A DNA stretch of 63,111 nucleotides, the filler included, from Hausera hauseri (lineage: Eukaryota): NCBI GenBank assembly GCA_046269625.1. It is 11 parts of 11 records of this genome, joined end to end, with 100 filler letters (N's around TTAATTAATTAA, not from the genome) between each part and the next. Parts side by side here need not be neighbours in the genome. Positions count along the whole stretch, not along the records: positions 58,984 to 63,111 come from JBJURY010743764.1; 10 more parts are not named here. One strand, written 5' to 3'. The translations under genes were made by a program, and so were the position numbers. The notes under the pieces were generated by a model. That model ran no database searches, had not been told where the DNA came from, and saw only the letters and a program-made list of their open reading frames with translations. This document shows positions 1 through 63,111 of the stretch, piece after piece; position 1 is the first letter of the stretch, and every line of letters starts with the position of its first letter.

Positions 1-269
1 GGTATTCAGTCGTTGTCTTTGCCTCAGTTGTTGCTGTTTCGGCGGGTTTTATTTCAGCGTTATTTTTTTTCAGTAGTTATTTAGTTTTGCTTTTCCTTTA
101 GTAGCTCCTGGTTTCGATCTGTTTACAGGTTTTATTTTAGCTCTTGTCACGGTTGTTATTATTTTAGCCGCTCTTGATTCGCTTACTACTAAGCCTGCTT
201 ACGTTATACTGATGTAGATTATGACGTGTAGAGTGCAAGTGAAATAAAATGAGGCTTCAGCCTAAACTG

Positions 270-770
270 TATGGCACTTCATGAACTGCCTCTTTTTTCA
301 TTCACAGAAGTGGTCTCTCTAATCAGAAATATACCTTGCAAGATATCTTGTGTGTAGATGGAATCTCATCACGTATCCTGCACCTAGCAACCACTGTGGT
401 AGCTGAATCTCTTACTTACATATAGAACTTATGCACAGCTCAATACATTACCAGACCACATAAAACGGCGCTGGTGATTTCAATCCCATTAAAGGCAAAC
501 TTGACCTTGAAGAAAATTGTCCTTTCTGCAGTATCCAAGTCCTTTCGTCACACATTTATAATTACATGCAAACCTCTATAAAAAAATTTAATCTCGTGCA
601 TCAAAATCAATAGGATGTTTAGATGCAACTAATCTTGTCAATCTCTACTAACCAAACTCGCCGATATATGGCGCTAAAAAAAGACTTTACGTCAGCACAC
701 AGAACATATGTTATAGCCTGACTGATTTACATAGCCACATACAAAGTGAATGTATATATTAGCCTGATTA
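270..770 (-). mobile_element. Possible heavily decayed LINE (CR1/L2-like) RT fragment flanking the LTR element
   Basis: Only weak remnants on the minus strand (LCADVKSFFSAI, similar to YADDxKxF; RKDL); many stops. Confidence 0.25.
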
Positions 771-805
771 ATTTACGCTAACACATACAACATGATTGTA
801 GGTAT

Positions 806-2514
806 TGTGATAGTGATTGAGGCGTGATTGTGATAGTAAAAGCCAGCCGCCACGGTAAAACCCAGCCGCCACACTAATGAATAGAGTGAACCAGGAAGCA
901 CGTAAACTGAACGAAAAGTTGCGTAGCGCAATTTGTGCGACCACAAGTAAGATGGCGCATTCTGTTGGAGAAGCCGGAAAATTACGTTCTCGACAGGAAG
1001 GCAAGAAATCATGGAAAATTCGATACGAAACAGAATCTGATTGGTTGAAGTACATAGCCAGTGTTGTATAGCAACAACCGCAACACAATAACGTCATGAA
1101 CTAAGGAAAAACGTAACAGTTGGAAACAGCGGTTTCAATATAAGCAAGACAGCCTTGGTAACCGCAGCATTCGTTGAGCAGCATTGCTGAGAGTCATTCT
1201 GCAAGCATTCGTATCTTGGACTTCGTAGTGTAAGGAGCTACGGCTTGTTGAGCATCAATTCGATGGTCAGCCTTCATAGTGAACAGAAGGACATCTGTTA
1301 ATGGACTCCTGTAGTATGTAGAACTACGTGAAGCAGTTGGTTTGTAATCTTCGCGGTAGATAAAAGCATATCTGCCCATCGCTTGTACGTCGTTGGATCG
1401 AGCGTATCGTATAAATCGTTTGAAAGTCGTTTGAAGAAAATCGTTTGAAGCAAATCGTTTGAAGCAAATCGTTTGTATACCGTTTGAAGCAATCGTTTGA
1501 AGATTTATCGTCTTCGCAGAAGATGCTATGTGAACTGCGAGTTCCAGTTGCTTACTGTGAGTACTACGTTTAATTAATTGCATCGGCTGATCAAATGGCT
1601 GAAGCCACGCAGTAACGTGCACGTAATTCGTTCGTAATAATCTTCGTTGGTGTCAGCCAACTGAGCGCTCGCTAAATCGTTCAACGACAACGTTTAATTC
1701 GTTCAGCAACGATCTTTATATCGTTCGTGTGGTGAAGAGATAACCCTCTACGTTGGAGGAAAGCATCGTTCGTCAGCAGTGAAAGTGTCGCTGTCGAAGC
1801 TTTTGGCAGTTGAGTTGGAGATCAAGTGCCACCGGTGCCATTGGTGCACCATTCTTATGGTAATTGGTAAACTGTGAGTATCTTTGTACTGTCTGTAAAT
1901 GTTATATGAACGTGAACTAGCACTGAATCGCATTGTGTATGCACAGTATGGAGTTTATAGCTGTTGAACAGAACCTTGGGTACCCATTCAATTAAACACC
2001 CGGCATTTGCCATACGAATGGTTATGAATATATTTATGGAGAGACTAGTATTGTATATTGGAAGCTGAGATAAATTGACTCTTGAAAATTGTAACTTGTT
2101 TATGAGAACTGACTTTGAAATTGAGAAACGGACATTATTGTAACAGTCAGTAAGGTCATGGACACAGGAAGGAAGCGAATCTACAGGAAGGACATGGCGG
2201 CTGAGCTATTAAGGAATAAATAGTTAGTTAATTAGCATAGTTAGATAAGTGATTGCATGTACATTATTGACGATTCATGAGTTGGGTTATCAGTGACTAG
2301 AAAGAGTCACTAATTGAAAGTCTATGATGCAATAATTATTTACTTATGTGTATTATTATTATGATTTGTTCTTGTGTTGAGTTAATAAATGAATTGTTCA
2401 TTATACGATCAGAGTCATTACCTTAGGTGCGATTTATGTTGCTGAAGTTGCGCCGCTAATTGCGCGCCAAATTAGTATTGTGTTTTAAGGTTGAGTGTTG
2501 TATTGGCTATCACA
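806..2514 (+). repeat. 5' LTR, ~1.7 kb (start at 806 or 829)
   Basis: Starts TGTGATAG (at 806 and again at 829) and ends in the perfect inverted repeat CTATCACA (2507-2514); start region matches 12171-12317; AATAAA at ~2215 and ~2384. Confidence 0.8.
1412..1510 (+). repeat. Tandem array of ~13-14-bp units (AATCGTTTGAAG[C]A) inside the LTR
   Basis: About 7 consecutive (T)CGTTTG-containing units. Confidence 0.9.
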
Positions 2515-2535
2515 ACACCAACATTGTAATTTTAG

Positions 2536-2558
2536 TGGTGCCTTAAGACCAGGATTCG
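2536..2558 (+). promoter_or_regulatory. Primer-binding site, tRNA-His-like
   Basis: TGGTGCC-TTAA-GACCAGGATTCG compared with the complement of invertebrate tRNA-His 3' end, TGGTGCC-GT-GACCAGGATTCG (recalled sequence); lies ~21 nt after the inferred LTR end. Confidence 0.7.
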
Positions 2559-2846
2559 GTTAGACATCCAGTCAAGAGTGTCAAACTCAAACAGCTTTGT
2601 CAAGCATAGCCCTGAAGATAGCATTGTGCACCACAGCACTAACTACTGAATAAGAGCTTCAGCAAAAAGAAGTGACATAACCGCTCTCTTCTCTGAACGG
2701 TACAGCTGTGAGATAGTTAGTTGAAAAATAGTTGGTTGATCATCATCAATCAAGGGAAGAGAAGTGGTACAGCTTTATGATACTTTAAGAATTTAGTTAG
2801 TTGAAGTTAATGTAGACGTGTTGATCATCATCAATCGTGTCGGTCA

Positions 2847-4590
2847 GTGGCAAACTTTACTAAATCATCATCAATCTTAAACACTGACGACACCTACATT
2901 ACAGTTAAGACAATTGATTACGATAACTTTGTAATAGAGTTAAGAGATTGTATTGAGAATAAAATGGAATCTCCACCTTCTGCCATGGGAGAAAGAATTG
3001 TGGCAATACCACAGCAACAGTTGGATGCCATGATGGCAGAATACAGTGCAATGAAAGTTGCCTATGAAGAAACTAGAAAAATGCTAGAGAAAATACAAGC
3101 AGGAAGTCAGACCCCGATTAAAGAAGGGAAACCTTACAAGTCAGGTTTGGGTAGTAAAGACGATCCAGTTAGGAAAGCTTTAGATAAAATAGAGACTATG
3201 GTGACGAAGGTTGACATGAATAATCGACACCAAAACATCAGGACTTTCGTGCAGCCATTTAGCGGAAAAGAGACAAAAACCTTCAAGACGTGGATATCAC
3301 AGATCGAGAAGTACGCATACTTGGTTAAAGCCACTGAAGAAGAGAGAAAAGAAATGGCTTACATGACGTCTGATGGACTAGCGAACGATTTCATCCGACG
3401 AAGGTTCACATCGTGCCCAGATGAGACTTGGGAAGAGTTCAAGAAGACGTTAGCCAACAGATATGCCGAGGTTAGTGATGCGCACTACGCGGTGGCAGCG
3501 CTGAGAAAGATTAGACAAGAAAGGGAGGAAGCGGTCCAATTGTATGGTACCGGATGCCGAATATGGCGGAAGAGGCATACACCGGGCAAAATATCATGTC
3601 AGAGGAATGTGGTAATGCAGGTCATTTTGCGAGGGGCTGTCAAGCAAACACCATGAACGGTAAAGAAGAAGTTAGAGTTCCGAGACATCAGGGAAACGGG
3701 AGTCCTGCTGTGTAGAACGGCCCATGCAGAGCAGGAAAATAGTAAGGGCCCGCCCGAAAGGACAAAGGAAAACGTCATGTCAACGGAACGCTGAATATTA
3801 TAGACAAGAAAGGAACTTAAGAAAAATTAGACCAAATATCAAACCAATATGGAAGAAAGAAGATAAATATAGAACGAGAATCATGAGACGTAGACGTAGA
3901 GAACCGAACGAAGTGAACTGCAGAAGGGTGAGCCTGAGAAGAAATAATAAAAGGGAAATTATGAAAAGAAATTATCACGGAACATACTATGAAAGAAACG
4001 GTAGAAGTCACGATAATACGAGAAGATATGAAGTTATGGGAAGAAACTTTAATCCAAGAAAAAACAAAGTTTATCAAACGCCGGTTAAAAGGAGTAACGA
4101 TCGAGAATATACCAAGACTGAAAGCGAAGAAGTTGGGAAAGATAGGAAAACCGGAAATCATAGAAACTGGTTACGGACAAATCAACAGTGTGAGAAAGTT
4201 GAGCAGGAAATGAGAAGCGGAACAGTACAAAAATGCCGAGATGGGATAGGAAATAAGCGACAAAACGAACCGGAACCTATGGAGGTCGATGAAACTAGAC
4301 GCAAGATACAAGAGAAAACCCCAAAGCAAATCACACCCTGTCCCAAACACAAGAAGGTCGTTAACATCCACACCCCGAATCCCAAAAGAAGGCGTCCCTT
4401 TCCTGAACAGTCACGAGCGGCAAATACCCGAAACGTACACCATCAGAAACGAACGTCGCAACAGATTGAAAATAGAGATTATGGAAGTGGTAAAAGGCAA
4501 GGGAAACAGAGAAAAAAATACGAAATAAACTTCATAGAGGATCCAAGTTCCTACATCGTACACTTGGCAAAGTCAGAGTTAGATGCTTGA
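2847..4590 (+). pseudogene. gag: Gag, frameshifted (ORFs 2847-3656 and 3724-4590)
   Basis: Capsid-like FSGKETKTFKTWISQIEK...TWEEFKKTLANRY; out-of-frame CCHC knuckle C..ECGNAGHFARGC at ~3597-3640; PMEVD motif; basic NC-like region. Confidence 0.85.
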
Positions 4591-7500
4591 TAGATACTGG
4601 CGCACAAGTTAGTATACTTAGTGAAAGAGTGTACCGGATGTTAAAGATCAAAGGAAAATTGATAAAGCAAGATATTGATTTGAGATCAGTGTCCGGAAGA
4701 ACTTTGAAAGTTTTAGGAAAAACCACACTGGAATTTCATATCGGAGAAAAGACCATGAAACATAATTTTCTAATAGTGAGAAATATGTGTCGCAGTGCAA
4801 TAATAGGAAGAGATTTTCTTAGAAAACACAATGCACGGATTTATTTTGACTTAAAGAAAATAAGAGTAGAAGACCAATATGTGGATCTGGAGGATGATAT
4901 CCACATTGCATCCATCGTACGAGTGAGAAAAAAGATAACCATGAAGCCGAATTCCGTAAATATTGTATTGGCGTCATTGAAGAGAAACAGTTATTGGCAT
5001 GAAGGGGAAAACGTAGCAGTAACACCATTAGATGAGAAAGAAATAATAGAAGAGCCAGGATTGCAAACGGTGTGTGGAATTGTGAAATTAAACCCGAAAA
5101 GAGAAATACCGGTGATGATAGTCAATTATACGGGAAAGACGATAACATTACAAAAAGGATGCGTTGTAGCGAAAGTGGACAAAACCGACACATCGATATG
5201 TGAAGCTGTGAATATGACCGAGAAAAACAAGAAAGAAAAAATCCAAGAAAAGTTAAATAAATATTGGGAAGAGAAGTCGAGCAGAAGAGCACACCGAGAC
5301 AGAGTTTTGGCAGAAATACGAGAAGGATTATGGAGGCGGAAACGAGGACAGTTGGTAGCAGAAATCAGCCAAGATGACGAGAGAACCAAGAAGTTGTTAG
5401 AAACTTTAAAAGTAGATGAAAAACATAAAACCTGCATAGAGAACTTTGTGAGAAAACATGCAGATGTTTTCGCAATATCAGACATGGAACTGGGAAGAAC
5501 ACAAACAGTCACCATGAAAATTGAGACAGGAGACCACGCACCCATAAGTTTAAAGCCGTACAGAACACCCCTCGGAAATAGAGAAGTGGTAGAGAAAGCG
5601 GTGGAGGAGATGTTACGAGCGGGTATTATTGAACGTACCAGGTCGGAATGGTCCTTTCCTGTCGTAATTGTAACGAAAAAGGATGGCAGCCACCGATTCT
5701 GCGTAGATTATCGGGCATTGAACGCCATCACCAGCAACGTCAGCTACCCGATGCCGTTAATTGATGACATCTTGGGACTGCTAGACGGAACCACTTACTT
5801 TACGACACTGGACGCAAGGTCGGGCTTCTGGTGCATACCGATGTCCCCGGAGGCAAAGGCAAAAAGTGCGTTTTGTACACATACAGGCCTATATGCCTGG
5901 AATGTAATGCCATTTGGACTGAAGGGATCACCAGCGACATATATGTCTCTGATGAATATAGTACTAGAAGGAATGCAGGCATACGCCCTAGCGTACATTG
6001 ACGATATACTGATTTTTACAAAAAGTGACATAAAAGACCACTTAGAACATGTGGAAAGGGTATTTGACAGACTCAGAGAGCATAAAGTAAAATTAAAACT
6101 AAGCAAATGTGAGTTCCTAAAGGAGGAAACGAAGTACTTAGGTTTCGTGATCACTAGAGAAGGAGTGAAACCTGACAGTGAGAAAGTGGTAGCCATCAGG
6201 TCCATGGCAGCACCAAAAACTACCAAGGAAGTACGCGGATTCCTCGGCACTTGCGGGTATTATCGGAGGTTCATCCCGAATTTCTCCGTGATAGCTGAGC
6301 CATTGGTAGCATTAACAAGGAAATTTGCCAGATTCCGTTGGGATGAGCACTGTCAAAAGGCTTTTGAATATTTGAAAGAAAGTTTAACCGTGGTACCCTT
6401 ACTAATGTACCCGAACACGAATAAAGAATACGTGTTATATACGGACGCTTCAGAATTCGCAGTAGGAGCGGTACTAGCCCAGAAAGATGGTGAGGAAATA
6501 GTGCAAGGGAAAAAGGTTGATAAGGAAAAACCAATTTATTTCCTATCACACAGATTGACAAAATCACAACGAAAATGGGCTGTGACAGAGAAAGAAGCGT
6601 ACGCAATTCATTACGCCTTACAGAAATTGAATTTTTATCTGCACAACAGCAAGTTTACAATTAAGACCGACCATATGCCATTGAAGGCCATGATGAGAGC
6701 AGATGTGCAGAACAAACGAATCCAGCCGTGGATTTTGAACTTGCAAGGCTATAATATGAATATAGAATACATACCGGGTCCACAGAATACTATTGCAGAC
6801 TTACTGTCAAGATTGCCGGACAAAAGTAACAACTATGAAGAACCACAAGAAGAGAATATAGAAGAAGGAACACCGGAGATTGATGAACACACGCTCCAAA
6901 TTTCGGCAGTCAGTTCGACCGAAGCAAAAGTAGATAAAACGGAAAATTCAGTAACAAAACCAAGTGGGGAAGATGAAAATAGGATAAATATGAAAGTAGA
7001 ACAACTAAAAGATGTTGAGCTGCACATCATTATTGAAGATTTGAAATCAGGGGTAGAGGAAAAGTCAAAGAAGTGGAAGAAATTTATGTTGGATGACGAA
7101 GAATTATATCGAGTGGGTGGTGAAGAAAAACGAAATTTCCAATTGTGCATTCTGCAACATCTGAAGACGTGGGTAATTCAACAACACCATGACAAATTAG
7201 GACATATGGGTAGAGACAGAACTACAGAACTAATAAGTCGGAAATATTATTGGAAGAATATGTTACAGGAAATCGGAAATTACATCAAGAACTGCGAACC
7301 CTGCAAGTTAAGAAATATGGAGGTATTAAAACATCCGATTCAGGAACCAGATTACGCGAGATTCCCCATCGAAAAAATAAGTCTCGACCTTTCTGGACCA
7401 CACCCGTTAACAGCCTCAGGGAATAAGTACATCCTACATATAGTTGACATCTATAGCGGATGGCCAGAGCTGTATGCCGTACCGGATAAGACAGCGGAAA

Positions 7501-9035
7501 ATATTGTAGACATCTTGGTAGGCAAATTTATAACTCGATATGGATGTCCCAGAATGATTGTTACAGATAACGGCAGAGAATAAGTGAATCATATAATGAA
7601 AGAGACATTGAAAGAGTTAAACGTAAAGCACATAAGAACATCTGTGTATAACCCGGGTGCGAACGGAATCAACGAGAGGCAACACGTCACGCTGTACGAC
7701 ATTATCGCCAAATACACCCAAGACCAGCCAAAAGAGTGGGACCTGTATCTAGGACAAGCAGCCATGGTAGTACGAGTAATGGAAAATGGGAGTAGGAAAT
7801 ACTCGCCATACGAGATGTTATTTGGCAGAGAACCCATTCTTCCCGTCGACAATCTGCTACGACCTAGACTGAAATACCAGGGAGAAGAATTTCATCAGTA
7901 TCTAATCCAAAAATTACATGAAATTACTGTGAAAGTCAGCAGGAATTTGAGAGAAGCTTTTCAGAAGAGGAAAAAGTATAGTGAACCGAAAACGGTACAT
8001 CAAGAATTCGAGGTGGGAGATAAAGTATATTACCGTAAGAATAAGAAAAGCTCTAAGCTTGAAAATAATTGGATACCGGGATATAAGATACTAGAGAAGA
8101 AAGGACCAATAACCTACGTAGTGATCAACCAGCAGACGGGACATGAAACAACAACTACCACAAGTCAGCTCAGAAAAGACGACCGAATGTTCCCGGAAGA
8201 ACCTAAAGCAGAAAATAAGGGCAATATACGTAAATCAAGGTATGTAGTGCCACCAAACGAAGGAAGTGAATCAGAAACATCGACGGAAACGACCCAAAGT
8301 GAAGAAGACAAGTCAGAAGAAGAAAGCGAAAGCGATACTCGTTACGAAATAGCAATCCCATACCGAACTAGAAAGGAAACCGAACAGAAAGTAGATAAAG
8401 AAACTAATACGTCGGCACCGTATCAGAATACTAGAGCAGCAGCAAGAAAAAGATTTGAAGAAGCGCGTACACAACAGTTGAAAAGGAGACGAACCATGCG
8501 AAGTAATTCATCAGAAGAAAGTGACATACCAATATTAGAAAGAAAAAGACGCTTGGAAGATCGTGAGCGAAGGGAAGCACAAGAAGCTTATGGAGATGAT
8601 GAAGACACGCAAGAAGAAACACAAGACGAACCGGAAAATAGTGGTTCAGAGACTTTGGTGGAAGACACAGAAACGGAAACATCAGAATTAGACCAGATGG
8701 TGAGGAGATTAAAGAGGTTACATGATTCGGGCACATCAACGGAAGATGAACCCAGAGCCAAAGTCACTAGACAAGCAGCCCTTAGAAGAATGCATATGAA
8801 AAAGGCCGAAGAAATTAGGCGGAAACAGGAAAAGGAAAGAAGACAAACAGAAGCTCGTATAGAGGAAATACACAAGACAGTCGATAGAAAAGACAAAGAA
8901 GTTCAAGATATAAAGGAAACTATTGAAAAACTGGCCGATGGTAAAAGGAAAGCAGATATAGAAGTTAGCGAACTACAGGGCAAAGTAAGCGAAGCAGAAG
9001 CACATTCCGCCCAACTAGAAAAAGAAAACGCATAG
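4587..9035 (+). pseudogene. pol: Pol (protease-RT-RNase H-integrase) with one in-frame stop at 7581-7583 and a long acidic/coiled-coil C-terminal extension
   Basis: IDTGAQ and IIGRDFL (PR); RFCVDYRALN, MPFGL, YIDD (RT); TDAS, EKEAYA, TDH (RH); HH..GH..C..C and D..D(NGRE*)..E (IN); GP(I)TY motif; 7584-9035 continues in the same frame. Confidence 0.95.
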
Positions 9036-9338
9036 AAGACGGAGATCATAACGAAGCTCAGAAAGCAGTTGACAGAAATAGTCAGCCAAAAAGAGCCACC
9101 GTGCAATGTAATGAAGAGAAGTGTGAAACACAAGAAACAAAGAGAAGAAGAAGATATGGAAAACGAAGACGCAGAAGAACGTACGCATAGTAAAAGTCGA
9201 CCAAAAATAATAGCGGAAGTGGAAGATAAGCCACGGGGTAAAAGCCAACCCGAGCAAACGACCATAATAGACAAGGCAGAGGGTATGAATACTTTACATC
9301 TGGTTATGCAAACTATGTTGAAGTTAACACAATAGTAA

Positions 9339-11341
9339 TTGTGTGGATATATAATTCCACAGAGAACAATGAATACACATCAGTTGATGGTCACAATCCT
9401 TACAAGCTGGATAGTTGTCGGTTTGACACAAGCTAGGAAAGAGATTTTCCAATATGAAGGTATGGTGTTTGTAAAAATCAAAGATGTACACCAAATAAAA
9501 GCCCATTGGAAGTTGGTAATAACACAATCGCTGAAGAACTTCCAAGAACAAGTAATCGATGTAGAGGAGAAACTAGAAAATGCCAGCAGACTGCTACATG
9601 CAAGAGCATATATAAGCAATAAGAATCAAAAGACGAATGATGCCACATATTTTCAAAGGATGATATTAGAGTCAGAAAGAGAAGTGAAACAATGGAAAAA
9701 TGAAGTTAGGGGCATAAACGAAAGACTGATTTGGCTTAATAGAGGTAGAACCAAGCGAGCCATCTTACCGTTCGTGGGAGAGCTCTTAGATACGCTCTTT
9801 GGTACAGCAAAGGAAGATGAATTGCAAACTATCAGACAAAGCGTCCATATAATAAATGGTAACATTGAGGTTATGAAACATGTGATGGAACGTAGTATTT
9901 CGGCAATAAATATATCCCATCGAGAAATAGCGGAAAATAGAAGGAAAATTAATGAATACACCACGCATATATCTAGAATTGAAAAGTACCTAACAGAAAT
10001 GGAGAATAATGTAGAAAATGTAACGAAAGAACTTGAAACCAAAATAAATGAGTTAGGAATGCTAATGTCAATTGAAGGCAGATGTAGAGAGTTGGTAAGA
10101 CGAACCGGAAGAGTTGCTAATAACATTGAAGATATTCTAAGCCTAACTACCTTGAAGAGACTAAACGTGAATGCTATAAACCCGACAGAATTGAAAGTGA
10201 TCTTAGAAAGTATCCAGAGGAATATACCACGCAATTTACGAATGCCGATTAACTTAGAGGAACATCTAATTGACTACTACGAACAACTAGAAACGGAAAC
10301 ATATATCAACAGAGGTCAATTGATACTGATAATGAACATCCCATTGGTAGATATCACCGAAGAATATGAGTTGTATGAGGTTACGAGTATTGGAAAAGTG
10401 AACGGTAATGACGGAAATGAACAGAGTGAATTGTGGGAAAACTACTATGTCAGAAACATCCCAGAAGGCAAGGCACTATTAATTAATAAAGCGAACACCA
10501 TGTTCACAATACTACCGCAGGAAGAGTTCAGCAAATGTAGTGAAACGAACACCGAGTACTGTGAAATAACGAGACCAATGTATAATACCAAGCAAACAGA
10601 ATCATGTGTACTGAATACATATGAAAGCAACGGAGAAAGAGTTGAGAAATATTGTCGAAAAGATTTAGTTAGGAGAATGCAAACACCGCAAGCGACGAAG
10701 ATAGGCAAAGATATATGGATGATAATTACAAAGACAGAGTTGAAAGCTCAAAAGTTATGTGAGCGTGATGGGAAACGGAATACTGAAACAATACATCTAA
10801 AGAGGAAGTTAGAATTACTTCAGTTGGAAAAGGGATGCTCTCTATACTCAAGCGAAATAGTTATCAATGAGCCGCAGATGTTTGACTCGACAGTAAATGT
10901 AGCGACACCAAAGATGAATACTTTGAATATCAACATGAACGGGCAACAATGGAAAAACACAGACACAGAAACAGTGGTAAAGAAGATGGAGCTTGTATTT
11001 GGAAACCTCTAACACACTTAAAAGCAATGGAGAAAATAGATTACAACGACATGCTTAATGAACTAGAGCAATTTCAAGCCATCAAGGAAGTAGATGAGAG
11101 AAACACCACGACGACCATTAGTGGCATCATTATTGTAGCAGTAATCCTATTATGTGGAGTTGTTGTAGGGCTTAATAAAAAGTTTAATTGCTGGAAGAGA
11201 ATTGAGGAACTCTATCAGAAACACAAGGAAACCCAGAAGTTAGATCAAGCAGAAAAAGGACAGTCCCCAACCAAAGACGTCAGAATAGAATATCGGGATA
11301 TTAAGTCAATATACCCAAATCTGACTATACAAAAGGTGTAA
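9339..11341 (+). pseudogene. env: Envelope fusion glycoprotein, baculovirus F / errantivirus Env type, with one frameshift near 11000
   Basis: Signal peptide; furin site RTKR then fusion peptide AILPFVGELLDTLFGTA; heptad repeats; Cys pattern; TM helix ISGIIIVAVILLCGVVVGL in ORF 10949-11341. Confidence 0.9.
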
Positions 11342-12160
11342 AAGATTATGAAGGGTAAGACATAGGCCAAACTGTAATATAAGGGGTCGAAATAAAGATG
11401 ATATACTTTCTCTTGATAGGAAAGGGTATATACTGCTTAGCGACGGAAGAAAAATAATTTTTCATTCGCTGTAACGAATGACAAATAATTTTTAATGGGA
11501 TGAGGGGCGTATAGTAAGGGAACGCTCACCCAGAGAATTTCTCCGGGAGACCTAGAATTTTGTTTCGGGAAATAAGATTTTCCTTGCAAATGTACTAAAG
11601 TTGGGACTGGGGGACGTAACATCAAACCCAAACCCGCGAATGTGTAGTGTGAATGGAAGTGTGAATGGGTCTACTGTGGGTAAGTAAAGCGATTAAAAGA
11701 GCCCACAGATTGGTGATGTCCATCAAGTGGATGTCCATGAAGGACGAGTGAGACGGATGCATGAGAAAGGGAAATGCGCAAGGAATAAAGGGGACAGGTA
11801 GCGTTACTGTTAATATTTATAGGAGTCAATGTGGTGGATATAATACTTATGAAAGTATTGGGTGTGGTTGATGAAAACCACCATATTTACATTAATTATG
11901 TCGTATTGATTGAGAAATGATGATATATGTAAATAATGTAGTTAGAAATCGAAATTTTGAAGTTCTTGAATTATTAATGATGAAATGTGATTAACATTCT
12001 GTTAATAGTTGAGTTTTTATATTTGCTGATTAATTACAATGAATATGTGATGTCGTCATTTTCGAGTAGACTAAATGGTACTTGAAACAAGGTTGAAAGG
12101 ATGAAAGGCAGTAATCAGAAAAAATTCTTATCTGCTTGAGTGTAGATAATAATATTTTTT

Positions 12161-12317
12161 AAAGGGGTAAGAGGCGTGATTGTGATAGTAAAAGCCAGCC
12201 GCCACACTAAAAACCCAGCCGCCACACTAATAAATAGAGTGAACCAGGAAGCACGCATATTGAACGAAAAGTTGAGTAGCGCAATTTGTGCGACCACAAG
12301 TAAAATGACGCATTCCG
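12161..12317 (+). repeat. Polypurine tract and start of the 3' LTR
   Basis: AAAGGGGTAAGAGG precedes TGTGATAG (12181); ~92% identical to 829-965. Confidence 0.85.
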
Positions 12318-12417
12318 NNNNNNNNNNNNNNNNNNNNNNNNNNNNNNNNNNNNNNNNNNNNTTAATTAATTAANNNNNNNNNNNNNNNNNNNNNNNNNNN
12401 NNNNNNNNNNNNNNNNN
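12318..12417. other. Artificial contig spacer. Identical spacers at 16563-16662, 21092-21191, 27187-27286, 31366-31465, 35836-35935, 40168-40267, 50544-50643, 54649-54748 and 58884-58983
   Basis: Ten 100-nt blocks of N-run + TTAATTAATTAA (stops in all six frames) + N-run. Confidence 0.99.
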
Positions 12418-25293: not shown

Positions 25294-26037
25294 ATGCCAG
25301 TAAACATTAATTTGATGGGACAGTGTTCTAACGCGCCTGTCGGAGCAGAAGCAAACCAACCTTACAGTTCTTCCATATATCAGGGCAAACCACGCACATT
25401 GGAAGTAGACATGAACACTGATACCAATATTTTCCGAGAAGGTGACCAACGCGATCAGCTGGGAATAAACTATAATTCTTGCAAACCATCTACGTTGAGA
25501 GAAAACAGTGCCAGTTCTAATAAAATACAACTGATAGGAGAAGACGTCGTCTTTCGGACCGACAATTTCCCAGCGGTCTTCAAAACTGGTAGATTTAACA
25601 CAACACTTGCCCCACCAGAAGCAATCATCGCTCCGACCACCACTGTTCCAGTAGATTACCAGACTTACACCTACTCCTGGCCAAAGACCGCTGAATCTCA
25701 TAAACACCCCCTAGTACTAGAAACCGTCGGCAATCAAACTGCTATTTACCCAGAAGTTGATAACATTTATGTCTGCTCAAATTACAAATGGCCATCAAAC
25801 TTAGCCGGGTCTAGAAAACCACTATCAATGCTAAACGCTGTGACAATTAAGAATGGCATTCGTCCGGAAGATGGTCAGACCAATAATTACGGCAGCTTGA
25901 AGACTGATGAATTTTGTAAAACGTCCCTGAGCTATAATATAAAAACAAAGAACGACCCAGCAGCAGCAGTTTTAACAAATGAATTGTCTGAATTATTAGA
26001 CGAGATGTTTCCTAATGACTCAGTCGACAACAACTAA
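25294..26037 (+). CDS. Unknown 247-aa ORF/exon; its 3' half is duplicated at ~26385-26894
   Basis: YGSLKT.EFCKTS..NIK.KNDPA..V.TN..S.LL..FP.DSVDN is present in both copies. Confidence 0.45.
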   Translation: MPVNINLMGQCSNAPVGAEANQPYSSSIYQGKPRTLEVDMNTDTNIFREGDQRDQLGINYNSCKPSTLRENSASSNKIQLIGEDVVFRTDNFPAVFKTGRFNTTLAPPEAIIAPTTTVPVDYQTYTYSWPKTAESHKHPLVLETVGNQTAIYPEVDNIYVCSNYKWPSNLAGSRKPLSMLNAVTIKNGIRPEDGQTNNYGSLKTDEFCKTSLSYNIKTKNDPAAAVLTNELSELLDEMFPNDSVDNN

Positions 26038-28599
26038 CAAAGAAATCACAGCGGTTTTGTAATAACACTGTTTATTTGTATCTAGTATCTAAGTCAGTTT
26101 TTCTCTACCGACTTTGCATATTCACGCCTTCATCTTACAGTCCTACCATCTTCCTTTTATATCTTTTTGGTTGTTTCCACGTTGCACCTTTCAGCATCAT
26201 GGTTGAAATGTGTGTCTTGATTGACATTCTAATGTTATTAAAGATTTCTTTCACTTCCTGTGCCCATCTGTGCCATTCTCTGTAGAATTTCGGTAGAAAT
26301 CACGATGTGGTGTCTGATTTCTATGCAACCTCACCAAATGGCCAAACCATTACATTCAAATTTAAGTATATTCCATACTTCGTTTTACACCTACTTCTGG
26401 CCAAACACCACTAAGTTTCAAAACAACCACAAGCACTAGGAACCGTCGGTAATCAGACTGCTATTCACCCAGAAGTTGACAAAACTTATGCTTGCTCAAA
26501 TTATCGATGGCCATCAAACTCAATTGGCTCTAGAAAATCACTATCATTGCTAAACGAGATGACAACTGTGACTGACATTCTTCCGGAAGATTGTCAGGCC
26601 AATGATTACGGCAGCTTGAAGACTAGTGAATTTTGTAAAACATCCATGGACGATAATATAAAACCAAAGAACGACCCAGCAGAAACAGTTTTTACGAATG
26701 GATTTTCTGATTTATTAGAGAAATTATTTCCTGATGACTCAGTCGACAATTCTTATGATTCAGGTGAAGTTCAGACATTACCGAATCCTTTGGCATATGG
26801 TAATCACTGGCCACATCCATTGATCACGCCAGTTACCGAGACTCTGGATCAGCATTCTGATTCACAAGATCTCAAAATATTGCTAGAATTTTAGTAAAGA
26901 AGCCATGCATATTGAATAAATTAAAGTTTACTACCGCTTCCAGGTTTTCAACCGTGACACACACACAATACATAACAGGGGGAATTACATGTAGGATTGA
27001 AATTTATTGGTAATACAAATAAAAGAAAACGATAATGTGTGTCTTTCACTCCGTGTGTTTTTCTGTGCCGTTCTCGCGATTTCTTCTTAAATAATGGCTA
27101 TAGAAATCGCGGTGTGATTTCTGTGCAACGTCACCAAATGGCTAAACCATTACATTCAAATTTCAGTAAATGTTGTCGCATCCTTCNNNNNNNNNNNNNN
27201 NNNNNNNNNNNNNNNNNNNNNNNNNNNNNNTTAATTAATTAANNNNNNNNNNNNNNNNNNNNNNNNNNNNNNNNNNNNNNNNNNNNCCTAAAACTATTAC
27301 AATTCAATTTATTGAATTATTCTTCTCTAGTTAAATATCCATTTTTCTGATAGTTATCAAGTTATAAGCTAGTCATTCCCTCACACTTTACAGATACTTT
27401 TCGCCAGAATAATATAAAACAAACATTTATTGACATTTCAAATTTCCATATATACGAGTCCATTCGGGCCGATTAATTAATGCTCCCGTTGATTCAATTC
27501 AAATGTTATCATTTACAGTTTAAAAATTTTAATAAACAAAAATAATATAGAAAATAATATAAATCAATGGTGACGACAGCAAAACGAAGTCAATCTGCTT
27601 ACCAATTTCATTTTCATTATTATTATTTCTCAGCGAATTTGTAGCGTCCATTTTCAATTTTTATGAAAGTATAGTAAATCGGATCAAAATTCTTGAACTG
27701 AAAATTGTATTTGGAGAAGACGTAATACCGTATTTCACAGCAACCGTTTATCAATTATTCTAGCATTAATACATTAACATTTATGAATTCAACAACTCGT
27801 TACTCTTTACGAGTTGGATCCTCTAATAGCCAATATAAAATTCACTGTTTAAGAGCGTTATTAATTGTTGTTCTGTTGTGAATTACACGGAGTTTATATA
27901 CTGTTCTGGAAAGATATATTTTTAGAATTTTCATTACTGTATCGTTTCATTCCATTTTTGGAAATAGTCATCCAATTTTCAAAATCATGTGTCATCTAAG
28001 TCTTGTCATTTCTTATTTTTAGAAATTGAATCATCTTAATGTTTCAATTCTCAGAATTATGAATTATTTCATCTAGTATTGGATTTTCAAAAGTGTATAT
28101 TGTTTTATTTGTCAATTCATTTTATTCGTCTAGGTGGCCGTCACCAAAATTTGGATACATTAATTTTACAGATAACAGTGTGATAAAAATGCCCATCATG
28201 TGGGGCTTAACAAGATGAAAATAAAATAAAGGAAATGAAAGGAAAATTAATGATGATGTTTAATGAAATGTACATGAGTATCATACAAAGATTTATGTCA
28301 CATGAAATGTACTTCAAAAATGTTCAGTACAAAACAAGATGAAAATGAAATAAAGTAAATGAAAGGAAATGAAATGTACTTAAAAATATTCAATACAAAA
28401 GTTTATGACACTTCTTTTTAGTCTTCTAAGTGACACTTGTTTTTGGTCTTCTAAGGTATAGTAATCTTCTAACAGACACTTGTTTTGGTCTTCTAAGGTA
28501 TCGTAACAATTGCACATGTACAATACATAACCCTGAGAATTGCCATAATACAATTAGGATCTATTATGGCCACAAATTCAATCGAATCCTTTATTATAT

Positions 28600-31365
28600 T
28601 TGCCCTGTGATGGTGAATACATGCAGTTCTATGAGGATCATAAGGATTATCTGACCGACTTTGCATCAAAATCCAAGAAGATCATATTTAATGAGCATAT
28701 GCCAGTTGCACAGTCCACAGTACAGTTTGCAGCACAGTCCGCAGTGCAGTACGCAGTACAGTCCGTAGTACAGTCCGCAGTGCAGTCCACAGGAATAAAA
28801 TGCCCATCAGGTCCATCAGATGCCTCAGGCTCAACAGGTGTAGCGGCTCCATCAAAAAGCCAAAGACAGCGGCCAGTTGATGCTGCTGCATTAAAGAATA
28901 AAGTCCGCAAATATGTCATTGATGCAGCTGGGCAAAGAACCATCAAGGAGTTCCTGGAATATGCAAAGGAAGAAACAGAGGGGATCCTCCAGGACAATAT
29001 GACTGAGCTCAAGGCCCTTAAGGTTAATATGAAACTTGAGGCCACATACGTCAATGTCGATGCTGAAGAATCAAATAGGGCCTTCAAGACCAAAAATAGG
29101 CCCATATTGGAAAACACAAATATAGCTGATTGGCTGCATGAAGAGCATACAAAGCTGATCCGTAAAACCGATGACAGGCAGGATAAGAAGAGTGGATGGA
29201 CTCGGGCAAACATAAAGAGACTGCTTGTGTATGTGTACAAATACTCTCCCATGCGAGGCAGTTCATATATACAGCTACCGGACTGGATCGCTAATAAAAA
29301 AGCATATGTCAATGCTCTTAATAATGACAACATGTGCTTTATTTATGCCATTCTATCAAAACTTGTAACGGATGTAAACCATGCTTACCGTGTTTCACTA
29401 TATAAGGATGTGCAGAACAACTACAACTTTCAGTTTATCACATTCCCTCCATCCATAGATGAAATCAAGAAGTTCAGCTGCATCAACAAGATATCCATCA
29501 ATATCTTTGAATTGGATGAAGAGAACAAATTCTACCCATTGCAAATATGTGATGCTGAATTGGAAGATCACAGCGATCTGCTCTTACTAGATGATGGTGA
29601 TAAGAAACATTATGTTTGGATAAAGAATTTTGAGCGTTTAGTCAGATCCAAAATAACAAATCATGAACACGAAATCGAAATATGCAAAAGATGCTTATCG
29701 CATTTAAGCGGTAAGTTAGCTGTGGAGAAGCTGAATGAGCATATGATGTATTGTAAAAACAATTATTGTGCAAGGTTAGAATTTCCCGAAGAGGACTATA
29801 TCGAATTTAAGGAATTTGAGAAGATCAAGGCCTCAATTATCATCTATTGCGACTTTGAGATTATTCTCAGACCAGTCCATACATGCAGTCCCAGTCCTCA
29901 ACACAGCAGTACAGCGGCATACCAATACCACGAACTATCATCGTATTGTATGTATGCCAAAGGATTGAACAGTGAACGATATCTATTCAGGGGTCCAGGT
30001 GCAGCAGCACATTTCATGAAGAGACATGAAGACATGGCTCATAAGCTTAAAAAAATGCTGCAAAAACATAAGGACGACATGAGCATGTCTTGGATGCAAG
30101 AACAAGAATGGCGCACGGCAACATCATGCTACTTGTGCGATAAGTCCTTCACCAAGGAAAATTGGAAAGTTAAAGATCACTGCCATTTCATAGGTGCATA
30201 TCGGGGCGCAGCATGTAAGAACTGCAATCTACGATGCAAAACATGCACATATGTGTCTGTAATATTTCACAATCTCAGCGGCTATGACAGCCACTTCTTA
30301 GTCCGAGAATTAGGCAACATTGATGGTAATATAGAAGTGATCTCCAGCAGTGAGGAGAAATATATCACTTTCACTAAGCATGTTGGTAAAATCCGATTTC
30401 GCTTCATCGATAGTTTTCGGTTCATGTCGTCTTCACTGGACAGTTTAGTGAAGACCCTGCCTGCCGAATAACTCAAGGAAACGAAGCGATTATATCCGGA
30501 TACCTTTGAACTAGTTAAAACGAAATGAGTGTTTCCCTATGATTAGATAACATTATGGGAAACACTGGATGAGTCCTCATTACCGCCCAAGGATGGTTTT
30601 TACAGCCATTTATCGGACTGCTATATCAATGATGAGGACTATCAGTATGCTCAAAACGTCTGGCGGGCATTCCAATGCAGATCACTAGGGGAATATAGTG
30701 ATATATATCTTAAAACCGATGTACTACTGCTGACAGATGTCTTTGAAAATCCAGCTCGTTTCTTCATGACTCCAGGGATGAGCTGGGCAGCAATGCTGCG
30801 CTATACCGGTATCAGTCTGCAAATCATTAAGGATTACGACAAGATCCTTATGATCGAAAGAGGCATTAGAGGGGGAATATGCCGAGCCATTCACTCGAAT
30901 ATAGCGAGGCCAACAACAAGTATATGGCTGAATACGACTCAGCAAAGAATTAGTCATATATTTCTTACCTGGATGCCAACAACTTGTATGGATGGGCAAT
31001 GAGCGCCCCATTCCCATACGATAATTTTAAGTGGGTTGAGCATCCTGGAGACATTCCTATCATGGACCTGGATCCTGCTGGAGATATGGCTACATAATGT
31101 TGATGGATTTGGAATATCCGACTTCCATCCACACAAGGCATCAACAGCTGCCTTTCCTCCCTGAAAGCAGGCCACCGCCCCGTGGAAAGCAGAGAAAGCT
31201 GCCCTTCCATTTGGGTAATAGGGAGAGGTATGTAGTTCACTACGTTAATCTCCAGCAAGCAGTTAAACATGGACTCCGCATTACAAAAATCCACAGAGCC
31301 CTCCAATTCAGCCAGTCCATGTGGTTGCAGTCCTACATTGATCTAAACACCAAGTTGCGGACAAA
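28600..31365 (+). pseudogene. Polinton/adintovirus protein-primed DNA polymerase B, disrupted after 30471 and truncated by the contig end
   Basis: GSSYIQLP; DNMCFIYA; YCDFE (ExoI); VKDHCH..YRGAAC..CNL; FHNLSGYDSH (ExoII); FIDSFRFM; ERGIRGG; YLDANNLYGWAMS. Confidence 0.95.
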
Positions 31366-31806
31366 NNNNNNNNNNNNNNNNNNNNNNNNNNNNNNNNNNN
31401 NNNNNNNNNTTAATTAATTAANNNNNNNNNNNNNNNNNNNNNNNNNNNNNNNNNNNNNNNNNNNNGAAAATATTGATCAGCGATGTCCAAACATATTACA
31501 CACCACTAAATACAACTATTCAATGTATGAAATCCCCGAAAATCATACAAAAAGAAGATCCAGAATGCAATTTGATGTGAGAAACATTTACGAAAGTTAC
31601 AAAGACAGTCCAGTAGCCGTATCAATAACCACTCCATATCCCACAAAACGCGAACATGTAGTACAGTATATTAAATATCAAACAGAAATCCAACCGGACT
31701 AGTCCTTGAGCGTAATCGAATTACTCCAGAATTTGAACTTTATTCCACGAGAGAAAGAAGAACCAGAGAAAACATTTTTAGTGAACTTTATTTACGTAAT
31801 TTAGAG

Positions 31807-32450
31807 TGTACAATTTGTTACGTAAACTCAGTAAAAGTTATCTTTTTACCTTGTGATTATTTGAAGACATGTGAGAAGTGTTCAAATTAAACAACGAACT
31901 GTCCAGTGTGTAAAAGTCATATAGAAAGAAGAATAACATATTTTCAATTTCCAGAAATGAGCGGCAAGGATATCTCTGCTTTACTTGATCAATAATTGAT
32001 AAATCGGTGTGTGTTTGATTCTAATAAATAAATATTCATTTGTGTACGATTCTCTTTGATAACGATTTAAAGTAATACAATTGAATAAATTTATTTATAG
32101 AATCATTAGATGCGAATAGTGTGACTCCAGTCAACCTCAATAAATGGACAATCCAGTTAATGACTATAAAGAAACAGCCACCCAAAATAGTTCACGAATG
32201 GTACAGACTATATAACAACCCCCTACTTATTAGGGTAGTGGAATTAGGATACTCCAAGGACCTGACAATAACTGCTACAAAAATCGATAAAAAGGCCGAC
32301 ATTAGTCGTACAATTTGGACCTGTTTAATCTGTAGAAAAAAATCAATAGAATACGATTCATTTACCGTACGGATACATTATTCATTGTAAAAACTGTGTA
32401 ACTAAACATTCTATGTTATTGAAATATACTGTGTGAATTACCCATAGAAG
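31807..32450 (+). pseudogene. Two decayed IAP-type C3HC4 RING fingers, the second preceded by a UBA-like segment
   Basis: CTICY..VIFLPC.YLKTCEKC..CPVCKSHI; NPLLIRVVELGYSKDL..WTCLICRKK..CKNC. Confidence 0.55.
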
Positions 32451-33017
32451 AAATCTATACTATATACGTATAATAAAATGGATATAAACTTAGTCTTCTT
32501 TAATAACAATGGCGCAGAGACATCACTACAATATTCGATCCCAAGGACGATTAACACAGAATTAATTAACAGCGATTAACGAAATTGATTAAAACAGAGA
32601 AAACATTAGTTCTGTATTAGTTTAGACGCTTTAAGTACAGCATCAGATCCAGAATCGTTACTTGACATTAATTTACTGCAATTGTCTCCCGCTCCAGTAC
32701 AATACCAGTGGGTACGAGGAGTTAATGGGCGACGAAGGCCACCTCGAGGGCAATATCGCAATGCACCCAATTCACGTCAGTTGGCACAGAGAATAGTTAA
32801 TCAGGAATTAGAATGCTGAACACGTTACGAAGTACACTAAGTGAATGTAGATGACCTAAGAATAAGACAGAATCAGACGGATGTTAACATCCGACAGCTA
32901 ATTAGAGAGATGCAAGATAAACCCCGATAGAGGAAATGACACAGTAGAGACAAGTGTCATGAATAATGGTACAAGATTAAATAGAAACGAAAAAAAACTA
33001 TACAAATAGAAAAGAAA

Positions 33018-34960
33018 GTGAACGATAGCAGCATAAGCTTAAACGAATTGGAAGAGAGAAATGACCAGCTTATACAAAATATAAATGCCCATTCCAGACA
33101 AATGCATAATTTACAACAACAGACTATTGACAATATAGCAGCAATACATAGAAATAGAGAACAGATTGATAATAACGAAAGACAAGCAAGTCAAAGGCTA
33201 AATGGAATGCAAAATCAAGTAACAATTATAGTACGCGAGCAAGAACAAATACAAGTGGAAAACAATTACACCAGGAATCAAATAGAAACGTTAACTCGAG
33301 GTATAAATCAATTAAATAAACGTCTCGAACAAGTAAAGACAGAGGAAATGATGACTCGACGACAAGAAGTACAATCTCCAGAGTTTTCAGCGGAACTAAG
33401 TTCCATACCTTGTGAAACCGCCGACACTGATAGCGGCAACATGGAATTGCTAAGGAATAACCGAGAGTCGTTGGCTCACGAAGACGAGCGCAACTGTGAT
33501 CTAAATAATAGCGCCAATTACGGCCTACTAAACTGTAATGAAAGAAGAAGAGAAGAGAAATACCAGATGCCTCCTGGCCTTCAACCATATGAAGGGCGAA
33601 TGTAAGACTTGGAGGACTTCTTAGACGAATACGATTCATTAGCAACAGTCATGCATTGGGACGACGCAAAGTAAATATTTCTACCAGTGCATGTAAATAA
33701 CGACCTGTGAATGGCGATAACTCGCCTACCTAGACGAATGGATAAAACTTGGACATCACCGATAAAGCATTCTACAAAATCAACAGGTTAGCATACAAGA
33801 AAATCGATATTTAAAATTCCAAAACTGTAAACAGAAACCAAATGAAGAGGTATTGACATACATTAATAGATTTAAAACAGCAATGAATAAATACTTTGGC
33901 CTGAACGCACAAGCTTTTAGTGATATGATCATGAAACAATTTGTACCTAGACTTCTACCACCCTTACGAGGAGTTAAATTCCATACAGCCAACAATTTTA
34001 AATAGCTGATAGAATACACCCGACGAATGGCAACCCGGATAGACGAAACACCTTTGTGGACTAATCAAACACAGATCGCAGCAGTAGCCACGACACCATT
34101 ACTAGTAAGGCCAGATGTACCAAATCGCAGCAACTCACCTTCGAAAGACCCTTCGAAAAGCCAAAACCCTAATCGACAAGGCAATAACACACCGCAGAGA
34201 AGCAGTACTCCGGAAAGAGAAAGCTATAACCAATCATCTAGAAACCACAACAGTAAACAAAGGGATACGCAATATCAAAGAAATAAAGGATATTATGATG
34301 ATCGACAACGAAATGATCGGAGGTATGATAGACCACGAGATTACTCAAGAGATAGAAATGACAATGGAAATCGATTATCTAGTAGAGAAAGGTACAGTAA
34401 TGTTCGGAATTACAGTCGCTATGAGAATAGAAACAATCAAATGAACCCATATGATAAACGAGACGATAGTCAAACACGATATCCAACTAATCGATGGCAA
34501 GGATCAGGATCTAACTATTTCAATAATAGGCGAAGCGAAAGTCGCGAAAGATTTAGAAGAAATGATAGCGGAGAACGATATAGTAATTTAAATAGGAACG
34601 ATAGCAGAGAAATGATAACCGAAGAGGCGATAGCAGGTATAATCTGTTCTGTATAATCCTTGAACCGATACCAGAAACAGGTATAACGATTCAAGATCTG
34701 GAAACTATAACAGAAGACGTGACTATACCCCACCTCGACGAGAATCAGATAGATACAATACAAATCCCAGTCCATATCCTCAAAGACCGAAATTAAACCC
34801 CTTCTCCTAGGCCAAGCAATAATAATGAGAAATATACTCGATCGACAGATTACAATTTCAGACGAAATGAGTCTCCATCAAATAGAAATACTTCCCCATC
34901 CAGATATGATAGAAATACGATATCAGAATATCCCAAATACTCTAATGAAAGAAAGTTAGA
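33018..34960 (+). mobile_element. Decayed retrotransposon gag-like region (coiled coil, capsid-like segment, R/D/S/N-rich tail)
   Basis: PYEG...LEDFLDEYD..ATVMHWDD.K; CKQKPNEEVLTYINRF (MHR-like); no pol follows in this contig. Confidence 0.6.
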
Positions 34961-35935
34961 TTCAACAATACCATCCTATAGTAGTTCCACAAAGGAAAAA
35001 GGTGTTGTAGAATGATAGCGGTGGGTTTAGGTGCTATCCCCTTCCAACATATTAAGGCGTTAATAGTTTCATTCCTCGTTTTATGACTGAAGGTGTGACG
35101 TTCGTGGGCGGTCCGACAATTAAATTGTCTGCTCAGATCAACATCCTTTAATATTGGGCATGTCTTTCACAGGGTTAGCGTACTTAGATGAATATTTTGA
35201 CAAGTTGGCTGTCGAAAGAAAGAGTTAAATCAGACTCATACTACCCTGCAGATGAACATAATAATATTCAGAATTTACCCTTTATCTAATACTCGTATGA
35301 TATGAATGCATATATAGAAGGAAAATTAATTATAATTCTTATAGTTTGCTGCTATCCTTCATAATTACGTAAGCAACTGCAAATTGTCTTTCATTTTTAT
35401 TGTACGTTACTTCGCTCCTCCGAGTTAGCAGTCGTGATCATATTTTAGTCATTTCTAAATTTTCGCTATGACTATTAATTTGGAATCTTGTTAATTAAGA
35501 AACTATTGATTAAGAATCGTATTAATGGTTTCGTCAATACTTTTATACGAACCTAAAGCTGTACTTACGTCCAAAGCATTTAACAGTCACTTCATGACGG
35601 AAAAGAAAATCAACGCTTAATTACCAGCTGTTTTAGAGATAACACAATATTATATGATTTACATAATTCCTTTTCATACTCGGTACCACCGTGAGAATCC
35701 TTTCATCCATTACAGCAGAAACGTTATTCGCTGAGAATGCCATTCTACTATTTATTAATACAAAAATAAATTTTCTAAGTTTCTCAATTACTTTGGTTTA
35801 TGGATTGTCATAGTCGATTTTTTATTTAATCCCTANNNNNNNNNNNNNNNNNNNNNNNNNNNNNNNNNNNNNNNNNNNNTTAATTAATTAANNNNNNNNN
35901 NNNNNNNNNNNNNNNNNNNNNNNNNNNNNNNNNNN

Positions 35936-38900
35936 ACAGATAATCATCATCTTTTGTCGATTCTGATGAATTATCGTCAATGGTGGAATTAGAACATTCA
36001 TAGTTATCGCTGATTTGTTCATTATTATTACGATGGTATGAAGTATGACACTTGACTTTCGACTGATTCACGAGGAATATTTTATACTTTGAGTCGCTTA
36101 TACGTTCCGATTCAGTCAAACTCTTTTCCTTTTTATCTTCATAATTAACACAAGCATCACTCCAATGTCGAACTTTGTCTTGATTAGAATCAACGATCAT
36201 CTGAGATCGTGCTTGCATTCCAAAGTCTGCATTATTCAACATGGATCCGTCAATGTCAACATTCCACTTATAGAATTGGCGTAAATCCTGCGAGTCTGAT
36301 GTAACCGGTCTATTGCGTAATTGAGTGGTATCATCCAACTGATTCGGTATATATTCGGAAATAATCAATGGCTCATCTAGATCATCGACGAATTGCTTAG
36401 CTGGTTTTTCCGGAACAGAAACTAATTCTTGAATATTATCCGACATTGGCGAATTACTCGCAGATACTGTGTCTAAATTCTTCTGATTGGTTGAATGTTG
36501 TTCTTGTTGGCTTTGATCAATTGACGAAATTTCACATTCTTTTCCTGTTGTACACAACGGCTGCACTATAGCACGATCTATGTCTTCAACGTTCGACGGT
36601 GAATGGTTCGATAATACGTCTTCCATAATATCAAGCTCTGTTTGGTTTGAATGTAATATACAACTTTCTGATTTATGTTCACTGGTGACCGCAACTTCAT
36701 TCTGGTTCATTTCAATGTGCCTTTCGTCCATCAAAGGTGATGATAAACCATTCGTGGATAATTTAGGACATTCGCAAACACTTGAAATCGGGTCTGATAA
36801 TGAACATTTTAGTACATTAGCGTTTTCATCAATTCCATCTGTTTCGCAATTGTCCGATTTGGAATCACACTGTTCTGGATCGGTTTCAAATGACATTTTT
36901 GTCGACTGTAGTGAGCTATTTTCTGATATGTCTTTCTTAGTACTTTGCGATTTATGTGAGCTTTTCGGAATAGGAAATAACGTAGGGCATTTGCCACCAC
37001 TTCTCAGTGGCCAGGTTTTTGTTATTTGCCCATCCCGTAACGCAACATCACACAATTCAATAATTTGTGATTCGTCAGCAACTGATCGAACTTCGGAATT
37101 GTCTATTTGGTTTGATTCCGCCGATGTTTCGGTGGATAGAAATGAAGTGTCAGATAAAGTATCTTTGCCAGCAATTTGAGATTTCTGTCCAATTTCTGAT
37201 TTAGGAAGCTGGATAAGGGTTTGAGCATTATTTATCAATGGATTCGATAATTCATTCGTGGACAAAGGCATTTGCGGTATTTGTTTCGATAAAGGACTGA
37301 TATTTTCTGATCCATTTACAATTTGTTCATTGGATAAAATTGATAAAGTTTGATCAGATTTTGATTCAATGCAAGTTTCTACAGACTTAAATGACGTTTC
37401 GATGAATATGTCTCTTGGAGCACTTTGGGATTGATGTCTTCTTTTAGGTTTGGAATAAGTTGTTAATCTCGTAGTACCGCTTCTCAATGCCCACGTTTTG
37501 ACTAGTTTATCGGATGATCTTGATAAGTTTGTGGATTTACAATTAATTTCACGATTATTCGATTCAATATCCGTTGAAGTTCTAACTTTCGATACTTCTT
37601 CATTCGGTTGAGGAGAATTTGTTACCGTTTGCAAGCAGCCATCTGTCGACAGATCGCTGATCAAACTTTGAGATCCAGTTAGAGCTTTACCTTCATCAAA
37701 TAATTCAACATTCGAATATTCAAATTCATTCACCGAATGATTAATTGCGTCTTGAATATCCGAAACCTCATTCGACGATGGCACTTCTGACAGATTTGTT
37801 AACGTTTTCCGTTCATGAGCATTTGAAATACTTTCAGCAGTATTTAGATTTTCCATTTCATTCGAATATTCGAGTGCGTTTGATTTGTCCGCTTTACTTG
37901 GAGATAATTCAGCATTTCCTTGCACATTCGAGTCTTCTTTCGACACTCCGACGATTTCACTTACATCACCGCATTGATCGAGTTTCGAAACAAATGGAAC
38001 ATCACGGATTGTTGCATAGGATTTGAGATTTTTTGTCGCTTTCGGAACTGAAGTGTATACTTTGCAACCTCCTCTTAATACTCTAGTCTTGACTGATACT
38101 TCTGATTCATTCGACGTAACCGTGGAATTTTCATTGACCTTTTCTAATGAACTACCGTCTTCTTTCGGACTTTGGTAACTCGACTTGATGATTTTCGGAG
38201 ATCTGTTAAAAGAAGAACCACTTCGTAATATTCGAGACTGCAACAGGGTATTTGGTGTTTCATTATCAGTAACTATTGGAGATGAAAGGTTACTGTTAAT
38301 TCGATTTATTTTCGAATTGGGCGATGACGTAATTACCGTAAGTGGTGACAGAGATTTCTGTGCCTTTGTATCATTAACACTGTTGTCCAACGAGATGCTA
38401 TTAGAACCGTAGGACGATTCCGTTGATTTCAATTGCTTCGTCGCTTTGACATTCTTTCGAACAATCTTTTTCGTAACGTTTCCCATATCAGACGAGATGT
38501 GATTATTTTGAACAGATTCACGATGAAACGATGTCGACAGACTGTTAGCCGTACAAGATAAAGAATCATCGGTGTCATAGTCAACTAAGCGAACTGTTGA
38601 TAAAGTCTCGTTATTATTTGGTGTAATTTGCAAATCCGAAACTGAGTTGTAATCACTAATAAATGTCAATTTATCAGCATTGCACGTGCTTGTCAATGAT
38701 GGGTTATTTTCTTGACTTATTGTACATTCTGTTCTTATATCTTCATGTCCTACATTATTCGGTTCGGCAATTAATTCGATATTCGATAAACAATCATGAA
38801 TCGCCGTCATTCGATCTCCTAAGTCCGTTGAGGTTCGTAAACTTATATCTTCGAATACCGACATTTCACTTTCCTCTGGTACTTTATAGTTATCTCCAGT

Positions 38901-39012
38901 AACAATCGTCTGTGATTCGCTATTGGATGAACAAAACGTATTAATGTTTGCAGCTTTGTTCGGTGACTCAACGGACAAAAACTCATTTTCAGCACGAGTT
39001 TTCTTTTTCTTT
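35936..39012 (-). CDS. Large Ser/Asn/acidic low-complexity exon (>1000 aa) with internal repeats; product unknown
   Basis: Uninterrupted ~3.1-kb ORF in AT-rich DNA; ttttag acceptor near 39013; four (R/W)xLR(S/G)G motifs. Confidence 0.75.
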
Positions 39013-41038
39013 CTAAAACGGAGGTAACGCAATAAAATAATGCAAATCAAAATAAAGGGTCGTACGGTATTTGAACTGTAACATTCACATTCGATCGTTT
39101 TCGTAAAATATTTTTCAGACGAGTATTTGGATTCTGATTGGAAGAGACTGTAATTATAGAGAATAAGATGAAAATACTAAATGCAAATTCGGCAAATTGT
39201 TCTGTAAAATAATTAAAAAGATGCAACATATTAAGTTTCTAATATTTCGATCTTATTCAGATCTTCGCCAGAGAACATCGGTCGGGCAGATATTTTGACA
39301 CGAACTAAGCGATATCTTAATAAGATCGAAATATCAGAACGTTAAACAAATTCTGTAACATTATTATCCTCAAAAAGACAATTATACAAAGTTTATAATC
39401 GAACGATGCCAAAAAAATGTAAATGTGAAATTGCAAGTTGACAAGACGAAATTATGTAGAAATTTCGTTACGTTTGTGTAAGCTTTAAAATGGAAAGTAA
39501 CAGACTGAGCATAAGGAAGAAATTCTGCGAACAGTTTCATCCAATCAATGAAAGAAAAGACAGAGGAAAAGCAAATTGATATTTGCTGAATTATAGATAT
39601 ATGTTTATGACAATTTTTAAACATTTCTAAAAGCAAAGACGGTCACATTCTTTGGATGAAGTTCGTCAGAATATATCACACTGTGACTGTTAAAATGCTT
39701 CGTGAAGTTCAAAAAGCTTGGATATAGCGCCTTCGTGCCTGTGTCGAACACGACGGAAACATTTTTGAACATCAAATTAATTGATATTAGGTATAACACT
39801 TCATATTCATTATAAAATGTTAATACAATTATGTCACTTTTTTGCCTGTTTTTATAGCTTTTTATTATCGAAACTCCCATTGGTGCGTAACTTTTCGGAC
39901 GCACGGTACTTCCATTGCTGAGTCGACCATGAAGCGTGAGACCATGCAAATTTAACTCATTTTTTCTTTGGTTTATTTCGACCATGAAGCCCAGCTTCAA
40001 CTAATCGTTTTCTGACAGTCCAAGCAGATATCGGAGTATCAATTTCAATCAAAATTTCAAGTTGAATGTGTATGGCTTTTTTCGGATCAATATTTGACAA
40101 CTTTGAAAATTTTCGGTCAATTCGAACCTAAGTCTTACGTGGCTTCTGTTTTGGTTTAACGTTTTTANNNNNNNNNNNNNNNNNNNNNNNNNNNNNNNNN
40201 NNNNNNNNNNNTTAATTAATTAANNNNNNNNNNNNNNNNNNNNNNNNNNNNNNNNNNNNNNNNNNNNTTTTTTCATATTATTAATTAGCATTATATTTCG
40301 CACGTCTCCATAACTATTTTTATAGTAAAATTCGTTTCTTTGTTACAAAGTGTGGATAAGGTTAAAAATAATTTTCAGATTCGAATGAAACATAAAATAT
40401 TACCCGTTTTTTCCTGTTAGGAAATGTTAGTCATTAGTAGGAATTTTTGTAAACACGTTTCCTTTAACCCAAAATTCATACTTGTCGATAGTAAAATATA
40501 AATATGATTGAATTATGAAATTATTATTTTAATTTCAGAATCAAACTTCAACGAACAATGCTTTATTGGAAACTAACACAAAGGTAAAAGATATACTGAA
40601 ATCTGAAATATGTCATGTAGTACAAAATCGATCTAAAACTGTCGGTACAAACACATTCATTGATACTGTTTGCCGTTTTACTCAAACTGATTTTTAGAAT
40701 AAAGTAGAATTTATTTTTTATATAATCTTCGTAAAATAATTCCTAAAATTACAACACCAACAGTCGCAACGACTGTTGTTATTGTGCAATAGCTGAAATC
40801 TACATTAATTCAAGAAAATTGATTTAGAATTCTACCATGTTGGAGAATCTGATTCCATCTAAAGCGAAAATAAATTATTGTAATTTAAATGAGTATTTAT
40901 GTCATTGTTTGTAAAAACTGCCAAGAAAAATGTTGGATCTATTTTATCGAGACAAATTAATTCAGCAAATTTATCAAATTATTTACAAACAATTTTCATA
41001 AAATTCATAAATTTCTTTAAAATGTTTAGTTAAAACTA

Positions 41039-41315
41039 CCCCTGGTACTTCTATTTCACCAATTTCATAGTTCTTTAACATCGCCTGAGCATCCTGTGAA
41101 TGACCAATGTTATCAAATGCAAAAGTTGCATCGGTTCCAGCATTTTCCAACAGCACGTCGTCACCACCAGGATGCTAACAAACAATAAATTTGTTAACTA
41201 GATTAACTAAAACTTCAAGTAAAAAACTAGTGACATCATAAACTCTTCCCCGAATCAAAATCCAACAACTGTCTCGAGTATTGTGATTTTGTAAAGTTGT
41301 AAATGAAATTTTCAT
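41039..41315 (-). CDS. Cytochrome b5 heme-binding domain; exons 41315-41214 and 41174-~41039, 39-nt GT-AG intron
   Basis: Spliced product MKISFTTLQNHNTRDSCWILIRGRVYDVTSFLLE|HPGGDDVLLENAGTDATFAFDNIGHSQDAQAMLKNYEIG (HPGG and GHS heme ligands). Confidence 0.92.
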
Positions 41316-42439
41316 GTCTCAATTTTACATAAAAATAAGGCCACATTACGCGGGCAAAGAATATTCTTCTTACATAAACTATATAGATTTATTAGATTTA
41401 CCGTCCAAATAGAACAGCAAAGAACGAATTATCCCGGTAACTGTTTTTGGTCGTTAATTTAATGAATCTAACTTCTTGGAAAGCGGTAAATTCGAAAAGT
41501 TAACTTCCTGAACTACTGGAAATCCATGGATATATTAAATAATTACACTTTAACTGGTTTATGAGTTTCCAAATATATAAATTTCAAAATATTGTCGTAG
41601 GAATACCTATTCTGAAATGAAACTTGTTCAAAGCTTTATAAAATGCTATTTCTTTAAATATTTCACAAACTGACTGTAGTACATGACAAAAGAAATAAAA
41701 ATTACATGATGCTTCATTTTACAATCATAGAATGATCAGTAAAAAGATAAAACAGCGGCTAATTTATAAAAATTAAATTTCGGAATGTTGCATTAGATTT
41801 CGTGTGCATTAAATGCCAAAATTTGTTAAAACTTACGGTTTAAGTTTTGAGTATCACGTTTTAAATTATTCTGTAAAACAACATATGTGAATGTGTATAT
41901 TACACCGTAGTGCATTTTAATCCCAGTCGGAAACTCTTAAAATATTTCAAAATTCCTGGACGTATGCAAAATATTAGATAATTCTAATTTTGCTAAATCT
42001 AATAGTCTCTGTAGTGAAAAATCTTAATCGCAATTTAAAACGACCTTTATATCACAAGCAAGCCACGATGTTTCTAAGCACGTACATAATATATAAAATT
42101 ACGATCGGTTTGCTGGGCAAGGTCGGCAGATGAAAATCCGGAGTATCACCTGACTTCTTATCGATTTATACATTCCAGACAGTTTCTCAAACTTCGTCAA
42201 AGGTTCAAATTAAACATATAATTTATTAATTACAGTTATTGAAACAAATATGTAATTTATGAAAAATAAATAATATTAAATTATTATTTATATTTAAGTC
42301 ATCACTTATAAAAGTATAAAAGAAACCGCGGAAACCTTTACACTTCCAATATACAAACCTAGTAACAAAATTTCAAGGGTAAAAGATAAATTCTAAATAT
42401 AAATATTTTAAAATTCAATAAATATTGTCATACTTAATA

Positions 42440-43333
42440 TCAAAAATTTATATAAATCACATTTAACTTCGAGGTGTTCAAATCTATCGCGACGTTTGGT
42501 AGACGTCTTAATATATCACACCCTAGTACTACATCATCCATCAAATGTTCTATTATAGAAAATTCATGCTGAATGTTTGTCCCATTATTTTAAGATTAGG
42601 ATTCCACTTAAATTTTGGTCCTGATTCTTGTCCGAAAGCTCCTATACTTCCGGGGTCGGTTGCAAGTGGTAGTCGTAATTGATTTCGCAACGTTTTTGGT
42701 ATTGATCCATCTTTTATAAATGATTTCTCTGATCCGGTATCTACTAGTGCGTATACTTCCCAATCGTCAATACTAATTTGGGCGAAAGGTCCATCTTCTT
42801 TTATCTTAGGTTGTTTAACGACGGATATCTTGTACCCATTTATACTAATTTCTGGTGCTTTACTCTCGGCTACTTGTCTTAATTTCTCAATGGGATATAA
42901 TCCATTATTTACACTCTCGATGCGGCGTATTGATTAGCGGTTCTCGGTTGTTTTGGTTATGGAAGGATTGCATTCGTGGATTATCCCAAATTACTGATTT
43001 AGTTTCTATATGCCGTGAAATCCTTGGAGAGTATATCACTCTGTGGTCATCCACCGATTGGCGGCATAATTCAGATTTTTCCTTAATTCGGTACATGTTC
43101 GTAACACACCGTATTGTTTTGTCACTTCATAGGGATCTTCGTAGCTGAAAGGCTTCCGAACCACTTGTCAAGTACGCAAACGGAATTGCTTCCAAATTGG
43201 CTTGTATTTGGCGACCAAGTTCCTCAAATTTTAATTGACTAGTTTGAAATCTCAACAAATCACGCGCCAACTTCTCCTGCGTAACCAAATTTAACATATG
43301 CCATAAATTAATAGCTCGACTTTCATTAATCAT
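42440..43333 (-). pseudogene. Retropepsin (A2) aspartic protease preceded by an unknown N-terminal region; one stop and two frame changes; no RT follows
   Basis: GPFAQISIDDWEVYALVDTGSEKSFI (DTGS at 42741-42730), then after a frameshift HEFSIIEHLMDDVVLGCDILRRL; ORFs 43333-43127 and 43096-42905 share one frame. Confidence 0.8.
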
Positions 43334-44029
43334 CTAAAACGAAAAAACATTTAAATTAAAATAATATATAAGAAAAAACATTTAAATTAAAAATATTTAA
43401 ATTAAAATAATATATATATTATTTAACTCCTATTCGGAGCCTGCCTTCACAGATCGCGCGTGATCTCAGAGGCCGACCACCCGAAAACTGAATGGCCTTG
43501 AAGGATGACTCGAGCTCCAAAAAAAAAAAATTTATAAAATTTTTATAAATATACATATTTATTATTATCATTTTTTTCTGTATCATATTATTATTTGAGC
43601 CCTACGGCTACATTACATATTTAACCAAAGTACAAATTAAGACCACTTAAATCAATATTCACCAAGTGTATAGGGTCTCGGACAGCCCATTACACATAGA
43701 AAACCCGATCAATGTACTGCCCGATAACTGCAGGCTAATACCAGCCGAAGAAATCGATTAGTAATCAACTAATCGCACCGGCGCCAATCACCTAACACAT
43801 AGTGCCCGACAACTGCAGGCTAATTACAGCCGAGAAAAACACTTGAAAAAATCAATAATACCACTTGGTAACACAAAATAAAATAACACACAGCCTAGCT
43901 CAATACAATTAAAGTACAGGCTTAACATTTATATATACATATTGAGCTGGCTCAATCTTTATTTAAAATTCTTTTCTCTAAGTTTGAGTAAAAAATATTA
44001 TATATATATATTTTTAAAATATATTTAAA

Positions 44030-45398
44030 ATGGACAAATTAGAAGTACAACATTTGATGCAGCAACCAGAATACAATGCTGAGAATAACGAAAAGTAAAT
44101 TTTTTCATTTATTTATTTTATTATTTATTTCTTAAAGAACTTATAGACGTAACTTCCATATACTAACAGAGAACGATATTCCTCTCTTCCCCGAAAACGC
44201 TTTTGACAATGATGTTTTGGAATCATTACAAAGCAAATTTCGAGAACAAATCAATACACTAGCCATGCCACCGAGAGTGGCAACTTTCCGCCATTTCATG
44301 CTCGTCCATAAAATAGATGACGACTTCAATGGTAGATATTACGCAGAATCACGATATCTACCATTGTATTACAAATATCATTGGTTCATACGCATCCAGG
44401 AAGAAATTTCAAAAGGTGGAAATAAACACTTACACGTGTTAATTTACACACCCCAACCTTACAGATTAAAATCTATGTGGAATATTTTGGGGTCTTACAT
44501 TCTCCCTTTCAGATGCGATGTCCAAAAAGTATATTTTACTATTATCATTAATATTATTATTAATATATAGGTTTATTTATACCATTACAAGCCGACTTTT
44601 GAGGGCGCAACTGTAGCTCAATTCGGTGTACCGCCTTTCAACGTTTTGCGGGATAATACCAGTCGCAAAGCGGTTTACCGCATGTTTGACGAGGCAAAAA
44701 CAGCCTCCGAAGCCCTCGAGGTAATGAAGGACGGCGATAGAGCCGAATACGTTACAAAAAACAAATTATTGTGCAACTACGTTCGTAATAAATTCAGAGA
44801 ACGTTTCGTTCCCAAGAAAGAATTTCAATTCTTAATAGAACCCATCAATTTCCGACCCGACAAAGGCATTAACAGCGCAATCATTTTCGGCGCTTCGAAC
44901 ATTGGTAAAACATCTTTTGCTCTGAGTCACGGAAATAATCCACTGATCCTTCATTCTCTTCATGATTGCCCGGTAGATTGGACGGGCGAATACGATCTTA
45001 TAATACTCGATGACGTGGGCTTCCACGATGCGCCACCCGATATTTTCCTCTCAATCATCCAATGCAACCACGTTAATGACAACAGAAGCATACGTGGGTT
45101 GTACAAAAGCGTCATCATTCCGTCCACAGTTCCGCTAATCATGACTTACAACAGCGAAAACACATTCTGGCCTTACAAAATGGACCAGTTACAAAAAGAA
45201 GCTTGTATAAAACGGCTAAGGATATATCAATGCGGAACTACTATGTTATATAAATCAGAACAGCCCAGAAACAATTTCGTAGTGGAAAATACAGTCAACG
45301 TTGGAGATGAAATTGCTAAGAAAAGGGTGAAAATAACTTTGTGCCGCAATCCAGACACACAAGATTGGCAAGCAGGCAATCCAGGCACCAGCCAATGA
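44030..45398 (+). CDS. rep: CRESS-DNA-virus-type Rep (HUH endonuclease + SF3 helicase), ~424 aa; exons 44030-44094, 44147-44528 and 44571-45398
   Basis: Two phase-compatible GT-AG introns; motif I-like RHFMLV, motif II EEISKGGNKHLHVLI, motif III YHYK..QFG; Walker A GASNIGKT, Walker B IILDD, motif C IMTYN. Confidence 0.9.
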
Positions 45399-45452
45399 AA
45401 ACTTACTATCTTTGTGTACTATAAATAGATATTAGTCCGTGTTTTATTTCTT

Positions 45453-46088
45453 ATGTCTGATAATCTTAGTATGTCTAATATTTGTTATGAATTAATAAGT
45501 GCTTACAGTCATTGTATTTCCACACAGAAATTAATAAACAATTTATGTGATTCGATTTATACCGAAAAATATGATGACTATCTAAATCTTATGCATGCTA
45601 ATGCTTTTGTTGGAATTACTCTCAATCATATTTACAATATTATGCAGCAATACGAAAATCTGATGGATAAATTACCTATAGTTGAACCAATGCCTACCCA
45701 AGGAAAAATGCGTGCCTACTTATCCGATGATCCCTTCATTACATACGACAGTACTCAATCAGCTAGATCTATTTGTAATGAACGATTCCAAGAATGCCGG
45801 GTTATGGATCCTAACACTACCTCTTTAGAGGCGCCGAATACTTGCTTCCTATGCTGCAAGCCTAAGTCAAGTATTCCGCATACTTTAAATGTATTTAATA
45901 GTCGCAAGAAGGATTCGTGGGACCGATCATTCTACATTCATACAGAGAATATAGAGGAACAACCTACTATGAACCACCTAGAACAGGCTTTATTATCCTG
46001 CCACCTGACTGATACTCCGATATCTTCGTTGGCAACATGTTTTTTCATATTATTTGTGGGATGTAGAAATAATATTAATATTAAATAA
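45453..46088 (+). CDS. Unknown 211-aa protein directly downstream of Rep
   Basis: Open ORF starting 55 nt after the Rep stop; helical N-half, CFLCC..H segment; no capsid-like features seen. Confidence 0.55.
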   Translation: MSDNLSMSNICYELISAYSHCISTQKLINNLCDSIYTEKYDDYLNLMHANAFVGITLNHIYNIMQQYENLMDKLPIVEPMPTQGKMRAYLSDDPFITYDSTQSARSICNERFQECRVMDPNTTSLEAPNTCFLCCKPKSSIPHTLNVFNSRKKDSWDRSFYIHTENIEEQPTMNHLEQALLSCHLTDTPISSLATCFFILFVGCRNNINIK

Positions 46089-47145
46089 TTGTATATTGAA
46101 ATCCACGCTCAATCGTCAATTATCTTAAAAAATATCTTCAATGGAAATACTGCGTTTAAATAATGACTTATTTGAAATACAAGTTTTTATGTATTAGAGT
46201 CTTTTTATGGATTTCGTAAATCCCCACACTACAGCGGCTAATATTATTAATGAGCATTATATTTTGTACATACCTGACTGATGGTTATAAAAACTCTATG
46301 TAACAGTAAGATTATAATTGCTTGTAAATACGCGATTATAGAAATCGAGTTTTGGGAAAAATTAGTTTTAGCTATGAAATATGAATTACAATTATTTATT
46401 ACAAAATGCGTACAAATATTCGAAGGCAATCTAAAATCAACTATCAAGAAACATTTGGGTATGGTTTACGTTTGATGATTCAGAGTGCATACGATGTATC
46501 AGAATCAAATCTGATTGGTACCTGGAAGTTTTAAGTCATCAGGAGCGTCGATAAAAACTATTTCGAAGGAAATTCAAATTGTTATTTGCCCATTCGAAAA
46601 TGCGATAGAATATATAGTATAAATCTGAAAAATTGACAGAACAAGTACGATTCAGGGAAGTATGGGCCATATAGACTAGCAGTAAAGTCCCTATTAAAAG
46701 TGGTTATTTTATTCAACTTATTGTTTCATATGTAACAAGATGTAGTTTTTAGTTTGACGTTAAACCTTTTTTAAGGTACTTCTCATTATGGTTATGTTCT
46801 TTTGTTATCGTTAAATTAATCGTTAAAACATTAGAGATACTATTAATGATATCGGTTAAAGAAAATTGTTAATTAAATGGTGTTCAGATAGGTAATACGT
46901 AGACCTGTTGCCATATTTAGAAACAAGAACTTATTTATTGTTTGAGAACATTTATTTGTGTTAAAATTATTCTCTATTGGCTAAATTATGTAAAGATATT
47001 TGCAATAGTCGATTTTAATTCCACATCATCATTTTAAACAAAAGAGGTGAATTACATTATAGAAATAGGGGAAATGAAGTAAAACAAAACGTTAAAACGA
47101 AACAGTAGATATAGTGAAAAAAATATTTGCTAACAAAGTCAAACT

Positions 47146-47575
47146 AACGCTATTGGAGCCTTTAAATGTTTTGGCATTTCGCACTTGTTCAAATTTCCCC
47201 TAATACGTTTAAGAATTTTGGACTGATAAAATTTTCATTCAATTTCTCGAGCTAATGGTCTTTTAATGTTCGATTTGTAGTATTTTCAGGAAGAATTGTC
47301 AAACTAATAAGTATTCATCTTATTAATAATCGCATATTCTCTCATGTATACATTTAGGTTATGCACATGAGTGATCACAAAGCATAGACTGAATATTATA
47401 TGAATATTTTTATTTTGACAGAACATCAAGGAAAGGATATATATCGAATATTAAAGGAATATTAGCTCGAGAAAAGTATTCAAAATTTTGTCATTGTTAA
47501 AAAATCGTAAAAATCGTGAGGAAGAGTTGAAAAAGTGCGAAATAGTCAAACGTTTAAGAATCCCAATTGCGTTAT
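47146..47575. mobile_element. MITE / long inverted repeat
   Basis: 47146-47257 is the diverged reverse complement of 47461-47575 (TTTCTCGAGCTAAT / ATTAGCTCGAGAAA; TTTCGCACTT / AAGTGCGAAA). Confidence 0.75.
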
Positions 47576-48689
47576 TTTGGCTTTCTTGGTAAAACGTTTT
47601 TTAGGATTATTAATCAGCATTATATTTGCACCTCTCCGACTATTTGTTATAAACAGCCTACATTTACAGTACAATTCGTTTCCTTGTTGGTTTGACGTAA
47701 CCATTTTTATTAATTTATAATTGGGGAAAATGGGCGGTTTTCAAAATCTATCTCAAATATTTTTATAAATATTTTAAATGTTCATTTTTCAATATTTTTA
47801 CCATGTTTGTAATTGAAACAGCTATAAAAACCCGTTTTACATACTCGTCGAAAGTGTACTGTAGTCAGAAGTAGTATGAATAATACAATATAATTATAAT
47901 TAATTAATTATTCATAGAATAGGGAATAAATCAGCATTTGATTTCAAAATGAATTAAGTAAATATTGAATCAACTTATTCGACAATGCTGATGATTATAA
48001 ACTTCAGCAACAGGACTTTTTTCGTCTTAAGTTCGAATTTTGTGTGTGCTTTGAATTTATCGTTGTGTATTGGTAATTAGATGTATGCATTAAATTCTTT
48101 GTATTACCTATGGACAATGTACTCTATCAAATCATTAATACGGATTAATACTTCTGTAACGCACACAAAATCAAGTTTATTGCGTCTATTCGTTACCTGA
48201 CAACATCTACAATTGCCACAATTATGAATTTGACATACAGGCAGCCCCTGTATAATGCGGTGAAAATTTTGAGACGACCCCATAGAACTCGTGCCAGTTT
48301 CACAATAACGTGGTTTTTCCCCCTACATACATAACTTATTTTAAATATCCACTTAGCTTGTAAGTATTCGAAATTATCGTAATTTATACAGATTTTAGTT
48401 TGAGATAATTTTTTCAATTTATCTTGAATTAAAATTTTCTTTTGTTAATAAATAATATTTTTAATAGCATAATCTAACCTTAATAAATAGTATTCGAAAA
48501 AAGGTTCTGTGGTGTCCACATGGGGGGGAGGTTTTGTTTCTGTCATCAATGTTCGTATTTTTTAAACTTTGTAGAACATTTATGAAATGCACATAAATTA
48601 CATTTTTAAAAAAAAAGAAATAATTGAATGGACACAGAATTAGCAAATATTTGCATAATTAATTTTAAAAAGTCATAAATATAAACCGT

Positions 48690-48766
48690 TACAGATGCAT
48701 CCCCGTGTAACGCGACTTCATTACAACGCGGAACCGTAAAACCGCGTTGTACGGGGTCCGGCTATA
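48690..48766. mobile_element. Tiny pogo/Tigger-like MITE remnant
   Basis: CCCCGTGTAACGCG ... CGCGTTGTACGGGG inverted repeat. Confidence 0.5.
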
Positions 48767-49295
48767 CTTATAATTTCATTTAATCAAATCACGGTTAGAA
48801 GGTGTGTACTTTTTTGTTTCGCGTTGGGGAATCCACTAAACCCTAGGTGCCCTTTATTATATTCGGTAATTTGTATTTAAGTGCATTTTAAAATTGTAGG
48901 ACAGAAAAATAGCAGAATTAAAGCAGAAAATAAAGAATTTGAAACAGCAGGTGACTTTTAATTTCAGAACTTATATTTTTGAATTCTTGTTGAGATTTTC
49001 ATTTTTCTTTATAAACTGTTTTCTATATATTTATTGGTATAACAAAAACATATTGACATATTTTAAATATGCTGTATGATTTAAAGAAAATCTGTATGAT
49101 TTCAACATTAACGCCTTACATTGTATAGGAAACTGTTTTCTTCATATAATATGTTTCACACTCACAAAAAATTTCGTGACATTTAGTGTCTGAAATAATT
49201 ACGCAGTTCATTAAGTTTGGTTATGAAAGTGACCACTGCTCTTGAAAATATTGAACAATCAGAATAAAGACATCTAGAAACCGTTAGTTTGAGCA

Positions 49296-49710
49296 GAAAC
49301 GAGACAGTTGAAATTTCATTATACGCTGAGAAACATCGCTACGAATAAAAATTCTCAAGTCATATTAACTCATTAGAGGTCAACTGCTTACAGACAATAT
49401 TAACAACGGAACTATTATTGTATTGATCAAATTCCAATCGTGAAAATATTCATGTACGTCGAATTTTAGGAAACGTGTTTTATCAATAATGAAGCCAGAA
49501 AGTTGTCAGAAATATCTATGTAACATGAATATTTCCACTATCGGGAGTTGGTCACTACAATGAAAGTTCCGTTGTTTGTATTGTCTGTAAGTAGTTAACT
49601 TCTGTTGAGTTAATATAACTTGAAAATTATCTTCTTTTTCAGAATTTGGTTAAAATATTTGTAGGCACTGTTTTCTCAGGGTATAATGGAATTTCAACTG
49701 TCTCGTTTCT
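49296..49710. mobile_element. Foldback/MITE palindrome of ~415 bp
   Basis: AGAAACGAGACAGTTGAAATT at 49296 and AATTTCAACTGTCTCGTTTCT ending at 49710; the inner arms also pair. Confidence 0.85.
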
Positions 49711-49747
49711 ACTATATGTGTAATTTAGATGTGTTGTAATTTGCTAT

Positions 49748-50543
49748 ACACAGTATGGCAATAAAGTTCCCGGACTTGTTTTATTATTTCACCAGGAATA
49801 ATAACACAATAATGCAAACTGCAGTGAATAAATCTAGGATGCCTTGTGCATGTCATGTACAAATGTTATCTTTGCATCATTAGTCAGGAATGAGTTAATC
49901 ATAATTTCATTTATTGTGATTTTGTGTTATGTTTAGCTTTTAATATGGAACAAAGTGCAGTAATAAAATTTTGTTTTAAAGTACGAAAATCGACCACAGA
50001 AACGTTTCACATGCTGAAGCAAGCATGTGGAGATGAAGCTATGTCCAGATCAAGTACTTCTGAATGGTATAAAAGATTCCAAAATGGTCGAGATTGTTTA
50101 GAGGATGATGAAAGTTCTGGCCGTCCTTCAACTCGCGAGAAGATTATGTAGTGAACTTCGTGCGTGCTCTTCTTGCAGAAGATGGCAGTTTGACACTCCG
50201 TGAAATGAGTGAACGTTTGAAAATTAACAAAGAAAGCATTCGATTAATAATTCGTGGGGATTTGAACAAACGGAAGATTTGTTCTCGGTTTGTTCCTCAC
50301 TTTTAACCAATGAGTGATTTGGTAGAAACAAGTGATGCTTCAGAGAATTTTTTGGATTCAACCGTTACTGGTGATGAATCGTGGTGTTTTAAATACGATC
50401 CACAAACAAAGCGTCAATCATCAGCCTGACTTAGTCCTGACAAGCCACGACCAGCAAAGGTTCGAATGCAAAAATCGCATGTCAAAACGATGCCCATTGC
50501 TTTTTTGATGGAAAAGGAATTGTTCATCATGAATTTGTTCCAT
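49748..50543 (+). mobile_element. Mariner transposon, decayed and truncated by the contig end
   Basis: TIR-like TACACAGTATGGCAATAAAGTTCCCGGACT; MEQSAVIKFCF..WYKRFQNGR..LEDD.SSGRP; FVPH; VTGDESW..YDP.TKRQS. Confidence 0.92.
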
Positions 50544-50989
50544 NNNNNNNNNNNNNNNNNNNNNNNNNNNNNNNNNNNNNNNNNNNNTTAATTAATTAAN
50601 NNNNNNNNNNNNNNNNNNNNNNNNNNNNNNNNNNNNNNNNNNNGATATCCATGACGACCTACGCTTCACAGCGTGTCACCTGATGATGATGAGTCTTGTT
50701 GATTTTAAATTCTGTCTGAATATGATTATTTTTTCACTTCATTTTTATATTAAATAAAGCGGTTTTAATTGTGTACTTATTTTGAATTTTCATTTTTTTT
50801 TTAATAAATGTCAAAATAAAAACCAAACTGCTGGTATTTTGTTTGCTTTAATTTTCGTTAATGCAGGTTTCTATATTAAATATTGCGCTTGATAATGCCA
50901 TTCTCTGTGACCATTTTGTCGCTTTCAATCATTAATAACAATAACATCTAGTGAAATATTTAATATTGAGTACTGTACAGATTTATTAG

Positions 50990-51092
50990 TTTGAATAAGT
51001 AAAGTGGAGGACGGGGAGGGAGCAGGGGGTCTGCGGTTGTAATAGTTTTTGGGAAATGGGTCAGCGGTCGAAAAAAAGGTTGGGAAGCCCTG
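50990..51092 (-). mobile_element. hAT Charlie/Buster-type terminus
   Basis: TIR CAGGGCTTCCCAACCTTTT next to GTCTAGAA, which fits the NTCTAGAN target consensus. Confidence 0.65.
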
Positions 51093-51714
51093 GTCTAGAA
51101 AAACTGACATTAGCGGTTAAAAACATAGCGAAGAACAGAACCTTTTCTTGAACATAAAAAGTACAAAAATAATGTCAATTGACACAACTAGTCGCCAACC
51201 AAAAATCACCTTAGACAATGAAGAAATAGAGAATGTCTCAGATACATGTTTTTAGGAGCTTTATTTGGATTGCGTTGTTGGTGCGTGAGTAGTGTTATAC
51301 TCGCACCGAAGTCGTAAAACTGCGTAATGGGTGGATATAAGAAAAAACGTGAATAGCGGCTGGATGCGTAATCAGTCGGTGTAAGGGGGAGACAACTTTT
51401 TGGAAATGTTTTAGGGGAGACAACTCTTTCATATTGATGTTGTTAATTAGGTAATTATGTGTAAGCGAGGGGTAAGGGGGATAATTTATGCATAAAGGTG
51501 CGCCCGATGACGCCTATAACACTACTAATTGGATGCGCATACTTTGGCGAGTTATTGTTTTTTCTTGTCCAAAGTGTGTCAATACTTGCTATGGGGCTTA
51601 ATTAAGCCAGATAATGGTCATTTGCGACCACCTGTGACTTCTTCTTCTTCTGCGACTTCTATCAGTCAATATTTTTATAATGTTCTCTGTAGAGTTGGAC
51701 TTATAGTTATATAG

Positions 51715-52260
51715 GGGCCATGTTTCTTGTTTTGTTCTTGTCTTCTATCAGTTATCATCATCATTGCTTGTTCTATTAGTGCTCATCATCATCGTTTTAT
51801 CTCCAAATAATCATCATCATCGTGTGTCTTTTGGTCGGAAACTTAACAGACGTTCGATTGGTTTGGGGAAATGTTTCTTTGTTTTGCGTCTTGTTTCTTG
51901 TTTTGTTGTTCTATCAGTCAACATCATCATTGCTTGTACTGTTAGTAATCATCGCTTTTCTCCAAATAATAATCATCATCAGGTGTCTTTGGTCGGAAAC
52001 TTAACAGACGTTTGATAGGTTTGGGGAAATGTTTCTTATTTTATTCTTGTTCTTGTTTTGTGTTTTGTTGTTCTATCAGTCAACATCATGATGTTCAGTG
52101 GTTGAGGTTGTGTTTCTTCTTCTTCTTCGACCATGATTCAACACTATCATGTTCCTCGATAGAGTTGTAATGACAATTGTTTTGCGTCTTGTTCTTGTTT
52201 TGTGTTTTGTTGTTCTGTCAGTTGATACTATCATTGTTTGTACAGTTATCTGTTTTAAGG
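51715..52260 (+). repeat. Degenerate tandem repeat, ~170-180-bp units
   Basis: GTGTCTTT(T)GGTCGGAAACTTAACAGACGTT occurs twice; TTCT(A/G)TCAGT occurs four times. Confidence 0.85.
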
Positions 52261-53261
52261 TGACAACGATTACACATACAGGAGGTTCAGTGGGAATTTT
52301 CAGGCAAAATGACAAAAGATAGAATACCAGCTAAGTATACTCATAAAATTTACATTTGCTAGAGTAGTGAGGATACAACGATATATATTATTTAACTATA
52401 ATCTATGATACAAGGTTGCTGCTAACTCCACATCACCGAGCTGTTAAGTCCCTTGGATGAACCTTAGAGGGGAAAACGGCTGATGTATAGTCAGTCACCC
52501 ATACTAAAAGGACCCCCACTCACTCCCTATAGATGAAAGAGGTAGCGTGGGCCACAGTTTGTATTGGTCGTGACACGTAATTTAGTACGCTGCTAGCATA
52601 AAACCAGTCCACCCAGAACATTTCTCTGCTACCCATTTTTTGTTCTCGATTGGGTGAACCCCTGATCCCTTTTCTGTCACCCATAGTACTGGATGCAATT
52701 TGACATCAGAATATTTTGAAAAGAGACAATCAGTAAACAGGCATCTCCCAGCCGACCGCTTCTTGTTCTTCTTCAGCGTTAAAAGTCGTGTAGGCTTATT
52801 GCTAAAGATATAATTCGTCTTCATTTCTCTTTGTCCTTGGTCTTCTCCGCCAAATTCATGATATTTAAGTCTTGGATGTCTTTTTTTAACTGCCTATCCA
52901 TCTTTTTTCTTGGTCTCTCTGTTGGTCTACATTCTGTGATCCTTACACGCCTTATTGCGCCATAATAGCTTCCGGTCCACGGTAAAGTCATGACCACTTC
53001 ATTCCTTACGGGATTTTTACTGTGGACGGAGTTTTCGATGTATAAGTTCCTTTTCTCATCGTATTTTATTTTTATTTTTAATCCCAGTTCTATTTATTCA
53101 TTTTCTCCCTAGCATCTTCTACCTTACCAAAGCTCGTCTTTTATTGTGCACTAACACTCCAGCTCAGCTTTATTTATTTCTTCTACTCACTTCTTCCTAC
53201 ACCATGTAATTCTCTATCTTTCATTTCTTACTGGATGTAATTGTGCTTGTTGCTTTTCACC

Positions 53262-53315
53262 GCGTCCTGTATGGTTTTGTACCTGATGAAGACCTCGTGG
53301 TCGTAACGTAGTGTT
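53262..53315 (+). ncRNA. Degenerate minimal hammerhead ribozyme (Penelope pLTR type)
   Basis: CTGATGA-A-GACC(TCGT)GGTC-GTAAC, one mismatch from the GAAAC core. Confidence 0.4.
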
Positions 53316-53944
53316 TGTTTATTGTCCCCTTGTAAGGACCTTTCATCCCTTTTTGGGTTTTTTTTTAAACTCATTTTGACTTATTTGTTTCCGTTCTTAC
53401 CGCAGTCACTCTCCTTATATGTGTTTATACTTGTTTGATCTGTTTTTCCCCTTCAATTCTTTTATTTGTCCTAGCCCTTGCAGTCTGTTACGTTTGAGTG
53501 TGGACGCGACTGGTAATAAATCGTGGTTTCTTTGTTTTGTCATTCTCCAAGGGTTCTAAACTCACCACATATCCAGTTTTGTCCAAATAAACAAAAATTA
53601 CCGTAAAACGATCAACACAATAATAACAGAAAATATATTTCTTTTAAAAATAAATTTTCAGAAACTGGATTTGAAAACCACGTATTTATTGTATTGATAT
53701 TCCCATAAAATTGATTACTTCCTTCATCGTCTGCTTGTATCACTTTCCACTTTCTGTGTTTCTATGCGTGTGTCTGTTTGTATCGTGAACACTGTGTGTC
53801 CTTTTAATTATGAACATACAGACTATTTGTTATTACTATAAGTGCACAGTTTAAAACCTTTCTCTGAGATACTTTTCTATTGTACATTTTGGCATTAAGG
53901 TCTTATATTCAGTATTCGAAAAGCATGCGTAGCATTGGCAAATA

Positions 53945-54237
53945 TTAGCATTCGCATATAGACGTCGGACAGTTTCCCATTGCGCAGTTCTGTCTGCACC
54001 AGTCATGAAAACCAGGTCTGTATGCATTAGCCTGGTTAGCTCTACAACCTGGTGGCCTTGCAGTGATTAAGGATGGTTTGGCAGTATCAGTGGTTACTGA
54101 CTTGTCAGGCACCACATTCTGCAGGCTGACAGAAGAGCCGGCAGCAACTATTTTAATGTCAGCACAACCGTAAAATTCTTCTTGGAGACCGCAGCTTACG
54201 CATGAGCTGCCATCTGGATCAGAGCCCCATTTATCTC
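53945..54237 (-). CDS. Last exon of an AA15-type lytic polysaccharide monooxygenase with a Cys-rich C-terminal domain
   Basis: ttttcag acceptor; GDKWGSDPDGSSCVSCGLQEEFYGCADIKI..CRA..DWCRQNCAMGNCPTSICEC*. Confidence 0.8.
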
Positions 54238-54319
54238 CTGAAAAAGGAAAACAAACAAAATTAGAAAAGTGTTAAGGTCTGTATTGAATGCAAATAACAT
54301 AGCTGCGATAGCTAATTGC

Positions 54320-54610
54320 TATCATCAGCATCATCATCAGGTGTCGTACTGCGAAGCGTAGGCCGTCTTGGATCTCCATTCCTCACGATACCTGGTGTCC
54401 CCAATCATCTCTTCTGTTGACCTTCTTCCAGGCCATCTTGCAAACAATCCAGACACTTCATTCTTTGCCGTCCACTACTTCTATTTCCTGATAATTTACC
54501 CGTGGTGACCAAGCTCTCCAGACCTTGTCGTCTTAAAATATGGCCAATCATAGATGTTTGTCTCTTTCTGATCTTACTTGTAAGCGTTCGTTATTAACAG
54601 CAATATTGTA
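54320..54610 (-). mobile_element. RTE-like LINE 3' end with (GAT)n tail; the same tail occurs at 50644-50692 (+); other RTE remnants at ~52440-53010
   Basis: GKL.GNRSSGRQRMKCLD; shared tail ACG.CCTACGCTTC.CAG...CACCTGATGATGATG. Confidence 0.65.
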
Positions 54611-54748
54611 TGCATTTGATAATATACTGTCTTTTTCGATTTGTTGTCNNNNNNNNNNNNNNNNNNNNNNNNNNNNNNNNNNNNNNNNNNNNTTAATTAA
54701 TTAANNNNNNNNNNNNNNNNNNNNNNNNNNNNNNNNNNNNNNNNNNNN

Positions 54749-55850
54749 TGCCATCTGCTGTTGTTGAATTACTCAATTCGTTGGCCATATTTTCTCCATA
54801 TTTATGTGGTTCAAAAGGAAATTGAAGTGAAAAATATTTAAACATCTCCATAAGGTTAGGACGACTTCTATCTAACTTGCTGATAAATCGGCCAAAATCG
54901 ATTTTTTGTATACTCTTATTCATCTGTTTCTGAACGTCTTTTACGTCAGCTGAAATAGCTTTAACGATATTCGAATATCTGAAACAACTCCGCTTATTAA
55001 TGATCATTTTACAACGAGGGCATCTTTTCTGAACGAATTTGCCGTCACCTGGCACCAACTCCATGTAATGATCCATTGAAGTAACTTCAAAACTGTGACC
55101 ACACGTCCATAACGTAATAAACCTGGCGTTTTCTTCTTTTTCCGTACCAAAATATGTTTTTTATTTCCGGGTCGCATTTCAAGTAAATTAACCGGCAAGG
55201 CTCCCCGCAAAGTCCGTAACATTTAAATCGTTTATTACGCCGACCACAATTGACCATTTTATTGCAAGATTAGTCACAATATCCTCTATCGCACAATTCA
55301 TAACACACTTTCGTACACTTAAGATGCTTACATTTCCAACGACATTTTTCCTGACATGGAACACATTCATCACCACAAATTTTGGGACGCCTGTTATGAA
55401 AACATCCTTCTTCGCATTTTTCCGAACACGGTGGGCAATGTTGAGAGCATTTTGCTTTGCATTCGTGTCCAGAGATAAATTAAGCTTCACAATTATTTCC
55501 ACAAGTTTTATGAGTTCGACCGTTAAAGCACTCTGCACATGTTCCAGAGCATTCGTGTTCAAAGTCTAGTATGGCTTTACATAGACGTTTGCAAGTAACC
55601 TTTCGCAAATGACAGTAATAGTCATCCACGTGACCGCTTTTTGACTTTTTCCATACAATCACCGCACTTCTCTTTACAGAGTTTTACACAACCATGACCA
55701 CATTGTAACGTGCGTTGGGGTTTTAGAACAGGCAACAAGCTGTGTGTGACCACAAATTGGTATAATGTTACTAATTGAAATTATACATTCATTACATGGC
55801 ATGTAGCACTTTAAACTGCAGCGATGACAATTCAGACAAAGTTTCGTATA
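54749..55850 (-). pseudogene. ZNFX1: ZNFX1-like NF-X1 zinc-finger region, frameshifted
   Basis: Repeated CGH.C..C units; RYGRVVTVLKLLQW / MDHYM..KRCPRCK..RYSNIVK. Confidence 0.75.
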
Positions 55851-55854
55851 CTTT

Positions 55855-56610
55855 TCAATGCACCTGCTTCTTTGTGATGTTTATCCAAAAAGTGACAAGT
55901 CTTCGACACGCATGACCAACATTTTTACTGGTATGACTATTTGTCTGAATAGGAAAATCAGAGGATATTCCTTTGATCGGATGAATGAAAATATTTTTAT
56001 TCATCGATGGTTTAACTGCTCCATAAATATTCAGATGACCACCGATGACTTCAGTACCATCGTCAATACTGTTTAGTTGCTGATTACGGTAACACTTTCT
56101 ATGATACAGTTTATCGTCAGCAGCATATAGCTCCAATAAATAGACATTATCGCCACAAATTGAGCATTTAGGTTTCGTGAGCCTGGTCACTGATTGTTGT
56201 AGTGACGTTCTCTCTAAATCGGAATTATCATTGTTGTTGGAATTCTGAAACAAATTGACATCCGGTCCTCCTTCCGGTTTCATTTGTTTCAAACAATTGT
56301 AATACTGTGAAACGTACGTGATAAAACTCCATTTCTCTGGTGACGGCAGCAATACCATGTCTTTTGGATCAAGCAGGGATGGAATTCCAAACTAGGTTTA
56401 GGCTATTTTGAACGTAATAAAATTATTGCAATGTTCATTTTCCGGGTCCAGATCATGGAAATTTACTAGTTCTGGCTTGAATCGATGAATCAGATCATTG
56501 AAAGCTAATCCATTTTTCCATGAAGTTGTAAAATTTGTCACGGAGACATTAGTATAACCGTCTGTATGATATTTACACCAATTCAGCAATCCTTAAATTT
56601 TATTCATCCC
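55855..56610 (-). pseudogene. MICAL-like protein fragment (CH + LIM domains)
   Basis: LNWCK..TDGY.NV.VTNFTTSWKNGLAF..LIHRFKP; LLDPKDMV..P...FITYVSQYY; CSICGDNVYLLE..KLYHRKC. Confidence 0.8.
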
Positions 56611-58379
56611 ACTTCTGACACCAATTGTGAACTTGTAACTGTAATATCCATAGATAGAGTGACAGAGCTATTAGGAGCCAAAGTCATAAAATATCATAAT
56701 ATCCAAAAAATGTTTGAACGAAAATAAAACTTCAATGTGAAAAATGATGGCGAGTAACTTGAAAAATCAAAATCATAAAGTTGCAAAACTGTTTATTATT
56801 GAAACAAATTATTTTATTTCTCATAAAATTAACATGTATTTGCATAATGAAGAATATTGAACATATGTATAATTAGCAACTAATTCTGTATCTGGGTTTC
56901 ATTTTTGGCAGAATTTAGTTTTTCTTCAAAAACCTTCGCATTAATTAAAATACTTCGAAAAATTTTTTTGATCTCATTTGAAAACTGACAGTTTCTCAAT
57001 CGAATAAATCGAAACTGTGCAAGTTGTATACGAATGTTAAATGAATAATGAATCACAATATTTGAGATCTGCAACAATCTATTGACGAATTCGAATTGTT
57101 CGAAATATGTTGGATTTCTCGTCAAATGCTGTTGGAAATATGTTACAATTTCAATGGTATCCATAAAATCATGAATTTCTGCTGGCTCGACAGTGCCACA
57201 GAAATCGTCGTTGGGGAAACACTGGCAAACTCGTCGTGAAATTCGTTTTCACATGAATAATTAACTCGAATTTTTTTGCCATGCACTTTGAGTTTTTTGT
57301 CATTTTCGCCAGTTTCGTTTTTTTATTTTCTACAGTTTCTGAATTGAAGTCATTACCGATTGGAAAAATTGAAAATCGCCCAAATCCATATTATCGGAAA
57401 TTATCTTAATTTTACATGGACTACACGCCAATTCATAGATTTGGTCCTGACTACAGATAATACAATGACTCATTTTCTTTAACTTGTATAATAATTCCGT
57501 GGAATTGAGTTCATGAAAAATGGCGTGATATAATGATTCGGATACTTCGATGATTTTGGCAAGATTTACTTCAGCTTTATTTAATATGTGATCAATGACG
57601 TCATCGTTATAGTTTGCGTGTTACGAACAGCAGACTTTTAGTACTTTTGCAATTTTTGATGCATTCCATTGGCATAGGATTTCTGCTTCCATAAAATGGT
57701 TCAACTGGAGTGTTTCTGTCGAGGAATTGTATATATAATAAAAATATTTGATATCATCAATTATGTCTTCTGTCAAATATTTATGTAGATTTATCAGACA
57801 GGTCAGATTTTTATTTGATTCATCGTAGGCCATACCAAACGCCGTTTTAAAGCTCTCTAGTTTATCTTTCACAAAATCTTTGTTATTCAGCATAAATTTC
57901 AATTCAATCAGTTTAGATTGTATCACCACGGTACAACCAGTAATGGTCTTCTTTTATTCGATGATGTTTTTTAGGAAATCTATCACAGAAGCTGCAAGTT
58001 TTTTGCACAATTTTTTTAACCGGCTTTGTCCAAATGAGCTCATTTTTACTATCGGCGCATGATAAATATTCTACAACAATTCTGTCCAATGGGCAACATA
58101 AATGGGCCACTTGTTAATTGATGGCCCCCTTTGATTGACGGTGTTTGTGTTATCCTGTCTACCTGCTTCGTCAAAAACAGTGAAGGTGGATTTATATAAT
58201 CCAGGTTGAAAGTTTGCAATCAGCAAAACACTGCTTGTCTGGGATTTTTTTAAACGGTGTTGACAGCATCAATACTGAAATTGTGTAATTTTCAAAGCGG
58301 AAGATTGGGGCCCGCCTATGGTCCCGACGCGGCGGCAACGGACGCCCGGCCGTGTCCAACCAAATGGGCCAGAGGGAGT

Positions 58380-58883
58380 GGGCCGCTGCGGGCACCACAG
58401 GGATCACTGCCGTGTTTCAGGTAATTACTTAGGCCGAGCATGTAATAAGTGTAACTTGGCTAGGCAGATTAGGTATATTTTACTAGTAATGTTTTATAAT
58501 TTGCGTGGATATAACCTGCATCATATCTTAAAACACGCATTAATTACATTCGGAAGTTGGGAATTAAGTATTATTCCGGAAACAACAGAGAAGTTCCTAA
58601 CAATGAGTGTAATGATCCGATGTTCGGGTAAAAAGTCAGTTACTGTTAAATTTCTGGAAACTGCAGTTTTTGCCGGCTTCACTCGAAACATTCGCCTCGA
58701 ACTTAGATAGCTCCCCATTGACAGAAACGGCTTTTCCTTCGGACATTATTAGAGGAAAAGGTATATTTCCTTACACTGTTGTAAAATCTTTCAGCGACTT
58801 GCAGTCCATTTCTGCATTATCATCAAAATGGGATAATGTAAGTGATGCAGATTATGACGAAGTACAACTCATTTGGTCAAGAT
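58380..58883 (+). pseudogene. Polinton-type protein-primed PolB fragment
   Basis: RDHCRVSGNYLGRACNKCNL; FYNLRGYNLHHI; ASLETFASNL; RGKGIFPY. Confidence 0.8.
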
Positions 58884-59609
58884 NNNNNNNNNNNNNNNNN
58901 NNNNNNNNNNNNNNNNNNNNNNNNNNNTTAATTAATTAANNNNNNNNNNNNNNNNNNNNNNNNNNNNNNNNNNNNNNNNNNNNATTATTTGCACAGTTGC
59001 ATGAAGAAATTGACTATGCATGCCGAACGAATGATTAAGAGGTCTAAATATAAATTTAAAACTGGCGTGTTGATTCAATCCGATGACTTCAAAAGACAAG
59101 TTGCTGGCTTGATGCTAGATTTCCAGATAAATGGTTCGTTGACATCCGTTGTTCTGCCAGCAGAAGCTCCGATTAAAATTCCTAATTATAAGGTTCAAAC
59201 TCTTGAACAAGAAATACTCAAAAGTTTCAATCTATCCAAAATTGAACAGCTGCTGTCGAAAGAAATCGCATCACTGGACAAGGATTTGGACTTAAAATTT
59301 TCTGGACCAAACCACCGTATTGATTCTATGGACATCCCGCGAGTCAACATCAACCTCACCGATCGACCGACGGACATTCAACCATCAGAGGTATCTAAAC
59401 ACAGGTGGGTGAGATTTCTTTTATTGATTCGCGCCCACTAGTGTTACCGCTCTCTGCGCATGTTCAGACCCTTCCTGGCTCAAACCATTTTTCATTTTAA
59501 ATGGTTTCTAAACTTAACTTCTTTTTTTATCCCAATTATCTTTTGTCACCGCTATCCCGGCTGTACGCTCGAACCGCTTCTTAATCCAAAAGGTAACCGC
59601 TCAGGCCAC

Positions 59610-62424
59610 ACGTGCATTTCATCGTTCCCTTGGGAGGAGCTCATTACAATCTTCTTTTCTGATCTTTAGTTACCATCAACACATCAAAACCTTACAAGCT
59701 CCACTCAACGAGACAGCACAGGTCTTATATGACGCTTTGTCTTCATCACAGCACTTTTGATTTTTATTTAACATATAAAGGGCTTATAGTACATTCTTCA
59801 GACTCCCTCTTGCCTTTCGTACGCCACGAACGTTCATACACCTGTATCATGATCCATTTTCGCTTACGGGGTGGATCGGACCCCGATCCTTCTTATGTGG
59901 AAAACCCCACAAAGACCAGATCTGGTCGTCGTCCTGTCGACACCACACCAACAACATCTCCAAATCTCCCCTGCACGGATTTTTTCTACACAAGACGAAT
60001 TCTAGTCGTACCTGGTTGCCGTTCTACTTGCAATGGCTTAAAGCCAATCATATTACAGACTCCTTTTTGCGGGAGAACAGTTTGCTGCTATTACTTCCAG
60101 CTAACATCAAGCAGAAAATCAACAATCTTGCTGATATACTTACTTCTTCAAGTCCATATGATATGCTGTATGAATCAGTTCTGCATATCACCGACTCTTC
60201 CATTGACAGCATAATTCAGAAATACTTTAATGAGCATGTCATCGGAAATCAAAAACCATTGGACTACCTGAAAACCGCAATCTCTTAATTGAGCTCTTTA
60301 GGCGTGACTCCTATAAACAATGCCGATTTTCTTCGTCGATATTTTCTTTCATCTTTGCCTACCTCCATCAGGGCGCTGCTCACTGTATTAGATGACTCTA
60401 CTGCCCTTGAAAAGCTCGCCTTATTGGCAGACAAAAATTTTGATATTTTGCAGTCTAATAGTTCACAGCCAGTAGCTGCAGCGACCTCTCATACACCGTC
60501 ACATACAGATAACGCTTTATTTGCACAATAACTGCACATAATGCAGATGCAGTTCGACACACTCCAACAAGAAATTTCTGCGATCACAGCCTAACTCAGT
60601 GAATTATCCGTGCCTCGAGGAAGCGAAAATCGTATTTCACGCAATCGCAGTTTTCCAGGCACTCTTTTCGTTCGAAATCTACAGATGGTAAAATGACGTG
60701 TTTCTATCACAATAAATTCCGCACAAACGCAAGGAAATGTGTTTTAGACTGTCGATTATACGATGAACAATATGCAGTAGACAATCCAATCTGCATCTAT
60801 CACACAAAGTATCAGTCCATGGCTAGGTTGTGCATACTAGGATGCAAATATTATAAAAGAAATTCTAATTTCTCTTCATCTTCTTCGCCTCCTCGTACTC
60901 ATCATTCTTTTTTTCCTCAACAAGTTTCAAAAAAACAATAATGCCATCATATGCCACGGCACATTCTGGTACAGGCAATATCATTTAATCTTCTGGCCGT
61001 TTCAACACCGCCTCTGCAGACTTTCTGTTGAAAGCTGAAATGTTATTTGCAGATACATCACAAATAGATTTCCTTATCGATTCAGGAGCTGATTTTTCAC
61101 TTCTTCCTTTGTCTTTCGCTCCTACATCTAATACAATTTTCTCACCTGCACTCTTCATTGCCTGTGGTCAACCTTTGAACATTGTAGGTACCAAAAAATC
61201 GACTTTCACATTCTCCAACCTACCAAGGAAATTCACCTGGGAATTCCATATAGCCAACATCAGATCGCCCATAATAGGCTCCGATTTCTTGGCTGCATAC
61301 GATTTGTTAGTCGACTGCAAGCATAAATGCATCCTGCGCAGAACCTTTGTTGAAAATTCTAAAAAATACCAAACGACCAATCAGACACTTTGTCTTCCTC
61401 AGATCATTCAAATGTCCATTTGACATCCTGTTCATTGGCTGATAACAACACTTAACAATTCATCAATATTTTTAATCTCATCAAGGGGAACAAATCAATC
61501 TTGAAACTATCGGCTGAACCGAATGTTGTTAATAAATTATTCAGTCATTCTACATCAATTACAGCCACTGACTCTTTCAATAATATGCCCTCATCATTCT
61601 TCTCGTTGGGTTTTTACCTTAAATCCTACATTAAAACTTCTTGTTTTCGTACTCTTAAGAAGGACATAAATTTCAAGCCGCATTCTACAACATATCACCA
61701 CATAGTCACCAAACACCAAAGACCTATCAGACAAAAAGTAAGGTCACTTTCACCTCGCAGTCGAAAAGCTGTTAAATCAGAGTTCAATGAACTCAAAAAG
61801 GCGGGCATTAATTGACGATCCAAATCACCATGAGTTTCGCCTTTGCAGGTTGTGACGAAGAAAGATGGCACATACAGACCATGCGGTGATTATCGTCAGT
61901 TAAATAATCTAACAGTCCTGGATGCTTACCCTTTACCTCTCATAAATGACATCCTGCACAGCCTTACCAACACTAATGCGTACTCCACAATTGACTTGCA
62001 TAAAGCATATAATCAAATTCCTGTTGCACCTGATAATATACCAAAAACTGCTATCATTACTCCATGTGGCCTCTACAAATATATCTTTATGCCATTTGGT
62101 TTACGTAGTGCTTCTCAAACTTTCCAACGGCACACTGATACCGTATTTTCATGCCTCCACTTCGCTCATCCATATATTGATGACATATTAGTTGCCTCTA
62201 CGTCCGTCAAACAACATCAAGAACACCTTCGTATCATTTTTCACAGATTACATCATAGCAATTTGCAAGTTAACTTCTCCAAGTGTCATTTCTTTCAAAA
62301 TCGTGTTAATTTCCTAGGTCATGTCATCACTTTTCACGGCCACTCTCCACAACCGGATCGACTACAACAATTAAAGAACATAACTCTACCAACGACTACC
62401 ACGGATATGAAAAGTTTCTTATAA
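59610..62424 (+). mobile_element. Decayed Ty3/Gypsy element: Ubl-like domain, Gag with two CxYH..C..C fingers, protease, RT; truncated at the start of RNase H
   Basis: HFRLRGG; PYDMLY; CFYHNKFRTNARKC and CIYHTKYQSMARLC; FLIDSGAD, IIGSDFL; YRPCGDYRQLN, MPFGL, YIDD. Confidence 0.88.
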
Positions 62425-62434
62425 ACACTCCACT

Positions 62435-62683
62435 TCATCCACAAATACGTACCACATTGCTCTTTATTTTAACGACGGTCAGCGGATGATTCGGATGACA
62501 CGTTAATTCGGTAAAACCAGCCAAATCTGCAATTTCATTGAAAGACAAATTGATTTTCACCAACTGCCTGATTTGATTCGATGATAAATTAAGAGTTCTC
62601 AATGATTCGAGAGATTCTAAACCACTAATTTTTGTAAGAAATAACACAAGGTAATTGTGACAGTTATTCATACACTCAATCAT
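62435..62683 (-). pseudogene. SDS22-like LRR fragment (LRRCC1-like) abutting the truncated pol
   Basis: LTKISGLESLESLRTLNLSSNQI..INLSFNEIADLAGF. Confidence 0.6.
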
Positions 62684-62809
62684 TTAAAATATCGAGAAGT
62701 CATCTTGGTTTTAATAATTCTGGTCGAAATACAAGGGATTCTCTGGCTGAGGGACCGAGCGTGCCATCTCCGTTGCGTCATGTCCCCTTTCTTTTTTCAT
62801 CTTTAATAA

Positions 62810-63111
62810 TAAATATGTACACACATTAAGGGTTACGCACAAACAAACAGCTCATTCTTTATACTGAATTGTCCTTTTTTTGGCTCCCCCAATTTTTATT
62901 TTATGCACAACGGTCTAACTTTGCAACCTTACGACTCTTTCATCCTTTGTACCCGAGAAATATTCTATCACTCTCACTGCCCATTTTCGCATCCGTGGTG
63001 GATCAGACCTTGACCCTTCTGTGGAAAATTTAACAAAAACCAGGTCTAGTCGTCGTCCTGTCGACCTCACACCATCAACATCTCCAAACCGTCCCTGTAC
63101 AGACTTTTTCC
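62810..63111 (+). mobile_element. 5' part of a second, diverged copy of the Ubl-Gag element
   Basis: 62980-63111 aligns with 59853-59990; FYFMHNGL..DS..HFRIRGGSDLDPS. Confidence 0.85.

Follow-up and report, generated by a model that had tools for sequence, protein, structure and literature searches.

An intact Rep protein of the CRESS type is encoded in the Hausera hauseri window (the whole 63,111-nucleotide stretch of DNA analysed here, which consists of contigs joined by N spacers), and we tentatively read it, at slightly less than an even chance, as what drives a capsid-less selfish element, about 2.7 kb long, that would copy itself in the host genome by a rolling-circle mechanism. The gene lies on a 10.3-kb piece of the window, at positions 40268-50543. 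The original prediction had described a viral-type Rep with two tiny host-style introns; the multi-copy family to which this Rep belongs, a second gene beside it and the absence of a recognisable capsid gene are new here.

The Rep gene and its protein

The following features were assigned to the Rep gene:

44030..44094, plus strand: Rep exon 1, 21 codons and 2 nt; N-terminal extension without counterpart in the family profile
44095..44146, plus strand: predicted intron 1, 52 nt, GT-AG, 88% AT
44147..44528, plus strand: Rep exon 2, with a helical extension, an internal ATG at 44265, motif I at about 44289 and HUH motif II at about 44427
44529..44570, plus strand: predicted intron 2, 42 nt, GT-AG, 90% AT, between motifs II and III
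44571..45398, plus strand: Rep exon 3, with motif III (YxxK) at about 44580, oligomerisation helices and the SF3 helicase
Helicase motifs of exon 3, plus strand: Walker A at about 44889, Walker B at about 45009, motif C at about 45150 and the conserved Arg at about 45213

Judged from its motifs, the predicted protein is a deeply divergent HUH (Y1) and SF3 Rep of the CRESS-DNA virus type. In the profile alignment, motif II (HLH) and motif III (YHYK) both aligned to the family motifs, and the YxxK signature was found in 109 relatives. Motif I aligned to RHFMLVH in exon 2, a degenerate form in which the T of the family is replaced. Walker A, Walker B, motif C and the downstream arginine were all kept, leaving the C-terminal SF3 helicase complete. 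The earlier expectation of about 424 residues with all catalytic motifs thus agreed with the number of codons and with the presence of the motifs, with the qualification that motif I is degenerate. A Gemini_AL1 match in exon 2 (Pfam, E=0.013) was below the curated cut-off.

When exon 3 was compared with 1.84 billion representatives, 280 relatives were recovered at E ≤ 0.001, and the identity to exon 3 was 21-36% among the 150 of them that were listed. On 3 of 30 relative clusters looked up, the names were a CRESS-DNA virus Rep, an ant protein and 'hypothetical protein'. The named viral relative was the Rep of the bird-associated Periparus ater CRESS-DNA-virus sp. (QTE03536.1), and an uncharacterised protein of the ant Temnothorax longispinosus, encoded on a 25-Mb contig, fell in the same Rep group; the latter is probably an unrecognised endogenous CRESS Rep. 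PCV2 Rep (7lar) was the best solved-structure match of the Rep family profile. The top viral structural matches of the model were unclassified CRESS Reps, and in the PDB it matched SF3 proteins, AAV Rep68 and Vientovirus Rep among them. A quick tree of 94 rows, built without reference members of the named cressdnavirus families, placed the window Rep in no starred set and on an end branch with a length of 2.3 changes per column. Exon 3 gave no match in a word-indexed protein search, no related locus among viral and metagenome contigs, no significant match among PDB sequences, and no match at E ≤ 0.01 among 72,556 plasmid records.

Two predicted introns in the Rep gene

The two introns originally proposed, 44095-44146 (52 nt) and 44529-44570 (42 nt), were both recovered with GT-AG ends and 88-90% AT, and they were the sole such stretches in the gene. 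In agreement, 40-nt windows with at most 5 G+C occurred in 44030-45398 only at 44082-44148 and 44521-44590, i.e., at both gaps. An alternative acceptor at 44137 would shorten intron 1 to 43 nt with the phase unchanged. The three Rep exons add up to 424 codons, and besides the two gaps no stop or frameshift was detected. GT and AG each made up less than 5% of the dinucleotides in nearby non-coding DNA. The 39-nt intron of the neighbouring cytochrome b5 gene, used originally as a size reference, was also confirmed (41175-41213, minus strand, GT..AG). Collectively, both gaps are likely to be tiny spliceosomal introns.

Intron 2 was strongly supported, with GT-AG ends, a host-like size and a frame restored by its predicted removal. 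As had been claimed, it lies between motifs II and III, with HLH at about 44427 in exon 2 and YHYK at about 44580 in exon 3. Its length preserves the reading frame, but translation through it would stop at the TAG of its acceptor. With a profile built from 135 relatives, the window protein being left out, the version skipping intron 2 (exon 2 + X + exon 3) scored 179.9 bits and the retained version 172.7 bits. The distance from the motif II His to the motif III Tyr was 37 residues with the intron skipped and 51 with it retained; among the 124 relatives having both residues (11 of the 135 lacked one), this spacing was 37-39 in 63 and at least 51 in only 2. An alignment-guided model with intron 2 retained had a mean pLDDT of 79.6, with the HUH sheet, the helices and the helicase visible, and the pLDDT fell to 55-63 over residues 121-140, the stretch corresponding to the retained intron. 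A single-sequence fold of exon 3 alone was unusable (pLDDT 34.6). Ciliate-type read-through of the intron 2 TAG was rejected, as it leaves a 14-residue AT-rich insert and the 51-residue spacing that 2 of 124 relatives attain.

Support for intron 1 was moderate, below that for intron 2. The internal ATG at 44265 places 54 residues ahead of motif II, the family median being 53.5, and the start at 44030 places 115 there, a length reached or nearly reached by 7 of 124 relatives. The ATG at 44265 is likely the ancestral viral start. What precedes it, namely exon 1, intron 1 and 39 codons at the beginning of exon 2, is therefore an extension that homology does not require. This extension, of 61 residues before the ancestral start, looks coding: its GC varied with codon position as in coding DNA (0.57/0.10/0.38 in exon 1), a helix was predicted in the model at residues 21-38, and 3 of 3 differences found there in one paralogue contig were silent (P 0.01-0.03). 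Since no ATG occurs between the upstream stop and 44265, the extension is translatable only via intron 1.

Joints skipping intron 1 or intron 2 were not detected among the 6 and the 15 of 71 contig joints listed, in runs whose library type is unrecorded and with the low-complexity intron 1 stretch left out. Some paralogue contigs end at about 44544, inside intron 2, with no listed joint that skips it, and this hints that those copies keep intron 2.

Setting of the locus

On the same 10.3-kb piece, Pfam also identified the cytochrome b5 gene (E=1.5e-11), part of a retrotransposon protease (42553-42933) and, near 49945, a mariner fragment. The Rep is flanked by the decayed retrotransposon and other repeats. 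The cytochrome b5 gene supplies the host size reference for introns:

41175-41213, minus strand: cytochrome b5 intron, 39 nt, GT..AG, outside the element

Contigs of both public sequencing runs examined (X1 and X2) cross the upstream flank of the Rep unit. We took this Rep copy as chromosomal because it shares a contig with an intron-bearing cytochrome b5 gene and the mariner fragment, and because its upstream flank is crossed by contigs of both runs. No single piece in run X1 or X2 covers the span from the Rep to cytochrome b5. An Rfam search of the Rep contig gave no match. The host is probably an animal; for scale only, the intron lengths reported for Gyrodactylus salaris have modes near 32 and 58 bp (PMC4040987).

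Several other features were observed in the window. Two long imperfect palindromes, at 47117-47602 and 49292-49713, are 66-70% self-complementary over 420-490 nt and are likely foldback or MITE-type elements; the one at 47117-47602 is very high-copy in run X1, with a depth above 1500. The start of a short high-copy repeat is present in three copies, 80-83% alike, at 40268-40324, 46243-46291 and 47597-47651, and the copy at 46243-46291 begins directly at the downstream edge of the Rep unit. A Ty3/gypsy element occupies 2811-11012; besides gag and pol it has a 557-codon ORF located where env would be expected. Fragments at 28558-31417 match endonuclease VII and protein-primed DNA polymerase B, and we take them to be Polinton-like. 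Other pieces of the window carry a CPSF2-like gene and an AA15-like gene, the latter with an E value of only 0.0024.

The repeated unit and searches for an origin and a capsid

Contig breaks and depth placed the repeated unit at about 43530-46240 (about 2.7 kb), with approximate ends. Upstream of the Rep, the following elements were found:

43715..43753, plus strand: 39-nt direct repeat, copy 1; candidate Rep-binding or nick site
43800..43838, plus strand: 39-nt direct repeat, copy 2; candidate Rep-binding or nick site
43892..43952, no strand assigned: imperfect inverted repeat of 13 bp, ahead of the Rep start; may be an origin or a promoter structure

The two 39-nt repeats are 85% alike, each with a 4-bp stem and a 6-nt loop. 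A hairpin-repeat pattern, itself derived from these two copies, had 2 matches in the window against 0.03 expected, and 0 matches in metagenome and viral contigs. The fold of 43892..43952, one of 7 hand-picked stretches, had a z of -3.05 and was equalled by 0 of 200 shuffles. An exact 12-nt direct repeat at 41752-41763 and 46231-46242 has a 7-nt core in common with the upstream hairpins; it mismatches the depth boundaries and may be due to chance.

No NANTATTAC nonamer origin was found in 43000-46600, where only small non-canonical hairpins were present upstream of the Rep. The capsid of cressdnaviruses is usually a jelly-roll protein with an Arg-rich arm. When 25 capsid-like ORFs, hand-picked from viral loci of relatives, were compared with 132 six-frame pieces of 42900-47200, no match was obtained at E ≤ 0.05, a search with low power for a very divergent capsid. 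A circularising joint was not seen among the 6 contig joints listed, and the window copy is linear within the host contig. In 26 viral loci of relatives, the Rep was intron-split in none (its breaks were contig ends), NANTATTAC was present in 21, and most had a capsid-like ORF. One of these viral contigs (L022:283-4102) carried a tandem array of Rep-capsid units that differ slightly from one another, two of them complete and one incomplete, and may be an assembly chimera.

A second gene downstream of the Rep

Behind the Rep, in the same orientation, a second gene (gene 2) was delimited as follows:

45453..45870, plus strand: first coding segment, starting at 45453 or 45642; end rich in Cys; no Arg-rich capsid arm
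45871..45908, plus strand: predicted intron, 38 nt, GT-AG, phase 1
45909..46012, plus strand: predicted last exon, in a frame different from that of a 219-codon ORF

Gene 2 was covered by paralogues in both runs, one of them 86% identical over 45626-46008. Of the 11 listed differences at 45940-45992, 4 were silent in the frame 45902-46012 and the others were mostly conservative (Y-F, R-K, E-D, I-V); read in the frame of the 219-codon ORF, 2 were silent and H-L, E-K, N-I and H-R changes appeared. The 219-codon ORF was therefore rejected as the product of gene 2 for its last third, as the paralogue differences fit another frame. The GT-AG gap at 45871-45908 joins both frames, so gene 2 is probably spliced; an alternative acceptor at 45901 would need a different donor. 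Two X2 paralogue pieces both start at 45909, and a loose end in X1 starts behind 46009, one base ahead of the gene 2 stop. Taken from these alignments, gene 2 probably has 110-173 codons after splicing, a cluster of cysteines among them, and it is conserved in the paralogues.

For the 219-codon ORF, no homologue was found by word-indexed protein search or Pfam, and Pfam assigned no capsid family to gene 2. A DinB match (Pfam E 0.007-0.013, below cut-off) was taken as noise. Given its orientation behind the Rep in a unit of ordinary CRESS size, gene 2 could be an unrecognisable capsid or other viral gene.

Copies of the unit and selection on them

The two public runs containing the Rep stretch bear different organism and study codes, and the window may derive from X1. 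In run X1, a contig identical to 44955-46053 had a depth of 44, compared with about 22 on the flanks and 8-14 on the cytochrome b5 side, contig depth not being copy number, as the search tool itself warns. The depth of about 22 on both flanks suggests that part of the excess came from a larger segmental duplication. At 80% likeness, X1 contained several diverged copies, about 80-92% identical and with depths of 3-18. Their contigs showed 30 differences in 364 letters (depth 18), 71 in 378 (depth 3), 48 plus 15 gaps in about 310 (depth 14) and 54 in 386 (depth 4), and at one position the same alternative letter was found in up to 6 X1 contigs. A second species is an unlikely source of the 92%-identical copy, as this copy had a depth of 18, more than the 8-9 summed over cytochrome b5. 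As is expected of any transposable element, multiple copies were thus present, in the form of several diverged contigs and raised depth, and these need not all be chromosomal. The paralogue contigs were seen as alignments, and some may be free circles or damaged copies.

The 40 differences listed, out of 359, were the best supported and hence biased to shared changes; exon 3 accounted for 23 of them, gene 2 for 11 and exon 2 for 3, and a further 3 lay outside genes. In exon 3, 21 of the 23 were silent, with 0.22-0.29 expected per change (P<1e-9). At one loose end, 11 of 30 letters differed, yet the residues were kept in 10 of 10 full codons, and at another 7 of 10 residues were kept, the changes being I-V, I-V and T-S (both by eye). 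Among the 12 of 22 indels listed, the only ones within the Rep frame were a compensating pair in the last ten codons. By this pattern of substitutions, the paralogues appear to be under purifying selection on either side of intron 2. Purifying selection among copies is equally expected from repeated insertions by a living virus population; thus, selection among copies cannot separate a selfish element from viral insertions.

What the Rep unit may be

If the unit is a capsid-less selfish element, the host spliceosome would remove the 52- and 42-nt introns from the Rep transcript, and the Rep would bind the upstream repeats and hairpins. The motif III tyrosine would then nick one strand, the SF3 helicase would unwind it, and a single-strand copy would be released or transferred and re-inserted elsewhere, with gene 2 possibly acting as an accessory factor. 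The ancestor would have been a CRESS virus, from which the capsid was lost as the lineage acquired introns of host size and the N-terminal extension.

The same unit could instead represent endogenous insertions of an unsampled CRESS-DNA virus, or of a satellite-like replicon of this host, an account we regard as possible, if doubtful. The tiny introns would be those of the living virus, spliced by the host, and gene 2 would encode an accessory protein or a divergent capsid; alternatively, the capsid would reside on another component. At about 2.7 kb, the unit is similar in size to contigs of relatives (2-3 kb), the closest relatives that bear a name are capsid-encoding viruses, and silent-site divergence among copies fits a virus under selection. 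Cruciviruses are reported to have both predicted spliced Reps and capsid genes (PMC7468197), CRESS-derived insertions are found in flatworm genomes (PMC10269781), and up to about 60 copies from multiple invasions have been described in the salmon louse and Varroa (PMC3198968). Viral insertions fit less well, however, with a gene 2 of only about 110-173 codons that has neither an Arg-rich capsid arm nor capsid similarity, with the lack of a canonical nonamer stem-loop, and with an intron-split Rep in 0 of 26 viral relatives. The three predicted host-sized introns, the 61-residue extension before the ancestral start, and several near-identical intact copies, as judged by depth, also speak against them.

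Host-type introns and an added N-terminal helix would likewise be expected of an ancient captured Rep that was domesticated and then expanded as a host family by segmental or tandem duplication, e.g., as a DNA-processing or antiviral protein. Strong purifying selection, the long branch of 2.3 changes per column and the occurrence of this locus in two runs that carry different organism labels agree with such a history, and avipoxviruses are reported to carry captured Reps under purifying selection (PMC10193959). We nevertheless consider domestication improbable: the catalytic motifs, described as often lost in captured poxvirus Reps (PMC10193959), are all kept here, the upstream repeats, hairpins and linked gene 2 travel with the Rep, the Rep sits between a decayed retrotransposon and other repeats, and one run contains many diverged copies. 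That the locus is a decayed viral insertion, with both AT-rich gaps being microsatellite-like insertions rather than introns, is very improbable. Both gaps do contain short tandem AT repeats, no spliced form was observed, and homology does not need intron 1. Against this, GT and AG occur in both gaps exactly where the frame and the motif spacing demand, and each is rare (below 5%) among nearby non-coding dinucleotides; no other stop or frameshift interrupts the 424 codons, and the sequence flanking gap 2 is under purifying selection in the paralogues on either side.

These considerations bear on the two broader proposals of the original prediction. The nuclear, host-sized introns and the intact Rep gained support. 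The introns do not prove long nuclear residence, since transcripts of CRESS viruses also undergo splicing in the host. Of the two roles proposed, a transposase-like gene fits better, because there are several diverged copies with almost only silent differences in one run and a conserved second gene beside the Rep, and a single domesticated gene is unlikely.

Comparison with known systems

Reps of unclassified CRESS-DNA viruses (Cressdnaviricota) are like the window Rep in combining a Y1 HUH nuclease, oligomerisation helices and an SF3 helicase in one chain, and all their Rep motifs and their unit size of about 2.7 kb are also found here. The window Rep differs from them in being at most 36% identical among the relatives listed, on an unplaced long branch, and in having two predicted introns, one of them inside the nuclease domain, and the 61-residue extension; the element differs in being chromosomal and in that no capsid-like ORF or NANTATTAC was found in it.

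Multi-copy endogenous CRESS Reps in eukaryotic chromosomes were described in 2011, when self-excision and reinsertion by the Rep were proposed (Liu et al. 2011, PMC3198968). Those sequences are multi-copy, as here, and the word 'intron' is absent from the main text of that paper. In the geminivirus-like transposon of Tuber melanosporum, the Rep is reported there to be interrupted and to be accompanied by transposase ORFs and terminal inverted repeats of 37 bp (PMC3198968), whereas the window Rep is intact, predicted to be spliced and without an adjoining transposase. Replitrons, like the window element, have a eukaryotic Y1 HUH gene related to CRESS Reps and hairpins near their ends, but they are described as lacking a helicase, as having short terminal direct repeats and as occurring in plants, algae and protists, and the window Rep has a full SF3 helicase (PMC10288648). 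Helitrons are animal rolling-circle transposons with a nuclease-helicase fusion, as here; theirs is a Y2 Rep with an SF1B helicase, and the window Rep is Y1 (one YxxK) with SF3 and far smaller (PMC10288648). The pCRESS plasmids are capsid-less HUH-SF3 replicons integrated in chromosomes, and they differ from the window element in being bacterial and site-specifically integrated, as described in PMC6668415 (Kazlauskas et al. 2019).

Introns are also reported from other Rep genes. An intron interrupts the Reps of genomoviruses, in which splicing is predicted, and of maize streak virus (PMC11463337, PMC6186406), and 36 crucivirus genomes have predicted spliced Reps, with the helicase motifs mostly in the second exon, and two have predicted spliced capsid genes (PMC7468197). 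In some of these cases an in-frame stop interrupts the Rep, as here (PMC7468197, PMC11463337, PMC6186406). The HUH gene of the transposon Replitron-1 has two introns (Craig 2023, PMC10288648). The premise that gemini- and genomovirus Reps have at most one intron considered those viruses alone and was too narrow. In the descriptions of spliced Reps that we consulted, we found neither a pair of tiny introns nor an intron placed between motifs II and III. In the open literature without supplements, no description was found of an intron-bearing endogenous CRESS Rep or a Rep-SF3 transposon of such a layout.

It is somewhat unlikely that the element represents an undescribed group of animal rolling-circle transposons, which would have a CRESS-virus-derived Y1-HUH and SF3 Rep, spliceosomal micro-introns and a partner gene, and would form a third eukaryotic type of HUH transposon beside Helitrons and Replitrons, a living intermediate between virus and transposon.

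Significance

If the virus reading is true, the Rep would belong to a deeply divergent CRESS lineage tied to its host via intron size, and it would show that ORF-based virus surveys can miss such intron-split Reps. As described, both eukaryotic groups of HUH transposons are without the CRESS nuclease-SF3 fusion (PMC10288648), and the 2011 proposal that endogenous CRESS Reps mobilise themselves came, in that paper, with no worked example driven by the Rep alone (PMC3198968). An intact, spliced, multi-copy and capsid-less family would make the idea of self-mobilisation testable in one genome.

Follow-up and report, generated by a model that had tools for sequence, protein, structure and literature searches.

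Several described systems place a protein behind ubiquitin or a ubiquitin-like domain (Ubl) that ends in diglycine. In the cytopathogenic pestiviruses (BVDV Osloss, CP1 and CP Rit), captured ubiquitin is fused in frame ahead of a viral protein, and host ubiquitin C-terminal hydrolases generate the N-terminus of that protein; ubiquitin that has lost its first three residues and stands behind foreign sequence is still a processing signal (PMC8310069). FUBI-eS30 and the ubiquitin-ribosomal protein fusions also carry an N-terminal Ubl ending in GG, and the Ubl of FUBI is both diverged and removed by deubiquitinases (DUBs) (PMC8354635, PMC10611586). Among retrotransposons, the giant planarian Gypsy elements Burro/GYPSM1 have a ubiquitin-fold domain (PF11976) in their first ORF (PMC6431247), and this internal SUMO-like domain is the nearest case described. 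The CsRn1 clade (CsRn1, PwRn1, AgCR and Boudicca) shares other features with the elements considered here, namely a DUF7041-related capsid, a CX2HX9CX3C knuckle, the order protease-reverse transcriptase, and an overlap of Gag and Pol at which a −1 frameshift is likely (PMC2582038). Our literature search returned no report of a GG-ended Ubl before a retrotransposon Gag; Repbase Reports and subscription journals lay outside it, and a brief prior note there is possible.

Here we describe two decayed copies of a Ty3/Gypsy element in a window of 63,111 nucleotides, which is the whole stretch of Hausera hauseri DNA that was analysed, made up of contigs strung together with N spacers and with both copies in the last contig (58984-63111). 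As judged from sequence, the Ubl-led Gag is real and lineage-wide. We consider it fairly probable that this is a Ty3/Gypsy lineage with its Gag fused behind a ubiquitin-derived, GG-ended domain, likely cut by DUBs, which would give Gag a defined N-terminus wherever translation had begun upstream.

Results

The last contig holds a decayed Gypsy element (copy 1), a leucine-rich-repeat fragment on the opposite strand and the start of a second element (copy 2), both elements being on the plus strand. The N-terminal half of the copy 1 Ubl (59650..59757) matches the Ubl N-terminal half of the relative P0003 and of copy 2; its frame runs into a stop at 59758-59760 and has no in-frame ATG from 59518 on. 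The C-terminal half with the RLRGG end (59762..59875) is in a different frame (profile E 5e-6; 0 of 2000 shuffles score as high against P0003). A linker from the GG to the capsid (59876..59990) was traced by tblastn with P0003, P0004 and P0153, and a further frame break near 59980-60000 separates it from the DUF7041-related capsid region (59980..60651), which is 57% identical to P0003, has relatives that match PF23055, and is broken by stops at 60286, 60529 and 60592. The C-terminal region of Gag (60621..60941) carries two CX2HX9CX3C (CHCC) knuckles, both between 60699 and 60845, and before the Gag stop stands the heptamer AAAAAAC (60930-60936), which has the same position in 7 of 7 intact Gag ORFs of relatives and is likely a −1 frameshift site. 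An aspartic protease (61058..61297; DSG at 61079-61087; Pfam RVP E 0.005, below the cut-off) and a reverse transcriptase (RT; 61834..62463; Pfam RVT_1 E 2e-30) follow. Copy 1 is truncated near 62463, without RNase H, integrase or 3′ LTR, and contigs from one sequencing run diverge from the window sequence at 62463. The 5851 contigs of this run that match part of the stretch are a sign of a repeated family, not of expression, and no RNA data set was listed as containing the stretch. The naming of the family as Ty3/Gypsy in the first-pass annotation agrees with the Gag, protease and RT that precede the truncation and with the closest Pol relatives, P0189 and P0190 (77-78% RT identity), which carry the RT, RNase H and integrase families.

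Between the copies lies a leucine-rich-repeat coding fragment (62435..62683, minus strand; Pfam LRR_4 E 6e-7) that is likely host-derived. The Ubl leader of copy 2, with its RIRGG end (62784..63002; placed by profile match and frame comparison with relatives), is split by frame breaks into three pieces, at about 62784-62864, 62888-62935 and 62961-63002; its linker (63003..63111) is cut by the window end, and its capsid lies beyond that end. Neither an LTR nor a primer-binding site turned up at either window copy or in the window's own subclade. Both copies are broken remnants that probably make nothing, and because both are broken the case rests on intact relatives.

Other parts of the window hold further mobile or virus-like sequence. 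Another Gypsy element (819-12315) has terminal repeats that are 93% identical, a long Pol ORF (4494-7583) and a 557-aa ORF (9339-11012) that by eye is envelope-fusion-protein-like. By eye, too, a 637-aa ORF (28558-30471) is like a Polinton-like protein-primed DNA polymerase region, and a 275-aa ORF with Walker A/B-like motifs (44571-45398) resembles a Rep helicase of the kind that small circular DNA viruses encode. On the minus strand, coding pieces at 53945-55569 appear to resemble the C-terminus of a chitin-active monooxygenase and a zinc-finger region of ZNFX1 type.

The ubiquitin-like ends of the two window copies lie where the first-pass annotation had placed them, with the GG of RLRGG ending at 59875 and that of RIRGG at 63002; the codon changes are those it described (CGG/CGT and TTA/ATC), SD(P/L)DP follows each GG, and the residue after the diglycine is thus not Pro in either copy. 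Taken as a whole, the region is identical between the copies in 251 of 446 columns, less than the 82% identity of the two post-GG linkers. Because the copies are homologous, their agreement over RGG is weak evidence by itself. The N-terminal peptides quoted earlier did not survive the frame comparison: that of copy 1, VHFIVPLGGAHYNLLF, runs into a stop and belongs to a wrong frame, 434 of 2000 shuffles scoring as high against a relative, and that of copy 2 had been assembled from two different frames. The frame 59650-59757 of copy 1 is matched by 7 of 2000 shuffles against P0003 and by 0 of 1000 against copy 2. A reading of the copy 1 leader as one frame through a stop at 59660 was ruled out by the frame test.

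A continuous frame from the Ubl into Gag is lacking in copy 1 itself, where the RGG frame is not the capsid frame, and is seen in the intact relatives, where Ubl, GG and Gag form a single ORF rather than one that opens after the RGG. Such a single-ORF Ubl-GG-Gag is found in P0003 and P0153, 57% identical to the window Gag, and P0003 is the closest relative of the window. The match of the window leaders was tested against chance with a leader profile made from 26 relatives, the window excluded. When all six frames of the entire window were scanned with it, the two window leaders were the only matches under E 0.01 (5e-6 and 6e-5). When the two closest relatives were removed from the profile, copy 1 gave E 3e-5 and copy 2 gave 0.045, against 0.064 for the best background match, so that the profile signal of copy 2 without these relatives is marginal. 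The window's own leader pieces gave no match in Pfam, PF00240 included, and no PDB sequence match, and a leader query in the ESM Atlas gave no usable match.

HMMER, run exhaustively with the window Gag, returned 319 proteins, and the 150 best listed were analysed. Among the matches listed, the sequence ahead of the capsid is 40 residues or longer in 48 Gag relatives; 26 of these 48 have, in the same ORF, an upstream domain that ends in GG, and 22 have none. Of the 26 bearers, 25 fall in the Gag clade of the window (SH-aLRT 98), and the other 22 relatives score at background. Leave-one-out leader scores of the bearers lie between 7.3 and 43 bits, with 10 bits or more in 23 of 26, and none of the 124 listed matches outside the training set scores above 4.5 bits with this profile. 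In a quick Gag tree of 75 rows, from which 20 canonical rows had been dropped beforehand, one branch of 37 rows (support 98) holds the window and 30 of the 31 Ubl rows; its other 7 rows have no upstream sequence or start at a nearby Met. Six clade members (P0009, P0014, P0045, P0069, P0070 and P0106) show no Ubl in the protein and have their start Met within 35 residues of the capsid, as judged from protein calls. PF00240 matched 7 of 30 scanned proteins, one of them (P0075) above the Pfam cut-off. Of 30 proteins looked up, 29 have metagenome-type sources and one, which lacks the Ubl, is from NCBI, and none has an informative name. A word-indexed protein search found none with the Gag, and with the family alignment it found only two of its own input proteins; no relatives were found among viral contigs. 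In the ESM Atlas, P0007 matched DUF7041 clusters at 0.85, and weak rows with ubiquitin structure, under the bar, are leads only.

Some relatives have unusual sequence ahead of Gag. P0042, placed outside the main clade among canonical Gags, has a canonical-type Gag and a Ubl ending in RLRGG directly before Met, which marks a possible independent capture of ubiquitin or possibly a gene-calling chimera. P0100, also with a canonical-type Gag, has ahead of it an in-frame motif that we take to be 2A-like and ribosome-skipping, possibly another way to set the Gag N-terminus. The gene calls of P0003, P0016, P0027 and P0039 are fused to host pieces (Rrp44/CNOT1, 5′-nucleotidase, histone H2A and SCC3), and coding-like pieces precede both window copies (58986-59330; 62435-62683); these may reflect gene-calling chimerism or insertion near genes. 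Judging from such host-like pieces and from the taxa in which the ESM Atlas places the Gag family, the host is likely an invertebrate animal.

At the DNA level, an RT-based scan of 34 of the 64 parts of the DNA collection left 79 loci, which represent sister subclades (RT 48-54% identical) from few assemblies rather than the window's own subclade. A Ubl is present in none of the 49 loci with canonical Gag and in 9 of the 11 with the window Gag type (7 by profile; L014 and the start of L002 by eye), the remaining two having no upstream DNA; L006 and L007 are one element. In an RT tree that held no named CsRn1 reference and whose root is unsure, a branch with support 97 splits the Ubl-bearing from the canonical elements. 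A tRNA-Trp primer-binding site was found at 43 of the 79 loci overall and at 0 of the 11 with the window Gag type, 8 of which have a different primer-binding-like site, TGGTGTCAGAAG, presumably for tRNA-Leu. L002, L005, L007, L008 and L020 have a polypurine tract followed by TG, with the primer-binding-like site further on. Terminal or tandem direct repeats at a spacing of about 5.0-5.5 kb in L007, L008, L009 and L020 are likely collapsed assemblies of multicopy elements.

The frame upstream of the Ubl is open in most relatives with DNA there: from the primer-binding site to the Ubl, 5 of 7 elements are stop-free in the Ubl frame for 66-133 codons of AT-rich DNA. Among shuffles that preserve base composition only, 0-19 of 5000 are as open, and the other frames hold 4-13 stops. 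Three of the five stop-free leaders have no in-frame ATG. The leader is closed in L009 (5 stops) and L005 (4 stops).

AlphaFold models, built on family alignments, were examined for the relatives P0007 and P0003 rather than for the broken leaders of the window, and the leader is predicted in both to form the beta-beta-alpha-beta-beta-beta beta-grasp of ubiquitin, the fold by which the first-pass annotation had proposed to check its reading. In the P0007 model the beta-grasp spans residues 16-90 and aligns over 75 residues with ubiquitin at Z 10.4, the rmsd being 2.5; with ISG15 it aligns at Z 11.0, and the capsid aligns with that of MLV at Z 9.2. The P0003 model has the same topology, and its best Foldseek matches are ISG15, SUMO and ubiquitin, none of them at E 0.001 or below (best 1.7e-3). 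The linker is a low-confidence coil in both.

Near-canonical ubiquitin leaders are found at L008:2015-2242, at L005:4500-4727 and at the end of L002, and those of the other relatives are eroded; the Gag of L008 carries an in-frame stop. The L008 leader is identical to ubiquitin at 46 of 76 positions (about 61%, by hand count on the alignment), both it and the L005 leader match ubiquitin chains at E of about 1e-25 to 1e-27 (L005 at 1e-27), and the family profile that includes L008 matches single ubiquitin chains at about 1e-11. Both have Ile instead of Met at position 1. Because two relatives carry near-canonical ubiquitin, the source of the Ubl is ubiquitin itself, and on these comparisons the fusion and its origin in ubiquitin are well supported. 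With the near-canonical Ubl of L008, most leaders share only 14-34% identity. L005 and L006 have close RTs, Gags that are 71% identical and leaders that are 16% identical, whereas the Gags of L006 and L020 are 57% identical and their leaders 41%. The mismatch points to exchange or recapture of the Ubl module, the alternative being fast, uneven drift. A value of 40% for the L005 and L006 leaders, from pairwise alignment with free end gaps, is an artefact, the 16% being that of the multiple alignment.

The tail of the Ubl is kept across 32 members, which are related and were partly chosen by their GG, so that the counts are not independent. GG is present in 32 of 32, the Leu73 position is Leu or Ile in 30 and the Arg72 position Arg or Lys in 26. 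The residue directly after GG is never Pro (0/32, against 45/480 in the next 15 positions) and is Gly, Ala, Ser, Thr, Val or Met, presumably the stabilising N-end class, in 26 of 32, against 180/480; it is Met in 4 of 32. In the fold core, the equivalents of Leu43, Gly47, Tyr59 and Leu67 are conserved, and most of the surface has drifted: Thr, Ser or Cys mostly occupies the Ile44 position, so that the Ile44 patch is lost, Lys48 is kept in 9 of 27, and the median pairwise Ubl identity is 18%.

Discussion

By analogy with the pestiviruses, the best reading of the Ubl is that it would act as a processing signal that frees Gag from a variable upstream peptide. Translation would begin ahead of the Ubl, with an AUG of the leader or of the LTR, or else a non-AUG codon, as its start, and a leader peptide of variable extent would stand ahead of the Ubl. 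A host ubiquitin C-terminal hydrolase would cut after the GG, leader and Ubl would be discarded, and Gag would begin with a mostly stabilising residue and then assemble; a −1 frameshift at AAAAAAC would yield Gag-Pol. Cleavage by a DUB after the GG is likely on the conservation of the tail, and the positions kept are those that USP enzymes grip, these DUBs anchoring the ubiquitin tail by Leu71, Arg72 and Leu73 (PMC10611586), a pattern that fits cleavage. Two points count against it: FUBI, which is 36% identical to ubiquitin, is described as escaping processing by most DUBs (PMC10611586), and the identity of most leaders of this family to the L008 Ubl is only 14-34%.

If the Ubl is cut off, its main job might still be to aid the co-translational folding or expression of Gag, as proposed for ubiquitin-ribosomal protein fusions, with the open leader incidental. 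The kept fold core under a drifting surface, the Met after GG in four members, as in a Gag start fused behind ubiquitin, and the example of FUBI-eS30 as a diverged, cleaved fusion (PMC8354635) speak for such a role, but it leaves unexplained the stop-free leaders of 66-133 codons and the missing in-frame ATG in three of five, and sits poorly with the Ile, not Met, that opens the near-canonical Ubls of L005 and L008; we consider it unlikely as the main function. The released Ubl could also work as a decoy modifier, its GG activated by E1 and the domain conjugated to host proteins or jamming DUBs, which would blunt anti-retrotransposon pathways. Ubiquitin-pathway domains do occur in other transposons (PMC9741609, PMC6431247), and the invariant GG, the Arg or Lys at position 72 in 26 of 32 and the near-canonical ubiquitin of some relatives are what a modifier would have. 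A decoy is nevertheless the less likely reading, given the loss of the Ile44 patch; Lys48 is mostly lost as well, no shared binding surface is apparent at a median identity of 18%, and a long leader peptide would often remain on the Ubl, all of which makes this role distinctly unlikely in our judgement.

An integral Ubl domain needs no GG. The GG of this family is invariant although the binding patch is lost, and Pro, present at 45 of 480 positions just downstream, is absent after it, which weighs against an uncut Ubl that would belong to Gag and bind ubiquitin receptors, proteasome shuttles or ESCRT; even granting that sequences so far from ubiquitin may escape most DUBs and that a SUMO-like domain is present internally in Burro elements (PMC6431247), we hold this to be very unlikely. 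That the element's own aspartic protease cuts near the site, with the GG as a flexible relic, strikes us as scarcely credible: the element does encode a protease and the linker is predicted to be disordered, but the positions kept are the USP anchors Leu71, Arg72 and Leu73 (PMC10611586).

Beyond the processing of Gag by DUBs, we put forward tentatively, and with rather less than even confidence, that an old animal LTR lineage has handed the N-terminus of its Gag to host DUBs and so allows drifting or non-AUG starts, that it renews the module by recapturing host ubiquitin mRNA, and that the P0042 lineage is convergent with it. If DUB processing is true, a retrotransposon structural protein would depend on a host deubiquitinase for its maturation, which would offer the host a control point, and what in pestiviruses is a one-off accident would here have become a stable, lineage-wide strategy. 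The family also supplies ubiquitin variants that range naturally from about 60% down to about 20% identity while their tail stays the same, and these could be used to ask how little ubiquitin a DUB needs and whether Gag needs a fixed AUG.

The known systems differ from the present lineage in several ways. In Burro, the ubiquitin-fold domain lies inside the ORF, after a typical N-terminal Gag and among MATH, BIR and BCL2 domains, and no part in GG processing is ascribed to it (PMC6431247). Unlike the CsRn1 clade, the present lineage has a Ubl-GG leader, a long open leader, two knuckles and an apparently separate RT branch; its capsid starts with FFL[DG]xxxSPxxW rather than LPxFWxxxPxxWF, and its relatives have the primer site TGGTGTCAGAAG where that clade has tRNA-Trp (PMC2582038). 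FUBI-eS30 and the ubiquitin-ribosomal protein fusions are host housekeeping genes with their own Met start, and FUBI, closer to ubiquitin at 36% identity, depends on specific DUBs, USP36 and USP16 (PMC8354635, PMC10611586). The pestivirus insertions are recent, near-identical to ubiquitin and confined to single RNA virus strains (PMC8310069), whereas the module described here extends across a lineage, has mostly worn down to about 20% identity and stands before Gag, with its cleavage a prediction.
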